From: Candidatus Lustribacter sp.
Lineage (GTDB): Bacteria; Vulcanimicrobiota; Vulcanimicrobiia; Vulcanimicrobiales; Vulcanimicrobiaceae
Length of the DNA stretch: 64,000 bases
NCBI GenBank assembly: GCA_965277805.1
Contig: OZ255842.1
Location: forward strand, 160,001 to 224,000
Direction of reading: 5' to 3'
This document shows, in pieces, positions 1 through 64,000 of the stretch. The notes below the pieces were generated by a model. The model saw only the letters and a program-made list of their open reading frames with translations. It had not been told where the DNA came from and searched no databases. The position numbers were made by a program, and so were the translations under genes. Every line of letters starts with the position of its first letter. Positions within the stretch are counted from its first letter, which is position 1.

Positions 1-321
1 GAGCAGCGAGCCGAGAAAGAGCAGGCCGAAGACGCCGGTGAGCAGCGAATCCTTGAGCAGCGCGAAGATCGCGTTCCCGGTGGCGAACGACAGCCCGAAG
101 CCCACCACGAGGCCGACCAGCGAAACGATCGCGATCAGCCCGATGCGTTTGACGGTCACCGCTTCGTAGATCGTCTCGGCCAGCGGAAACAGGGCCGCCA
201 CCGCAAGCGTGATCAGTGGCGTCACGCCGAGACGCAGCAGTACCTGGATCGCGATCAACGGCATGACCACCGACAGGCCGAGCGTGCGGTAGAGGCCGCC
301 GAACTTAGGAGACGTGTGCAT
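1..321 (-). CDS. VC0807/DUF3159-like multi-pass membrane protein (partial, runs off window start)
   Basis: Manual minus-strand translation from ATG at 321: MHTSPKFGGLYRTLGLSVVMPLIAIQVLLRLGV...ATGNAIFALLKDSLLTGVFGLLFLGSLL, open to position 1. Start overlaps the 3' end of the oxygenase gene. Confidence 0.7.
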   Translation of the reverse strand, partial: MHTSPKFGGLYRTLGLSVVMPLIAIQVLLRLGVTPLITLAVAALFPLAETIYEAVTVKRIGLIAIVSLVGLVVGFGLSFATGNAIFALLKDSLLTGVFGLLFLGSLL

Positions 322-1621
322 CGTCCGCAATCCAATTTCCGTGGAAGCCGAGCGGAACGCGAACCGGTAACGGCACGCGGGCGACGGCCCCGGCAGTGAG
401 GTCGGCCGCATCGAGGACGACGAAATCGCTGGCCCCGCGCGCCGCATCGTAAACGTAGCACATCAGGTAGCCGGCGTCCTCGGCACCGGCGCCGGGTACG
501 AACGCTGCCTCGCCGGGCGTATTGCCGGTGCCGAAGTCATGCAGCGTCGAGGTGCCGTCGATCGTGTCGAATTTGTAGATGGCGGAGCGCCCCTCGCCGG
601 TCGCGCCGACGCCAACCGCATAGATGTAGCGATGCGGGTTGCCGCTAAGCCGTTCGTCGATGCGCGGGAACTCGGTCGAGCGGGCGTCGAGCAGCGTGTC
701 GCGCACCGTGCCGGCGACCGTGTCGATCGTCCAGCGGCGCAAGGTCGTCGGATCGAAGCTGCCGTTGTCTTTCGCCCACAGTTCCTTATAGTGCACGACG
801 TCCATCACGATCGTATCGCCGTCGTCGTAGGCGTTGGCGACGTGAAACACATAGCACGGATCGATCTCGATCCACTTCACGGGCACGGACGGATCGTTGC
901 GCTTGACGATGCCGAGCCGCGCGCCGTATTTCGGTTTCCAGACGTACGGCGTTTTACCGAGCAACGCGCGCACGGTGTCGAACACGATCGGCAGATCCAT
1001 GAAGACCGCGTGCGAGCGCGTCAGCGCGAAGTCGTGCATCATCGTCGCCCCCTTCACCGGAATCGGGCGGCTCTCGATGAGCGTGCCGGCCGCATCGATG
1101 CGATGGTAGGTGAGCGCGCCGGGCATGAACGCGATGCCGAACGCGTGCATTTCGCCCGTTTGCGGGCAAACTTTCGGGTGCGCGGTGAACGGCGTCTTCA
1201 ACGCGCCGCCGAAATCGTAGGGACCGCCGGTGGTGAGATCGCGGTGCACGGTCGTCGGAAACGACGATTCGACCAGCGCGAGCAGCTTGTTGCCGTGCGC
1301 GACGATGTTCGTATTGGCGACGCCGACGGTGAGATCGACCTTGCCGCGGCGCACGAGCGGCGCGTGCTCGACGAACGCGCGCGTCCGCACCCAGCGGTTG
1401 CGGTAGGCCACGGCCTTGCCGCCGGCGATGCGGATCCCGTGCAGCATCCCGTCGCCGAAGAACAGGTGTTGCGGCTTCTCGCCGGGCCGCGGGTTCGGCC
1501 CATTGCGAATGTAGTCGCCGCTCAACTCGGGCGGCAGCGCCCCCTCGACCGGTAGATCGAAAGCCTCGATCTCCTCGGACACCGGGGTGCGGTAGGTGGC
1601 GGTAGCGGTCGCGACGGTCAT
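305..1621 (-). CDS. Carotenoid cleavage oxygenase / RPE65-family dioxygenase
   Basis: RNGPNP and GDGMLH motifs; four Fe-ligand His motifs (TAHPK, MMHDF, VFHVAN, GFHGNW); EFPRID. Start placed at MTVATAT. Confidence 0.93.
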   Translation of the reverse strand: MTVATATATYRTPVSEEIEAFDLPVEGALPPELSGDYIRNGPNPRPGEKPQHLFFGDGMLHGIRIAGGKAVAYRNRWVRTRAFVEHAPLVRRGKVDLTVGVANTNIVAHGNKLLALVESSFPTTVHRDLTTGGPYDFGGALKTPFTAHPKVCPQTGEMHAFGIAFMPGALTYHRIDAAGTLIESRPIPVKGATMMHDFALTRSHAVFMDLPIVFDTVRALLGKTPYVWKPKYGARLGIVKRNDPSVPVKWIEIDPCYVFHVANAYDDGDTIVMDVVHYKELWAKDNGSFDPTTLRRWTIDTVAGTVRDTLLDARSTEFPRIDERLSGNPHRYIYAVGVGATGEGRSAIYKFDTIDGTSTLHDFGTGNTPGEAAFVPGAGAEDAGYLMCYVYDAARGASDFVVLDAADLTAGAVARVPLPVRVPLGFHGNWIADDAHVS

Positions 1622-1665
1622 GGAAGCCCTTTCCAACAGGCGCATTCGTGCTATACTTGACTGAT

Positions 1666-1695
1666 GTGTCAGATATTACATGTAAATTCTTACAT
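1666..1695. promoter_or_regulatory. Tandem PadR-type operators (ATGT-N8-ACAT)
   Basis: ATGT-aaattctt-ACAT at 1680-1695 and an overlapping GTGT-cagatatt-ACAT at 1666-1681, between the divergent oxygenase and padR-like genes. Confidence 0.75.
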
Positions 1696-1710
1696 GTCAA
1701 GCCTTACAGC

Positions 1711-3575
<1,865 letters not shown>

Positions 3576-3576
3576 G

Positions 3577-4674
3577 CTAGAGCGTCAGCTGCGGCGTGAT
3601 CCCGTGCTTGCGCATCTCTTCGAGCCAGATCTGATGGATGCGCGGATCCTGATCTTCGTATTCGATCTGGTTCCCGCCGTCTTTGATGCTGCGTGAGGTT
3701 TCCTGTTTGCGTTCGGCGGTCGCGAACGATTGCCGGCGCTTCTTCGCGGTGAGCGGATAGCGCAGGTTCCCGAGCCCGGTCGCCACGTAGCGCGATGCGT
3801 TTTCGCTCGTGACGAAGTGCTGATGAAACTGGCCCTCGCACGGCGGGAACACGACGCCGTGTTTCCACTCCACGCGCGTGAAGTCGGTCGAGCCTGCATC
3901 CCACAAGAGCGAGTAGCCGCCGCCGGTGAGGGTGAGCACGTGCGTGCCCGCTTCGTGCCGGTGGCCTTTCTTGTACGTTGCCGGCGCGATCTCCGAGATG
4001 TGCACGTGCATGATGCCGTCGGCCAGCAGAATCTTGATGTTGGACGAGCCTTTGCCGCGGTCTTCCCACGCGACGAGTTCCAGACTGCCGAGATCGGGGA
4101 CGAAGTTCGTTTCCCACACGTCGTTCCCGGGACGCCCGCGATAGAGATCGCCCTCGCCGACGTAGTACTTGTCCGCCCCGATGCGATCTTGAAACGCGCC
4201 CGGCGTGTTGAAGATGAACTCGTCGTTGTGAAAGATGTTCATGACCATCGGCAGCGTGGTCGTCTCGACCATCAGCGCGCGCTGCGTTCCGCTGCCGTTG
4301 AAGTGCCGGTACTTCGCGTTGAGCGGGATGCCGAAGAAGCTGCGCGGCCCCCATTCGAAACTGCGCTTGCTCCCGTCCGCGAACTCGAGTTGAGTGCTGC
4401 CGCGGCCTTCGAGAATGTAGTACGCCTCTTCGTAGAGATGCTGCTGCGGCAAGGTCGAACCGCCGGCCGGGATGTCGATGACGAACATGTTGCAATAGTC
4501 GCCGCTGCCGTCGAAGTGCGCGGCTGAGGCCTTGGCGCCCAAGCGCGGCCAGTCGGCGGTTTCCACTTCGAACAGATCGAGCGAGAGGCCGTGCGCGACG
4601 CGGATGCCCTCGCGTTGCACCCACTCGAGGTAGGAATTGATGCCGAAGCGCGGGTTGGTGCTGGTTTCTATCAT
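3577..4674 (-). CDS. Bicupin protein (gentisate 1,2-dioxygenase-like cupin fold, unknown substrate)
   Basis: Two cupin motif pairs: QQHLYEEAYYILEGRG...IPLNAKYRHFN and KKGHRHEAG...FHQHF. Start at MIETSTNPR. Confidence 0.8.
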   Translation of the reverse strand: MIETSTNPRFGINSYLEWVQREGIRVAHGLSLDLFEVETADWPRLGAKASAAHFDGSGDYCNMFVIDIPAGGSTLPQQHLYEEAYYILEGRGSTQLEFADGSKRSFEWGPRSFFGIPLNAKYRHFNGSGTQRALMVETTTLPMVMNIFHNDEFIFNTPGAFQDRIGADKYYVGEGDLYRGRPGNDVWETNFVPDLGSLELVAWEDRGKGSSNIKILLADGIMHVHISEIAPATYKKGHRHEAGTHVLTLTGGGYSLLWDAGSTDFTRVEWKHGVVFPPCEGQFHQHFVTSENASRYVATGLGNLRYPLTAKKRRQSFATAERKQETSRSIKDGGNQIEYEDQDPRIHQIWLEEMRKHGITPQLTL

Positions 4675-4687
4675 CGGTTTCTTCTCT

Positions 4688-5668
4688 TCATGACGGCGAA
4701 GCGGGCGGCTTGAGCGCGTAGGGGCTGATGAGCTCCTGCGCCGGGTAGGCGTGGTCGATGATCTTGTAGCGCGCGGCGGCGTCGATGGCCGGCTGGATCT
4801 CGCGCGGATCGAGGAATTCGGCGAAGACGTCGCGGTGCATCTGCAGCGCGGCGGCGGGGTCGACCCCGGTGTAGGCAGCAACGAGCGGTGCGGTGTCGGC
4901 GTGATGTGTGTTGGCGAAAACGATCGCCGCGCGCATCGCCTCGCCGAAGCGCGCGACGAGATCGCGATTCTTGGTCGCGAAATCGATCAGCGTAAACGTG
5001 GCCGTTACCATCCAGCGTTTGGCGATCGTGAGCGTCGGATCGCCCAGCGAGCGGAAGAGCCCGGTCGCCAGCGCTTTGTCGAGCACCGGTTCCTGGACGA
5101 TGGCGGCGTCGACGCGCTTCTGTTCGAGTGCCGGCGGGATCGCGGTCTGCGGCAGCTCGACAAACTTAATCGTTCCGGAATCGCCGCCGTCGGCATCGAC
5201 GGCCGCACGCGAAGAGATCCAGTTTGCATCGGCGATCGACGGCACGGCGAGCACTTTTCCGACGACGTCGCGATAGCGGTGCAGTGGCGAGTCTTTGAGG
5301 ACGATCATCTCCTGCGTGCCGTCGCCGGCGACGATGACGTGCGAGGGCGCGATCATCGCGAACGGCAGCCCGCGCGCGTGGCCGCTGATCAGCGCGGTCA
5401 AGCTCGCGACGCCGAAGTCGAAGCTGCCACCGGCGACCGCGGCTGCCACCGCCGCGCCGGAACTGCTGCGCTCGAGTTGCACGTCGAGTCCGATCTTGCG
5501 GAACATCCCGCTCTGCTGCGCGTAGAGGATCGGCGCCAGATCATCGTTGGGGACCACGATCCCGCGCAGCGTTACGAGCGCAGGCGGTTGCTGCGCGAAC
5601 GCGGGCCGCGTCGATCCGGCTAGCGCGGCGGCGGTAGCGGCGATGAAGCGTCCACGATTCGCGATCAC
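4688..5668 (-). CDS. NMT1/SsuA/TauA-like ABC substrate-binding protein
   Basis: Signal peptide; GLDVQL..SSGAAVAAAVAGGSFDFG; IKFVELP...KRVDAA. GTG start inferred. Confidence 0.85.
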   Translation of the reverse strand: MIANRGRFIAATAAALAGSTRPAFAQQPPALVTLRGIVVPNDDLAPILYAQQSGMFRKIGLDVQLERSSSGAAVAAAVAGGSFDFGVASLTALISGHARGLPFAMIAPSHVIVAGDGTQEMIVLKDSPLHRYRDVVGKVLAVPSIADANWISSRAAVDADGGDSGTIKFVELPQTAIPPALEQKRVDAAIVQEPVLDKALATGLFRSLGDPTLTIAKRWMVTATFTLIDFATKNRDLVARFGEAMRAAIVFANTHHADTAPLVAAYTGVDPAAALQMHRDVFAEFLDPREIQPAIDAAARYKIIDHAYPAQELISPYALKPPASPS

Positions 5669-5678
5669 GGGAGTGCGG

Positions 5679-6845
5679 CTAGATGCGGCCCACGGCGACG
5701 AACTGCGCCTTGGTCTTGTCGTAGCGCAGGACGATGTCGCTGCGGCCGTCGAGCCCGCGCTGGCTGCCGTCGCGGAAATCGTAGAGACCCGAGGCACCAT
5801 AGAAGCCGTGCAGGTTCTCGAGATATTGCCGGTACGCGTCGGGCGTCGCATCCAAGCCGACGCTTTTGAGCATGCCGATGACGACATAGGCGGGATCCCA
5901 CGCGAGCAGATAGCCCGCGTCGGCGGCGAGGCCGGCGGCCTTGAGGGTATTGAAGTACGCTGATGCCGCCGTCTTCAAGGGTCCCGGTGGAAATGCGTCG
6001 GGCGCAATGCCCGGCACGTTGATGAAATACAGATTGGTCGGCAGCATCGTGCTGAAGCGTTTCATCGTGTCGTAGTTGAGGTTCGCGCCGCTGCTGCCGG
6101 TCGGGATGTCGAGACCGGTATCGACCATCGCGTGCAGCACGGTTCCGAACGGCGTACCGACCGCCCACGCAATGACGGCTTGCGGATCGGCCGCCTTGAT
6201 CACCGCAACTTGCGCGCTCACGCTGACGTCGGCAACGCCGAAGCGTTCGCGCGCGACGATCGTGACATTGCGATTTTCCGGCAACGCGAGCGCCGCGTCG
6301 AGGTTGTGCTCGAAATCTTGCCCGCTCGCGTCGGTTGTGAAGATCACGGCGAGCCGCGTCCAGCCGCGGTCGCGGTAGTACTTGACCTGCAGGCGCACCG
6401 CTTCTTTGGTGGGCACGCCTTGGGTGAACATGAACGAACCCTTGGGCGGATACACGCCCGATGACAAGCAGTAGGTCAGCGGCCCGTGTGCTTGCACGAG
6501 TGCAAGCACCGCATTGCATCCGCCGGTGAGCGTCGGACCGAGTACGATCGGCGGATTCTTCGCTATGGCCGCGCTCATCAGCTGAACCGCGACCTGGGCG
6601 TTCGATTGATCGTCGTGGATGTCGAAGGCGATCTGGCGTCCGCGGATCCCGCCGCTGTTGTTGACCGAATCGGCCAGCAAGCGCAATGCCGTGGCCTCCT
6701 CCGATCCCGTCGCGGTGGCCGATCCGGTGAGCGAAAGAATGGCCGGAATCGTGAATGGCGCGTCGGGCGCCGCCCACACGGCTCCAGCGGCGAACGCGAA
6801 AACAACCGCGATCGCAAAGGCAACGAACAGGCACTTACCTCGCAT
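5679..6845 (-). CDS. LivJ/LivK-like (PBP1) ABC substrate-binding protein
   Basis: Signal peptide; LSLTGS; VNNSGGIRGRQIAFDIHDDQS; YYRDRGWTRLAVI. Confidence 0.88.
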   Translation of the reverse strand: MRGKCLFVAFAIAVVFAFAAGAVWAAPDAPFTIPAILSLTGSATATGSEEATALRLLADSVNNSGGIRGRQIAFDIHDDQSNAQVAVQLMSAAIAKNPPIVLGPTLTGGCNAVLALVQAHGPLTYCLSSGVYPPKGSFMFTQGVPTKEAVRLQVKYYRDRGWTRLAVIFTTDASGQDFEHNLDAALALPENRNVTIVARERFGVADVSVSAQVAVIKAADPQAVIAWAVGTPFGTVLHAMVDTGLDIPTGSSGANLNYDTMKRFSTMLPTNLYFINVPGIAPDAFPPGPLKTAASAYFNTLKAAGLAADAGYLLAWDPAYVVIGMLKSVGLDATPDAYRQYLENLHGFYGASGLYDFRDGSQRGLDGRSDIVLRYDKTKAQFVAVGRI

Positions 6846-6893
6846 GGACGAACCTTTTAAGACCCGATGCTTAGTTCACCCGCTGGTACCGCG

Positions 6894-7832
6894 ATGGTCG
6901 AAACGCTGGACGAACTCTACGCCGCGGTCGAGCCGCTTTCGATGGATGCGGGCTGGCGCCGCACGCCGGGCGCGCTCGCGTCGGGTACGTTCACGGCCGG
7001 TGGCTGGCGCTATCGCGACGGTCACGGCGCGCTCGAAGCCGCCGGCCGTCTCATCAGCCCGGAACTCTCCGAGCGCCGTAACATCTTGATGATGAATCCC
7101 GGCGGCCCCAACAGCACGCTCGCGACGCTGGTCTGTGCCTACCAACTCGTTCTTCCGGGCGAGCGAGCCCGTTCGCACCGCCATACGGCGGGCGCATTGC
7201 GGCTAGCACTCGATGTGGGTCCGGACATCTATACGATCGTCGACGGCGTGCGGCTCGACATGCGCCCGAACGACGTCGTGCTGACGCCGAGCTGGTGCTG
7301 GCACGGACACCGCAACGACGGCGACCAGCCGGCGTACTGGCTCGACTATCTCGATTCGCCATTCTGCCGTTCGATCGATCAGTACGTATTCGAGCCGTTT
7401 CCGGGCGGATACGAAGCGATCACCGAGACTGCCGGAACGTCACCGTACGTCTACCCGTGGAGCGAAACGAAAGCCGCGCTCGCCGCCGCGCCGCTCGAAC
7501 CGTCGGGACGTTACGGACGTCGCGTCCTCCTCGACCGCACGCCGCTCGATACGATGCGCTTGAGCATGCACGCGCTCGATGCCGGAACGCGCACGGTCGC
7601 GTTCTCCACGACGGCGAACTATCTCTACACTGCGGTCGAGGGCCGCGGGCGTTCGGTGATCGACGGCCGGACGTTCGAATGGGAGCGCGGCGATGTCGTC
7701 GCCGCACCGGCGCGGAAGTCGCAGTATCACGAATCCGACAGCGACGCCGTGCTGTTTTGCGTGAGCGACGAACCGGTGCTCGAGAGGGCCGGTTTGCTGC
7801 GCACGGTTTCCGAGGAGAAATCGATTGGCTAA
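6894..7832 (+). CDS. Gentisate 1,2-dioxygenase-like cupin ring-cleavage enzyme
   Basis: SERRNILMMNPG; LPGERARSHRHTAGALR; LTPSWCWHGHRN; WLDYLDSP. Confidence 0.85.
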   Translation: MVETLDELYAAVEPLSMDAGWRRTPGALASGTFTAGGWRYRDGHGALEAAGRLISPELSERRNILMMNPGGPNSTLATLVCAYQLVLPGERARSHRHTAGALRLALDVGPDIYTIVDGVRLDMRPNDVVLTPSWCWHGHRNDGDQPAYWLDYLDSPFCRSIDQYVFEPFPGGYEAITETAGTSPYVYPWSETKAALAAAPLEPSGRYGRRVLLDRTPLDTMRLSMHALDAGTRTVAFSTTANYLYTAVEGRGRSVIDGRTFEWERGDVVAAPARKSQYHESDSDAVLFCVSDEPVLERAGLLRTVSEEKSIG

Positions 7833-9042
7833 GACCGCTGCACAGAACGATCGTCTCACCCGGGTCGGACCCGGCACGCCGATGGGCGAACTGCTGCGGC
7901 GTTACTGGCACCCGATCGGTACGACGGTCGAACTCGATGAGAACCCGGTGCGCAAAGTGCGTTTGCTCGGCGAGGATCTCACGCTGTTCCGCTCCGAGTC
8001 GGGCGAGTTCGGTCTCGTCGGCGACCGTTGTCCGCACCGTTGCATGGCGATGTCGTACGGCGTTCCGGACGAGCGCGGGCTGCGCTGCGGTTATCACGCC
8101 TGGTTATTCGACGCGCAGGGTAATTGTCTCGAACAGCCCTGGGAAGACCGCATTCAACCCGAAGCGCGTTTCCGCGACAAGATCAAGATCAAAGCCTATC
8201 CGGTACAAGAACTCGGCGGTCTGATCTTCGCCTACCTCGGGCCGCAACCGGCGCCGTTGCTTCCGCGCTGGGATCTGCTCGTGCTCGATGACGTGGACCG
8301 CGGGCTCGACATCCAGCCGATTCCGTGCAACTTCCTGCAGTGCATGGATAACTCGTTCGATCCGCTGCACTTCGAGTTTCTGCACGCCGGCTTCGGCAAT
8401 TATCACTTCAAGCGTTTGGGTTTGCCGCCGGCGATGGTGCCCGCGAAGCATCTCGATATCGCCTTCGACGTGTTCGAGTACGGCGTCTACAAGCGCCGGC
8501 TCTTGGAAGGTCAGGCGCTGGACTCCACCGATTGGACGATCGGGCATCCGGTGATCTTCCCGGTGCTGCTTTCGATCGGCGATGGCGAACGGGGGGGACT
8601 GCATTGGCGCGTGCCGATCGATGACACGCATACGACACAGTTCCTGTATTCCACCCGGCGGCGCAAGGCGGGTGAGAGTCCCAAACCGATGACCGTCAAC
8701 GTCGACATCCTCTTCGACGACAACGGCGAGCTGATCAATTCCATCGATCGGACGATCAAGCAAGATATGGTCGCGTGGGTCGCACAGGGCGCCATCTCCG
8801 ATCGCACCCAAGAGCACCTCTCGCCGGGCGATAAGGGCATCATCCTCTACCATAAAATGCTCAACGAAAACATCGATCGCGTGGCGCGCGGCGAAGATCC
8901 GATGGGCACGATTCGAGACCCGGCCAAGAACGAGCCGATGATCGAGATCAAACGCAGCCGGGAGCACGACAAGGCGTTCAAGATTCGCGACGACATGGAG
9001 CCGGCGCTGTGGCAGGGTGCGGAGGCCGGAGCCGCTGGCTAA
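7825..9042 (+). CDS. Rieske non-heme iron oxygenase alpha subunit (phthalate 4,5-dioxygenase / LigXa-like)
   Basis: LTRVGPGTPMGELLRRYWHP; Rieske CPHRC...CGYHAW; mononuclear Fe site DNSFDPLHFEFLH. TTG start overlaps the upstream gene. Confidence 0.93.
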   Translation: MAKTAAQNDRLTRVGPGTPMGELLRRYWHPIGTTVELDENPVRKVRLLGEDLTLFRSESGEFGLVGDRCPHRCMAMSYGVPDERGLRCGYHAWLFDAQGNCLEQPWEDRIQPEARFRDKIKIKAYPVQELGGLIFAYLGPQPAPLLPRWDLLVLDDVDRGLDIQPIPCNFLQCMDNSFDPLHFEFLHAGFGNYHFKRLGLPPAMVPAKHLDIAFDVFEYGVYKRRLLEGQALDSTDWTIGHPVIFPVLLSIGDGERGGLHWRVPIDDTHTTQFLYSTRRRKAGESPKPMTVNVDILFDDNGELINSIDRTIKQDMVAWVAQGAISDRTQEHLSPGDKGIILYHKMLNENIDRVARGEDPMGTIRDPAKNEPMIEIKRSREHDKAFKIRDDMEPALWQGAEAGAAG

Positions 9043-10186
9043 ACTGCGCCTCGGCGTCGCCGGCCTCGGCGTCGCGAGCACGTTGTTTTTGCCCGGCGTC
9101 GAACGGCATCCGCAGACCGAGATCGTTGCCGCGGCGGATACGCGTACGAGCGGGCTCGCAGCGTTTCGCGAGCGCTACGGCGGCCGTGCCTACGAAAGCA
9201 TCGAGGCGCTCTGTGCCGATCCGGAGATCGACGTCATCTGGGTTGCAACGCCGAACGAATTTCACGCGCGCCACTGCATCCTCGCGGCCGAGAGCGGCAA
9301 ACACGTCATCTGCACGAAGCCGATGGCGCTCTCCGTCGACGAATGCGTTGCGATGTGCGAGGCGGCGGACGCGAACGGCGTGCAGCTGCTGTGCGGTCAA
9401 ACGTTCAGCATGCATCCGAGCATTCACGCGATGCGAGAGATCGTGGCCTCGGGCGAGATCGGCCGCCTGATCGCGGTGAACACGTGGCTCTACACCGATT
9501 GGCTGCTCAAACCGCGGCTGCCCGAAGAACTCGACGAAGCGCGCGGGGGCGGCGTGGTCTATCGCCACGGTCCGCATTTGATCGACACGGTGCGGCTGAT
9601 CGCCGGTGGGCTCGTGCGCAGCGTGCGCGGCAGCGTCGGACGCTGGATGCCGGACCGGCCGTGCGCCGGGAATTTCTCGGCCTATCTCGAGTTCCAAGAC
9701 GGAACGCCGGCGACGGTGAGCTACAACGGCTACGGTTATTTCGACACCTCTGAGCTGACGTGGGGTCGCGGCACGCGCATGTATTCCGACGCGGAACGCG
9801 TGGAGGTGCGGCGTTCTCTCGGCGCCGGCGCATCCGGCGAACAAGACAAGGCGAAGATCCGCTTCGGCGTTCGCGAATTGCCGGCGCGCGGCCTCAGCTG
9901 GTTTGGGATCACCGTCGCGAGTTGCGAGCGCGGTGATGTGCGCCAGTCACCCGACGGCGTCTATGTGTACGACGGCGACGGCCGGCGCGAGGTCGTCGCG
10001 GCGGGCGAAGGACTGATGGGCGTCCTCGAGATGGATGAAATGGCCGCGTGTCTGTTCGACGGCAAGCCGATCGTCCACGACGGCCGCTGGGGCCTCGCGA
10101 CCCTGGAGGTCTGCACCGCGCTGCTCGATTCCAGCAGCGAACGAAGCGAGATCGTGCTGACGCACCAAGGCGCGGTCGCAGGCTAG
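9017..10186 (+). CDS. Gfo/Idh/MocA oxidoreductase (phthalate cis-dihydrodiol dehydrogenase-like)
   Basis: GVAGLG; VATPNEFH; KHVICTKPMAL; RGGGVVYRHGPHLID; YNGYGYFDT; HDGRWGLATLEVC. Start uncertain (GTG 9017 or CTG 9035). Confidence 0.88.
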   Translation: MRRPEPLAKLRLGVAGLGVASTLFLPGVERHPQTEIVAAADTRTSGLAAFRERYGGRAYESIEALCADPEIDVIWVATPNEFHARHCILAAESGKHVICTKPMALSVDECVAMCEAADANGVQLLCGQTFSMHPSIHAMREIVASGEIGRLIAVNTWLYTDWLLKPRLPEELDEARGGGVVYRHGPHLIDTVRLIAGGLVRSVRGSVGRWMPDRPCAGNFSAYLEFQDGTPATVSYNGYGYFDTSELTWGRGTRMYSDAERVEVRRSLGAGASGEQDKAKIRFGVRELPARGLSWFGITVASCERGDVRQSPDGVYVYDGDGRREVVAAGEGLMGVLEMDEMAACLFDGKPIVHDGRWGLATLEVCTALLDSSSERSEIVLTHQGAVAG

Positions 10187-10201
10187 ACGAATCTCCATTT
10201 G

Positions 10202-12217
10202 ATGGAGTCGACGCTCGAGCGGACGCTTGCGCAACTACCCGACGCACCCGGTGTCTACATGATGATCGGGAACGACGGGCAGATTTTGTACATCGGCAAG
10301 GCCGTGTCGCTGCGCAACCGCGTCCGCTCGTACTTTCAGGATAGCGCCGCGCACGCCTATCGCACGGTGAAGATGGTCGAGCGCGTCGTCGACGTGCGCA
10401 CGATCGTCGTTTCGAACGAGATCGAGTCGCTGATCCTCGAAGCGAACCTGATCAAACGCCACCAGCCGCCGTTCAACGTGCGGCTGCGCGACGACAAGCG
10501 CTTTCCGTACTTGAAGGTGACCAACGAGCACTTTCCGCGCGTCGTCTTTACGCGTGTCGTGCGCGACGACGGCGCGCGGTACTTCGGCCCCTACACGAAC
10601 GCCTCGGGACTCCGCGAGCTTATCGATCTCGTGCGCATCGTGTTCCCGCTGCGCACCTGCCGCGAGCCGATCGACGGCAAGCGCAAACGGCCGTGCCTGC
10701 AGTACCACATCAAGCGCTGCCTCGCGCCGTGCGTCGGCTATCAGTCCGAGGACGACTACGACAAGCTCGTCGACGAAGTGGTGCTGTTTCTCGAAGGCCA
10801 CCACGATGCGCTGATCCAGCGCCTGCAGCAAGAGATGGTCGACTCGGCCGAACATTTCAACTTCGAGGCCGCCGCGCGGCTGCGCGATCGCATCATCGCC
10901 GTACGCCGGACGATCGAAGCCCAGAAAGTCGTGTGGCGCTCGCGCGTCGACATGGACCTCATCGCGGTCGCGCGCGATCGCGGTCAAGCCTGCATGCAAG
11001 TCTTCATGGTGCGCAACGGCAAGCTCTTAGGGCAAGAGCACTTCATCCTCGACGGCACGGTCGATGCCACCGAACCCGAACTGTTCTCGGAATTTCTCAA
11101 GCAGTTCTACACCGCGCGCAGCGGCCAACTCGGGCTCGACGCCACCATGGCGAGCGACATCGCGGGCAGCCCGCTCGCGCTGCGCGCGGCGCGCGACCAG
11201 CAATCGCCCGTCGCCGAAAAAGAACGCTCGCGCCGCCGCAACAGCGGCGCTGCGGCGATCCCCAAAGAGATCCTCGTACAATCGGCGCCCGACGACGGTT
11301 CGGTGATCGAGCTCTGGCTCACCGAAGCCAAGGGCCAGCGCGTGCGCATCCTCAAGCCCGAGCGCGGCGAACGCGCCGAGTACTTGCGTATGGTGCAGAA
11401 GAACGCCGAGCAAAATTTGAAGTCGTTCCTCGCGCACCAAGAGGCGCAGGAGAGCGCGTCCGCATCGGCGCTGAACGAACTTGCCGCCGCGCTGGATCTG
11501 CCGGGTCCGCCGCATCGCGTCGAGTGTTACGACATCTCGAATATTCAAGGCACGAACGCGGTCAGCTCGATGGTCGTCTTCGTCGAAGGCCGCGCGAAGA
11601 AGAGCGACTATCGCCATTTCAAGATCCAGTACGACAAGGGTCCGAACGACTTCGCGATGATGCAGGAGACGCTGCGCCGGAGACTGCGGTATTTGCGTGC
11701 CGACGCCGACCGTCCGCCGGTGGCCGAAGGCGACGTCGCCGGTGCTGCGATGGAAGCGCAAGCGCGCAAACGCGATCGTTTTCACGAGAAGCCCGACCTG
11801 CTGCTGATCGACGGCGGCAAAGGGCAACTCAACGCGGTGGTCGATGTGATCCGGGAGATGGACATGATCGGCATCCCGGTCGCCGGCCTCGCCAAAGAAA
11901 ATGAGTGGCTGTACGTGCCGGGCAACCCCGACCCGATCGCGCTGCCGCCGAACTCGGCGGGCCTGCACCTCGTCATGCGCATCCGCGACGAAGCGCACCG
12001 CTTCGCGATCACCTATCACCGCAATCGCCGCGACAAAGCGATGACGAAGTCGGCGCTCGACACGCTCGCCGGCGTCGGGCCGGTGCGCCGCAAGCGTCTG
12101 CTCACGGTGTTCGGCTCGGTCAACGCGATCAAACGCGCCAGCGTCGATGAGATCGCTGCCGTCAAGGGCATGAACCCCGCGCTCGCATCGCATGTGAAAG
12201 CGGCGCTCAGTGGCTGA
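10202..12217 (+). CDS. uvrC: Excinuclease ABC subunit C
   Basis: GIY-YIG (PGVYMM..ILYIGKA..LRNRVRSYF); RPCLQYHIKRCLAPC; ECYDISN; LIDGGKGQL; RDEAHRFAI; C-terminal HhH. Confidence 0.98.
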   Translation: MESTLERTLAQLPDAPGVYMMIGNDGQILYIGKAVSLRNRVRSYFQDSAAHAYRTVKMVERVVDVRTIVVSNEIESLILEANLIKRHQPPFNVRLRDDKRFPYLKVTNEHFPRVVFTRVVRDDGARYFGPYTNASGLRELIDLVRIVFPLRTCREPIDGKRKRPCLQYHIKRCLAPCVGYQSEDDYDKLVDEVVLFLEGHHDALIQRLQQEMVDSAEHFNFEAAARLRDRIIAVRRTIEAQKVVWRSRVDMDLIAVARDRGQACMQVFMVRNGKLLGQEHFILDGTVDATEPELFSEFLKQFYTARSGQLGLDATMASDIAGSPLALRAARDQQSPVAEKERSRRRNSGAAAIPKEILVQSAPDDGSVIELWLTEAKGQRVRILKPERGERAEYLRMVQKNAEQNLKSFLAHQEAQESASASALNELAAALDLPGPPHRVECYDISNIQGTNAVSSMVVFVEGRAKKSDYRHFKIQYDKGPNDFAMMQETLRRRLRYLRADADRPPVAEGDVAGAAMEAQARKRDRFHEKPDLLLIDGGKGQLNAVVDVIREMDMIGIPVAGLAKENEWLYVPGNPDPIALPPNSAGLHLVMRIRDEAHRFAITYHRNRRDKAMTKSALDTLAGVGPVRRKRLLTVFGSVNAIKRASVDEIAAVKGMNPALASHVKAALSG

Positions 12218-13274
12218 TCCGTTCCAGTTCGCGAAGCCGCTGCTGCACCTGATGGATCCGGAGCGCGCGCACGAACTCACGCTGCGCGCGCTCGAAGTGA
12301 ATCTCGTGCCGGCGCAGCCCGTCGTCGACGAGCCCAGCATCGCGATCGATTTGTTCGGCCGCCGCCTCGACAACCCGGTGGGCCTCGCCGCCGGCTTCGA
12401 TAAGAACGCGCGCGTCTTCCGGCGCATGTACGCGCAGGGCTTCAGTTTCGTCGAGGTCGGCGGCGTCACGCCGCGTCCGCAACGCGGCAACCCGCGCCCG
12501 CGCGTGTTCCGCATCCCGCAAGATAATGCCGTCGTCAATAACATGGGCTTTCCGAACGACGGCGCGGAGGCGGTCGTGCGCCGGCTGGGCGGCGAGCGCC
12601 CCGCCGGCATGCTCGGCATCAACCTCGCGAGCAACGGCGACAGCACCGATCCGGCCGAAGACTTCGTCGGTCTCGTGCGGCGCTTCGCATCGTATGCCGA
12701 CTACCTCACGCTGGACATCTCGTGTCCCAACAGCATCAACGGCAAGGTCTTCCTCGACCCGGCGCGTTTGCGCGATTTGATGGCACGGCTCAACGCTGTC
12801 GAACGCGGGCCGTTGCCGCCGAAGCTCGTCGCGAAGGTGTCACCCGACGTCGACGATGCGCTGCTCGAGCAACTCATCACGGTGCTTCTGGAAGCGAAGA
12901 TCGACGGCATCATCGTTTCCAACACGACGGTCGAACGCCCGGCAACATTGCGCGGTGACGCGTCGATGAAGGGAGGGCTCTCGGGCAGCCCGCTCTTCGC
13001 GCGGTCGACCGCGATGCTCGCGCAGGTCGCATCGATCGCGGGGGGCTCGGTGCCGCTGATCGGCCTCGGCGGGATCGCCGGCGGTCCGCAGGCGTACGCA
13101 AAGATTCAGGCCGGCGCAACCGCGGTACAACTGTATACGGGCCTCATTTACGGCGGTACGGCCCTCGTCACGCGGATCAAACGGGAGCTTGCAGTCTTGC
13201 TCATGCGCGACGGATATGGCACTCTAAGCGAGGCCGTTGGGACGGCACGCTCCGTACGGAAAGTGAGCCCATGA
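12210..13274 (+). CDS. pyrD: Quinone-dependent dihydroorotate dehydrogenase (class 2)
   Basis: DPERAH; NPVGLAAGFDKNA; QRGNPRPRVFR; SNTT; GGLSG; VQLYTGLIY. Confidence 0.95.
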   Translation: MADPFQFAKPLLHLMDPERAHELTLRALEVNLVPAQPVVDEPSIAIDLFGRRLDNPVGLAAGFDKNARVFRRMYAQGFSFVEVGGVTPRPQRGNPRPRVFRIPQDNAVVNNMGFPNDGAEAVVRRLGGERPAGMLGINLASNGDSTDPAEDFVGLVRRFASYADYLTLDISCPNSINGKVFLDPARLRDLMARLNAVERGPLPPKLVAKVSPDVDDALLEQLITVLLEAKIDGIIVSNTTVERPATLRGDASMKGGLSGSPLFARSTAMLAQVASIAGGSVPLIGLGGIAGGPQAYAKIQAGATAVQLYTGLIYGGTALVTRIKRELAVLLMRDGYGTLSEAVGTARSVRKVSP

Positions 13275-13633
13275 TCCACTTCATCATCCGTTTGATCGTC
13301 AATGCCATCGCCTTGATCATCGTGGCATATTTGTTCCAAGGACACGGCGTGATCGTGACGTCGTTTACCGGAGCGATCGTTGCCGCGTTCGTCTTGGGCA
13401 TCGTCAACGCAATCTTGCGCCCGATCCTGATAATTCTCACGTTGCCGATCCAGATCGTGACGCTCGGCCTCTTCACGTTCGTGATCAACGGCCTACTGTT
13501 CTGGTGGGTCGGCCACTGGGGTCTGGGCCTGATCGTGCGCGGCTTCGGGACGGCGTTCGTGGCTGCGATCGTGCTCGGCATCGTATCGTTCCTGCTCTCA
13601 TGGCTGCTGCGCGGGGTCGAATCCGGCACCTGA
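13271..13633 (+). CDS. YvlD/DUF360 (phage holin 4_2 family) membrane protein
   Basis: GIVNAILRPILIILTLPIQIVTLGLFTFVINGLL signature. Confidence 0.9.
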   Translation: MIHFIIRLIVNAIALIIVAYLFQGHGVIVTSFTGAIVAAFVLGIVNAILRPILIILTLPIQIVTLGLFTFVINGLLFWWVGHWGLGLIVRGFGTAFVAAIVLGIVSFLLSWLLRGVESGT

Positions 13634-13637
13634 CCCG

Positions 13638-14417
13638 ATGCTCCGCATCCTGGTTGTCAATGACGACGGTATCGACTCCGAAGGCATCACGGTACTCGCG
13701 CGCGCGCTGCAAGCGCTGGGCGAAGTCACCGTCGTTGCGCCCGACGGCGACCGCAGCGGAACGAGCCACTCGATCTCGGTTCACAGCGCCGTGCGCGCGC
13801 AGGCCGTGCACGCCGACGACGGGCTGCGCCGCTATGCGTGTTCCGGCACGCCTGCCGACTGCGTGCTGCTGGGCGTGAACGAACTGTGCGGCGCGCGTCC
13901 CAACATCGTCGTGAGCGGCATCAACCGCGGCGCGAACCTCGCCGATGACGTGAACTATTCCGGCACCGTTGCCGCAGCGGTGGAAGCGACGATCGTCGGC
14001 ATCCCGGCGATCGCCGTATCGCTCGTCTCCTCTTGGCCGAAGCACGATCCGGTCCACTATTGGCAGGCCGCAGCCAACGTCGCGCGCGATCTCGCCGCCG
14101 ACGTCTTACGCGATCCGTTGCCGCCGGGAACGTACTGGAACGTCAACGTGCCGAACATCGCCGAATTGCGCGGCACGCGCTACACGCGGCTCGGCCGCAA
14201 ACAATACGCCGAACGTCTCGCGCGCGTCGAAGGCGACGCACAAAATCCCGAAGCGTCGTACTACTGGGTGTGGGACATGTCGCACCTCGGCGGCGGCGAC
14301 GATACCGACACCGTCGCCGTCGAAGCCGGCTACGCCAGCATCACCCCGCTAAAAATCGACCGCACCGACGATGTCATCCTGAGCTTGTCGAAGGACCGCC
14401 ACAATGATTGCCGCTAG
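13638..14417 (+). CDS. surE: 5'/3'-nucleotidase SurE
   Basis: ILVVNDDG; SGTPADCV; SGINRGANL; YSGTVAAA; NVNVP; SITPL. Confidence 0.97.
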   Translation: MLRILVVNDDGIDSEGITVLARALQALGEVTVVAPDGDRSGTSHSISVHSAVRAQAVHADDGLRRYACSGTPADCVLLGVNELCGARPNIVVSGINRGANLADDVNYSGTVAAAVEATIVGIPAIAVSLVSSWPKHDPVHYWQAAANVARDLAADVLRDPLPPGTYWNVNVPNIAELRGTRYTRLGRKQYAERLARVEGDAQNPEASYYWVWDMSHLGGGDDTDTVAVEAGYASITPLKIDRTDDVILSLSKDRHNDCR

Positions 14418-15384
14418 CTTCACCAAAACCGGCCCTGCCCGCGAGGTGCTCCACGTCGGCGAAATGCCGACGCCGCAACCGGGCCCGGGCGAAGTGCGCG
14501 TCAAGCTCGCCACATCGGGCGTCAATCCATCCGACGTGAAACGCCGCGGCGCGCCGCCGCCGGGGAAACCCGCCGAGTTTCCCGTGGTGATCCCGCACAG
14601 CGACGGCGCCGGAACGATCGATGCCGTCGGCGCGGGCGTTCCGCAAAGCCGCATCGGCGAGCGCGTCTGGACGATCAACGCGCAATACCGCCGCCCATTC
14701 GGCACGGCTGCGGAATACTGCGTCGTCCCGAGCGCGTTCGCACCGCAGCTGCCGGACAACACCGACTTCGCGGTCGGCGCATGCCTCGGCGTCCCCGCGC
14801 TCACGGCCTATCACGCGATCATGCTCGACGGTTCCGTGCGCGGCAAGACGCTGCTGATCCAAGGCGGAGCCGGCGCGGTCGCGTTCTACGCGATTCAGTT
14901 CGCGAAGCTCGACGGCGCGACCGTGATCACGACCGTCAGCTCGGAGGAGAAGGCCGAACGCGCCCGCAGCGCCGGCGCCGATCACGTCGTGAACTACCGC
15001 ACCGAAAACCTGAAAGAACGCATCGCGGACATCACGAGCGGCAAAGGCGCCGACCGCATCATTGAGGTCGACTTGAAATCCAACGCGATGACCTACCCGG
15101 ACATCCTCGTCGATCATGGCAAAGCCGTCATCTATGGCTCCGGAGCCGGCCCGATCCAGATCCCGTCGTTCATCCCCACCAGCACCACGCTGCAGTTCAT
15201 CTTGGTTTATACGCTGACGGACGCCGAGCGCACGAACCATGTCGCGGCCCTCAACGCCCTGCTGAGCGCCGGAAAGCTGAAACACGCGATCGGTAAGCAC
15301 TACCCCCTTGCCCAAATTGTCGCCGCCCACGAAGACGTGGAGGCCGGCAGCTTCGGGAACGTGATCGTCGATATTCCGGGCTAG
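14404..15384 (+). CDS. NADPH:quinone reductase (zeta-crystallin MDR)
   Basis: SGVNPSDVK; IPHSDGAG; GTAAEY; GVPALTAY; QGGAGAVA. Confidence 0.9.
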   Translation: MIAASFTKTGPAREVLHVGEMPTPQPGPGEVRVKLATSGVNPSDVKRRGAPPPGKPAEFPVVIPHSDGAGTIDAVGAGVPQSRIGERVWTINAQYRRPFGTAAEYCVVPSAFAPQLPDNTDFAVGACLGVPALTAYHAIMLDGSVRGKTLLIQGGAGAVAFYAIQFAKLDGATVITTVSSEEKAERARSAGADHVVNYRTENLKERIADITSGKGADRIIEVDLKSNAMTYPDILVDHGKAVIYGSGAGPIQIPSFIPTSTTLQFILVYTLTDAERTNHVAALNALLSAGKLKHAIGKHYPLAQIVAAHEDVEAGSFGNVIVDIPG

Positions 15385-15424
15385 GACGGAAACCAAAGCC
15401 GGGACGGGAATCGTTCCTCTAACG

Positions 15425-17032
15425 ATGGGGACCGGCTTCGGGGAATCTTTGGAACGGCTTAGGGCGCTGGCGCTCGTGCTCGTGCTCGCGCTGGGCGGCT
15501 GTGCGGCCAGCGCCGAGACCCAGCGCGATCCCAACACGCTGGTCGCGCTAACGCGCGCCGACGGCGCGACGATGAACCCGATGTATGCGACGACGGTCCA
15601 GGACGGGCTCATCTATGCGGCGCTGCTGTTCGACAGCCTCTCGTACGTCGGCCCCGATTACTTACCGCATCCAAGGTTGGCCACGTCGTGGTCGCACTCG
15701 CCCGACGGGAAGCACTGGACGGTCGATTTGCGGCGCGACGTGAAGTGGTCGGACGGCGTTCCGTTCACCTCGAAAGACGTCGTCTTCAGCTACAATCTCT
15801 TCCTCAATCCGAAGACCGGCTTTCTCGACATCGGCACCATCAAAAACGTGAAGCGCGTCTATGCCGATGGTCCCTATCGCGTGCACTTCGACATCGCGTT
15901 TCCGAATGCGATCTTCACGCTCGGCGTGCTCGGCGAGGACCTCCTTCCGGAGCACGTCTTGGGCAAGATCCCGCCCGACCGGCAGCGGTTTTCGTCGTTC
16001 GGGGAACATCCGATCGGTACCGGGCCTTACGTGCTGAAAAGCTGGCAGCACGACAGCGAAGTCGTATTCGAGCGTAATCCGTATGCCTACCGTCCGCCCA
16101 AGATCGACCGCATCGACATGCGTATCATCTTCAACGATCAAGCGGAACTGGAAGCGCTTGCTAACGGCTCGGCGGATCTGATCGACGACCTCTCGCACAT
16201 TCAATACGTGCAGTTGCAACGGATCGCGCCGAAGATCAAGCTGATGACGTTTGCACCGCTCTACGTCGACGTCATCGAGCTCAACCTCCGTCACGCCGGG
16301 CTGGACGACGTCGCTGTACGGCAAGCGATGATGTACGGCTACGACCGCGAGGCGATCGCGCACGGCCTTTTCGATGACAAGGTGCCGGTGCCCGACAGTC
16401 TGATCGTCGCGTCGTTGAAGCACTGGTACAATCCGAACGTGCAAAAGTATCCGTACGACCCCGACAAGGCGCGCGCGTTGCTCGACGCGGCCGGCTGGAA
16501 GCTTGGTCCGGACGGGGTCCGCAGCAAGAACGGGACGCGGCTGGAGTTCGAGCTCTTGCTCAATCAGGGTTCGGCACTGCTCACCGATGAGATGCTCACG
16601 TTCATCGCCGACATGAAGGACGTCGGCATCGATATCAACCTGCGTCTCACGGACTTCGCGTCGTTGAGCGCGCGGACGTACACCGGCAAATATGATATCA
16701 TCGCCGACGCGCGCGGCGGCGTCGTGGACCCCGACCTCACCTCGATTCTCTCGTCGGATCAAATGCCGCCGAACGGTGCGAACACCACGTACTACAAGGA
16801 TGCGCGCGTCGATCGTGATCTGCGTCTCGGGCTGACGACGCTCGACGACAAAAAGCGCCAGGCAATCTACGACGACTTGCAGGTCGAACTGATGAAGACC
16901 GTGCCGATCATGCCGCAGGTCGGGCGCTTTGCCGCCACCGGCTACTCACCGCGGCTCTACTTCGATCCGAAGGTCACGCTGCAATCCCCGCTGGGTTACT
17001 ACAACGTCGAGGATTGGAAGTTCGCCCAGTGA
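15425..17032 (+). CDS. Peptide/nickel ABC transporter substrate-binding lipoprotein (family 5)
   Basis: Lipobox LGGC; LRRDVKWSDGVPFTSKDVVFS; PIGTGPY; YPYDPDKARALLDAAGW. Confidence 0.92.
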   Translation: MGTGFGESLERLRALALVLVLALGGCAASAETQRDPNTLVALTRADGATMNPMYATTVQDGLIYAALLFDSLSYVGPDYLPHPRLATSWSHSPDGKHWTVDLRRDVKWSDGVPFTSKDVVFSYNLFLNPKTGFLDIGTIKNVKRVYADGPYRVHFDIAFPNAIFTLGVLGEDLLPEHVLGKIPPDRQRFSSFGEHPIGTGPYVLKSWQHDSEVVFERNPYAYRPPKIDRIDMRIIFNDQAELEALANGSADLIDDLSHIQYVQLQRIAPKIKLMTFAPLYVDVIELNLRHAGLDDVAVRQAMMYGYDREAIAHGLFDDKVPVPDSLIVASLKHWYNPNVQKYPYDPDKARALLDAAGWKLGPDGVRSKNGTRLEFELLLNQGSALLTDEMLTFIADMKDVGIDINLRLTDFASLSARTYTGKYDIIADARGGVVDPDLTSILSSDQMPPNGANTTYYKDARVDRDLRLGLTTLDDKKRQAIYDDLQVELMKTVPIMPQVGRFAATGYSPRLYFDPKVTLQSPLGYYNVEDWKFAQ

Positions 17033-17988
17033 TCAACTTTATCGTCCGGCGCGTCCTCGGCGCGATTCCGTTGCTCCTGTTCATCAGCATCGTGACGTAC
17101 GCGATGATGGCATTAGCCCCGGGTGGTCCGGCGGCGGTGCTCGGCCCGCGAGGTCAAGGACTCTCGCCGGAAGTCGTCGCTCGGATCAATCAGGCCTACG
17201 GTTTAGACAAGCCGTGGTACATCCAATATTTCTTCTGGCTCAAGCAGCTCTTGTTCCATGGGTCGCTCGGAACGTCGTACGTCGACAACCGGCCGGTGAT
17301 CGAAAAGGTCTTCGAAAAACTCCCGGTGACGATCGAAATGGTCGGGCTCGCGCTCATCCTCACGCTGATCATTGCGATCCCGATCGGCATCTACGCCGGC
17401 GCTCATCGCGACTCGTTCTTCGATAACGCATCGTCGACGATCGGCTTCGTCTTTTACGGCATGCCGGTGTTCTGGCTCGCCATCATCTTGATCGAGCTGT
17501 TCGCCGTCCAATTTCGCTGGTTTCCATCGTCGGGCGTCTCGTCGCTCGGCCGCGAGAACGACGTGCTCGATCGATTGTGGCATTTGACGCTGCCGGTCGT
17601 GGCGATCGCGCTCGCGAGTTTCGTGAGTTGGATGCGCTATCAGCGAAGTTCGATCATCGAAGCAATGAGTTCCGGCTACATTCGTACCGCACGCAGCAAG
17701 GGTCTCTCCGAGCGCGACGTGCTCGTGCGCCACGCCTTCCGCAACGCGCTGTTGCCGATCGTCACGCTGCTGGGCCTGAGCCTGCCGCAACTCGTCGGCG
17801 GCGCCTACTTCGTTGAGTACGTCTTCTCGATACCAGGCATCGGCTACCTGACGTTTTCATCGATCTTCTCGCGCGATTACCCGACGCTAATGGCGATTAC
17901 GATGCTGACCGCGGTGCTGATCGTTGCGGGCAACCTGCTCGCCGATATCTGCTACGCCGTCGTCGACCCGCGGATCCGGTACGCGTAA
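17029..17988 (+). CDS. Peptide ABC transporter permease (DppB/OppB-like)
   Basis: YGLDKPWYIQY; YIRTARSKGL; HAFRNALLP; RDYP; DPRIR. GTG start overlaps the upstream stop. Confidence 0.93.
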   Translation: MINFIVRRVLGAIPLLLFISIVTYAMMALAPGGPAAVLGPRGQGLSPEVVARINQAYGLDKPWYIQYFFWLKQLLFHGSLGTSYVDNRPVIEKVFEKLPVTIEMVGLALILTLIIAIPIGIYAGAHRDSFFDNASSTIGFVFYGMPVFWLAIILIELFAVQFRWFPSSGVSSLGRENDVLDRLWHLTLPVVAIALASFVSWMRYQRSSIIEAMSSGYIRTARSKGLSERDVLVRHAFRNALLPIVTLLGLSLPQLVGGAYFVEYVFSIPGIGYLTFSSIFSRDYPTLMAITMLTAVLIVAGNLLADICYAVVDPRIRYA

Positions 17989-18885
17989 ATGCGCACGCTT
18001 CGCCGCTTTCTTCGCGAACGGCCGGCCGTCATCGGCTCGTCATTCGTGCTGCTGCTCGTTCTGCTCGCCGTCTTCGGCCCCATCCTCGATACGACCGACC
18101 CGAACGTCGTCGTCCATAGCCTCGTTGGCTTCCCGCAGGCGCCGTCGGCGGCGCACTGGTTCGGCACCGACTTGATCGGCCGTGATATCTTCGTCCGCGT
18201 TTTGTACGGCGCGCGCGTCTCGCTGCTGGTCGGCGCGGCCGCCATGGTGGTGTCGTTCTCGATCGGGATCCTCTACGGCGCCATTGCGGGCGCAAGCGGC
18301 GGGATCGTCGACAACCTCATGATGCGCTTCGTCGACGCGATGCTCTCGTTCCCCACGTTCTTTTTGCTGCTGATCATCTCGGCGCTGACCAACAAGTTCT
18401 CGCTGACGATCATCATACTGATAATCGGTCTAACGTCATGGCCTGGTCTGGCGCGCCTCGTTCGCGCCGAGGTGCTTTCGCTGCGCGAGCGGGACTTCGT
18501 CGAAGCGGCACGTGCGCTCGGAGCGTCTCCGGTACGGCTCATCCTGCGCCACCTGATCCCGAACGCTCTTGCGCCGGTCGTCGTGGCGGCCGCGTTCGCG
18601 ATCGGCGACAACATCCTAGCGGAGTCATCGCTATCGTTCTTCGGCCTCGGCGTCCAGCCGCCGGCGCCGTCGTGGGGGAACATGCTCCAAGACGCGCTCA
18701 CGCCGCAGGCGGAAGGAGCACCTTGGATGGTGCTCGCGCCCGGCCTTGCGATCGTCATCACCGTCCTCGCCTTCAGCGTGATCGCCGACGGAATTCGCGT
18801 GGCACTCGACACCTCGATCGGCCAAGACACGACGGCCGACGACCTCGATGTCGAACCCGCGCCCTACGCTGCCGCCCCCGCCTGA
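17989..18885 (+). CDS. Peptide ABC transporter permease (DppC/OppC-like)
   Basis: HWFGTDLIGRDIF; ERDFVEAARALGAS; HLIPNALAP; ESSLSFFGLGV; PSWGNML. Confidence 0.93.
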   Translation: MRTLRRFLRERPAVIGSSFVLLLVLLAVFGPILDTTDPNVVVHSLVGFPQAPSAAHWFGTDLIGRDIFVRVLYGARVSLLVGAAAMVVSFSIGILYGAIAGASGGIVDNLMMRFVDAMLSFPTFFLLLIISALTNKFSLTIIILIIGLTSWPGLARLVRAEVLSLRERDFVEAARALGASPVRLILRHLIPNALAPVVVAAAFAIGDNILAESSLSFFGLGVQPPAPSWGNMLQDALTPQAEGAPWMVLAPGLAIVITVLAFSVIADGIRVALDTSIGQDTTADDLDVEPAPYAAAPA

Positions 18886-18968
18886 GGGCGTTCCGTACGA
18901 TATCGTACTAGACGGCGGCGAAAGAGCATCCCAGGGAAGCCTGTAGGGGCTCAGTATCTTACGTTGCA

Positions 18969-20840
18969 GTGCGACTGGGTGTCCGCGGGCAGATCGTTTT
19001 AATCTCATGCGTCCCACTGGTGTTTCTCATCGCGTTGTTGGCGATCGCATTCCAACTGCGTAGTTTGTCCATACAATCAGCGGCGCTCTCACAGCACGTT
19101 ACCGACTCGCTTGCGCGAGCCGATCGCCTCTATGAGACGATCAACGATGTCTTCGCCGAGATCAAGAACTACGCGAAGGACCACACCGGCGCGCTGCAGC
19201 GTTATCGAGTGTCGACCGCTGCGATCCCCGCCGAAATTGACGCCGTTCGCGCCGCGGTGTCGCCGAACTCCGTCGCACAAGCGCGTGCTGCGCGATATAC
19301 CAACGACGCCGCGCAAGTGGTCGCACTGCTCGACCAGGTCTTTACGTTGATGCGCGAGGGCAAAAGCCAGGAAGCTACTGCCATCTCGGCCCGCCCCGCC
19401 GTGCAACGTTTAGGCCCCGAATATTTAGCCGCGAAGTCGGCCTTCGACAGCGGCGAGCGCAGCGATTCGCTCACGCTGAACACCGCTACGCGCGCGCAGC
19501 TTCAACTGCTCAGCACCGCGCTCGTGCTGCTCACGGTCCTCGGCATCGTCGTGACGCTGGCGTTGTCGGTCGGATTTGGTCTGCGCATGGGCCGCCGGTT
19601 GCGGCGTCTGGTAGAGAACGCAATGTTGCTCGCGCGCCACAAGGCGACGCTGCCCATAGAAGGCGATGACGAAATCGCCGAAGTCGACCGCGTGTACCAC
19701 GTGATGTCGCGCGAGCTGGAAGAAACGACGGTGCTCCAGCACGCGTTGCTGCCGCAGCGGCTGCCGCAAGTTCCCGGCATCCGGCTCGACTCGGCCTACG
19801 TGCCGGCCGCGACGCACGGGAAAGTCGGCGGCGATTGGTTCGACGTCTTTCCCATTGAGGCGAACTTGCTCGGCATCAGCATCGGCGACGTCGCCGGCCA
19901 TGGCCTAAACGCGGCCTCGACGATGGCAATGTTGCGGCAAACGATGCGCGTGGCGGCTCGGATGGAACAGCAGCCCTCACGCGTGTTGCGTCAAGTCAAC
20001 CGCTCGCTGTGCGCCGACGAACCGGGCGCGCTGGCGACCGCGATTTTCGCCACGCTCGACTGCACGACCGGGCTCTTGCGCTGGTCGGCGGCCGGTCATC
20101 CCGCGCCGATCCTCGTGCGTCCCGATCGCAGCATAACGTTCCTCGAAGGCCAGGGCCTGATTCTCGGAGTCGACGCGCAGACGGCATTTGATGACCTGAG
20201 CGCTGAGCTCGATGTGGGCTGCGCGCTCGTGCTCTACACGGATGGCCTGGTCGAGGTCGAGCGCGACTACTTCAGCGGAATAACCGCGCTCGCGGAAGCC
20301 GTGCTGGCCGAGTACGGCGAGTCATCGGAGAATATCGCCGACAATATTCAGAAGCGCATTTTCGCGCGCGCGACGTCGCGGGACGATTCGGCCGTCCTCT
20401 TTCTCGGCATCAGCAGCCTCAGCGCGACGGCCAACGAAACGCGGCACGTCTGGCAGCTCGACGCACGCGATTCGTTTTCCGCGCAGCGCGTGAAGCGCGC
20501 GGTTCTTTGGCACTTGGCGGGTCTCGCCGACAAGACGCCCGAGATGGATGCTGTCGAACTGATTTATGGCGAGTTGATCGCGAACGTAGCGCGCCATACG
20601 CCGGGGTTGGCGACCGTGACGCTGGAGTGGCAAGGCGATGAGCCGGTGCTGCACGTCGACGATCATGGACCGCCTTTTCAGCTGCTCAGCAAAGCTCCAA
20701 CGGACGACATGGCCGAAAGCGGTCGCGGTTTTTGGCTGATGTCGAACTACACGACGAAGCTTTCCGTGCAGCGCATCGGTGAAGCGAATCGCGTCAGCGT
20801 GGGTTTGCCGGTGGGCGCGGGCAACGGTTCTTCGATGTAG
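18969..20840 (+). CDS. Membrane sensor: TM-extracytoplasmic helical domain-TM-HAMP-SpoIIE/PP2C phosphatase with C-terminal RsbW-like HATPase
   Basis: LQHALLP; VGGDWFDVF; IGDVAGHGL; AGHPAP; LYTDGLVE; RDDSAVL; then ELIANVARHTPG...DDHG...ESGRGFWLM. Confidence 0.9.
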   Translation: MRLGVRGQIVLISCVPLVFLIALLAIAFQLRSLSIQSAALSQHVTDSLARADRLYETINDVFAEIKNYAKDHTGALQRYRVSTAAIPAEIDAVRAAVSPNSVAQARAARYTNDAAQVVALLDQVFTLMREGKSQEATAISARPAVQRLGPEYLAAKSAFDSGERSDSLTLNTATRAQLQLLSTALVLLTVLGIVVTLALSVGFGLRMGRRLRRLVENAMLLARHKATLPIEGDDEIAEVDRVYHVMSRELEETTVLQHALLPQRLPQVPGIRLDSAYVPAATHGKVGGDWFDVFPIEANLLGISIGDVAGHGLNAASTMAMLRQTMRVAARMEQQPSRVLRQVNRSLCADEPGALATAIFATLDCTTGLLRWSAAGHPAPILVRPDRSITFLEGQGLILGVDAQTAFDDLSAELDVGCALVLYTDGLVEVERDYFSGITALAEAVLAEYGESSENIADNIQKRIFARATSRDDSAVLFLGISSLSATANETRHVWQLDARDSFSAQRVKRAVLWHLAGLADKTPEMDAVELIYGELIANVARHTPGLATVTLEWQGDEPVLHVDDHGPPFQLLSKAPTDDMAESGRGFWLMSNYTTKLSVQRIGEANRVSVGLPVGAGNGSSM

Positions 20841-20845
20841 GCCGC

Positions 20846-21226
20846 TTACGGCAAGCGCAAGCGCAAGCGCTGAATGTAAACGGTGGCGGCGACGACGACG
20901 ATGCCGACGGCAAAACTGACCGGCAATTGACAGTAGGCCGGCAGAGATTGCCAGCTTACCACCGCGACGAACAGCAGCGCGATCAGCGCCATTTGCAGCC
21001 ACGCGATCTGCGTCGCCGCCATCCGCTCGCCGAACCGTTCCAGATGTTCGCCGATGAAGCTGCCGGCCAAACCGCCCAGCAGCACCCCGATGGCATTCGT
21101 CCAGCGGCTCACGATCGCGTGATCCTTGACGGCGGCCGCGATCGTGATGCCCGCCGCGAGCACGATCGCCACGACGATTCCGCGCCGCAGGGGGGCGAGC
21201 GAGGGCGGTGCCTCCGGTTGCCGCAT
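20846..21226 (-). CDS. Hypothetical 4-TM membrane protein
   Basis: ORF from MRQPEAPP with four hydrophobic segments; fills the gap between the phosphatase gene and the ssrA promoter. Confidence 0.6.
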   Translation of the reverse strand: MRQPEAPPSLAPLRRGIVVAIVLAAGITIAAAVKDHAIVSRWTNAIGVLLGGLAGSFIGEHLERFGERMAATQIAWLQMALIALLFVAVVSWQSLPAYCQLPVSFAVGIVVVAATVYIQRLRLRLP

Positions 21227-21266
21227 CCGAGCGCCTTTCGCGCCCTCGACGGGCGAAACCCGGATG

Positions 21267-21275
21267 TGGTATAAT
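21267..21275 (+). promoter_or_regulatory. Extended -10 promoter of ssrA (TGgTATAAT)
   Basis: Perfect TGnTATAAT about 50 nt upstream of the mature tmRNA 5' end. Confidence 0.75.
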
Positions 21276-21323
21276 AGCGTGCTCGCTGGTGACAGAGGCG
21301 GGCACAACAACGGAAACGCTCAT

Positions 21324-21680
21324 GGGGCTGAGTAGGCTCGACGGGAAGATCCGTGGTTGTCGTAAGCAGGCGGAGTTGCGAGCCCTCCTAAAACGATCGC
21401 AAGCGTTTTACACGCGAACAACGAATACGCACTGGCTGCTTAGTTTAACTAAGTAACCACCGTCGGAGAGAGGTTGCCGTTGCCATCTTTCCCACGGTCA
21501 TAAAGTACGGCTAGGACGCTGAGGCTGATGCGAGAGGCGCCCGAAAACAACTGCATCTGCTGCGCACGAAATTCCGGTTTCGAGAAGCTCGTGCGCTTAA
21601 GACAAATTCGAAGCTGAGCCTGGAGAAAGCGGCAGTCCGGCTTTTCGGACCCGGGGGGCGGCTCCCCGGCAGCTCCACCA
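21324..21680 (+). ncRNA. ssrA: tmRNA (one-piece), tag peptide (A)ANNEYALAA
   Basis: 5' GGGGCTG pairs with 3' CAGCTCC-ACCA with G3.U70; TCGAC after the D-loop; PK1 GGAG/CTCC and TTGCGA/TCGCAA; tag ORF GCG AAC AAC GAA TAC GCA CTG GCT GCT TAG at 21414-21443; 357 nt. Confidence 0.97.
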
Positions 21681-21703
21681 TTTCCGACATTTCTAACCCA
21701 TCG

Positions 21704-21735
21704 AAGAAGCTAGCCTAACGGCCGGCTCTTTCTTT
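21704..21735 (+). terminator. Possible intrinsic terminator after ssrA
   Basis: Imperfect hairpin AGCTAGCC-taac-GGCCGGCT followed by CTTTCTTT. Confidence 0.45.
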
Positions 21736-21749
21736 AAAGGGAGAGTCGT

Positions 21750-22928
21750 ATGCGCTTACGCTTTTCGGCCTTCGTGCTTGCTGCTCTGACGTTCGTCGCG
21801 TCTGACGCGCAGGCGCAGGACACCGCGCCGCGGCCCTACGAGATCAACGTTATCATGCCGGTCACCGGCAGCGGCGCGTTTATCGGCGAAGGACAGTCGG
21901 CAGCGTTGCACGCCGTCGAGACGTACGTCAACAGCACGGGCGGTATCAAGGGACGTCCCGTACACTTCGTTATTTCGGATTCGCAGTCGAAACCGCAGGT
22001 CGATGTGCAGCTCACGAGCGAGCTGCTCGCGAAACATCCGCAATTCGTCATCGACGGAGGCCCGGCGCCGGAGTGCAACGCGGTCGCAAAGCTCTATAGC
22101 AACGGGCCCGTCATGTACTGCCTCTCGCCGGGCTTCTTTCCGGAGCGAGGCGGCTATATCTATGGCGCGGGCATCGAGTCCCGCGCGGGGATGGGTGTCG
22201 TCGTACGCTACCTGCGCATGCGCGGTTTGAAGCGCATTGGGATCATCACCCTGACCGATATCGCGGGCCAAGAAGCGGATAACGCGCTGAAGTCATTGCT
22301 GAGTGAACCGGTCAACGCCGATCTGCACGTCGTCGATTGGGAGCATTTTGCCGTGACGGACATCAGCGCATCCGCGCAGATGGCCAAAATCAAAGATGCG
22401 AAGCCGGATGTCGTCCTCGGCTGGGCAACGGGCACCCCGACCGGTACGTTGCTACGTGCCTACACCGACTTGGGCATGACGGTACCGTTCGTTGCCAGCC
22501 AAGCGAACGAGAATGCGCGCCAGATGCAACAATACAAATCGACGATGCCGCGAATGCTCATGATGTATTCCTTGATGTTCCCGGCAGCGCCGGGGATGAA
22601 GAACGGTCCCCTCAAGAGCGCGATCGACGCATACGTAAAAACCATGACCGCGACGGGCGGCTCGCTGTGGGACTCGTCGGCAGCCGAAACCTGGGACAGC
22701 GCGTTGATCCTGATCGGCGCGATCCGCACCCTCGGCACGGATGCGACGCCGGACCAAGTTCGCGCGTACATGGACGGCTTGCACGACTATTACGGGCCGA
22801 CCGGGACGTTTGATTTTCGGATCGGTAATCAGCGCGGGCTCGACGCGTCGAGTGCCATCATGGTCCGTTGGGATCAGCCCAGCGGCTCGTGGAAACCGAT
22901 CAGCGGTCCCACCGGCACCCCACTGTAA
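21750..22928 (+). CDS. LivJ/LivK-like (PBP1) ABC substrate-binding protein
   Basis: Signal peptide; MPVTGSGA; VNSTGGIKGRPVHFVISDSQS; paralog of 5679-6845. Confidence 0.88.
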   Translation: MRLRFSAFVLAALTFVASDAQAQDTAPRPYEINVIMPVTGSGAFIGEGQSAALHAVETYVNSTGGIKGRPVHFVISDSQSKPQVDVQLTSELLAKHPQFVIDGGPAPECNAVAKLYSNGPVMYCLSPGFFPERGGYIYGAGIESRAGMGVVVRYLRMRGLKRIGIITLTDIAGQEADNALKSLLSEPVNADLHVVDWEHFAVTDISASAQMAKIKDAKPDVVLGWATGTPTGTLLRAYTDLGMTVPFVASQANENARQMQQYKSTMPRMLMMYSLMFPAAPGMKNGPLKSAIDAYVKTMTATGGSLWDSSAAETWDSALILIGAIRTLGTDATPDQVRAYMDGLHDYYGPTGTFDFRIGNQRGLDASSAIMVRWDQPSGSWKPISGPTGTPL

Positions 22929-22952
22929 CCGCATCGCCGGCGCGGTTCACCG

Positions 22953-23306
22953 TTACTCTCTGACTTTGCGCTGATGAATTTGGAAGCTATTCCCGTCGGG
23001 ATCCGTGGCGAACGCAAACCAGCAAACCGGCGACTCCATCACATCGGTGATCTCGACGTCACGTTCGGCGAGCCGGGCGCGCGCGGCAACGACATCCTCG
23101 AATTCAAACGAGACGCCCGAGCAGGTGCCCGGCACGGTGCCGGGCGGCTCTGCGTCAATTGCGAACGTCGCGTTGCCAAGGTCGAACTCAACGAAGCCCT
23201 CGCCAAATGATTCGCCCGGCGTTAGACCGAGAACGTCGGTATAAAAGGCCCGTGCCCGCGGCATGTCGCCGACTGCATACGCCACATATGCGAGCTTAAT
23301 CGGCAC
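22953..23306 (-). CDS. VOC (glyoxalase/bleomycin resistance) family protein
   Basis: VGDMPRARAFYTDVLGL; ATDPDGNSFQIHQ. Confidence 0.9.
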   Translation of the reverse strand: MPIKLAYVAYAVGDMPRARAFYTDVLGLTPGESFGEGFVEFDLGNATFAIDAEPPGTVPGTCSGVSFEFEDVVAARARLAERDVEITDVMESPVCWFAFATDPDGNSFQIHQRKVRE

Positions 23307-23310
23307 GGCT

Positions 23311-23733
23311 CTATCGAGCGTACGCCCGGCGATCGTCTTCGGCTAGGATATCTAAAACGAGTCTGAGGTCCGGGTGATCTTTCAGCCACGGATAGATTTC
23401 GTGCACTTGCGGAAGATTGCGATCGCCGCGCGGCTCGCGGTCCTTGACCCAGGCGTTCCACTCGTCGATCGTCGTTTGGCTAACGCGCTGCCGCACGAAT
23501 GCGACGACGTCGGCCTCGCTCGAAGCCGCACCGACTGCGGCAATGAAGTCATCGTCCGGGATGCCGAAGCGCTCGAGCATCCCGCCGGTGACGCCCGGGA
23601 CGTTGTAACCGTTACGGTTGCCGCCCTCAAGGTACGCCCGGGCTTTATCGATCGAGCGCGGCAAAAAGATAATGCCGTCGAGCTCGGCGCGGGGCGCGCG
23701 CGGCGGTTGTTTGGAAAGATCAAGCGGTTCCAT
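23311..23733 (-). CDS. DUF5069-like protein
   Basis: LDLSKQPPRAPRAELDGIIFLPRSIDKARA; ends in EDD. Confidence 0.75.
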   Translation of the reverse strand: MEPLDLSKQPPRAPRAELDGIIFLPRSIDKARAYLEGGNRNGYNVPGVTGGMLERFGIPDDDFIAAVGAASSEADVVAFVRQRVSQTTIDEWNAWVKDREPRGDRNLPQVHEIYPWLKDHPDLRLVLDILAEDDRRAYAR

Positions 23734-23834
23734 GCCGCGCAGATTATGCATCCGAAGCGTGATCCCCGCATTGAGTTCCTGAGGTGGGGTGCCGGCCGCT
23801 TTGGCGCGAAGCGTCCTCTCAGCGGAGGCAGTCC

Positions 23835-24953
23835 ATGAACATGATGCATCCCGAGGTCCAGGTTCCCGAAGCCCGGACCCTCGCCGCCCTCAAAGATCCT
23901 GATGCCGCGACCCGTGCCGCATTGGATGCCCTGCCGGGCTTGATCTCGGCCGACTCGCACGTAATGGAGCCGCACTCGCTCTGGGAGCAAGTCGCCGCCC
24001 GGTACCGCGACACCGTTCACGAGTGGCTTGACGGCGTCGGGTTCCGTGCGCACATCCTGCCCGCCGGAGCGAGCGATCCGCATGCCCGGCTGCTCGATCA
24101 GAAACGCGACGGCGTGATTGCCGAGGTGCTGTTTCCGAACGACGGGATGACGATTTTCGGGCTGCCCGATGGACAGGCGCAGCACGCGGCGTTTGTTGCC
24201 TACAACGATTGGCTGGCCGGGTTTTGCGCCACTGCTCCGCACAATCTGTTCGGCGTCGCTGCGCTTTCCGTTTACGACACCGATGCCGCCGTTAAGGAGA
24301 TGTACCGGGGCATCGAGCTAGGTTTGATCGGTGCGATGGTGTGGCAAGTGCCGGATCCGAAGTTGCCGTTTACATCGAGCCACTACGATCCCCTGTGGGC
24401 GGCGGCGGCCGAAGCCGGCGTGCCGATCCACATGCACATTCTCACCGGTCACTCCTACGCGCTGACGCAGAAGAAGGTGGTCGGCTACGAGAAAATCCGC
24501 GGGTCCGTTAACAAGAAGCAAAACGACACGATCAACGCGCTTTTCGACGTGATCTTCTCGGGCGTTTTTGAACGCTATCCGAAACTGCGTATCGTCTTGG
24601 CGGAAAGCGAGTGCGGCTGGCTGCCGTTCGTGTTGCAGCAATGGGATTACTATTACGAGCGCTTCCGCCAAAAAGAGTCTCTCGGCATCGAGCGCTTACC
24701 TAGCGAAATCTTCAACGAACACGTGTACTGCACGTGGCTCGAAGACCGGTCCGGCACGCGGCAGTTCTCGTGGTGGGGACAAGACAATCTGATGTGGTCG
24801 AATGACTACCCGCACTTCAATATGACGTTCCCCTATTCACGCGAAAACGTCTACCATCACATCGGCGCGTTGCCGAAGGACGTTCAAACCAAACTCATTC
24901 GCGGCAATGCCATCCGTCTTTATGGCTTGGCCTCCCGGCTCGAGGAGAATTAA
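23835..24953 (+). CDS. Amidohydrolase family 2 protein (metal-dependent hydrolase/decarboxylase)
   Basis: ISADSHVMEP; YNDWLAGFC; YDPLWAAA; VPIHMH; GVFERYPKLRIVLAESECGW; MWSNDYPH. Confidence 0.88.
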   Translation: MNMMHPEVQVPEARTLAALKDPDAATRAALDALPGLISADSHVMEPHSLWEQVAARYRDTVHEWLDGVGFRAHILPAGASDPHARLLDQKRDGVIAEVLFPNDGMTIFGLPDGQAQHAAFVAYNDWLAGFCATAPHNLFGVAALSVYDTDAAVKEMYRGIELGLIGAMVWQVPDPKLPFTSSHYDPLWAAAAEAGVPIHMHILTGHSYALTQKKVVGYEKIRGSVNKKQNDTINALFDVIFSGVFERYPKLRIVLAESECGWLPFVLQQWDYYYERFRQKESLGIERLPSEIFNEHVYCTWLEDRSGTRQFSWWGQDNLMWSNDYPHFNMTFPYSRENVYHHIGALPKDVQTKLIRGNAIRLYGLASRLEEN

Positions 24954-24954
24954 T

Positions 24955-25410
24955 ATGACCACCGAGACCCAAGTAAAACCTGAAGCGCAGTTCTTTTCAC
25001 TCGAGGCGCCGCTGCTGGCGGAAGGGCGTTCCGACACGACCGTTGCGCGAACCGACCTGCTACGGTTGCGGCTCAAAGTCTACGCATCCGGCGGCGAGAA
25101 CGTCCTTCATCTGCATCCGAAAGAAGACCACTCGTTCGTCATCTTGCAGGGTGAGGCCACGTTCCACATCGGCACCGAAGACACGATCAAGGTGCTCACG
25201 AAATACGAGGGCGTGATGCTGCCGCGCGGTACTCCATATTGGTTCCAAAGCAGCGCACCGGAAAATCTCGTGATGCTGCGCGCGGGTGCCGCCGAGGAAT
25301 GGCCGGAGGACGGCCGCATCGGACCCGATGGGCATCCAATCCCAGGGCACTCGCTTGAGAACAAGCACGGGAAGACGGTTACGATTCCCGGCAAGTTCTT
25401 CGGCCCTTGA
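24955..25410 (+). CDS. Cupin domain protein
   Basis: GGENVLHLHPKEDHSFVILQGEATF; MLPRGTPYWF. Confidence 0.85.
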   Translation: MTTETQVKPEAQFFSLEAPLLAEGRSDTTVARTDLLRLRLKVYASGGENVLHLHPKEDHSFVILQGEATFHIGTEDTIKVLTKYEGVMLPRGTPYWFQSSAPENLVMLRAGAAEEWPEDGRIGPDGHPIPGHSLENKHGKTVTIPGKFFGP

Positions 25411-26369
25411 TCCGCCGAGGACGTCTGCTCGCTGCGGCGGCGGGAGCTGCCGCGGTTGCGCTGGCGCCGCGCCGCGGGTTCACGCAGACGTTGACTCCGC
25501 TGCGCGTAACGGCGGTACCGAACGATGACGTGTCCCCGTTTCTCTACGCGCAGCAGAGCGGTCTCTTCAAGCGGGCCGGTTTGGATGTTTCGATCGTGCA
25601 GGCGACGTCCGGTGCGGCGATTGCCGCGGCCGTCGTCAGCGGGTCCTACGACGTCGGCCTCATCAGCATGATGGCGACGATTACCGGGCACGTCCGCGGT
25701 TTGCCGTTCATCATGATCGCGCCATCGTTGATGTATCTCTCCTCGGATCCGGCGCAATTACTGCTGGTGCCGAAGGACTCGCCGATCAAAAGCGCGCGCG
25801 ACTTGGCGGGCAAGATCGTCTCGTGCTCGTCAATTCGCGATGTCAGCTGGATTGCAACCCGCGCATGGGCCGATCAGAACGGCGTTGACTCGGAGACGAT
25901 CAAGTTCGTCGAGCTGCCGATGAGCGCCGTTCCGGCAGCGCTCGAGCAGAAACGCATTGACGCGGGCAGCATCGTCAACCCGACCCTGGACCAAGCGCTC
26001 GCGACCGGGCATTTTCGTTCAATCGGCCAGCCGTTCGACGCAGTCGGAAAGCGCTGGATGATTGCGGCCTGGTGCTCGACGACGGACTTCGTCACCAAGA
26101 ACCGCGATGCGATCGACCGGTTCGCCACAGTGATGCACACGGCTACTGTCTATGCAAATACCCACCACGCCGAGACGGCACCGCTCCTCGCCGCGTTTAC
26201 CGGAATCGAAACGGCACAAGTGCTAGCGATGAAGCGCGACACCTGCGGCGAGTACCTCGACCCCCGCGACATCCAGCCGGCAATCGACGGCGCCGCAAAG
26301 TACAAGATCATCGACAAAGGCTTCCCCGCCCAAGAACTGATCAGTCCCTACGCCCTTAAACCGCGCTAG
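25407..26369 (+). CDS. NMT1/SsuA/TauA-like ABC substrate-binding protein
   Basis: Tat-like signal MIRRGRLLAAAA; close paralog of 4688-5668. Confidence 0.87.
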   Translation: MIRRGRLLAAAAGAAAVALAPRRGFTQTLTPLRVTAVPNDDVSPFLYAQQSGLFKRAGLDVSIVQATSGAAIAAAVVSGSYDVGLISMMATITGHVRGLPFIMIAPSLMYLSSDPAQLLLVPKDSPIKSARDLAGKIVSCSSIRDVSWIATRAWADQNGVDSETIKFVELPMSAVPAALEQKRIDAGSIVNPTLDQALATGHFRSIGQPFDAVGKRWMIAAWCSTTDFVTKNRDAIDRFATVMHTATVYANTHHAETAPLLAAFTGIETAQVLAMKRDTCGEYLDPRDIQPAIDGAAKYKIIDKGFPAQELISPYALKPR

Positions 26370-27466
26370 CTCAGAGTGAGCTTGAGGTCGCTGAAGCGCG
26401 GCATAACTTCGTTGGCAAACAGTTCGGCTGAATCTGCAGCGATCTGACGGGTTTCGCCCTTCCATTCGCCGAGGAAGCGCACGTGGAGATGATTGATCCC
26501 AATCTCCGCGAGCTGTTGCACCTTTGCGGCCACTGTTTCAGGGCTACCGGCGACGGTGTCGGTCATGTCACCGCCTGCCGCATACGCACCGGCAGACGAT
26601 TTACCGGGTGTCGCCTTTGCCACCGGACCCTCAAGTAGCCCGTAGCGTTCGATGTAGCGCCGCCGTATCGCCATCTGCTCCGCTTTCGCGATCGCTTCGC
26701 GCTCCTTCGCTTCCTCGTCGGTCCGTGCAACGACGGTGCTCAACCAGTCGAAAGAGCACCAGCGCAGGCATTTTTCTACGACGTCAGGCGGATGTTTTGC
26801 TTCGTCGAGGGCTTGGCGGTAGATCCGCATCTGTTCGCGCGCATCGCTGCCGAAGATTCCGAAGAACGCCGGCCAGCCCATTTGCGCAGCGCGAATGAGT
26901 CCCGACTCGCGGCTGGCGGTCCGAATGATGATCGGGTGTGGCTTGGTGAACGGCGCGGGCATGACGCGCCGCGTGATCCGGCCGCTATTCGATCCGACGG
27001 AAAATGCGTACTCCGGATCGCCGTCCCGATACGTCCAAAGCCGCTGCATGACGTCGAGCGTTTCTTCGGCTGCCCGCCCTGAACCATGATACGCGGCATC
27101 GACGCCGAGGCTCGTTGGCTCGACGCCTGGCCAACCGCTACCAACTCCAAAGAGCACACGGCCCTGCGTAAGGTGGTCGAGCAAGTTCATGCTTTCGACT
27201 AGCCGCAGCGGGTGATAGAACGGGATCGACAGCACGCCGAAGCCGATGTAGCGATCGGGCGGGAGCTGCGGCGCGACATAGGCCGCGAATTGCAACGTGT
27301 TACTATGCCACGGACCACGGAAATGATGATCCGTAAACCAGACGTTGTAGCCAAGCTCGGCGAGCCAAATGGACTGCTCGACCGTCATCTCGATGACTCG
27401 GTGATCCTCTTCCGGATCGTCGTAGTCCGGGAAGAACATGTTCATGGTCATGGCGGAGAACTGCAT
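26366..27466 (-). CDS. LLM class (luciferase-like) flavin-dependent monooxygenase
   Basis: VWFTDHHF; PFYHPLRLVESMNLLDHLTQGRVLFGVGSGW; ELFANEVMPRF. Confidence 0.88.
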   Translation of the reverse strand: MQFSAMTMNMFFPDYDDPEEDHRVIEMTVEQSIWLAELGYNVWFTDHHFRGPWHSNTLQFAAYVAPQLPPDRYIGFGVLSIPFYHPLRLVESMNLLDHLTQGRVLFGVGSGWPGVEPTSLGVDAAYHGSGRAAEETLDVMQRLWTYRDGDPEYAFSVGSNSGRITRRVMPAPFTKPHPIIIRTASRESGLIRAAQMGWPAFFGIFGSDAREQMRIYRQALDEAKHPPDVVEKCLRWCSFDWLSTVVARTDEEAKEREAIAKAEQMAIRRRYIERYGLLEGPVAKATPGKSSAGAYAAGGDMTDTVAGSPETVAAKVQQLAEIGINHLHVRFLGEWKGETRQIAADSAELFANEVMPRFSDLKLTLS

Positions 27467-27550
27467 TCCAGTACCCTAGTTCGCCGTGAACGGAGTACGC
27501 GCATGCCGGGGATGCTTCCGAACGTGATACTCTGTACGCATGGAGATGCG

Positions 27551-28111
27551 TTGAGCAACCAGGGGAAGCCGCCGCCGGATTTCGCGATGGTCCGCGCCGT
27601 CGAGATCCTGGCCCAGATCGCAGAAAAGCAGCTGAAATCAGCGCACGTGCTGCCGCCGCCGATCGATGTCCCGATCATTCTGTTCAACGAACACCTGATG
27701 TTCGTGATTGGAAAGACGCAGCGCTCAGCAGTGGTCGCGGAACTGGGTCCCGGCTACGCCTTCCCGACGAAAGGTTGGGAGACGTACGCGATGCACGAGG
27801 GCAGCACGCGCTGCCTCCTAAGCGCGTTATACAGCAACGACGTGTTGGTGGGCGCAGACTACTATGTTGCGCCGGCAAATCGTGTCCCGGAATTGCGCGT
27901 GCGTAACTTCGGTGAGTTTCGCTTCGTGCCTGGACAGATCATGATCGGGAGCGACATGCTAGCGTTGGATGAACGCTTTGTTGCGGTCGCCGAGGGCCCC
28001 GATGCGCGAACTTATTCGCATGCCTTCGAGGTGCGCTTCTCGGGCGGGATTGCATTCGTCCAAGGTACCGGCGGCCGCGTGCAGCGGCTCGTTCTCTACG
28101 CGGTCAGCTAG
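27551..28111 (+). CDS. Hypothetical protein
   Basis: ORF with GGAG RBS before TTG at 27551; no recognisable motif. Confidence 0.6.
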   Translation: MSNQGKPPPDFAMVRAVEILAQIAEKQLKSAHVLPPPIDVPIILFNEHLMFVIGKTQRSAVVAELGPGYAFPTKGWETYAMHEGSTRCLLSALYSNDVLVGADYYVAPANRVPELRVRNFGEFRFVPGQIMIGSDMLALDERFVAVAEGPDARTYSHAFEVRFSGGIAFVQGTGGRVQRLVLYAVS

Positions 28112-28330
28112 GCGCGCAGTAGGCTGAGAGCGTACTCTTCACGCATCGTTGCGTTCAAGCGGTCGACGAGGTCGGTGATCGTAAGCAGCCGGTAATGTTC
28201 GAATCTGCGACGCACGAGGCGCGTACTGAAGAGCCTTGCCCACCTCGTGGGCGCGGCTCAAATCGAGGTCGTCACTGAACGTGACCCGCACGACGTCATC
28301 CAGCGACTCGACAGTAAAAGCCAGGGGCAT
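28108..28330 (-). pseudogene. Internally deleted, frameshifted STAS (anti-anti-sigma) gene
   Basis: One frame gives MPLAFTVESLDDVVRVTFSDDLDLSRAHEV (STAS N-terminus); another gives YRLLTITDLVDRL (STAS C-terminus). The central DLS..F.DS.G segment is absent. Confidence 0.55.
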
Positions 28331-28363
28331 ACCTTATGCTAATCGTCCCGTACCGTTAAATAA

Positions 28364-29314
28364 TTAGGGCAATGCTTGGCACGGCAGCGGGTTGATTAAT
28401 TTGCAAAACGACTCATGCAGCGAAGCGGTCAGACCTAAGCCGAAACTGGAGGCAGCTTTATCTAGTGTAATTCCAGTATTTACGTTCGGAATCGTTGCGG
28501 CCGCGGCGCCGCCCAGTACTGCTGTTCCGAGAGCGATGGATTTTGGCACGTTGCTCGGGTTGACGGTCCAATAGGTAGCGAGCCCCGCTTCCGGATATAG
28601 CGTGGCACCATTTAGATTGCCGAAACCATTGACATCGATGGGCTTTGCGATGATCGTCGCGACGGCGGTGGGACCCTTGTCCATTGGATTCGCGATGGGT
28701 GTGCACGACCAGACTTCTGCTGAGGCGTGAACTTTGGACCAACCACGCTGCAACACGAAGTAATTCTCGGTACCACTTACACCGAGGACTGCCTCAAAGA
28801 CGACAGCTCCAATAAAGCCGTTATCGAAATTTGCTTTGGTGCATTGGGTTTGCAGATCGTTTACGCTCCACTCCGCTCGTGGAATTACCCAAACCTCCTT
28901 AGACGCATTTTGCAATGCCGCAGCGGCTACAGTGAGTACTCGAGTCGTGGTGTCAGAGGCAGGTTGCCCGATAACGTAAACGATTTTATGACCGGTGGCG
29001 GATGGAAGCGCCCCCAGAAGCAAAGTGGAAAGCAACAGGTCATGCACTACTTCTGGGGCGTGTGTTGCCTGCGGCGATGGAGCAGCAGTAGGCAGTGCCC
29101 GATTTGGCGTCGGCGCAGATTGTGCGTAAGCAGCGCCATAATTACTTAGCGAAAATAGAAATACCGAGAAGCACATAAATGCTGGCCTAAGCCGCGCCAA
29201 AACATCAGCCTTTACGCACCGCGGATCGCGTGATTGCCGCTTGCGAATTCGGGAATGCCCAACTTGAGAGCAGTTATACGAAAACGTCGGCTTCCGATAG
29301 AACCTAACACCCAT
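28364..29314 (-). CDS. Hypothetical exported protein in a lower-GC segment
   Basis: 316-aa ORF with a signal-like segment (FSVFLFSLSNYGAAYAQ) and Pro/Ala linker; many A/T-ending codons; true start may be internal. Confidence 0.65.
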   Translation of the reverse strand: MGVRFYRKPTFSYNCSQVGHSRIRKRQSRDPRCVKADVLARLRPAFMCFSVFLFSLSNYGAAYAQSAPTPNRALPTAAPSPQATHAPEVVHDLLLSTLLLGALPSATGHKIVYVIGQPASDTTTRVLTVAAAALQNASKEVWVIPRAEWSVNDLQTQCTKANFDNGFIGAVVFEAVLGVSGTENYFVLQRGWSKVHASAEVWSCTPIANPMDKGPTAVATIIAKPIDVNGFGNLNGATLYPEAGLATYWTVNPSNVPKSIALGTAVLGGAAAATIPNVNTGITLDKAASSFGLGLTASLHESFCKLINPLPCQALP

Positions 29315-29433
29315 AGTTCACCCTCCACTGAAACGCCTAAAGTAGAGGCGGTATTATTGCAGGCAATGGGTCGCTTGCCCTGCTGCTCCGTCGCGTCTTA
29401 AACCTCTTTCGGCGATTGCGGACGCCGGTATCC

Positions 29434-30504
29434 TTAGTCGAACGGCTGACCCGGAAAGATGTTGTCGACGGTAATCGTTCGCGTTCCGTCCTCGTCGCGT
29501 ACAACGAACTTTCCGCCGGAGTAGAACGAGGCACCCGACACCTCGCCCGTCTTGCTCAGGACGTAAAACGTGAGTCCAAAACGCGGCGTTCCACGAGCAT
29601 TGATGAGTCGCTTGTCGGTCGTAACTGCTCGGACGCGGCGCAAAGCGTCGATTGCCGCGTCTTTGGGCGAGCGACCCGCGCGCATGCGTTCGATGATATA
29701 CAGCGACGAACTTGTGTAGAGGTTAGATTCGCCGCGGCCGGTTGAGCCGACGGCGCCGATCTCGTTGTCGACGTAGAGCCCGGCGCCCAAGATTGCGGCG
29801 TCGCCGGTGCGGCCGGGAATCTTCCATGCCAGCCCGCTCGATGAGTTCACGGCGCAGATATCCCCAGCCGCGTTGATCCCCGCGGCGACGATCGTTCCCC
29901 AATAGTGCTGGATGTCGACCAAGCCGTCGTGGATCATTGACTCGGCGGCAGAGCTGATGCGGTCGCGTTTCGTCGGGTCGAGGTAATGATCGGGGTCAGT
30001 GCGGCGCTTCCACTCGAGCCACAGCGCGCGCGAGTGTGCGGTGTTGATGTCGGCTTCGATCGGGAAGCCCATCGTGCGCGCAAACTCGCGCGCTCCCGTG
30101 CCGGTGAGCAAATGGTTGTCGGTTCGCTCCATCACGGCTTTCGAGATGAGCGACGCCGTCTTCACGCCTTCCAACGCTCCGACGCCGCCGGCCCAGCGCT
30201 TGGGGCCGTGCATGCAGCACGAGTCGAGCTGGACGACACCCTCGGCGTTCGGCAGTCCGCCGTAGCCGACGCTGTCATCGAGCGGGTCGAGTTCGTTGAT
30301 GTTCACGCCCGCGATCAGCGCATCGAGCACGTCCTCACCGTGGGTTATTCCGTCGAAGGCTCGCTCAATGCACGTCTGCGGCCCCCCGTTCTTGAACTGG
30401 TTGCCGTTAGATGTCGTAAGGACGATCGGTTTCACCGGCCGCCCCAGGAGGATGGCGGGCGCGGCGCTGCCGACGCCGAGAAATTCCGTTCGGTTGAGCG
30501 TCAT
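29434..30504 (-). CDS. N(4)-(beta-N-acetylglucosaminyl)-L-asparaginase / isoaspartyl peptidase (Ntn hydrolase)
   Basis: SVGYGGLPNAEGVVQLDSCCMHG; G|TI autoproteolysis site; SSGLAWKIPGRTGDAAILGAGLYVDN; STGRGE. Confidence 0.9.
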   Translation of the reverse strand: MTLNRTEFLGVGSAAPAILLGRPVKPIVLTTSNGNQFKNGGPQTCIERAFDGITHGEDVLDALIAGVNINELDPLDDSVGYGGLPNAEGVVQLDSCCMHGPKRWAGGVGALEGVKTASLISKAVMERTDNHLLTGTGAREFARTMGFPIEADINTAHSRALWLEWKRRTDPDHYLDPTKRDRISSAAESMIHDGLVDIQHYWGTIVAAGINAAGDICAVNSSSGLAWKIPGRTGDAAILGAGLYVDNEIGAVGSTGRGESNLYTSSSLYIIERMRAGRSPKDAAIDALRRVRAVTTDKRLINARGTPRFGLTFYVLSKTGEVSGASFYSGGKFVVRDEDGTRTITVDNIFPGQPFD

Positions 30505-30595
30505 CTTGCGGCTCAGTTTCGCTGTCCGCTTCCGAGAGCATGTTATTCGGGAAAGCTCATCATCATAAGAACGAACGAGTCTTCAGGAGACAGCT

Positions 30596-30958
30596 ATGAC
30601 CTTGAAGAGAGCTACCTCATCCGGTATTGATCCGACCGTCCCTCCGAGCGGAACCGGTTGCGTCGAATGCCTGCAAGACGGCGGCTGGTGGCTGCATCTT
30701 CGGCGATGCGCGCAGTGCGGGCACATCGGTTGCTGCGACAATTCGCCCCAACGGCACGCGACCGCGCACTATCATAAGACGGGCCACCCGGTCATCCGCA
30801 GCTTCGAACCGGGAGAAGACTGGTTCTACGATTACCGGACGCAGGAGTTCATCGACGGTCCCGAACTTGTGCCGCCGTTGGCGCATCCGGCGAGTCACCC
30901 GGTACCCGGCCCGCGCGGACGCGTGCCGCGCGACTGGCGCACAAAGCTTAACCCGTGA
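30596..30958 (+). CDS. UBP-type zinc finger domain protein
   Basis: GCVECL...WLHLRRCAQCGHIGCCDNSPQRHATAHY...SFEPGEDWFYDY. Confidence 0.92.
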   Translation: MTLKRATSSGIDPTVPPSGTGCVECLQDGGWWLHLRRCAQCGHIGCCDNSPQRHATAHYHKTGHPVIRSFEPGEDWFYDYRTQEFIDGPELVPPLAHPASHPVPGPRGRVPRDWRTKLNP

Positions 30959-30974
30959 GGACGAGGGTCGTCAG

Positions 30975-31142
30975 TCAGCGATGAAGCGGCTGCCCACCAT
31001 CGGCGTCTTGTTCGCCGTCCAGATCTTCGTCTGATTCGAGGCCCGGATCGTCAGCGTCGCCAAATTGACCCGTTTCCTCATCGGGAACGGGATCTCCGAG
31101 CTTCGGCCGTTCGCCGCCGTGGGAGCCTTCGCTAAATGCCAT
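30975..31142 (-). CDS. Small acidic, probably disordered protein (55 aa)
   Basis: MAFSEGSHGGERPKLGDPVPDEETGQFGDADDPGLESDEDLDGEQDADGGQPLHR; Asp/Glu/Gly-rich. Confidence 0.5.
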   Translation of the reverse strand: MAFSEGSHGGERPKLGDPVPDEETGQFGDADDPGLESDEDLDGEQDADGGQPLHR

Positions 31143-31184
31143 GAGAAAAGAATTCAACCTGAGAAACGTCTGGTCCGCTGGCGC

Positions 31185-31412
31185 CTACTCCCGCTGCGCG
31201 ATCGTGGCCGCATCCAGAACGGCCGTGGGGTTGAGGCGGCAATTGCAACTGCCCCGGAGATCGCCCGCGCAGCTGTAGCCGGAATGCTTCCCGATCCCGT
31301 GCCCGCAACTGCATTTGACGAGCTCTCCGAGCCAGCTGATCGGTGGCTGATGCGGGGAACGGGAGTGGCTCGATGCGCTGTTGCGCATGATGATTACTGC
31401 GCTCATGGACAA
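31185..31412 (-). CDS. Small Cys/His-rich putative zinc-binding protein
   Basis: CSCGHGIGKHSGYSCAGDLRGSCNC motif. Confidence 0.55.
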   Translation of the reverse strand: MSMSAVIIMRNSASSHSRSPHQPPISWLGELVKCSCGHGIGKHSGYSCAGDLRGSCNCRLNPTAVLDAATIAQRE

Positions 31413-31490
31413 ACAATAGCACCGGCAAATTCAGCCATAACCGGACGATCTTTCGGAATATTGCTGGGGGCCGGGCGCCGCGCCCGATAA

Positions 31491-33245
31491 CTACGGGCGA
31501 AGGCTCGGGGCTCGCACGAGGCCTAGGTTGTGGCGCACTTCCTCGGCGACGAGCCCTGCGTTTCCCGAGACGATCTGCTTCCACGCGCTGAGCGTGAACC
31601 CGGCGACCGTGTGTTTCGGGATCTGCGCCGGAATGGAGAGCGCGTAGGGATTGACGACCGCATCGACGACCACCGGCCCATCCTTGTGCGCGAGCGCTTC
31701 GCGAAGCGCGTCTTCAACGTCGGCCGGGTCTTCGAGCCGGATCCCCTTCGCGCCCATCGCCTGCGCCACCAGCGCGAAGTTCGGATTATGAAAGTCCGTC
31801 CCGAACGGCACGACGCCGGCTTCCTGTTGTTCGATGCGCACGAAGTCCAACGATCCGTTGTTGAACACGATGACGACGACCGGAAGTTTGCGTTCGACCA
31901 GGGTCAGCATGTCGCCCATACCGAGCATCGTGAAGCCGCCGTCGCCGCTGAGCGCGATCGTTTGGCGTCCGGGTGTTGCCAGTTGGGCGCCCATCGCGTT
32001 CGGTGCGCCGCTCGCCATCGACGCCCACGTGAACGAACCAAAGATGCTTCGCTTTGCACTCGCGCGGAGATAGCGCGCGGCCCAAATGCACGGCGTACCC
32101 GTATCGACGCCGAAGAAGGCATCGTCATCGGCGAGACGGTCCAGCGTCGCAACCAAATACTCCGGGCGAATCGGCTTGAGCGAGGGACCGCGTTTCACGT
32201 ATTCGGCCAGCGAGTCGTTCCACTCGCCGCTGAGCGCGAGCGCGCGGTCGAGGTGGGTGGTGGCCTCTTTCTCGGCGACCAGCGGCAGCAGCGCTGAGAT
32301 CGTATCTTTCACGTTACCGAGTAATCCGAGATCGATCGGCGTGCGCCGGCCGAGGTGTGTGGGATTGCGGTCGATCTGGACTTTCGTGACGCGCTGGTCC
32401 GGTAAAAACTCGGAGAACGGGAAGTCCGTTCCGAGCAGCAGCAAGAGCTCGGCCTCGTGCATTGCGTGGCTCGCTCCGCCGAAGCCGATGAGCCCGCTCA
32501 TACCGACCGCTTGCGGATTGTCGTGCTCGAGGTACTGCTTGCCGCGAAACGTGTATCCGACCGGCGCCTTGAGTTTGCGCGCGAGGGAAACCACCTGGTC
32601 ATGAGCGTCGCGGCAGCCGTCGCCGCCGAAGATCGTCACGTGCGTTGCCGTGTCGATCATTTCCGCCAAGCGGCGCAGATCGGCATCCGCCGGCCGCACG
32701 ACCGGTGCGTTGGCGCGGACGATCGGATCGAGCGTCCCCGAGGCTGCCTGCACCGCGATGTCACCGGGTAACGAGATCACGGCCGGCCCGCGGTCGGCGA
32801 TCGCCGTGCGGAGCGCCGTTTGCACCACCGCGCGCACTTGATGCGGGTTGATGATCCGGCCCGTGTAGAGCGATGCCGTCTGAAAGAACTGATAGGGGTT
32901 GAGTTCTTCGAGCGCTTCGGTGTCGATGATCGATGACTCGACGTCGCCCGCGACGACGATCAGCGGCGCGCCTTCCTTGCGTGCATCGATCATGGCGTTG
33001 ATCAGGTGCGTCACGCCGGGACCGGCCGTTCCGCAGATGGCAACCGGCTGGTCCGTCAAATACGCATCGGCCACGGCCGCGAAACCGCCGTACTCTTCGT
33101 GGCGGACGTGGATGAACTCCACCTTGCCGTTGCGCCGCAGCGCATCGATCGTCGGATTGAGCGCGTCGCCGACGATGCCATAGCAGCGACGCACGCCGGC
33201 AGCGGATAAAAGTTCCCACATCGCGTCGGCGACATTCTTGCTCAT
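31491..33245 (-). CDS. poxB: Pyruvate:quinone oxidoreductase / pyruvate oxidase (ThDP, FAD)
   Basis: YGIVGDALN; HVRHEE; GPGVTHLIN; LLGTDFPF; GDGGFTM...NN ThDP motif. Confidence 0.9.
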   Translation of the reverse strand: MSKNVADAMWELLSAAGVRRCYGIVGDALNPTIDALRRNGKVEFIHVRHEEYGGFAAVADAYLTDQPVAICGTAGPGVTHLINAMIDARKEGAPLIVVAGDVESSIIDTEALEELNPYQFFQTASLYTGRIINPHQVRAVVQTALRTAIADRGPAVISLPGDIAVQAASGTLDPIVRANAPVVRPADADLRRLAEMIDTATHVTIFGGDGCRDAHDQVVSLARKLKAPVGYTFRGKQYLEHDNPQAVGMSGLIGFGGASHAMHEAELLLLLGTDFPFSEFLPDQRVTKVQIDRNPTHLGRRTPIDLGLLGNVKDTISALLPLVAEKEATTHLDRALALSGEWNDSLAEYVKRGPSLKPIRPEYLVATLDRLADDDAFFGVDTGTPCIWAARYLRASAKRSIFGSFTWASMASGAPNAMGAQLATPGRQTIALSGDGGFTMLGMGDMLTLVERKLPVVVIVFNNGSLDFVRIEQQEAGVVPFGTDFHNPNFALVAQAMGAKGIRLEDPADVEDALREALAHKDGPVVVDAVVNPYALSIPAQIPKHTVAGFTLSAWKQIVSGNAGLVAEEVRHNLGLVRAPSLRP

Positions 33246-33274
33246 TGCTTCATTCCTCGCGATCTGCCGTCAGG

Positions 33275-33300
33275 TTACCCCGCGGAAATGCCTGGGAACC
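33275..33300 (-). promoter_or_regulatory. SigB/SigF-type promoter candidate for poxB
   Basis: Minus strand GGTTC-N15-GGGTAA about 30 nt upstream of the poxB ATG. Confidence 0.45.
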
Positions 33301-33315
33301 AGAGAGCGCCGCTAC

Positions 33316-33337
33316 CTATTAATGTGCTGTTAAACGA
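33316..33337 (+). promoter_or_regulatory. Pho-box-like 11-bp direct repeat
   Basis: CTATTAATGTG-CTGTTAAACGA upstream of the MFS-pstS-phosphatase operon; CATACT -10-like element at 33361-33366. Confidence 0.5.
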
Positions 33338-33370
33338 CGCCGACCGGCGGCGTATGGCACCATACTGCTA

Positions 33371-34882
33371 ATGACGAATGGGCAGGCGACCGACACGCCG
33401 CGAGCGCGCACGGTTCAAGATTACATCGATATGCGGCCCGCGTGGCCGGACGGCACGCCGATCGGGTCGACGCCGATGACCGGGATGCAGTGGCTGATCT
33501 GGTCGCTCGCCGCCGCCGGAAAATTCTTCGAGGGACTCGTCGTTTTTATGACGGGCATTGCGCTGCCGCTGATCTCGCGCCAGTTTCACCTCGACGCGGG
33601 CCAAGGCGGCATCGTCGGCGCGGCGACGCTCTTCGGGATCTTGATCGGGGCGATCTCGCTCGGCGGCCTTTCGGACGTGTTCGGCCGCAAACGCATGTTC
33701 GTGGTCGAGATGCTGATCTTCATGGTGTTCTTGGCGATCCTGACGGTGGTACCGGGGTACTGGCCGCTCGTGATTTGCCTGTTCTTCACCGGCGTCGCGC
33801 TTGGTTGTGACTATCCGACGGCGCACATGATCATTTCCGAGAGCACGCCCAGCGCAAAGCGCGGGCAACTCGTGATCGCCGCCTTTGCGTTTCAAGCGGT
33901 CGGCGCGCTGGTCGGTACCGGCGTCGGCTGGCTCGTGCTGCAGGCCGATCCGCAGCTCGATGCCTGGCACTGGATGTTCGCCACCGCGCTGCTGCCGGGG
34001 CTGATCGTCACGGTCTGGCGCTTCTACATCACCGAGAGCGCCTCGTGGCTGTTCGTGCGCGGTCAACACGAAAAGGCCGAAGCGATGGCGAGGCGGCTGC
34101 TGCGCCGCAACCCGCAGTTCCCGAAAGAAATCAAACTGGAGCGCGTCGAAACGCACGCGGAGAAGCCGAACTACGGCGCGCTATTCAACCCGCGCAATTT
34201 GCGCGCGACGATCTTGGCGTCGGTGCCGTGGTTCTTGCAAGATCTGAGCACCTACGGCATCGGCATCTTCACGCCGACGCTGCTGGCAGCCGCGTTCGGC
34301 GGCGCTCCCGACCACGTTCGCAGCACGAGCGACATCATCACGAAAGATATCCTCGCGGCGAAGGGCAGCGCGCTCATCACTTCGATGCTGCTCGTCGGCA
34401 TCACGTTCGCCGTAATCCTGGCGGATAAAGTTGGGCGCATCAAGCTGCAAGTGTTCGGTTTCGCCGGCTGCGCACTCGGGCTGCTCGTTGCGTCGTGCTC
34501 GGTGTATGCCGACGGCTTCGGCAAGATCTTCCTGATCTTCGCGGGTGTCATGCTGTTCAATTTCATGACCGACCTCGGACCGAACGCGCAAACGTACTTG
34601 CTCGCCGGCGAAGTCTTCCCGACCGCGATTCGCGGTTCGGGGGCGGGCTTCGCCGCCGCCTTCGCCAAGGTCGGCGCGGTGCTCACGGCGTTCATGTTCC
34701 CGGTCTTGCTCAAGGGTATCGGTCAACAAGCGCTGTTGCTGATTCTGGTTGCGACCTCGCTCCTCGGCGCGTGGGTAACGTGGGCCTACCGGATCGAGAC
34801 GACCGGCGTCAACCTCGATACGATCGGGACCGAACCGCCGGCCGCGAACGTACCGGTGAAAGCCGTGGCGGTGCCGTCGTGA
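33371..34882 (+). CDS. MFS transporter, phosphate:H+ symporter (PHS/Pho84/PHT1)-like
   Basis: SDVFGRK; LGCDYPTAHMIISE resembles the PHS signature GGDYPLSATIxSE; GPNAQTYLLAGEVFPTAIRG. Confidence 0.8.
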   Translation: MTNGQATDTPRARTVQDYIDMRPAWPDGTPIGSTPMTGMQWLIWSLAAAGKFFEGLVVFMTGIALPLISRQFHLDAGQGGIVGAATLFGILIGAISLGGLSDVFGRKRMFVVEMLIFMVFLAILTVVPGYWPLVICLFFTGVALGCDYPTAHMIISESTPSAKRGQLVIAAFAFQAVGALVGTGVGWLVLQADPQLDAWHWMFATALLPGLIVTVWRFYITESASWLFVRGQHEKAEAMARRLLRRNPQFPKEIKLERVETHAEKPNYGALFNPRNLRATILASVPWFLQDLSTYGIGIFTPTLLAAAFGGAPDHVRSTSDIITKDILAAKGSALITSMLLVGITFAVILADKVGRIKLQVFGFAGCALGLLVASCSVYADGFGKIFLIFAGVMLFNFMTDLGPNAQTYLLAGEVFPTAIRGSGAGFAAAFAKVGAVLTAFMFPVLLKGIGQQALLLILVATSLLGAWVTWAYRIETTGVNLDTIGTEPPAANVPVKAVAVPS

Positions 34883-35937
34883 AGCGGCTCGAAGCGGTCG
34901 TTATCATCGCGAGCCTGGCCGCAAGTTCGGCGGCCGTCGCACCGGCAACGGCGGCAGCTTTAACGATAAAAGGCAGCGGCTCGACCTTGATGTATCCCCT
35001 GCTCAATACCTGGACGCAGCAGTATCGCGGAACGTCACCCGGCGTGCGCGTTACGGTCGCGGCAACGGGTTCGGGCGCCGGCATCAAAGCGGCGATTACC
35101 GGAGCGGTGCAGTTCGGCGCATCGGATGCGTATATGACCGACGATCAAATGGCTGCGAACCCCGGCATGCTGAACATTCCGCTTGCGATCTCCTCGCAGC
35201 TGATCGCTTACAACGTGCCGGGCCTCAACCTCACTTCATTGAAGCTCGACGGTCCGACGCTGGCCGGCATTTACACCGGCTCGGTGCGGACATGGGACGC
35301 GCCGTCGATCGTCGCGATGAATCCCGGCGTGAAGCTGCCGCATCAAGACATCATCGCGATCCACCGCAACGACAGCTCCGGCGATTCGTTCATCTTCAGC
35401 CAGTATCTGACGTTCTCGACCGACTCGTGGGAAGACGGCCCGAGCTTCGGAACCGACGTTGCGTGGCCGGCCATTTCCAACGCGAAGGGCGCAACCGGCA
35501 ACGACGGCATGGTGAAGACGCTCGCGGCCACGCCGTACGGGATCGCCTACGTAGGCGGCAGTTTCTTCGGCCAAGTTGCGGGAGCGCATCTCGGTACGGC
35601 GATGCTGCGAAATCAAGCCGGCAACTTCGTCTCGCCCAAGCCCCGCAACGTGCGGGTGGCTGCGGCCGCACTCGATACGCGCACGCCGAAGGACGAACGG
35701 CTGAGCCTCGTCTTCGCTCCGGGCGCCGACTCCTATCCGCTGGTCAACTACGAATATGCGATCGTGGCGGCCAAACAACCCGATCCGGCAACAGCCGCGG
35801 CACTGCGCAACTTTCTGTTGTGGACGATCGACGACGGTCACGGCAACGATCAGAAATTGCTCGACCCGTTGCATTTCGCAACGTTGCCGGAAGCGGTGCG
35901 CGCGCTGAGCGACGCGCAGATCCGTAAAATCGGCTGA
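34879..35937 (+). CDS. pstS: Phosphate-binding protein PstS
   Basis: GSGSTLMYP; TGSGAGI; FGASDAY; HRNDSSGDSFIF; GATGNDG; YPLVNYEY. GTG start overlaps the MFS stop. Confidence 0.92.
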   Translation: MKRLEAVVIIASLAASSAAVAPATAAALTIKGSGSTLMYPLLNTWTQQYRGTSPGVRVTVAATGSGAGIKAAITGAVQFGASDAYMTDDQMAANPGMLNIPLAISSQLIAYNVPGLNLTSLKLDGPTLAGIYTGSVRTWDAPSIVAMNPGVKLPHQDIIAIHRNDSSGDSFIFSQYLTFSTDSWEDGPSFGTDVAWPAISNAKGATGNDGMVKTLAATPYGIAYVGGSFFGQVAGAHLGTAMLRNQAGNFVSPKPRNVRVAAAALDTRTPKDERLSLVFAPGADSYPLVNYEYAIVAAKQPDPATAAALRNFLLWTIDDGHGNDQKLLDPLHFATLPEAVRALSDAQIRKIG

Positions 35938-35940
35938 GAC

Positions 35941-37503
35941 TTGGATCTCAGCCGGCGTAAACTGCTCGCCTCCGCCGGCATCGTCGCGGTTGCCGCGTCG
36001 CTCGGCGTTGCGGAAGAAGCGGAGGCTGCGGTTGCTGTTCGACCCGCGAACGATCCGCTCGTTCCGCCCGTGCACGGGCTGCACTTGCAGTTCGGAGCGC
36101 ATGCGGCCTCGGAGATGGTCGTGTCCTGGCACGCGCTGCAAGCCGTCCGCCATCCGCGCGTTTTGCTGGGACGGCGCAACGGTGCGCTCGTGCGAACAAC
36201 GGTTGCCGAAGAATCGACCTACACCGACGCCAAGAGCGGGCAGATCGTCCACACGTATCACGCGAAGCTGACGGGCTTGCAGCCCGGCTCCGCCTATCTC
36301 TATGCGGCGCTGCACGACGGGGCGGAGCCGGAATTCGGGACGTTCCGCACCGTGGCACGCGGACGCGTGCCGCTGACGTTCACGAGCTTCGGCGATCAAG
36401 GGACGCCGACGCTCGGCAAACGCTACGTCCCGCCGCCGGGCGTGGTGATGCCGAATCCGCCATACGTGAATGACAATCTGGGCGGCCCGGCCGGCAGCGA
36501 CACTACCCTCGGCGTCGAGCGCCTGCGGCCGGCGTTTCATCTTTTCAACGGCGATCTCTGTTACGCCAACCTCGCCGACGACCGCGTGCGCACGTGGTGG
36601 GACTTCTGGACGAACAACAGCCGCAGCGCACGTAACCGACCGTGGATGCCTTCTCCGGGCAATCACGAGAACGAACTCGGCAACGGCCCGATCGGCTATC
36701 GCGCCTACCAGACGTATTTCTCGTTACCCCCGGCCGCAGGGCAGACGCCGGTGACGCGCGGGTTGTGGTACTCGTTCACGGCCGGCTCGATGCGCGTGAT
36801 CAGCATCGCCAACGACGACATTGTCTACCAGGACGGCGGCAACACGTACGTACGCGGCTATTCCGGCGGTGCGCAGAAAGCGTGGCTGGAACGCGAATTG
36901 GCGGCGGCTCGGCATGACCGGAACATCGACTGGATCGTCGTCTGCATGCATCAGGTCGCGATCTCGAGCGTCGATCAGTTCAACGGCGCCGACCTCGGGA
37001 TCCGTGAGGAATGGCTGCCGCTGTTCGACCGCTACGGCGTCGATTTGGTCGTGTGCGGACACGAGCATCACTACGAGCGCTCGCATCCGATTCGTGGCCG
37101 GCAATCCAACGCCACCCTCACGCCGATTCCGGTGGCGACCGCAACCGATGTGATCGATACGACCGAAGGCACCGTGCACATGGTGATCGGCGGCGGCGGG
37201 ACCTCGTCACCGTCAAATCAGCTGTTCTTCGATCCGCCGGGCTGCCGCGTGATCACCGCGGTTGCGGCGACGCGCGATCCGGCCACCGGCAAACGGGCGC
37301 CGGTCTATGTAAAAGAAGACGCGCCGTGGTCGGCCGTTCGCAATGCCGCGCATTCGTACGGTTTCGCGGCATTCCGGCTCGATCCGGGATCGCGCCCCGG
37401 CGGCAACACGACGATTACGGTGACCTATTACGACGTCGTCGGCAGCAACGGCGCGATCGCGCCCTTCGAGACGTTCATACTGCGCCGTCCCCGCCGCGAC
37501 TAG
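35941..37503 (+). CDS. Tat-exported purple acid phosphatase-like metallophosphoesterase
   Basis: SRRKLL Tat signal; FGDQG; NGDLCYAN; PGNHENE; VCMHQ; CGHEHHYER. Confidence 0.9.
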   Translation: MDLSRRKLLASAGIVAVAASLGVAEEAEAAVAVRPANDPLVPPVHGLHLQFGAHAASEMVVSWHALQAVRHPRVLLGRRNGALVRTTVAEESTYTDAKSGQIVHTYHAKLTGLQPGSAYLYAALHDGAEPEFGTFRTVARGRVPLTFTSFGDQGTPTLGKRYVPPPGVVMPNPPYVNDNLGGPAGSDTTLGVERLRPAFHLFNGDLCYANLADDRVRTWWDFWTNNSRSARNRPWMPSPGNHENELGNGPIGYRAYQTYFSLPPAAGQTPVTRGLWYSFTAGSMRVISIANDDIVYQDGGNTYVRGYSGGAQKAWLERELAAARHDRNIDWIVVCMHQVAISSVDQFNGADLGIREEWLPLFDRYGVDLVVCGHEHHYERSHPIRGRQSNATLTPIPVATATDVIDTTEGTVHMVIGGGGTSSPSNQLFFDPPGCRVITAVAATRDPATGKRAPVYVKEDAPWSAVRNAAHSYGFAAFRLDPGSRPGGNTTITVTYYDVVGSNGAIAPFETFILRRPRRD

Positions 37504-37561
37504 CGCACGCTCGCGGGGCAGGAAACCGCGCTTGCTTCCTCAAGCCCGTGCGTGAGCAATC

Positions 37562-38659
37562 ATGGACGCCACACTACCGGCAATCGGCCAAGCAGCATTT
37601 CGCGCGTTCTTCGTGTACGATGTCGCGGATACGATCGATCTTGGTTTGCTGCAAACCGTTCGCGGAGCCGGGGTGACGCGCGCGCCGCTGCAACTGCGGC
37701 GTGAGGCCAGCTCTGAATTTATACAATATCCCGTCGCCCCGCTGATCGTCCGCCTGCCCGACTTGGAAGAATACGGCGCCAGCGTCCGGGCGAAAATCTT
37801 CGACTTCGGCGTGGTGTCGATCCGCATCAGCGTGCGATACGACGGCGAGTGGGCCGGATTTGCGGAGCTCGGGCGAAAACTGCGGCGTGACGACCGTTTC
37901 GAGACCCTGGCGCGGGCGACGCTCGAAGACGTGCTGACGGAAATTCGTCCGGCCTTGGTCGAACCGCACACCGTGCTCGTCGAAGATTACTTCGTCTTCG
38001 ATGTCGCGCGCTTCGAACCGCAGATCGACGCGGGCCAGCTCTCCGGCACCTTCGCAGGCGATCTCGCGAAGCTGTTGCTGTTTGAAGTCGAGCCGCTCGA
38101 GTCGCGTCAGCAAGACGAAGCGCTGCGCGTCGCGCTCTCGTATTTTCCCGACGACCTCGTCGTCGTCCAGTGGGACGCCGCGTTCGTCTACGACCGGCCC
38201 GATGGCGCCGAAGCCATCATCGATATCCTCGAGTACGCGAACGCGCAGCTAGTGGAGTTTCGGACCTACGATGCGCGGCTCGACGACGAGCTCGACGCGA
38301 TCTACGCGCTGCAGCCCGGTCGCCGCGAGCGGCGGCATCTGCGTGGCAGAGAGCCGGCGGAGCGGGCCGACCGCGTGCGCTTCCTGCTGGTGGACATCCT
38401 CGAACTCACCGATCGCACGGCCAACGCCCTCAAAGTGATCGGCGATGCGTACTACGCCCGCCTCTATCGCGCGGCGGCGGGACGTCTCGGCCTCGCCGAC
38501 TGGCAAGGTCAAATCGATGCCAAGCTGCGCAGCGTATCCGAGATCTACCGCGTCTATCAGGATCAGGCGCAGTATGCGCGCAGCGAATTTCTCGAGATCG
38601 TCATCATCGTGCTCATCGCCATTGAGGCTGTGATCGGCGTTCTCGCATTGCGCCATTGA
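37562..38659 (+). CDS. Conserved hypothetical protein (RMD1/DUF155-like, C-terminal TM helix)
   Basis: FDFGVVSIR; ILEYANAQLVEFRTYDARLD; GDAYYARLY; RSEFLEIVIIVLIAIE. Confidence 0.7.
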   Translation: MDATLPAIGQAAFRAFFVYDVADTIDLGLLQTVRGAGVTRAPLQLRREASSEFIQYPVAPLIVRLPDLEEYGASVRAKIFDFGVVSIRISVRYDGEWAGFAELGRKLRRDDRFETLARATLEDVLTEIRPALVEPHTVLVEDYFVFDVARFEPQIDAGQLSGTFAGDLAKLLLFEVEPLESRQQDEALRVALSYFPDDLVVVQWDAAFVYDRPDGAEAIIDILEYANAQLVEFRTYDARLDDELDAIYALQPGRRERRHLRGREPAERADRVRFLLVDILELTDRTANALKVIGDAYYARLYRAAAGRLGLADWQGQIDAKLRSVSEIYRVYQDQAQYARSEFLEIVIIVLIAIEAVIGVLALRH

Positions 38660-38679
38660 GAAGGCGTACTTACGGAGAC

Positions 38680-39321
38680 TTACTCGCGCGCGTATATGAT
38701 GATTGAGAGATAGGTCATCGGAAGCTTGCGCAAGTCCTCGGGTCCGTGCGGCGCCGATGCATCGAAAAAGAGCGAATCGCCCCTTTTTAGCACGTACGTT
38801 TTGTCGGCATGCCGGTATCCGACCTCACCGGTGAGCATGTAGATAAACTCGACGCCCTGGTGTTGAAAAATGGGATACGGATCGGCGTCGTCGCTCAGGG
38901 TGATGAGATAGGGTTCTACGGCAATTTCGCTTTTGACCGAATGGCCGAGGAGCTGATAGAGGTGGCCTGAACTCGTCCCGCGCCGTTCAATTGGAAGACC
39001 CTTCCCAGCTCGAACGTATGTGGCGTCATGCTTCTCGTCGAACTTGGCAAAAAACGTTCCGATGGGAACGTTGAGCGCACGCGCGAGTGCCTGCAAGGTT
39101 GCAAGTGAAGCCGAGGTCCCGCCATTTTCAATTTTGGACAACATACCGATCGACAACTCGGCCTGCGTCGCCAAGTCCAAAACCGTCATGTCGTTTTTCT
39201 TACGCAGGGCGCGAACTTGACTACCGATGGCAGCTTCGAGCGATTGGCTCTCCGAGGGGCGCGCCCCGCTTTCGGTCCCTATCCGCGCGCCCGGCTTCGG
39301 TCCGGCTTTGTTCGATCGCAT
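38680..39321 (-). CDS. XRE-family HTH + cupin transcriptional regulator
   Basis: IGSQVRALRKK...LSIGMLSKIENG; FQHQGVEFIYMLTG; GDSLFFDASAPHGP. Confidence 0.92.
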   Translation of the reverse strand: MRSNKAGPKPGARIGTESGARPSESQSLEAAIGSQVRALRKKNDMTVLDLATQAELSIGMLSKIENGGTSASLATLQALARALNVPIGTFFAKFDEKHDATYVRAGKGLPIERRGTSSGHLYQLLGHSVKSEIAVEPYLITLSDDADPYPIFQHQGVEFIYMLTGEVGYRHADKTYVLKRGDSLFFDASAPHGPEDLRKLPMTYLSIIIYARE

Positions 39322-39378
39322 CAGCGCCTCCGTTCCAGCATCCGCTAGGATGTTGGACGGAGGCTGCGATTTACCGGC

Positions 39379-40890
39379 TTAGGACGCGATCTCCTCGGGC
39401 TCCTCGGCGTGGATCACGATCGACTTAGGCGAGGTGCCGTAGCGGCTTCCGATATCCTCGAGGTCCGCCTCGATCTTGCGCATCACGTCGCCCGAGCCGT
39501 TCTTGCGAATGAAGAGCCACCCCACACCGATCGCCAAATAGATTGCGAATGCATACGGGAAGTAGCGTACCGGCGGATCCGGCATCGGATAAAAGCTGCC
39601 GACGATCGGAATGAGCAGAAACAACAGCGCGAGAGCGGAAAGCACCAGTGCGCTGGGCGTCAATATGCCGTTCTTCCTAAGGTACACGGGCGCGGCGATC
39701 GCAATCAGGACGTATCCGATGATGAACCCGTAGGACGACAGCGTTCCGCCGTCATTGAGCAGATCGACGGGCCCGAGGCCCCAGACTTTCATGCAGATGA
39801 AACCGATGGCGAGTGCGATCCCGGCGCACCACGAGACCGATACGTGCGGTGTCGCGTTCACCTTGTGGGTTTCGCCGACGGACGAATGGAGCAGACCGTG
39901 CCGGCTCATGGAGAACAAGACGCGGCAGCCGGCGGTGAAGCTCGCTAGCGTGCAACCGAACGCGCTTACGAGAACCATGACCAGCAGGACCGGGGCAGCC
40001 CAGCCGACGCCGGCAAATTTAGCCATGACGCCCAGGGTGTCGGCGTTACCATCCAGCGTTGTGTGTGTCGCGGCGAAGGCGCCCAACATTCCAAAGCTGC
40101 TCACGGTGTAAAACAGGCACGCGATGACGACGGCGCCGATGACGGCCCGTGGAATCGTCTTGAGCGGATTTTTGGCTTCCTCGCCGAGTGTACTCGAGCT
40201 TTCGAAGCCGATGTCGGCGAAAATCGCTAAGACGAGTCCCAGCGAGAGCCCGCCGAACGAAAAGCCTTGAAGCGTCAATTGGGGAATGTAGAAGTGGAAC
40301 GGGACCTTCACCAAAACCACGGCTAAGAGAATTGCAATCAGCGCCATGCCGCTGAATTCAAGAATGAGCATCAATTTCGTCGACAGGCGGATGTCGCGAT
40401 AGGCGATATACCACGGCACGAGAATCGCGATGGCGTACGTGACGTATGGCCAGATCGCCCCCTTCGGCGATCCGGCTAAAAGCAGCATGAAATTGGCGGC
40501 TGCGCCGGCGAGCGCAATGCCGCAGCCGACGTAGGCAACCAGCCATCCCCACCCGACCATGACGCCCCACGTCGGGCCCAGTCCCATCGTCGTGTACGAA
40601 TACAGTGAACCCGGGGATGCTGATCGCCGCGCGAACTGATTGACGTTCATGCCGACGAGGATGAGTCCGACGCCGGTAAGCAGGTAGGCGAGCCACGTCG
40701 CGTTCCCGGCCGACACAAAGACCAGCGGGATGATGGCAGCCATCGATGCTGACGGTGCGATGACGGCGACCGATTGGGACAATACTTCAAATTGAGACAG
40801 GCAACGTTTTCGTAATCCGTAGTTGCCTGAATGGTGATCACCATCCGTATTCGAGATAGCATCGGATCGCACAACGTTGATCGTGGCCAT
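39379..40890 (-). CDS. APC family amino acid/amine permease
   Basis: About 12 TM; QFARRSASPGSLYSY; GFESSSTLGEEAKNPLKTIPRA; RVLFSMSRHG. Confidence 0.9.
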   Translation of the reverse strand: MATINVVRSDAISNTDGDHHSGNYGLRKRCLSQFEVLSQSVAVIAPSASMAAIIPLVFVSAGNATWLAYLLTGVGLILVGMNVNQFARRSASPGSLYSYTTMGLGPTWGVMVGWGWLVAYVGCGIALAGAAANFMLLLAGSPKGAIWPYVTYAIAILVPWYIAYRDIRLSTKLMLILEFSGMALIAILLAVVLVKVPFHFYIPQLTLQGFSFGGLSLGLVLAIFADIGFESSSTLGEEAKNPLKTIPRAVIGAVVIACLFYTVSSFGMLGAFAATHTTLDGNADTLGVMAKFAGVGWAAPVLLVMVLVSAFGCTLASFTAGCRVLFSMSRHGLLHSSVGETHKVNATPHVSVSWCAGIALAIGFICMKVWGLGPVDLLNDGGTLSSYGFIIGYVLIAIAAPVYLRKNGILTPSALVLSALALLFLLIPIVGSFYPMPDPPVRYFPYAFAIYLAIGVGWLFIRKNGSGDVMRKIEADLEDIGSRYGTSPKSIVIHAEEPEEIAS

Positions 40891-41011
40891 GGCGTCACTC
40901 CGGGAATTCAGGTGATTGGCGCTAAGTTTACGCTGCGTGTGCGCTTCATCAAACTTGCAAATGCGGAACGTATCTACTTATATATACGCCGTTTGGCCGA
41001 CTTTCTCGTCA

Positions 41012-41060
41012 GGAAACTTAGTTTCCGCGCATTGACTATGACGCGATGCCGCGCTACAGT
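41012..41060 (+). promoter_or_regulatory. Sigma70-type promoter of the mgs operon with an upstream palindrome
   Basis: GGAAACT-T-AGTTTCC palindrome (41012-41026), then TTGACT (41032-41037)-17 nt-TACAGT (41055-41060). Confidence 0.6.
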
Positions 41061-41098
41061 ACCCGGAGACGCGCCGGATTTGGAGCTAATGTTATTTT

Positions 41099-41998
41099 AT
41101 GTGTGGGATCGTTGGAATTTTCTTGAAAGAAGAGCGCCTGAATGCTGACCTCGGCGAGCTCTTGGCGCCGATGCTGCTCTCGATGTCGGAGCGCGGACCG
41201 GACAGCGCCGGCTTTGCCGTTTATGGTACGGGCGCGGACGGGATACGAAAAATGACGCTACACAGCAGTGGGGATGCCTCGCTCGAAAATATTGCCGCCG
41301 ACATCGCGCTCGGCGGCGGCTGCGCCGTTACTGCGACCGTTCGCGGAAATCACTGCGTTCTTGCGGTTGCTGAAGCCGATGTCGACCGCACGGTCGTCTG
41401 GCTTCGCGAGATGCGACCCGAGTTGAACATCACCTCGATCGGCCGGAGCATAGAGATTTATAAAGATACCGGCTTGCCGGGCGAGGTCTGCGATCGCTTC
41501 GGGCTACGCGCGATGCACGGCACCCATGCCATCGGCCACACCCGGATGGCGACCGAGTCGGCGGTCACGACCGACGGCGCGCACCCGTTTTCGACCGGGC
41601 CCGATCAGTGTCTGGTCCACAACGGCTCGCTCTCCAATCACAACTCGCTCCGCCGCAGCCTCATGCACGACGGCCTGCAGTTTCGCACGGAAAACGATAG
41701 CGAGGTTGCGGCGGCATATCTCTCGTGGCGCATGCGACAGGGGTTGAACCTCGGCGGAGCGCTCGAGGCTGCGCTCGCTGACCTCGATGGTTTCTACACC
41801 TTCGTCGTTGGGACGGAGACGGGCTTCGGCGTCTTACGCGATCCGGTCGCATGTAAACCGGCCGTTATGGCGGAGACGGATGCATACGTTGCCTTCGGCT
41901 CCGAATATCGCGCGCTCGCCGCCCTGCCCGGCATCGAACGAGCACGCGTTTGGGAACCCGATCCCGCCACCGTCTATTTTTGGGAGCGCGCCGCTTAG
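41099..41998 (+). CDS. mgsA: N-methylglutamate synthase subunit A (class II glutamine amidotransferase, GlxB)
   Basis: MCGIVG; RGPDSAG; GHTRMATESAVT; HNGSLSNH; TENDSEV; RDPVACKPAV; operon context. Confidence 0.88.
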   Translation: MCGIVGIFLKEERLNADLGELLAPMLLSMSERGPDSAGFAVYGTGADGIRKMTLHSSGDASLENIAADIALGGGCAVTATVRGNHCVLAVAEADVDRTVVWLREMRPELNITSIGRSIEIYKDTGLPGEVCDRFGLRAMHGTHAIGHTRMATESAVTTDGAHPFSTGPDQCLVHNGSLSNHNSLRRSLMHDGLQFRTENDSEVAAAYLSWRMRQGLNLGGALEAALADLDGFYTFVVGTETGFGVLRDPVACKPAVMAETDAYVAFGSEYRALAALPGIERARVWEPDPATVYFWERAA

Positions 41999-42709
41999 GT
42001 GCGCGTGCATCCGCTGCCGCAGGCGCACGTCGCCGACTTGGAGGCGATTCCGGTGCGCCTCCTCAACGCCGCGCTGCATCAGCAGAGCGTGCTGCCGGCG
42101 ATCGAGCGCTGGCGTATCGTGAAGCCGATGGGAAGACATGCGATTGCTTGCGGTCTCGATGCCGACATCGACGTCGAAATTGAGGGGCACGTCGGCTATT
42201 ACTGCGCCGGGATGAACAAGCGCGCGACCGTTCGTATCAACGGAAACGCCGGCGTGGGTCTGGCCGAGAACATGATGTCGGGTCAGGTCACCGTTCGCGG
42301 AGATGCAAGCCAGTCGGCCGGTGCAAGCGGACATGGCGGTCTTCTAATCGTCGGCGGAAACGCCAGCGCGCGATGCGGAATTTCGATGAAGGGCATCGAC
42401 ATCGTCGTTGGAGGTAACGTCGGCCACATGAGTGCCTTCATGGCCCAAGCCGGAAATCTCGTGGTTCTCGGTGACGCGGGCGAGGCGCTCGGCGACTCGA
42501 TCTACGAAGCCCGCATCTTCGTGCGCGGAGCGGTGAAGAGTTTGGGGGCTGATTGCATCGAGAAACCGATGACCGCGCAGCACCTCATGGCCTTGGGCGA
42601 ATTGCTCGAACGCAGCGGTTACGGCAACATCGAGCCCGCGGCATTTCGCCGCTTCGGTTCCGCGCGCCGGCTCTATAACTTCCATGTCGAGAATGTGGGG
42701 GCATACTGA
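41999..42709 (+). CDS. mgsB: N-methylglutamate synthase subunit B (GXGXG domain, GlxC)
   Basis: GHVGYYCAGMN; AENMMSG; ARCGISMKG; GHMSAFMAQAG; LGDSIYEA; GSARRLYNF. Confidence 0.9.
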   Translation: MRVHPLPQAHVADLEAIPVRLLNAALHQQSVLPAIERWRIVKPMGRHAIACGLDADIDVEIEGHVGYYCAGMNKRATVRINGNAGVGLAENMMSGQVTVRGDASQSAGASGHGGLLIVGGNASARCGISMKGIDIVVGGNVGHMSAFMAQAGNLVVLGDAGEALGDSIYEARIFVRGAVKSLGADCIEKPMTAQHLMALGELLERSGYGNIEPAAFRRFGSARRLYNFHVENVGAY

Positions 42710-44037
42710 TGATCGAGCGGTCGCGCTGGATTCACACCGAACCCATCGAGTCGGCCACCTTTAGCGCCGCCGCGCTGGCGGAGATCCGCCGCGCAGCGGC
42801 AACCGGCATTTACGACATCCGTGGCGGGGGCGCCAAGCGTCCGGTGCCGCACTTCGACGATCTGCTCTTCCTAGGGGCGAGCGTTTCGCGATATCCGTTG
42901 GAAGGCTATCGTGAGCGTTGCGGCACCGATGTGACGCTCGGCGCCCGCTTCGCAAAGAACCCGATTCATCTCAAGATTCCGATTACGATCGCCGGCATGA
43001 GTTTTGGCGCGCTCTCATTGCAGGCGAAAGAGGCACTCGGCCGCGGCGCCACGGCGGCGGGAACCAGCACGACGACGGGCGACGGCGGAATGACGGCAGA
43101 AGAACGCGAGCATTCGCAGACGCTCGTTTATCAGGTGCTGCCGTCGCGGTACGGCCTGAACCCGGACGACCTGCGCAGAGCCGATGCGATCGAAGTCGTC
43201 ATTGGCCAAGGCGCGAAGCCGGGCGGCGGCGGGATGCTTTTGGGCCAGAAAGTGACCGAGCGTGTCGCCGCGATGCGGACGCTGCCGGCCGGAATCGATC
43301 AGCGATCGGCATCGAGACACCCCGACTGGACCGGTCCCGATGATTTGGAAATCAAAATCATCGAACTGCGCGAGATCACGGATTGGGAAAAGCCGATCTT
43401 CGTCAAGATCGGAGCGAGCCGTCCGTACTACGATACCTCGCTTGCGGTAAAGTCCGGTGCCGACGTGATCGTGATCGATGGTATGCAAGGCGGCACGGCA
43501 GCAACGCAAAACGCGTTTATCGAAAACGTCGGTATTCCGACCTTAGCCGCGATTCGGCCGGCGGTCCAAGCGCTACAAGAACTCGGGCTTCATCGGAAGG
43601 TGCAGTTGATCGTATCCGGCGGTATCCGAACGGGCGCAGATGTTGCGAAAGCGCTTGCACTTGGTGCCGATGCGGTTTCGATCGGTACCGCAGCGCTCGT
43701 TGCGCTCGGTGAAAACGATCCGGCATATGAAGAAGAATACCGTGCGCTCGGCACGACGGCAGCGGCCTACGACGACTGGCATGAGGGTCTCGACCCGGCC
43801 GGCATTACGACGCAACGGCCCGAGCTCGCGCAACGGCTCGATCCCGTCCTCGCAGGCCGGCGCCTCGCGAATTATCTGGGCGTCCTTACCCTTGAAACGC
43901 AAGCGATCGCCCGTGCCTGCGGAAAGTCGCACGTTCACAATCTGGAACCGGAAGATCTTGTCGCGCTAACGATCGAGGCGGCGGCGATGGCGCGCGTTCC
44001 GTTGGCCGGCACTGATTGGATTCCGGGTCGAATCTAA
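42709..44037 (+). CDS. mgsC: N-methylglutamate synthase subunit C (FMN-binding glutamate synthase-like, GlxD)
   Basis: SRYPLEGYRE; IAGMSFGALS; GQGAKPGGGGMLLGQK; RHPDWTGPDDL; DGMQGGTAATQ. Confidence 0.9.
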   Translation: MIERSRWIHTEPIESATFSAAALAEIRRAAATGIYDIRGGGAKRPVPHFDDLLFLGASVSRYPLEGYRERCGTDVTLGARFAKNPIHLKIPITIAGMSFGALSLQAKEALGRGATAAGTSTTTGDGGMTAEEREHSQTLVYQVLPSRYGLNPDDLRRADAIEVVIGQGAKPGGGGMLLGQKVTERVAAMRTLPAGIDQRSASRHPDWTGPDDLEIKIIELREITDWEKPIFVKIGASRPYYDTSLAVKSGADVIVIDGMQGGTAATQNAFIENVGIPTLAAIRPAVQALQELGLHRKVQLIVSGGIRTGADVAKALALGADAVSIGTAALVALGENDPAYEEEYRALGTTAAAYDDWHEGLDPAGITTQRPELAQRLDPVLAGRRLANYLGVLTLETQAIARACGKSHVHNLEPEDLVALTIEAAAMARVPLAGTDWIPGRI

Positions 44038-44039
44038 GA

Positions 44040-45341
44040 ATGGATCTTGAAGCCAAGGCCGTCGAGCTCGGCATCGACTACTTTCTGATTTGCTTCGCGG
44101 ACCTGGCCGGGACACCACGCTCGAAACTCGTCCCGCGCGAGGCGATCAATGGCATGGCAAAGACCGGCGCAGGCTTTGCCGGGTTTGCAACGTGGCTCGA
44201 CATGACGCCGGCGGACCCCGATCTCTTCGCCATCCCCGATCCGGAAAGCCTCATTCAGCTCCCGTGGAAGAAAGAGGTCGGGTGGCTTGCGGCCGACCCG
44301 TGGATGAACGGTGCGCCGATCGAGCATGCGCCGCGAAATCTTCTCAAGCGGGTGATTGCGCGCGCCGCCGCCGCCCGGCTTCAAATGAAGACCGGCGTCG
44401 AATGCGAGTACTTTCTCATCGCGCCCTCGGGCGAAGCCATCTCCGACCTCGCCGACGTGCAAGCCAAGCCGTGCTACGATCAGCAAGCGCTCATGCGCCG
44501 TTACGATGTGATTACCGAAATTTGCGACGCAATGCGCACGCTCGGCTGGAAGCCGTATCAGAACGATCACGAAGACGCAAACGGCCAGTTCGAGATGAAC
44601 TGGCTCTACGACGATGCCCTCAAGACGGCCGATCGTCATTTGTTCTTCAAATACATGACGAAGTCGATCGCCGAGAAGCATGCCATGCGTGCGACCTTCA
44701 TGCCGAAACCGTTTACCCATCTGACGGGAAACGGTTGCCACACGCACGTTTCAGTGTGGGACATGGATTCGGCGGCGAACCTCTTCGAGGATCCGGCGGG
44801 CGAACTTGGGCTCTCCGAACTCGCCTATCGCTTCATCGGCGGCGTCATGCATTCGGCCGACGCGTTGTGCGCCATTACGAATGGGACGATCAACTCCTAT
44901 AAGCGCATCAATGCTTCCATCACCCTTTCGGGCGCCACCTGGTCGCCGAACACCATATCCTATTCCGGCAACAATCGCACGCACATGATTCGGATTCCGG
45001 AGCCCGGCCGGTTCGAGTTTCGCCTTCCCGACGGCGCTGCCAACCCGTATCTTTTGCAGGCCGGCATCCTCTCGGCCGGACTAGATGGCATCGAAAATGC
45101 GCGCGATCCCGGCAAGCGCCTCGACATCAACATGTACGTCGACGGGCACCAAGCCGGCGACGTCCGCACGCTGCCGCAGAACTTGCTCGATGCGACGCGC
45201 GCTTTTGAGACATCTGGCGTGCTCAGGTCGATGCTCGGAGACGAGTTCATTACGGCATATGCTCGCCACAAGCACGCTGAATGGCGTGGCTTCCACCAGC
45301 ATCTCACCGAGTGGGAGTGCCGGACCACTCTCGATTGCTGA
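44040..45341 (+). CDS. gmaS: Gamma-glutamylmethylamide synthetase (GlnT-type glutamine synthetase homolog)
   Basis: GAGFAGFATW; KPCYDQQALMRRYD; YQNDHEDANGQFEMN; SGATWSPN; GNNRTHMIR; DGAANPYL; ends TTLDC. Confidence 0.9.
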   Translation: MDLEAKAVELGIDYFLICFADLAGTPRSKLVPREAINGMAKTGAGFAGFATWLDMTPADPDLFAIPDPESLIQLPWKKEVGWLAADPWMNGAPIEHAPRNLLKRVIARAAAARLQMKTGVECEYFLIAPSGEAISDLADVQAKPCYDQQALMRRYDVITEICDAMRTLGWKPYQNDHEDANGQFEMNWLYDDALKTADRHLFFKYMTKSIAEKHAMRATFMPKPFTHLTGNGCHTHVSVWDMDSAANLFEDPAGELGLSELAYRFIGGVMHSADALCAITNGTINSYKRINASITLSGATWSPNTISYSGNNRTHMIRIPEPGRFEFRLPDGAANPYLLQAGILSAGLDGIENARDPGKRLDINMYVDGHQAGDVRTLPQNLLDATRAFETSGVLRSMLGDEFITAYARHKHAEWRGFHQHLTEWECRTTLDC

Positions 45342-45348
45342 CGCGCCG

Positions 45349-46488
45349 ATGATTTACGACGCGATCGTCGTCGGACTCGGCGGAATGGGCAGCAGCGCGC
45401 TCGCGCATGCCGCCGGCCGCGGAATGCGCGTTCTCGGTCTCGAGCGATTCGGCCGCGTTCACGATCTCGGCTCGTCGGCGGGCCGCTCGCGAATCATTCG
45501 CCAAGCGTATTTTGAAGACGCAGCATACGTACCGCTCGTGCAGCACGCATACGATCGCTGGCGAGAATTGGAACGCGCGACCGGTCTACCGATACTCAAC
45601 CTCACCGGCGTGCTGCTCGTCGGCACGCCGCAACACGATTCGGTCGTCAATGCGCGCGCAAGCGCCATCACGCACGGCTTGCCGTTCGAAGAGTTGGACG
45701 CCGGGGAGATTGCGCGCCGTTATCCCTCCTTTGCCCCCCGCAGCGACGAAATCGGGATTTTCGAGGCCAACGCCGGGTTCGTCATTCCCGAAACGGCCAT
45801 CGAGGGCTATCTGCGCGTCGCACATCAAGCGGGAGCTGAGATGCGGTTCGATACGCCGCTCAAGAAATGGCGTGCGACGTCAAGCGGCACGTTTATCGTC
45901 GAGGCCGGCGACGAATCGATGTACGAAACGCGGCGGCTCGCTCTATGCATGGGAGCATGGTTCGAATCGGTTGCAGCAGAGATCGGTATTCCGATCGTTA
46001 TTGAGCGGCGCGTTCAGCACTGGTTCGCCCAAGCAGATGGCGCGCTCGGACCGGCCCAGGTGCCCACGTTTCTCGTCGACCGCGTCGAGCAGCCGTCGCG
46101 CATGTACGGGTTCCCCAATGTTGGCGACGGAGTCAAAGCAGCGTTTCATGCCATCGGCGAGGCGACGCACGCAGACGACTTGGATCGCATCGTGCACGAG
46201 TCCGATATCGAACCCCTGCGCGTGGCGCTCGAGGCGTGGCTCCCGGGGTCGACGGCACGGTACGCCGGCGGAAAGGTGTGCATGTACAGCCTCACACCGG
46301 ACGAACACTTCGTGCTCGGACGACATCCGCATTATACCGGCGTTGTGCTCGCCGGCGGTTTCTCCGGTCACGGCTTCAAATTCGCCTCTGCGATCGGTGA
46401 CGTGATCGCCGATTTGCTCGCTGACGGAGTGACGGGTCGCGACATCGCCTTTCTGTCGCCCGAGCGGTTTACGCCGCAACCTTGCTGA
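45349..46488 (+). CDS. solA: Monomeric sarcosine oxidase / N-methyltryptophan oxidase-like flavoprotein
   Basis: YDAIVVGLGGMGS; GSSAGRSRIIRQAYFE; VCMYSLTPDEHF (covalent-FAD Cys position); GFSGHGFKF. Confidence 0.88.
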   Translation: MIYDAIVVGLGGMGSSALAHAAGRGMRVLGLERFGRVHDLGSSAGRSRIIRQAYFEDAAYVPLVQHAYDRWRELERATGLPILNLTGVLLVGTPQHDSVVNARASAITHGLPFEELDAGEIARRYPSFAPRSDEIGIFEANAGFVIPETAIEGYLRVAHQAGAEMRFDTPLKKWRATSSGTFIVEAGDESMYETRRLALCMGAWFESVAAEIGIPIVIERRVQHWFAQADGALGPAQVPTFLVDRVEQPSRMYGFPNVGDGVKAAFHAIGEATHADDLDRIVHESDIEPLRVALEAWLPGSTARYAGGKVCMYSLTPDEHFVLGRHPHYTGVVLAGGFSGHGFKFASAIGDVIADLLADGVTGRDIAFLSPERFTPQPC

Positions 46489-46945
46489 TCGACACTTCGA
46501 GGAGTGCGTTGAGCGCGGCGAGCGTTTCATGGCCGAGCAACGTGGCCATCTGCGTCTCGGCGCTTTGCCAGAGCGGGGCGGCAGCGAGATATTTCTTGCG
46601 ACCGCTCGGGGTGATCGCCACGGCCCGCACGCGCCGGTCGCGCGGATCGCGGGCGTCTTTGACCCAGCCTTCGGCGACGAGCGGTTTGAGGTTGCGCGTG
46701 AGGGTCGTCGGGTCCATGCCGCGCGCGTGGGCGAGCGTGCCGATCGCGATTCCGCCGCTTTCGCCCGGCCCGGCCGTCGCCAGATAGGCGAGCAGGCCGA
46801 ACTGGCCGATCGTGAGGCCCGCCGGTTCGAGCGCCTGGTCGTAGAGCTGCGTGACGTGCCGGCCGGCTCGCCGGATGCGTGAACACGTGCAATTACGGAG
46901 TTCACGAGTCGACGGTTTTTCAACGTCGGTAGCGGTTTTCGGCAT
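46469..46945 (-). CDS. MarR family transcriptional regulator
   Basis: CTCSRIRRAGRHVTQLYD; MDPTTLTRNLKPL; DRRVRAVAITPSG. Confidence 0.9.
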   Translation of the reverse strand: MPKTATDVEKPSTRELRNCTCSRIRRAGRHVTQLYDQALEPAGLTIGQFGLLAYLATAGPGESGGIAIGTLAHARGMDPTTLTRNLKPLVAEGWVKDARDPRDRRVRAVAITPSGRKKYLAAAPLWQSAETQMATLLGHETLAALNALLEVSISKVAA

Positions 46946-46947
46946 GG

Positions 46948-46979
46948 TTGACACCCATGATAGCATGCATATACAGCTA
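46948..46979. promoter_or_regulatory. Divergent marR/MATE promoter with imperfect palindromic operator
   Basis: TTGACA at 46948-46953; TAGC-ATGCATATACA-GCTA near-palindrome at 46961-46979. Confidence 0.5.
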
Positions 46980-47002
46980 AATCAACCGCCGAAAGACGTG
47001 TT

Positions 47003-48424
47003 ATGCAGGCGACCGCGCCAAATACCCCGCCCGACGCCCCTAACGTCCGGCAACTCGCCCACGCCGGCGACGCCAAGACCCGCATGCGCCATGCGATGGA
47101 GCACGGGCCGATCGTTGCGACGATGTTCCGGCTCGCGTTGCCGACGGTCTCCGTGCTCGTTATCCAAACGCTCGTCTCCGTCGCCGAGACGTTTTACGTC
47201 AGCTTTCTCGGCACGACGGCGATCGCGGGCGTCTCGCTCGTGTTCCCGGTCGTCATGCTGATGACGATGATGTCCAACGGCGGCATCGGCGCCGGCGTGT
47301 CGTCTGCGGTCGCGCGTGAAATCGGCGCCGGGCGGCAGAAGGCCGCCGACGCGCTGCTGCTGCACGCGATCGTTCTGGCCGTGGTCTTGGGGTTATTGTT
47401 CACGGCCGGAGCGCTCGTGCTCGGGCCGGATCTCTACCGCAGCCTCGGCGGTCACGGTCCCATTCTCACGGCGGCGCTCACCTACTCGGGCTTTCTGTTC
47501 GTCGGTGCGGTTCCGATTTGGCTCGTCAACCTCATCGCCTCTGCATTGCGCGGTGCGGGCGACGTGAAGGTGCCGGCGCTGGTCACGCTTGCGGGCGCGA
47601 TGATCCTGATTCCGTTGTCGCCGGCGTTCATCTTCGGCTTCGGGCCGCTGCCGCGCATGGGCGTGGCGGGCGCGGGCATCGCGGTCTGCACCTATTACGT
47701 CGTTGCGAGCATCGTCTTGGTGGCTTACCTCGCCTCCGGCCGCGCGACGCTGATCTTGCGCATCGCGCCGCTGCAGTGGCGGCTCTTCGGCTTGATCCTC
47801 GGCGTCGGGTTGCTGGCCGCGGTCGGAACGCTGCAGACGAACATTACCGTTGTTCTGTTAACCGGTGCGGCCGGCTCGTTCGGAACGGCGGCGCTGGCCG
47901 GCTACGGGATCGCGTCGCGCTTGGACTATCTCCTCATCCCGCTGATGTTTGGGATTGGCGCGGCCGTGCTGACGATGGTGGGCACGAACGTCGGCGCCGG
48001 AAAGGCCGAGCGCGCGCGCCGTATCGCGTGGGTCGGCGCAGCCGGCGGCTTTCTCTTGACCGGGGCGATCGGCGCCACTGTCGCGCTCTTTCCGCATGCG
48101 TGGCTCGGGCTCTTCACGCACGACGCCGCCGTCGTCGCCACGGGCACGCTGTACTTGCGGATCGTGGCGCCGTTCTACGCGCTCTACGGCGCCGGTTTTA
48201 TCCTGTACTTCGCATGTCAAGGCGCGGGCCGCATCGTGTGGCCGTTCCTGGCGGGAACCGTTCGGCTTTTGGTGAGCGCCGGATTGGGCTGGCTCGCGGT
48301 CATGCACTACACCGCCGGCATCAACACGCTCTTCGCCGCCATCGCCGCCGGCTCGCTGATCTACGGCGCCCTCATCATCGCGTACGTCGCGCTCTCGCCG
48401 CGTTGGGAGCGGGCATTGGTATAG
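47003..48424 (+). CDS. MATE family efflux transporter
   Basis: GPIVATMFRLALP; ALRGAGDVKVP; AGYGIASRLDY; VGTNVGAG. Confidence 0.92.
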   Translation: MQATAPNTPPDAPNVRQLAHAGDAKTRMRHAMEHGPIVATMFRLALPTVSVLVIQTLVSVAETFYVSFLGTTAIAGVSLVFPVVMLMTMMSNGGIGAGVSSAVAREIGAGRQKAADALLLHAIVLAVVLGLLFTAGALVLGPDLYRSLGGHGPILTAALTYSGFLFVGAVPIWLVNLIASALRGAGDVKVPALVTLAGAMILIPLSPAFIFGFGPLPRMGVAGAGIAVCTYYVVASIVLVAYLASGRATLILRIAPLQWRLFGLILGVGLLAAVGTLQTNITVVLLTGAAGSFGTAALAGYGIASRLDYLLIPLMFGIGAAVLTMVGTNVGAGKAERARRIAWVGAAGGFLLTGAIGATVALFPHAWLGLFTHDAAVVATGTLYLRIVAPFYALYGAGFILYFACQGAGRIVWPFLAGTVRLLVSAGLGWLAVMHYTAGINTLFAAIAAGSLIYGALIIAYVALSPRWERALV

Positions 48425-48457
48425 GACCCCGTTTCTCGCGGCGCGTACTTCCCGGGC

Positions 48458-49486
48458 ATGAAGGCCATCGCGTTTCTCCTCGCGTTGCTGCTCTTGCCGA
48501 TGTCGAGCGCTGCGCAGACCGGAACGCCGGCGCCGTCGACGACGCTGAAGGTCCTCATCAGTCCGGGTCTCATCTTTCTGTTGCCGCTCGAGGCCGGCAT
48601 CGAGCGCGGCGTGTTTGCGCAGCAGGGCATCACCGTCGTACCGGTGATCCACAGCGGCTCGAGCCAATCGATCATCCCGTCGCTAGCTCGCGGCGATGTC
48701 GACGTCGCCGCGATCTCGCCGAGCCCGGCCTTTTTCAACCAGTTCTCGGAGGGCTTCGACGCGAAGCTCGTTGCATCGACGATTGCCAGTCATAAGGGCT
48801 GGAATCCGACGATGTGGCTCGTCGTGAAGCAAACCGATTGGGATAACCGGACGATTCGCAACCCGCGCGATCTGCGCGGCAAGCACATCGACGGCATGTC
48901 GGCCGGCAGCGAAGGCTGGTATCTGGCGCGGCACGTGATGACGAACGCCGCGCTGCAGCCTTCGGACATGACGTTCACGTCGCGCTTCTCGACCGCGGCC
49001 GATTGGGTGATGTCGCTGCGCAACGTCAACGACGTGCAGGCGGCATTCGAGCCGACCGTCACGCAACTCGAGCAGCTGCATCTCGGCCACCGCTGGATCT
49101 CGATTGCCGACCTCGATCCGCAGTACACGGAGAGCTTCTTGGGCGTCTCGGCCGCGACGCTCAAAGCGCGGCCCGACGTCATCCGGCGTTTTTTGATCGG
49201 CTACATCAACGCCTGCAAGTACGTGCTGAGCAGCAATGGCAAGTGGACGCCCGAACTCGTGCGCATTTTTTCCAAGTGGTCGGGGCTGACGCCGGACGTC
49301 GTCGCGGCGATTCCGACGCCGCCGTATACCGGCGCGTTCGGACGAATCAACACGGCCGATCTCGAACAGATTCAGCGCTTTTGGCATACGATGGGTCTGG
49401 TCCCGACCGAGCAGAGCATCGATACGCTCGTCGATACGAGCCTCATCATGCAAGCGCAGAAGGGCGCGGGCGTTGTCCCACATTAG
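48458..49486 (+). CDS. NMT1/SsuA-like ABC substrate-binding protein
   Basis: Signal peptide; ERGVFAQQGITV; LARGDVDVA; DLRGK; PDVIRRFL. Confidence 0.82.
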   Translation: MKAIAFLLALLLLPMSSAAQTGTPAPSTTLKVLISPGLIFLLPLEAGIERGVFAQQGITVVPVIHSGSSQSIIPSLARGDVDVAAISPSPAFFNQFSEGFDAKLVASTIASHKGWNPTMWLVVKQTDWDNRTIRNPRDLRGKHIDGMSAGSEGWYLARHVMTNAALQPSDMTFTSRFSTAADWVMSLRNVNDVQAAFEPTVTQLEQLHLGHRWISIADLDPQYTESFLGVSAATLKARPDVIRRFLIGYINACKYVLSSNGKWTPELVRIFSKWSGLTPDVVAAIPTPPYTGAFGRINTADLEQIQRFWHTMGLVPTEQSIDTLVDTSLIMQAQKGAGVVPH

Positions 49487-50366
49487 TCACCGCGACGACG
49501 TCCCGTTTCCGCCCGACTCAAACCCGAACGCCCCCAATTTCAGCGTTCCGGGCGGAAGCTGGGATACGCACTTCCATCTCTACGGACCGCCGAACCATTT
49601 TCCGTATGCCGACACGCGCCTGTTCACGCCGCCCGCGGCGCCGTTCGAACACTGGCAGCGCATCTCGGCCGCGATCGGGATCGCGCGCGGGGTCGCCGTC
49701 ACGCCGGGCATTCACGGCTACAACAACGACGTGACGCTCGACGCGGTCGAACGTTCTGAAGGCCGCGTGCGCGGCGTGATCCGCGCGAACGCCGCGCTCA
49801 CGGCGCAAGACATCGCCGCACTGCACAAGCGCGGCGTGCGCGGCGTGCGCTTCACGTTTGCCGAACATCTCGGGCAGAAATTCGACGTGCAGCTCTTGCA
49901 GACGGCCCTCGCGCGCATCGAGCCTTGCGGATGGGTCATGCAATTTCTCATCGATGGGGACGCGATCGAGCGGCACGCCGATGTGGTCGCCGGCTTGCCG
50001 TTGCCGGTCGTGCTCGACAGCTTTGCCGGGATCACGGCGGGACGCGGGCTCGATCAGCCTGCCGTGCGCGCGCTCTTCGATCTGCTCGCCCGCCCCAACA
50101 TCTACGTGAAGCTGATGTGCGCGGATCGCGAACTCGATGCCGGCGAACGCTACGAGAATATCGTCGGGCTCGCGCAAGCGATTATCGCCCGGGCGCCGGA
50201 TCGCGTCATGTGGGGGTCCGACTGGCCGCACTCCTACCTCTACGAGGCCAATCGCGTTCCGAACGACGGCGATCTGCTGAGCATGCTCTCGGACTTTGCG
50301 CCCGACGAGGCGGTGCGGAAAAAGATTCTCGTCGACAACCCGGTGCGCGTGTTCGACTTCGATTAA
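49473..50366 (+). CDS. Amidohydrolase, 2-pyrone-4,6-dicarboxylate lactonase (LigI)-like
   Basis: WDTHFHLYGP; GVRGVRF; PDRVMWGSDWPH; ILVDNPVRVF. Confidence 0.82.
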   Translation: MSHISHRDDVPFPPDSNPNAPNFSVPGGSWDTHFHLYGPPNHFPYADTRLFTPPAAPFEHWQRISAAIGIARGVAVTPGIHGYNNDVTLDAVERSEGRVRGVIRANAALTAQDIAALHKRGVRGVRFTFAEHLGQKFDVQLLQTALARIEPCGWVMQFLIDGDAIERHADVVAGLPLPVVLDSFAGITAGRGLDQPAVRALFDLLARPNIYVKLMCADRELDAGERYENIVGLAQAIIARAPDRVMWGSDWPHSYLYEANRVPNDGDLLSMLSDFAPDEAVRKKILVDNPVRVFDFD

Positions 50367-50447
50367 CGTCGCCGGTGCTTTTTTGCCGTAGCAAGCTGCC
50401 GGTTTTCGGCTTGACGCACGCGCATGCCGGAAGTAACCTGCTCGCAC

Positions 50448-51149
50448 ATGACGAGTACGAACGGTCCCAATAAACCACTCATCGTTTTTGACGTTAACGA
50501 AACCTTGCTCGATCTCGATACGATGAAGCCGATCTTCCAGCGGCTCTTCGGTGACGAGAACGGGATGCGATGGTGGTTCGATAATCTGATCATGTATTCA
50601 GAAGCGCTCACGCTCGCGAATTCGTACGTTCCGTTCACCGAGATCGGCGGCGCGGTGCTTCAAATGCTCGCCAAGGCACAAGGGAAGACCATCAGTGACG
50701 CGGACAAACGTGAGCTGACCGACAACTTCGCGTCGATGCCGCCGCACCCGGAGGTTCCGGATGCGCTCGCGCGTTTACGTGCGGCCGGCTTTCGACTCTT
50801 CACGTTGACCGACAACCTGCTCGAAATCCAAGGCCGGCAACTCGAGCACGGCGGCATCATCGGGCTCTTTGAACGCCGTTTCAGCGTCGATCAGGAAGTT
50901 CGCCGGCATAAGCCGGCGCCCGAAGCCTACGCCTATGTCGAACGGCAACTCGCTGTACATCCGCCGGATCTCATGCTGATCGCCGCTCACACCTGGGACA
51001 CGATCGGCGCGCTGGGCGCGGGTTGGCATGCGGCGCTCATCAAGCGCCCGCCGAACGAGGTGCTCGGCGTTGGTCCGCAGCCGGAAATCACCGGCACCGA
51101 TTTGCGCGACGTTGCCGATCAGATCATCGCACATTACCCCGCCACGTAG
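50448..51149 (+). CDS. Haloacid dehalogenase type II
   Basis: FDVNETLLDL; LFTLTDN; HKPAPEAY; IAAHTWDTIGA. Confidence 0.88.
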   Translation: MTSTNGPNKPLIVFDVNETLLDLDTMKPIFQRLFGDENGMRWWFDNLIMYSEALTLANSYVPFTEIGGAVLQMLAKAQGKTISDADKRELTDNFASMPPHPEVPDALARLRAAGFRLFTLTDNLLEIQGRQLEHGGIIGLFERRFSVDQEVRRHKPAPEAYAYVERQLAVHPPDLMLIAAHTWDTIGALGAGWHAALIKRPPNEVLGVGPQPEITGTDLRDVADQIIAHYPAT

Positions 51150-51188
51150 CGCAGTGGGCTTTGCGCGTCCCGGAGCGAAGGGAGCGCG

Positions 51189-52130
51189 ATGAATCGCCGT
51201 ACTGCTCTGCTTACCGGCGCCGCGTTGAGCGCGTCGTTTCCGCTGCGCGCGAGCGCGGCTACCGCGATGAGATTCGCCACGAGTCCCAGCGACTCGGGTG
51301 CGCTCGTGTTCGAAGCCGATGCGCAAGGCTATCTCAAGCAGGCCGGCGTGGCCGTGGACATTCAGTACCTCTCGAACGGTTCGGCCTCGATCGCCGCGCT
51401 GCTCGGCGGTGAGATCGACGTTACCGGCAGTAACATGCTCTCGGTCGTGCAAGCGCGCCAGAAGGGCATCCCGATCAAGATCATTGCGCCGCAGGCGATC
51501 TACCGTCGCGGCCAGGCGTCGACGCTGCTCCTGTGTCCGGCGGACTCGTCCGCTCGTAGTGGCCGCGATCTCAATGGGAAGACGGTCGCGGTCAACGCTC
51601 TCGGCGGCTCGCCGCACGTCGCCGTCGAGGCGTGGATCGACAAGAACGGCGGCGATTCATCGACGGTGAAGTATATCGAGATGACGTTTTCCGCGATGGG
51701 GCCGGCACTGGCGTCGAAGCGGATCGACGCGGGGATTCTGAACGAGCCGTCGTTGACCGATGCGCTCAGCAACGGCGCCCGGCTCTTGGGTGACGCGTAC
51801 GGCGCAATCGCACCCTACTGGCTCACCGACTGTTTGGTCGCAACGGAAACCTACATCGCGGCGCATTCCGACGACGTGCACCGCTTCTCCGCCGCGCTCC
51901 ACATCGCCGCAATTTGGTCGAACCGCAATCACGAGAAGACCGCCGACATGGTCGCGAAGCTGCTCAAGATCGACACGCCTGTCGTGCAGAAGATGCATCG
52001 CGCGATCTTCGCCGAGCAGCTCACGCCGGCGATGATCCAGCCTGTGATCGATGCCGGTCTGAAATACGGCGCGATCACAAAGCCGATGCGCGCCGAAGAG
52101 TTGATCGCCCGCGAGGCGGCGACGGGCTAA
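51189..52130 (+). CDS. NMT1/SsuA/TauA-like ABC substrate-binding protein
   Basis: Tat-like MNRRTALL; DLNGKTVAVN; SKRIDAG; IQPVIDAGLKYG. Confidence 0.85.
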   Translation: MNRRTALLTGAALSASFPLRASAATAMRFATSPSDSGALVFEADAQGYLKQAGVAVDIQYLSNGSASIAALLGGEIDVTGSNMLSVVQARQKGIPIKIIAPQAIYRRGQASTLLLCPADSSARSGRDLNGKTVAVNALGGSPHVAVEAWIDKNGGDSSTVKYIEMTFSAMGPALASKRIDAGILNEPSLTDALSNGARLLGDAYGAIAPYWLTDCLVATETYIAAHSDDVHRFSAALHIAAIWSNRNHEKTADMVAKLLKIDTPVVQKMHRAIFAEQLTPAMIQPVIDAGLKYGAITKPMRAEELIAREAATG

Positions 52131-52263
52131 ACTCGGCCGCCACCGTTTTGGCGAATCCGGTGACGCGGACAGCCGAAACGTCCGCAACCGGTGCATCGCC
52201 AGCGGGCGTGAAAAAAACCTGGTCTCGCGCGGGCAATCGAGACTGGGCGTACAACTAATAGGC

Positions 52264-54822
52264 ATGATCGTGCACGGATCGCTCGATGCTATCGTGCGTC
52301 ACCACGCGGTTTTGCGTCCCTCCAGCCCGGCGTTGGCCGGAACGGATGGTCCCGACTGTTCATACCAGCACCTGACAACGCATCTCGATCGTGTCTGCGC
52401 GGAACTTTCGAAGTGGGTGTCGGGAGAGAATCCGGTCATTGCGGTAGCTGCGGCGGGCCGGCCGGAAATGTTTTCCGGCATCGTTGCTGCGATATCAACC
52501 GGCATCTGCGCGCCTTTCGATGCGACTCAGCCGCCGGCGGAAATCGACGCGTTTCTCTCTGACGTCAGACCGTCGCTGGTGCTCGCCGACAACGCCGCCG
52601 TCGACCGTCACGCGATGTTGTTTAGGCGGCACGGTGCCGGCATCGTCCAAATGACAGCCGTCCCCGGCGCGCCGGCCGGCGTCTTTGATGTTTTCGGAAT
52701 CACGCCACAGCAACGCGAGGCGACGGATCCCGCCCGCGCGTACGACCCGGACGTAGCACTAGTCATACGCACGTCGGGCACGACTTCATCGTCGAAGCTC
52801 GTGCCCCATACCGAGGCTCGGCTCGTGCACATGTTCAACTCGATTGCCGAATCAGTGGGCTTGCAGCCGGCGGATCGATGCCTGACGACCATGCCGATGC
52901 AGCATGTTCATGCCGTTACGTGGGTGATCGGCGCGTCGCTCGTTGCCGGGGCCTCGGTGGTTTGCCCGGTACACGTTGATGCCGCCTCGCTCATCGATGA
53001 GCTGCGCACCTACAAGGCCACCTGGTATACGGCAGCGCCGCCGATGCATCGTGACGTGCTGGCATACGCACGGCGCGAAACCCCTCTCGATCTCAGCCTG
53101 CGCTTCATTCGGACGACGGCGGCTCCGATCGATCGGCAACTCGTTATCGATCTTCAAGCCGCGTTAGGTGCGCCCGTACTAGATGGCTATGGTTCGACCG
53201 AAGCACCGTCTTGCTCGTACAATGTGCCGTGGGCGAATAGGCCCGGCTCGGTCGGCCGCGCGATGGGTTGCGAGATCGCGATCCTCGATGGCGAAGTCGC
53301 CGTGCGGGGGCCCAACGTGGCGCCGGCATACGCGAACGGCGCGCGAGAAGCGATCATCGACCCGGTTTCCGGCTGGTATCGGACCGGCGATGCCGGGTAC
53401 CTAGATGAAGACGGCTTTCTCTATATTACGGGCCGGATCAACGAGCGCATCAATGTCGGCGGCGTAAAGATCGCACCGGCCGAAGTCGAATCGGCGCTCC
53501 TCACTCATCCGGATGTCGCGGATGCGGTTGCATTTCCGTTACCGCATCCAACCCTCGGACAGCACGTTGCGGCGGCGGCCGTCCGGCGCGCCGGTGGGAC
53601 CGTGACGGAGACGGAATTGATGGCACACGCGGCGGCGCTCTTGCCGCGCCACGGTGTCCCGAACGTGATCCATTTCGTGCCGTCGATCGCGCGCGACGCT
53701 AGCGGCAAAGTTCGCCGGCACGAACTGACGGCAACGTTCGCTCGCAACCCGTACGCCGCGCATTTGGATGCCGAGCGGTCCAAAGATAGTTCGATTCTGC
53801 ATGCGCTTTCGCGTATTTGGGAGGACGTGCTCGAGTATTCGCCCGTTGCGCTCGACGAGAACTTCTTTGCCGCCGGCGGCGATTCGCTGCGCGCGATCAG
53901 GGTGATGACGCGCATCGAAGCCGATCTGGGCGTCGCGCTGTCGATGGATACGCTGCTCGTGGCCCCGACGATTCGCACGCTCTCGCAAGCGGTGCTCGCG
54001 CAAGCCAACAGCAAGCGCCCAAATGGGCGGATCGTCCCGTTGCGTACGACGGGTTCGCGCCCCCCGCTCTATTTTTACGACGGCGACACGAACGGCGGCG
54101 GCCTGTACACCCGCATTCTGCCCACCGTTCTGGACATCGAGCAACCCATTTATCTCGTTCGTCCGAACGGTGCGTTGGGCGACGCTATTCTCGATAGCAT
54201 CGAACTGATGGCGGATGCCGACGCCGCGATGATTGCAGCGGAACGGCCTTCGCCGGCGTATCGATTAGGCGGTTTCTGTAGCGGCGGTATCGTCGCGCTC
54301 GAGGTCGCGCGACGCTTAGAGGCGGCTGGTGCGAAGGTCGAGGTCGTTGCGCTCGTGGGAAGCTCCGCCCCCAACGCTCGCCTCGAGACATTGTGGGAGC
54401 TGACGTCGCGGGCAGCTCCGTTCATCTCGGATCGGGGTGCTGCTTTCGTCTACCGTTGCTTCCGGAGCATCGTGAACGCTCTTCGGACGCGCACGGTTCC
54501 GAGCGAGTTTCTGAAACTTCGATCATGGTTGGAATCGAGGGTCCGCGGTCTACCGCCCTATCAGCCGACCCTCGATTTCCGCATCTATAGCGATCGTCTC
54601 ATCCGGTACTTCCCCAAACGCTACGACCGCACGGTCGATCTGATTTGGGCCGATGACGATCCGCCTCCGATCACCGGCGATCCATCGATGGGGTGGCGTC
54701 ACGTCGCGCGCGTGCGGCGGCATGACGTGCGCGGCGATCACACGACGATGCTCACCGACCACGTCGTGGACCTCGGCAAAGCTCTCCGCCGCATTCTCGA
54801 CGAGGCCGATCGCGATTCTTGA
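52264..54822 (+). CDS. Stand-alone NRPS-like enzyme: adenylation-thiolation-thioesterase (A-T-TE)
   Basis: A domain: TSGTTSSSK, GYGSTE, WYRTGD, GRINERINVGG, SGKVRR. T domain: FFAAGGDSL. TE: LGGFCSGG and GDHTTML. Confidence 0.88.
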   Translation: MIVHGSLDAIVRHHAVLRPSSPALAGTDGPDCSYQHLTTHLDRVCAELSKWVSGENPVIAVAAAGRPEMFSGIVAAISTGICAPFDATQPPAEIDAFLSDVRPSLVLADNAAVDRHAMLFRRHGAGIVQMTAVPGAPAGVFDVFGITPQQREATDPARAYDPDVALVIRTSGTTSSSKLVPHTEARLVHMFNSIAESVGLQPADRCLTTMPMQHVHAVTWVIGASLVAGASVVCPVHVDAASLIDELRTYKATWYTAAPPMHRDVLAYARRETPLDLSLRFIRTTAAPIDRQLVIDLQAALGAPVLDGYGSTEAPSCSYNVPWANRPGSVGRAMGCEIAILDGEVAVRGPNVAPAYANGAREAIIDPVSGWYRTGDAGYLDEDGFLYITGRINERINVGGVKIAPAEVESALLTHPDVADAVAFPLPHPTLGQHVAAAAVRRAGGTVTETELMAHAAALLPRHGVPNVIHFVPSIARDASGKVRRHELTATFARNPYAAHLDAERSKDSSILHALSRIWEDVLEYSPVALDENFFAAGGDSLRAIRVMTRIEADLGVALSMDTLLVAPTIRTLSQAVLAQANSKRPNGRIVPLRTTGSRPPLYFYDGDTNGGGLYTRILPTVLDIEQPIYLVRPNGALGDAILDSIELMADADAAMIAAERPSPAYRLGGFCSGGIVALEVARRLEAAGAKVEVVALVGSSAPNARLETLWELTSRAAPFISDRGAAFVYRCFRSIVNALRTRTVPSEFLKLRSWLESRVRGLPPYQPTLDFRIYSDRLIRYFPKRYDRTVDLIWADDDPPPITGDPSMGWRHVARVRRHDVRGDHTTMLTDHVVDLGKALRRILDEADRDS

Positions 54823-54849
54823 AACCGCGCTAGCGATCGCGCGGTCTCA

Positions 54850-55980
54850 GTGACCGTGTCTCGTCTTTTCTCTTCTTACCAAATGCGCGATGTGACGCTG
54901 CGCAATCGAATCGTCGTCTCGCCGATGTGCGAATATTCATCGATCGACGGCTTCGCGAATGATTGGCACGTCGTGCACTTGGGTAGTCGCGCCGTGGGCG
55001 GCGCGGCGCTCGTGCTCACCGAGGCGATTGCCGTCACCGCCGAGGGCCGCATTTCGCCGAGCGATCTCGGCATTTGGAAAGACGAGCATATCGAGCAGCT
55101 CGCACGCATCGCCGCGTTTTGCAACAGTCAGGGCGCGGTCTGGGGAACGCAGCTCGCGCATGCCGGGCGCAAGGCCTCAACCAAGGTCACGTGGGAGGGC
55201 GACGGCGCCGTCTCGCCCGCTGACGGGGGCTGGATTCCGGTCGCACCGACGACCGCGCCGTTCAACGACACCTATCCGCGGCCGAGGGCGCTGGAAGAAG
55301 GCGAGATCCTCGCAATCATTCGCGCGTTTGCCGATGCGGCGCGACGTACGCTCGCTGCGGGCGGCGAAGTCATCGAAGTGCACGCGGCGCACGGCTATCT
55401 GATCCACCAGTTTCTTTCGCCGCTCGTCAACACGCGAACCGATCGCTGGGGCGGATCGTTCGAAAACCGCACGCGCCTCGCGCTCGAGACCGTGCGCGCG
55501 ATTCGCGCGGTGTGGCCCGAGCGGCTCCCGCTCTTGGTGCGTTTCTCGTCGACCGATTACGCTGCCGGCGGCTGGGACATCGAGCAAACGGTCGAGCTCT
55601 CACGCATCCTGCGCGGTGAGGGCGTCGATCTGATCGATGCGAGTTCGGGCGGCGCCATCCCGCTGCCGCCGGGCACGATTCCGGTCGGTCCGCTCTATCA
55701 GCTGCCGTTTGCGGAACGCATCCGGCGCGAAGCCGGCATCGCGACCGGCGCCGTCGGCATGATCACGGAGCCCGCCGACGCCGAGGCGATCGTGGCAGAC
55801 GAAAAAGCCGATCTCGTGATCATGGCGCGCGAACTGCTGCGCGATCCGTACTGGCCGCTGTTCGCGGCGCGCCTGCTTGGTGCTAAGGCACCGTGGCCGA
55901 AACAGTATCAGCGCGCCGAGGGTCCGCGGGCATCATTTCGCACTGCGCATATCGCGGACGAACGAAAGGTCCATCACTGA
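54850..55980 (+). CDS. NADH:flavin oxidoreductase / old yellow enzyme (YqjM/NamA-like)
   Basis: NRIVVSPMCEYS; QLAHAGRKAS; HAAHGYLIHQFLSP; GGSFENRTR; ARELLRDPYW. Confidence 0.93.
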   Translation: MTVSRLFSSYQMRDVTLRNRIVVSPMCEYSSIDGFANDWHVVHLGSRAVGGAALVLTEAIAVTAEGRISPSDLGIWKDEHIEQLARIAAFCNSQGAVWGTQLAHAGRKASTKVTWEGDGAVSPADGGWIPVAPTTAPFNDTYPRPRALEEGEILAIIRAFADAARRTLAAGGEVIEVHAAHGYLIHQFLSPLVNTRTDRWGGSFENRTRLALETVRAIRAVWPERLPLLVRFSSTDYAAGGWDIEQTVELSRILRGEGVDLIDASSGGAIPLPPGTIPVGPLYQLPFAERIRREAGIATGAVGMITEPADAEAIVADEKADLVIMARELLRDPYWPLFAARLLGAKAPWPKQYQRAEGPRASFRTAHIADERKVHH

Positions 55981-56913
55981 CGATAGCGCCGGAGCGGACG
56001 GCAGCGTGCCGATCTCGACGACGCCGTCGGCGACGTTCTGCAGCGACTTCTGGTTGAGCACCAAGTCGCGGCTGATGCCGTTGTTGCCGAACGTGGCGTT
56101 GTAGGCGATCTGCGCGTCGGCCGGTTCGATCTTCAGTTTCTTCGCCATGATGGCCTGAGCTTCGGCCGGGTGCGCGTAGCCGTACGTGATCGCGTCCCGG
56201 AAGACGCGCAGAAAGGCGATCAGCTGCGGGCGATGGGCGGCGGCCCAGGTTGGGTTCACGGCGATGCCGTTGGAGATCCAATCGTGAAGGACGTCCGAAC
56301 CGCGCGCCAAGATGTGCATGCCCTGCCGCGTCGCGTAGATGTCGAACGGCTGCGTGAGCATGGCGCCTTGCGCGTTCCCGCTCACGAGCGCTACCGTGCG
56401 CAGTTGCGACGTGCCGCTGTTGAGAATGTCGAAATCTTTGAGCCAGTCGAGCTTCTGCGTCGCCGCCATCTTTCGCAGGGTGATAGCCGTGATGTCTTCC
56501 TTGTTCGTGACGAGCACGACCTTGCCGCGCAGATCGTTCCAGTTCTTGATCGCGGGCGCGACGACGAGCGAGTACGTCGGTATGGTGATCACCGGCGCGA
56601 CGTAGGTGACCGGTAATTTCTGCGCGGCGGCGGTGATGACGACGTCGGATGCGAGGATGGCGATCGGCGCGTCGCCTGTGACCAGTTCCGAGATGCAGTT
56701 CTGCGTGTTGCCGGCGGTGAGTTCGCTGATCGACAGACCGGCGCGCTCGAACATCCCGAGCTCCTCGGCGATGTACATCGGCCATTCTGGGACGCCCGGA
56801 CCCACGCTGCCGATCAGGATCTGAAACGGCGGCGGCTTCGTCTGCGCGGTGACCGGCACCGGCGTCCAGTAAAGCAATCCTAGGGCGATCGTGATCCAAG
56901 CAAGTCGACGCAT
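55933..56913 (-). CDS. NMT1/SsuA-like ABC substrate-binding protein
   Basis: GGAGG RBS; signal peptide; ELGMFERAGLSI; DLRGK; ALVSGNAQGAML. Confidence 0.83.
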   Translation of the reverse strand: MRRLAWITIALGLLYWTPVPVTAQTKPPPFQILIGSVGPGVPEWPMYIAEELGMFERAGLSISELTAGNTQNCISELVTGDAPIAILASDVVITAAAQKLPVTYVAPVITIPTYSLVVAPAIKNWNDLRGKVVLVTNKEDITAITLRKMAATQKLDWLKDFDILNSGTSQLRTVALVSGNAQGAMLTQPFDIYATRQGMHILARGSDVLHDWISNGIAVNPTWAAAHRPQLIAFLRVFRDAITYGYAHPAEAQAIMAKKLKIEPADAQIAYNATFGNNGISRDLVLNQKSLQNVADGVVEIGTLPSAPALSSVMDLSFVRDMRSAK

Positions 56914-56960
56914 CAACACCTCCGGCTAGTGCCTTATCGCCGCGCACGAGGCGGCCCCTG

Positions 56961-58589
56961 TCAGCGGCGCGTTACCGGCGGCGGCCGCAAGTACGGCAGC
57001 GGATCGGGCAGTATGCCGACCGGAACCTCGATCAGCACCGGACCGGCGGCGCGGAATCCTTCGCGCAATTGCCCGCGCAGTTCGGCGGGAGAATGCGCGC
57101 GCCGGCCTTGCATGCCGAAGCTCTCGGCGAGTTTGACGAAGTCCGGATTGACGAGCTCGGTCGCGATGAAGCGATCGCCGTACTTGTCGGTTTGCGTGCG
57201 GCGCACGTTTCCGTACGCGTTGTCGTTGAACACGACGAACACCACGCGAATGTCGTGCTGCACGGCCGTAGCGAGTTCTTGGACGGTAAAGAGAAAGCCG
57301 CCGTCGCCCGAAATCGAGACGACGGCGCGGTCCGGGAACGCGGCCTTTGCGCCGAGCGCGGTAGCGGGTCCCCAGCCGAGCGTTCCCTGATAGGCCGGCG
57401 ACAAATACGTACGCGGCTGATACGTCGGAAAGTGCAGCCGCGCGACGTGTCCGAGTTGCGTGACGTCATCCACGAAGATCCCGTCGTCCGGAAGCTCGGC
57501 GCGAATCGCATCGAGGTACTCGAACTGCGGTAGCAGGGCGGCGCGCAGTTTCTGCAGCGAACGTGCGCGTCGGCCGTTCAACTCCTCGATGCGCGAGGGG
57601 CGCACGCTGTTGTACGTTCCAAGGCGCTCGGCGAGCCGCGTCAGCGCAGCGGCGGCATCGCCGAGAATCCCGACGGCCGGTGCGGAAAAGCGTCCGATCT
57701 CCTCGGGATCGATGTCGATGCGGACGATCTTGATGCCCGCATCCGCACGCCAATCGTTCAACTGGATCTGCAAGCGCGTGCCGACCGCCAGAACGGCGTC
57801 CACGTCTTGCCAGAGTTCGTACCCGACGTCGATCGACGCGCTGAGCGGATTGCGCTCGCTGACCACACCGCGTCCCATGCGGTGGCTGATCACCGGCGCT
57901 TGCAGCATTTCCGCGATCGCGAGCACCTCAGTGCCCGCGTCGAGCGCGCCGCCGCCGACGACGATCATCGGCCGCTTCGCCGCGCCCAGGAGCTTTGCGG
58001 CACGTTCGATCGCGTCGTCGTCGATCGGAATCGGCGCCGGCGCTAACGCTGCTTGCATCGGAATCTGTCCGCGCTGCGGGAGTACATCGATCGCGCACTC
58101 GAGCGCGACCGGACGCCGGCGCCCCGACGTCATCTGAGCGAACGCTTCGTTCACTTTCGCGTAAGCTTCGAACGGTGCGCGAATCCGGCCGGCCCATTTG
58201 GTCAGCAATTGCAGCACTGCCAACTGATCGGGCAGCTCGTGCAGAATACCGAGGCCGCGGCCGATCAGCGCTTGCGGTATCTGGCCGGTGAAGGCCACCA
58301 CCGGCGCGCCGCACGCATACGCCGTGCACAGGGCGCCGGTCGAGTTGAGAATGCCGGGACCGGGAACGACCGCGTACGCGGATGGTTCGCCCGACGCGAG
58401 TGCGGCGCCCAACGCCATGTAGGCAGCGCCCTGTTCGTGGCGCGTGTGCAGAAAGCGCATGCGCCCGTGACGCGCAACCGCATCGGTGAATTCATCGAGT
58501 TGCACGCCCGGCAGGCCGAACACCGTGCGAATGCCGTGGTCGTACAGCGCGGCGACGATGCCGTCGGCGGTCGTGATCTCCGCGCTCAT
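56961..58589 (-). CDS. ThDP-dependent enzyme (acetolactate synthase large subunit-like)
   Basis: VFGLPGVQ; TRHEQGAAYMA; VPGPGILN; GDGGFLFTVQELATA; FNDNAYGNV. Confidence 0.88.
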   Translation of the reverse strand: MSAEITTADGIVAALYDHGIRTVFGLPGVQLDEFTDAVARHGRMRFLHTRHEQGAAYMALGAALASGEPSAYAVVPGPGILNSTGALCTAYACGAPVVAFTGQIPQALIGRGLGILHELPDQLAVLQLLTKWAGRIRAPFEAYAKVNEAFAQMTSGRRRPVALECAIDVLPQRGQIPMQAALAPAPIPIDDDAIERAAKLLGAAKRPMIVVGGGALDAGTEVLAIAEMLQAPVISHRMGRGVVSERNPLSASIDVGYELWQDVDAVLAVGTRLQIQLNDWRADAGIKIVRIDIDPEEIGRFSAPAVGILGDAAAALTRLAERLGTYNSVRPSRIEELNGRRARSLQKLRAALLPQFEYLDAIRAELPDDGIFVDDVTQLGHVARLHFPTYQPRTYLSPAYQGTLGWGPATALGAKAAFPDRAVVSISGDGGFLFTVQELATAVQHDIRVVFVVFNDNAYGNVRRTQTDKYGDRFIATELVNPDFVKLAESFGMQGRRAHSPAELRGQLREGFRAAGPVLIEVPVGILPDPLPYLRPPPVTRR

Positions 58590-59113
58590 ATGACGAGCGT
58601 CGCGCGCACGCGGACCGCGGGACGGTCGCCGTCCGAATCGTGGATCGAGATCACGCACTCCACTTCATAGTACTGCCGGTTCGACCTCTCGTACCGTTCC
58701 GTGACGCGCGCGGCCGAACGGACCGTCGCGCCTACCGGCACCGGCAGCAGCGACTCGATGAAGTTGTTCGCGTGCAGGCGTCCCGAGCGCGCGAAGAGCG
58801 TGTTGATGCACTGCATCGGTTCGTCGGCGAAGAATAGCGGCGGAACCTCGTCCCCGCTCGGCGGTGCCGTGCCGGCGAGCGGAGCGACGATCGAGCGCGA
58901 ATACCACGCGACCGCAGCCGGCGTGGCGACGTACTCGAGCACCGGAAACGTGAGGCCGGGCGCGACCGCGTCCCACGTGACCGGCGGACGCAGCACGCCC
59001 TTCAGTAGCGGAACGGGCCGCCCGATGACGACGAGCGTGCGCTCTTCATCGCGATGCGCGTCGATCGCGGCGAACGCAGCGTCAGATGAGCCAGCAGGCG
59101 GCTTCATGGTCAT
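58586..59113 (-). CDS. Hotdog-fold (MaoC-like) protein
   Basis: VPPLFFADE...GRLHA...PVPVGATVR...VTERYERSNRQY pattern; start uncertain. Confidence 0.55.
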   Translation of the reverse strand: MTMKPPAGSSDAAFAAIDAHRDEERTLVVIGRPVPLLKGVLRPPVTWDAVAPGLTFPVLEYVATPAAVAWYSRSIVAPLAGTAPPSGDEVPPLFFADEPMQCINTLFARSGRLHANNFIESLLPVPVGATVRSAARVTERYERSNRQYYEVECVISIHDSDGDRPAVRVRATLVI

Positions 59114-60020
59114 CAGCGATGCTCCGGAGCGGTGGTTCTTGCACGCGGCAACGTTCTTCTGCCAGCGGACAGCGCGTGTGAAAGCGGCAGCCCGACGGCG
59201 GATCGATTGCGCTCGGCGCGTCGCCGGGCAGCAGCGGCGCCGGCCGCGCACGTTCGAGGACCGGATCGAGCCGCGGCACGGAATCGAGCAGCGCCTTCGT
59301 GTACGGATGGCGCGCGTTCGCTGCAAAGCCGCGGCCGGGCGCGCTTTCCATCACCTTCCCGAGATACATCACGACGATGTGATCGGAAAGATATTCGGCG
59401 ATCGCTAGATCGTGCGTGATGAACAGCAGGCTGAGCCCCATCTCGCTTTGGATGTCTTCGAGCAGCGCGACGATCTGCGCTTGCATCGACAAATCGAGCG
59501 ACGAGAGCGGCTCGTCGGCAACGACGAACTGCGGACGCCCGACCAGCGCACGCGCGATCGCGACGCGCTGCAGCTGGCCGCCGCTCAGCTCGTGCGGGTA
59601 ACGCAGCGCGGTCGCGGCCGGTAAGCCGACGCGTTCGAGCATCTCGCCGGCGCGTGCGAGCGCGTCGGCGCGCGGAACGCCCACGGCATCGAGCGGCTCA
59701 GCGATCGAGCCGCCGACGCGCACGCGCGGGTTGAGCGCCGGACCCGGATGCTGAAAGATCATCTGCATGCGCGGCCGGATCGTGCGCAGCTTGCCGCGCG
59801 AGGCGAACGTGATGTCGGCCGCCTCGAACAAAATCGTGCCCGACGTCGGGCGCACCAAACGCAACAGCGCGCGGCCGGTCGTCGATTTCCCACTGCCGCT
59901 CTCGCCGACCAGCCCGACGATCTGCCGGTGACCGATGCGCAGCGTCACGCCGTCGACTGCGCGGACGACCGTGCTTCCCGAGAGCGGAATGTGGACGCGC
60001 AACTCGCGGGCTTCAACCAT
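59082..60020 (-). CDS. Oligopeptide ABC ATP-binding protein (DppF/OppF-like)
   Basis: VRAVDGV; GESGSGKST; YPHELSGGQLQR; DEPLSSLD; HPYTKALL; PPSGCRFHTRC. Confidence 0.93.
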   Translation of the reverse strand: MVEARELRVHIPLSGSTVVRAVDGVTLRIGHRQIVGLVGESGSGKSTTGRALLRLVRPTSGTILFEAADITFASRGKLRTIRPRMQMIFQHPGPALNPRVRVGGSIAEPLDAVGVPRADALARAGEMLERVGLPAATALRYPHELSGGQLQRVAIARALVGRPQFVVADEPLSSLDLSMQAQIVALLEDIQSEMGLSLLFITHDLAIAEYLSDHIVVMYLGKVMESAPGRGFAANARHPYTKALLDSVPRLDPVLERARPAPLLPGDAPSAIDPPSGCRFHTRCPLAEERCRVQEPPLRSIADDHEAACWLI

Positions 60021-60999
60021 CGTGCGCACCAACGAGCCAGCACGCCGCGCGGTCGCCCGCCGGCCCGTCACGCAACGGCGGCCGCTCGACGCAGCGCTCG
60101 AAGCGGCTCACGCAGCGCGGCGCGAAACTGCAGCCGGCGGGCTGCAGTAGCGGATCGGGCGGCGTGCCTGGAATCGGTTCGATCCTGGCGCGCTCGCCGG
60201 CCGCGTTCAACGCGATGCGCGGTGTGGCGGCGAGCAGCGCGCGTGTGTAGGGATGCTCCGGGGCTTCAAACATCCGCACGGCGTCCGCGTACTCGACGAC
60301 GCGTCCGGCATACATGACCGCGACGTCGTCGGCAACGGCGGCCACCACGCCGAAGTCGTGCGTCACGAGCAAGAGCGCAAGCCGGCGCTCCGTACACAGA
60401 CGCCGCAGCAGCCGCAGCACTTGCCCTTGCACGCTGACGTCGAGCGCCGTCGTCGGTTCGTCGGCGATGACGAGTGCCGGCTCGCAGGCGATCGCGATCG
60501 CGATCATTACGCGCTGTTTGAGTCCGCCGGAAAGCTGGTGTGGATACTGCTTGATGCGCGCCGCCGGGTCGTTCACCCCGACCTCGGTCAGCAGCTCGAC
60601 GGCGCGCGCGAGCGCCGCCTCGGCCGGCATGTTGCGGTGTCGCCGAAGTACCTCGGCGATCTGACGGCCGATCGTGAGCACGGGATTGAGCGCGCGCGCC
60701 GCGTCCTGAAAGACCACCCCGACGCGGCGCCCGCGCACGTCCTCGAGCAGCAGTTCCGGCTGGCCGAGGATGTCGTCGCCTTCGAGCCGCACGCGGCCCG
60801 CGCTTTGCGCGTTGCCGGGCAGTAACCCGACGAGCCCCAGTGCCATCGTCGACTTGCCCGAACCGCTCTCGCCGACGATGCAGAGCGTCTTGCCCGGCTC
60901 GATCGCGAACGAGACGCCTTGCACGGCGCGCACCAAACCACGCCGGGTGCGAAAATCGACGTGCAAGTCTTCGACGCGGAGAACCGGTTCGGCCGTCAC
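60013..60999 (-). CDS. Oligopeptide ABC ATP-binding protein (DppD/OppD-like)
   Basis: GESGSGKST; YPHQLSGGLKQR; DEPTTALDV; THDFGVV; GCSFAPRC. GTG start. Confidence 0.93.
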   Translation of the reverse strand: MTAEPVLRVEDLHVDFRTRRGLVRAVQGVSFAIEPGKTLCIVGESGSGKSTMALGLVGLLPGNAQSAGRVRLEGDDILGQPELLLEDVRGRRVGVVFQDAARALNPVLTIGRQIAEVLRRHRNMPAEAALARAVELLTEVGVNDPAARIKQYPHQLSGGLKQRVMIAIAIACEPALVIADEPTTALDVSVQGQVLRLLRRLCTERRLALLLVTHDFGVVAAVADDVAVMYAGRVVEYADAVRMFEAPEHPYTRALLAATPRIALNAAGERARIEPIPGTPPDPLLQPAGCSFAPRCVSRFERCVERPPLRDGPAGDRAACWLVGAHDG

Positions 61000-61820
61000 G
61001 GCTTGTCGGTGGTGTCTTCGAACTTCTTGTCGCGATATTCGAGGGCGGCACCGAGACCTTGCGTGTGCACCTTGTCGAAGAACGGGTTTTCGCGCCAGAG
61101 GTTCGTTTCGGCGATCTGGAACGAGTACTGCATCGCCTCGCGATAGCCGCGCACTTGGTAGCTGAAGTTCATGCTGATTTTGTTGACGATCAGCCCCGAG
61201 AGCGGGATCATCGCGATGCGCTCGGCTAGCGCCTTCGTTTCTTTTTCGAGATCGGCGCGCGGAACCACGTGGTTCACCATACCGATCCGTTCGGCTTCCA
61301 CCGCCGAAATGCGATCGCCGGTGAACATCAGCTCCTTCGCTTTCTTGATCGGCATGTGCCACGGATAGGTCAAGCGGTGCGTGTGACCGCCCCAGCGCAC
61401 GGCGGGGTAGCCGAACTGGGCGTCGTCGGCGGCCATCGTGATGTCGCAGACGTTGGCGAGATCGCTGCCCGAGGCCAAGCAATAGCCGTGCACCGACGCG
61501 ATGAAGGGCTTCGGGCAATTCCACACCCGATCGAGAAAGGCGTAGCGGCGGCTGAAGAAGCGGCGGCTGCCTTCCGCATATTTCGGACGTGCACCCTCGA
61601 CCTCGGGGCCGATATCGTACCCGCTGGAAAAGCACTTTCCGTTGCCGCGCACGACGACGACGCTTATCGAATCGTCGTGTTCGATCTCATCGACGATCTG
61701 GCAGAAGACCACGAGCATGTCGTCGCGCATGGCGTTCATCTTATCCGGACGGTTCAGCGTGATGTAGAACGTCTTGTCTTCTTGGTGCGTTTGGAGAAAT
61801 TCGTGGGTGGGGTACGCCAT
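60996..61820 (-). CDS. Crotonase (enoyl-CoA hydratase/isomerase) superfamily protein
   Basis: ITLNRPDKMNAM; FSSGYDI; PKPFIASVHGYCL; KELMFTGD. Confidence 0.9.
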   Translation of the reverse strand: MAYPTHEFLQTHQEDKTFYITLNRPDKMNAMRDDMLVVFCQIVDEIEHDDSISVVVVRGNGKCFSSGYDIGPEVEGARPKYAEGSRRFFSRRYAFLDRVWNCPKPFIASVHGYCLASGSDLANVCDITMAADDAQFGYPAVRWGGHTHRLTYPWHMPIKKAKELMFTGDRISAVEAERIGMVNHVVPRADLEKETKALAERIAMIPLSGLIVNKISMNFSYQVRGYREAMQYSFQIAETNLWRENPFFDKVHTQGLGAALEYRDKKFEDTTDKP

Positions 61821-61836
61821 GGTCGTCGTGTGCTCC

Positions 61837-62235
61837 CTATGCGGTTTGCGAGGTGGCCCGATCGCGGCGAACTGTTGCTCGGGCCGTTGCAACAACACCG
61901 TTCTGTGAAGACGCTTGCAGTTCGAAGACCCGCGGTTCGTCATCCGCCGCCGGGCCTTCGTGACCAGTGAATTCGATTGAGTCGCCGGCGCAGACGGCGC
62001 GCCGCAGTCGCACGTCGAGCGAACCGCCGGTGAGCCACTGCGGGCCGAACGCCCGCTCCATCAGGTACGCGAACGGATGCGCGGTGAGCGTGCCCCAGGA
62101 GATGATTCCCGGGAAGCCCCATTCGCGCGCGACCGCCTCGTCGGCGTGGACGTTTTCGCCGCAGCCGCCGTACGTGCGAATGAGCGCGGCGTCGAAAACG
62201 ATCGTCAGCGACTCCAGCGTCGCGTCGCTACTCAT
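61837..62235 (-). CDS. MaoC family dehydratase
   Basis: NVHADEAVAREWGFPGIISWG; LDVRLRRAVCAGD. Confidence 0.78.
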   Translation of the reverse strand: MSSDATLESLTIVFDAALIRTYGGCGENVHADEAVAREWGFPGIISWGTLTAHPFAYLMERAFGPQWLTGGSLDVRLRRAVCAGDSIEFTGHEGPAADDEPRVFELQASSQNGVVATARATVRRDRATSQTA

Positions 62236-64000
62236 TCGGCGGCCGGAGCAAGAGCAAGGCGTCGAGTGCAACCGCGCCGCCGCCATCGGTGAAGACGCCC
62301 AGCGGGTTCACTTCGATCGCTTCGAGATACGGCGCGGCTTGCGCGGCGAACTCCGAGAAACGCGCCAGCGCGTGCGCGGCGGCTTCAACGTCGAGCTTGC
62401 GCAGCGACGGCATCGCTCCGCCGCGCTTGGGTGAGAGCAATCGATCGAGCGCCGCGCGAGCACCGGCTTCGTCGACGGGCGCCATGCAAAACTGCGGCTT
62501 GCCGAGCGACTCGGCGAGCAAACCGCCGAAGCCGGCGAACACCGCGGTGCCGAAGCGGTCGTCGGGAACGCAGCCGAGGATCAGCTCTACCGGCGCCCGC
62601 ATCATCTTTTGAAGCAGCACGCCGCGCACGCGCGCGTCGGGCCGCGCTCGCCGCACGCTCTCGGCGATCGCCGCCATCGCCGCGAGCAACGCATCATCGC
62701 CGGCGATATTGAGCTTCACACCGCCGATATCGCTCTTGTGCTCGATGTCGACCGAGTCGACTTTGACGGCCAGCGGATAGCCGAGTTCGTGCGCTGCTGC
62801 GAGCGCTTCCTCGTTCGTTGCCGCGCGCCGCAGATCGACGACCGGCACCCCCGCTTCCTTAAGGAGAAGCAGGCTATCGGCTTCGGAGAGCCGGTCACCG
62901 AAGCGCGCGCGCGGATCCGCGAAGGCACCATCGGCCCGGGCGGACTTACGGCGGAGGCTGGTTTCGCGCGCCGCCGATGCGAGCATCAACCGTTCGACCG
63001 CGCCGAGCGCGCGATCGACGCCTTGCAGAATCGGCGTTCCGGTCGCGCGTGCAACGTCGATCATCTCCGGATCGATCGCGAGCGCAGCGCGCGTGAAGGC
63101 GACGTGCGGTTTGCCGCTGCGGTTCGCGGCTTCGGCAACGGCGCGAAAATCCGACGGGCGGCCGAACAGCCGCGTCATGATGAGGTTCACGCCGGGATCG
63201 GCGGCGGCGGTTTCGAGCACGGTGCCCGCGATTTCCGGTTCCGTCAACGGTCGCGTGCCGAGATCGAGCGGGTTGAAGAGCATCGTCGAATCGGGCAGCA
63301 CCGCGTGCAGCTGTTCCTGCATGCTCGCCGGCAGCGACGGCGTTTCGATGCCCACGTCGCTGGCTAGATCCAGCACCAGCGAGCAATCGCCGCCCGAGAT
63401 CGTGACGATGAGCGGGCGGACGGGATCCGGCAGCGGCTCGCGCAGTGCCGCCGCCAGCAGCGCCGTTTCGATGCAATCGTCGACGGTCGTCACGACCACG
63501 GCGCCGAGTTCGCGCAGAAACGCGTCCTGGATGTCGGTGCGCGTGGCCAACGCGCCGCTGTGCGCCGACGTTGCGCGCTGGCCGGCTTCGCTGCGGCCGA
63601 GCGGCAGCACCAGCACCGGCTTGCGCAGTTCGGCTGCGCGGATGAGCGTTTCACGCAGCAGCGGGACGTCGCGAATCTCTTCGAGCACGGCGATGACGAC
63701 GCTCGTGCGTCCGTCTTCGACCACGTAGCGCAGGAAGTCGGACGCGTTGAGGATGCCCTCGCTGCCGGTGGCGATGAGATAGCTGAAGCCGAAGCCGCGC
63801 TCGAGTGCGGCGAGGGCCAAGATGTTTGCGAAGCCGCCGCTCTGCGCGACGACGGCGATGTTGCCGGCCGGAATCGGCAGATCGTTGCCGCCGCAAAACG
63901 GCGTGAGGTGCAGGTGCGGCACGGCAAACCCGAACGCGCCCGGCCCGTTGAGGGCGATGCCGTGTTCGCGTGCGGTTCGCTGCACATCGGCGAGTAAGGC
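62228..64000 (-). CDS. ADP-forming acetate/acyl-CoA ligase family protein (partial, 5' end outside window)
   Basis: NGPGAFG; AQSGG; GRSEAGQRATSAHSGAL; ISGG; NPLD; ATP-grasp LGYPLAVKV..HKSDIGGV; EVNPL. Confidence 0.88.
   Translation of the reverse strand, partial: ALLADVQRTAREHGIALNGPGAFGFAVPHLHLTPFCGGNDLPIPAGNIAVVAQSGGFANILALAALERGFGFSYLIATGSEGILNASDFLRYVVEDGRTSVVIAVLEEIRDVPLLRETLIRAAELRKPVLVLPLGRSEAGQRATSAHSGALATRTDIQDAFLRELGAVVVTTVDDCIETALLAAALREPLPDPVRPLIVTISGGDCSLVLDLASDVGIETPSLPASMQEQLHAVLPDSTMLFNPLDLGTRPLTEPEIAGTVLETAAADPGVNLIMTRLFGRPSDFRAVAEAANRSGKPHVAFTRAALAIDPEMIDVARATGTPILQGVDRALGAVERLMLASAARETSLRRKSARADGAFADPRARFGDRLSEADSLLLLKEAGVPVVDLRRAATNEEALAAAHELGYPLAVKVDSVDIEHKSDIGGVKLNIAGDDALLAAMAAIAESVRRARPDARVRGVLLQKMMRAPVELILGCVPDDRFGTAVFAGFGGLLAESLGKPQFCMAPVDEAGARAALDRLLSPKRGGAMPSLRKLDVEAAAHALARFSEFAAQAAPYLEAIEVNPLGVFTDGGGAVALDALLLLRPPNE

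Follow-up and report, generated by a model that had tools for sequence, protein, structure and literature searches.

A putative single-subunit oxidase ending to the N-methylglutamate pathway in Candidatus Lustribacter

Described forms of the pathway and layout of the locus

The canonical N-methylglutamate (NMG) pathway for methylamine, found in Methyloversatilis universalis, Methylobacterium extorquens DM4 and Methylocella silvestris, consists of GmaS (gamma-glutamylmethylamide synthetase), the NMG synthase MgsABC and the heterotetrameric NMG dehydrogenase MgdABCD. MgdABCD yields a tetrahydrofolate-bound C1 unit and respiratory-chain electrons, whereas flavoenzymes of the MSOX/MTOX type release free formaldehyde and H2O2. 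Surveys of methylamine use in soil and ocean count gmaS, mgs and mgd genes and would register a lineage whose pathway ends in one oxidase as incomplete. The gene layout of M. extorquens DM4 is set out in excerpts of PMC6237917. SAR11 resembles the present genome in carrying glnT/gmaS, glxBCD/mgsABC and a monomeric sarcosine oxidase, according to portions of Sun et al. 2011 (PMC3160333); there, however, the oxidase gene (SAR11_1304) does not follow gmaS (SAR11_1316) but adjoins genes for an aminomethyltransferase and a betaine transporter, and the genome has two soxBDAG operons that were proposed to encode NMG dehydrogenase.

We analyzed a 64,000-nt stretch (the window) of a complete Candidatus Lustribacter genome, a single contig of 5,533,281 bp. 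Its GmaS and its three Mgs subunits are orthologues of the canonical ones, encoded in the same order, and of a kind often flanked by an XRE-type regulator; unlike in the canonical pathway, the SoxBDAG-like NMG dehydrogenase is missing and a 379-aa oxidase follows gmaS. The genes for extracting nitrogen from methylamine are known; the proposed monomeric oxidase ending is a variant of the NMG pathway.

The genes mgsA-mgsB-mgsC-gmaS-solA lie on the + strand at 41099–46488 with intergenic distances of 0–7 nt. The first, mgsA (41099..41998), encodes a class-II glutamine-amidotransferase-type NMG synthase subunit (299 aa, GATase_6/7) beginning MCGIVG, i.e., with an N-terminal Met-Cys. The GXGXG subunit gene mgsB (41999..42709; Pfam GXGXG, 45.4 bits) follows with a GTG start and a 0-nt gap, and mgsC (42709..44037), encoding the FMN (GltB-type) subunit (Pfam Glu_synthase, 299.9 bits), overlaps it by 1 nt. 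Two nucleotides further lies gmaS (44040..45341), and 7 nt downstream of that solA (45349..46488), the gene for the proposed NMG oxidase. A marR-family regulator (46469..46966, − strand; Pfam MarR_2) converges on solA with a 20-nt overlap. Upstream, on the − strand, are an XRE-family HTH and cupin regulator (38680..39321, 213 aa; Pfam HTH_3, Cupin_2) and an APC-family permease (39379..40890, 503 aa; Pfam AA_permease_2, TIGR00909), which may import methylamine or another amine. A sigma-70-like promoter match (TTGACT, 17-nt spacer, TACAGT) precedes mgsA at 41032..41060 (+); since promoter-like matches in the region are about as frequent as chance predicts (3 against 2.5), only its position is suggestive. 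An earlier, sequence-only reading had described mgsABC-gmaS as tightly packed, followed after 7 nt by a 379-aa MSOX/MTOX-type flavoprotein with a VCMY motif and ended by the convergent marR. The ORF coordinates and profile matches agree on each point (VCMY at residues 310–313), and no soxB or soxA type gene was found in the window, as that reading had noted.

GmaS scores 660.7 bits on TIGR03105 (cut-off 469.6). It aligns to 7CQL, a structure of Rhodovulum GmaS, at 634 bits, with identical residues at Asp177, Glu186, Arg312 and Trp300; excerpts of PMC7948447 describe the first three as catalytic and Trp300 as replacing the flap glutamate of glutamine synthetase. All three synthase domains beside gmaS (GATase_6, GXGXG, Glu_synthase) were matched, and their order is kept in metagenome loci, where mgsA homologues (53–78% identity) hold the same position, mgsB is syntenic, and mgsC homologues are 73–88% identical in loci of the same gene order. 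An XRE-cupin homologue (54–68% identity) adjoins mgsABC-gmaS in about 36 of 80 metagenome loci, and permease homologues (33–38% identity) neighbor gmaS in three (L124, L144, L162).

A proposed monomeric oxidase in the position of MgdABCD

The SolA-like protein is a member of the MSOX/MTOX family, with a putatively covalent flavin. It scores 381.1 bits on NF008425 (N-methyl-L-tryptophan oxidase, MTOX equivalog; cut-off 257) and 245.2 bits on TIGR01377 (soxA_mon; cut-off 479.65). The curated HMM on which it passes the cut-off bears the N-methyltryptophan oxidase name. Its AlphaFold2 model (pLDDT 94.3, pTM 0.92) predicts the two-domain DAO-type fold in a protein of monomer size (family ~370–390 aa), and Foldseek aligned this model to 7EXS (Thermomicrobium roseum SOX) and Bacillus MSOX with TM 0.94 and rmsd 1.5–1.6 Å, and to Escherichia coli MTOX (2UZZ) with TM 0.91. 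Monomeric SOX proteins are also the best sequence matches (7EXS, 248.6 bits, 38% identity; MSOX 1EL5, 211.7 bits, 34%), but the protein differs from them in falling below the TIGR01377 cut-off and in its methylamine context, rather than one of creatine/sarcosine catabolism. E. coli MTOX shares the fold but only 32% identity, and E. coli solA is not beside any gmaS or mgs genes. At 32–38% identity, the protein is an orthologue of neither characterized enzyme.

All catalytic residues are present. Residues R48, R51, Y54, K263, H267, C311, Y313 and K344 align to MSOX R49, R52, Y55, K265, H269, C315, Y317 and K348, and E. coli MTOX R48, R51, Y54, K259 and H263 align as well. C311, within VCMY, aligns to MSOX C315 and E. 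coli C308, which we take to be the sites of 8-alpha-S-cysteinyl-FAD attachment; it is invariant in 45 of 45 aligned sequences, as are R51, Y54, K344, K263 and H267. In MSOX, Arg52, Tyr55 and Lys348 anchor the substrate carboxylate and Lys265 and His269 are catalytic (excerpts of PMC12582975; also PDB entry titles). The seven active-site positions of Bacillus MSOX named in that excerpted text can all be aligned, with Arg52, Tyr55, Tyr254, His269 and Lys348 identical; in contrast, Met245 is replaced by Leu, His45 by Ala and Asp47 by Arg, and the Phe100 region reads Val-Val-Asn. Leu242 stands where MTOX has Thr239, a residue that determines pocket size (excerpts of PMC12582975). In the tree the protein is placed in a separate sub-clade of 27 rows (SH-aLRT 98) with changed residues. 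Its E219 and R221 stand where 93 of the 96 next-closest homologues have Q and N, so that an arginine is gained; the corresponding residues of E. coli MTOX are V216 and K218. The other changes lie beside the pocket positions Phe100, Met245 and Tyr254 (same excerpts): N101, T240 with L242, and S250 with M252, respectively.

Neither mgdABCD nor soxBDAG was found in the complete 5.53-Mb genome by profile search and tblastn, so the earlier proposal does not founder on a complete mgdABCD elsewhere. The best genome scores were 41 bits on TIGR01373 (soxB) and 145 bits on TIGR01372 (soxA), the latter over the GcvT part only, and the proteins behind such matches were rejected as MgdABCD, being ThiO, L-2-hydroxyglutarate oxidase and GcvT. 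Searching the genome by tblastn with mgdA and mgdC proteins from gmaS loci gave identities of at most 29%. The SolA-like protein, the sole MSOX/MTOX family member in the genome, was likewise rejected as SoxB/MgdA: it scores 24 bits on TIGR01373 against a cut-off of 529, compared with 483–703 bits for true gmaS-adjacent MgdA proteins. GmaS itself clusters in the tree with GmaS proteins whose genes precede mgdABCD, and in sister GmaS lineages (G363, of the same family, and L122) mgdA directly follows gmaS. The presence of solA where these lineages have mgdA would be a non-orthologous replacement, and it counts in favor of a substitute last enzyme. The usual four-subunit enzyme is probably replaced by one small flavin oxidase that is inherited along with the operon.

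Presence and absence of the block and linkage of gmaS and solA

The seven genes (XRE regulator, permease, mgsABC, gmaS and solA) form one block of 7,808 bp (38662..46469, genes on both strands) that is either wholly present or wholly absent. A closely related genome of the same genus (G003) aligns to window positions 37481–38661 at 94.9% nt identity, and its alignment resumes at 46470–49241 (95.4%), with 2 bp separating the two flanks and marR, which lies outside the block, directly adjoining the left one; the block is cleanly missing. Contigs of one peat and one soil metagenome carry it at the same site. Its GC content (0.608, genome 0.643) ranks at the 4.8th percentile among 708 genome segments of that length, and GC3 is 0.66–0.76 in all seven genes, solA included, versus 0.77–0.87 in flanking genes. 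Neither flanking repeats nor an integrase was seen.

The linkage of gmaS and solA is kept within one environmental lineage. Nine metagenome contigs (11677, 59172, 23940, 7031, 2711, 5371, 11252, 5458 and 5837 nt) carry both GmaS (78–88% identical) and SolA (67–83% identical); they were paired by equal size, and on eight of the nine the adjacency is deduced from matching sizes rather than read from DNA. Size-matching was checked on P0144, where it agrees with G305 contig C10 (298,104 nt), and the contig of only 2,711 nt would be too small for the two genes unless they were neighbors. One 7,167-nt peat-metagenome contig reads mgsC-gmaS-solA-marR-MATE at ~88% nt identity, covering 43370–47300 with 475 differences. 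In their trees, the linked SolA proteins and the GmaS proteins that they accompany show matching branching orders. The sequence-only reading had named a lack of conserved linkage in relatives as grounds for rejection and had called for a survey of gmaS neighborhoods with solA in place of mgd. Among the operon's relatives the linkage holds, on the nine contigs, the peat contig and the congruent trees. Beyond this lineage it was not observed: solA occurs in 0 of 80 other metagenome gmaS loci. Conversely, the 80 nearest SolA loci in named genomes include none with gmaS or mgs. A same-family genome (G305) encodes a SolA orthologue (64% identical) that shares the E-R-R, T, L, S, M signature, next to a family-5 solute-binding protein, a TonB-dependent receptor and an isochorismatase-like hydrolase; no gmaS was found in that genome, so membership of the SolA sub-clade does not by itself imply the methylamine pathway.

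Proposed route and competing explanations

By the stoichiometry of the pathway, methylamine nitrogen ends in N-methylglutamate. A net gain of nitrogen depends on its demethylation, and some enzyme must therefore fill the last step. It counts in favor of the SolA-like protein that, among the intermediates of the pathway, N-methylglutamate alone has the shape of an N-methyl-alpha-amino acid, the type of substrate that the MSOX/MTOX family oxidizes. In the proposed route, the permease would import the amine, and GmaS, judging from its match to the solved enzyme and its conserved catalytic residues, would join methylamine and glutamate into gamma-glutamylmethylamide. MgsABC would convert this to N-methylglutamate and ammonia, as family membership and synteny suggest. 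The SolA-like oxidase would then oxidize the N-methyl C-N bond, giving glutamate, free formaldehyde and H2O2, a reaction that we think reasonably likely for this protein. The genome encodes a glutathione-independent formaldehyde dehydrogenase (fdhA, 740.8 bits, cut-off 637) and a catalase (618.7 bits), which may clear the two products. Since an oxidase conserves no methyl-group energy, the module makes most sense as a means of using methylamine for nitrogen, not for methylotrophic growth.

The sequence-only reading had suggested a single-subunit, tetrahydrofolate-independent NMG oxidase closing the cycle, and the lack of mgdABCD and the retained linkage lend this support, with function predicted from sequence. 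We consider it fairly likely that the block is a self-contained, oxygen-dependent NMG route for methylamine in which the SolA-like oxidase replaces MgdABCD. A more specific proposal, to which we lean slightly, is that the Glu219-Arg220-Arg221 sub-clade represents an unrecognized specificity, a monomeric N-methyl-L-glutamate oxidase recruited by one peat/soil lineage in place of MgdABCD, giving a minimal, oxygen-dependent five-enzyme cassette, transferred or lost as one 7.8-kb block, that takes methylamine to ammonia without C1-carrier machinery. If true, this would be the first tetrahydrofolate-independent, H2O2-forming terminal enzyme for the pathway and a compact cassette that scavenges methylamine nitrogen; it would also add a new substrate specificity to the MSOX/MTOX family. 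That family already serves diagnostics (sarcosine and creatinine assays), and an N-methylglutamate-specific oxidase could be a useful analytical enzyme.

The SolA-like protein might instead be a general N-methyl-amino-acid or sarcosine oxidase that travels with the island and does not act on N-methylglutamate, the last step being performed by something unrecognized or by nothing. The G305 orthologue, with its identical signature in a transporter and hydrolase context lacking gmaS, speaks for this, as are the score above the N-methyltryptophan oxidase cut-off and the several N-methyl amino acids taken by characterized family members (excerpts of PMC12582975). Against it stand the congruent trees, a linkage that holds down to 67% SolA and 78% GmaS identity, and the gap of 7 nt to gmaS; moreover, besides this sole family member, no protein of the complete genome presents itself for the demethylation that the pathway requires. 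We regard a general oxidase as unlikely.

Two further explanations concern the role of the module as a whole. It is rather improbable that the genes serve another small primary amine, such as ethylamine, with the oxidase splitting an N-alkylglutamate into glutamate and an aldehyde: the ligase is an orthologue that groups with GmaS proteins encoded upstream of mgdABCD and matches the Rhodovulum methylamine enzyme at 634 bits with identical catalytic residues, although GmaS enzymes do accept ethylamine (part of PMC7677707) and the candidate permease could import methylamine or another amine. Still less probable, to the point of being remote, is a nitrogen-assimilation locus of the older 'glnT-glxBCD' type that plays no part in methylamine use, with an unrelated oxidase. 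The NCBIfam name of the ligase, 'type III glutamate--ammonia ligase', would suit such a locus; mgd is present in 30 of the 80 metagenome gmaS loci and lacking from the fetched DNA of the other 50, many of which are not long enough to tell. Moreover, Trp occupies the position in the ligase where true glutamine synthetases have the catalytic flap glutamate, as described in excerpts of PMC7948447.

Gene content of the methylamine operon

Our analysis located mgsA (41099-41998; 299 aa, Pfam and NCBIfam GATase_6/7), mgsB (41999-42709; GXGXG), mgsC (42709-44037; Glu_synthase), gmaS (44040-45341) and a solA-like gene (45349-46488; 379 aa, VCMY at residues 310-313) on the forward strand, successively separated by a gap of 0 nt, an overlap of 1 nt and gaps of 2 and 7 nt. 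A convergent marR (46469-46966, reverse strand) follows, sharing 20 nt with the solA-like gene. The order, tight packing and convergent end described in the sequence-only reading were thus confirmed for all five genes. Upstream of mgsA lie a divergent APC-family permease (39379-40890) and a divergent XRE-plus-cupin regulator (38680-39321), and promoter and terminator scans gave matches at chance level.

The product of gmaS scored 660.7 bits on TIGR03105 and 634 bits against the solved Rhodovulum gamma-glutamylmethylamide synthetase (7CQL), with which it is identical in alignment at Asp177, Glu186, Arg312 and Trp300. In the accessible text of PMC7948447, the first three are the catalytic residues of the Rhodovulum enzyme, and Trp300 stands where true glutamine synthetases have their catalytic flap glutamate. 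Judged from its sequence, the window ligase is predicted to be a genuine GmaS. The SolA-like protein, which has no other family member in the genome (E<=1e-20), scored 381.1 bits on the N-methyl-L-tryptophan oxidase model NF008425 (cut-off 257), 245.2 bits on the monomeric sarcosine oxidase model TIGR01377 (under its cut-off of 479.65) and only 24 bits on the SoxB model TIGR01373.

The canonical last enzyme of the pathway, the heterotetrameric N-methylglutamate dehydrogenase MgdABCD, had been noted as missing from the window, and this absence extends to the whole genome, a single contig of 5,533,281 bp with 95% completeness that contains no SoxB/SoxA-type MgdABCD. Across the genome, no match to the soxB-family model exceeded 41 bits and none to the soxA-family model exceeded 145 bits, the top soxA-family score being confined to the aminomethyltransferase part; the best matches were identified as the glycine oxidase ThiO, L-2-hydroxyglutarate oxidase and GcvT, and were rejected as MgdABCD. 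A tblastn search of the genome with MgdA and MgdC from gmaS-adjacent metagenome genes returned nothing above 29% identity.

Elsewhere in the window, the region 52264-55980 encodes a stand-alone adenylation, carrier and thioesterase protein (852 aa, resembling a single NRPS module) and then an Old-Yellow-Enzyme-type flavin oxidoreductase, flanked on both sides by NMT1/THI5-like binding proteins. An amidohydrolase_2 gene (49473-50366), which follows an NMT1/SsuA-like binding protein, scored 303.6 bits on a 4-sulfomuconolactone hydrolase model, under the 500-bit cut-off.

Predicted function of the SolA-like oxidase

An AlphaFold2 model of the SolA-like protein (pLDDT 94.3) superposed on the sarcosine oxidase of T. 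roseum (TM 0.94, 38% identity), Bacillus monomeric sarcosine oxidase (MSOX; TM 0.94, 34%) and E. coli N-methyltryptophan oxidase (MTOX; TM 0.91, 32%). Alignments to MSOX (HMMER, 1EL5) and to E. coli SolA matched window residues R48, R51, Y54 and K263 to MSOX R49, R52, Y55 and K265, and H267, C311, Y313 and K344 to H269, C315, Y317 and K348. According to the accessible text of PMC12582975, Arg52, Tyr55 and Lys348 bind the substrate carboxylate in MSOX, and the window protein has Leu242 at a pocket position discussed there. On the basis of these alignments and the model, the protein looks catalytically competent.

GmaS forms gamma-glutamylmethylamide, which MgsABC, the N-methylglutamate synthase, turns into N-methylglutamate with release of ammonia. 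Since this leaves the nitrogen of methylamine bound up in N-methylglutamate, a net gain of nitrogen needs demethylation. N-methylglutamate is the sole pathway intermediate with the N-methyl-alpha-amino-acid shape that is oxidised by the MSOX/MTOX family; an oxidase acting on gamma-glutamylmethylamide was ruled out on chemical grounds, the nitrogen of that compound being an amide and not a secondary amine. From N-methylglutamate the SolA-like oxidase would yield glutamate together with H2O2 and free formaldehyde. The genome has genes for a catalase (618.7 bits) and for a formaldehyde dehydrogenase of the glutathione-independent type (740.8 bits, cut-off 637); for the glutathione-dependent type its best match, at 256 bits, stayed below the cut-off. 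Because no energy from the methyl group would be conserved and no folate-bound C1 unit would arise, the module fits nitrogen scavenging, not methylotrophy.

Comparative genomics supports the earlier proposal that a monomeric oxidase closes the N-methylglutamate cycle in a minimal variant of the pathway, with the function itself predicted. Read in this way, the operon would be a previously undescribed version of the known N-methylglutamate pathway. Neither a monomeric oxidase as its terminal enzyme nor the term 'N-methylglutamate oxidase' was found in the full-text collection searched, which leaves most subscription journals outside its scope. The accessible text of PMC3160333 describes a SAR11 genome with glnT-glxBCD that also has a monomeric sarcosine oxidase, but there the oxidase is not adjacent to gmaS and the genome contains two soxBDAG operons.

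Comparison of the 25 closest SolA sequences (at least 64% identity, a group delimited by identity rank) with the 96 that followed revealed 12 clade-specific positions. E219 and R221 were present in all 25, whereas 93 of the next 96 homologues had Q and N instead; further sub-clade changes were N101 for G, T240 for A or S, S250 for A and M252 for L. The same signature occurs in P0145, a database protein 57% identical to SolA. By alignment, N101 adjoins the position of Phe100, the strand of Met245 carries T240 and L242, and S250 and M252 flank Tyr254 (window Y253), while E219 and R221 are on the preceding strand (217-227) in the predicted secondary structure. Since these changes map next to known pocket positions, the surroundings of the pocket are predicted to be remodelled in the sub-clade, with the gain of an arginine, R221, a residue that would be in keeping with a substrate bearing a second carboxylate.

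A SolA orthologue with the full signature, including E-R-R, and 64% identity is also found in G305, a genome of the same family (L209, G305:C10:161500-181400, at 8850-9971 on the reverse strand). G305 has no gmaS (best match 28% identical) and has a genuine soxB (660 bits), so the sub-clade also works outside the methylamine operon. The ancestral substrate of the sub-clade may have been an imported N-methylated amino acid, the operon form being a recruitment. The G305 gene shares its orientation with neighbours for an isochorismatase-like hydrolase, a TonB-dependent receptor and a solute-binding protein of family 5 (peptide, nickel or opine type), a neighbourhood that may point to the original substrate.

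Linkage of gmaS and solA and its distribution

No SolA homologue (>80 aa, E<=1e-8) occurred in any of 80 metagenome gmaS loci, a set with GmaS 64-73% identical to that of the window and without the closer 78-95% relatives; soxB/soxA-type mgd genes were present in 30 of the 80 within the DNA fetched. Likewise, neither gmaS nor mgs lay beside solA in the best 80 named-genome SolA loci, all at most 51% identical. The gmaS-solA arrangement is not general, since these metagenome gmaS and named-genome SolA loci lack the linkage, though the named-genome survey is uninformative on linkage as such because records near the window's genome are excluded from that collection.

The metagenome loci also included two, L168 (13007-17237) and L180 (2518-7316), with a second, far more divergent gmaS/mgsABC-like set (GmaS 29-32% and MgsC 53-54% identical) beside the orthologous xre-mgsABC-gmaS. 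MgdA encoded next to gmaS in L122 (3377-4618), L145 (5185-6429), L183 (3777-5018) and L204 (3090-4298, from G363, a genome of the same family) scored 483-505 bits on TIGR01373, just under the cut-off of 529, and other gmaS-adjacent MgdA scored 640-703 bits. MgdA thus seems to comprise two sub-types, of which one would go unnamed in automatic annotation.

A collection of 5.8 billion proteins contained a tight SolA group (P0121-P0145, 57-92% identity, with the remaining matches at most 57%) and a GmaS group at 78-95% identity. Nine GmaS-SolA pairs had contigs of identical nucleotide size, from which co-location was inferred: P0013 and P0125 (11677 nt), P0012 and P0130 (59172 nt), P0245 and P0126 (23940 nt), P0246 and P0127 (7031 nt), P0248 and P0128 (2711 nt), P0011 and P0129 (5371 nt), P0021 and P0136 (11252 nt), P0019 and P0138 (5458 nt), and P0253 and P0254 (5837 nt). 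On the 2,711-nt contig, genes of 435 and 376 aa must be neighbours. Size matching held in an independent check: P0144, listed on a contig of 298,104 nt, corresponds to the SolA encoded on G305 contig C10, of equal size.

In a quick IQ-TREE phylogeny of GmaS (123 rows), the window fell inside a 16-row clade (SH-aLRT 99) in which all seven rows of known context were solA-linked; a second solA-linked clade of three rows lay nearby, and the sisters G363 and L122 were mgd-linked. The SolA tree (74 rows) placed all 10 linked rows within one 21-row clade (support 87), where they branched in an order mirroring their GmaS partners. Conserved linkage in relatives, on which the sequence-only reading depended, is therefore borne out by the size-matched pairs and matching trees, and gmaS and solA are probably co-inherited within the lineage, down to 67% (SolA) and 78% (GmaS) identity.

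GmaS was detected in none of 60 other genomes spanning the levels between genus and class (E<=1e-60) and in two of 400 others sampled from the phylum (E<=1e-100). In one of them, G363, gmaS is directly followed by an MgdA-type gene (483 bits); in the second the contig is too short to judge. Neither of these short contigs carries solA. SolA homologues occurred in 19 of 36 family genomes, at only 42-54% identity, and the other seven genomes of the genus had none. Three genomes flagged as unpublished (G028, G048 and G059) count towards these figures; no other claim depends on them.

The operon as a presence/absence block

The genome of G003, from the same genus, matches the window up to 38661 (91-95% nucleotide identity) and again from 46470 onwards; in G003 these flanks lie 2 bp apart. 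The 7,808 bp that G003 lacks (38662-46469) hold precisely the genes for the regulator and the permease, mgsABC, gmaS and solA, and the conserved flank starts with marR, followed by the MATE gene. The block has a GC content of 0.608, which places it at the 4.8th percentile of 708 windows (genome mean 0.643), and GC3 is 0.66-0.76 in all seven block genes (solA 0.72) versus 0.77-0.87 in the flanks. Neither direct repeats nor an integrase were found at the block ends.

Logan contigs of sequencing run X1 covered 38736-47300 without difference and bridged the left junction, but this is not independent support, because X1 may be the assembly's own source. The block also occupies this site in contigs from X5, a peat metagenome of another study (6,580 nt over 37894-43395 with 368 differences; 7,167 nt over 43370-47300 with 475 differences), and from the soil metagenome X6 (4,513 nt over 37894-41566), all of them more diverged from the window than G003 is. 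Since the block is present in X5 and X6 and absent from G003, it represents a presence/absence polymorphism among close relatives, whether through loss by G003 or gain by the others.

Besides its exact contig, run X1 has short contigs that resemble parts of mgsA, mgsB and gmaS (window 41500-44300) at only about 82-88% identity; the sample therefore seems to include either another, related mgs/gmaS set or another organism. A second indel relative to G003 (33663-37480, 3.8 kb, missing from G003) spans most of an MFS transporter gene (33371-34882) and a purple-acid-phosphatase-like gene (35941-37503).
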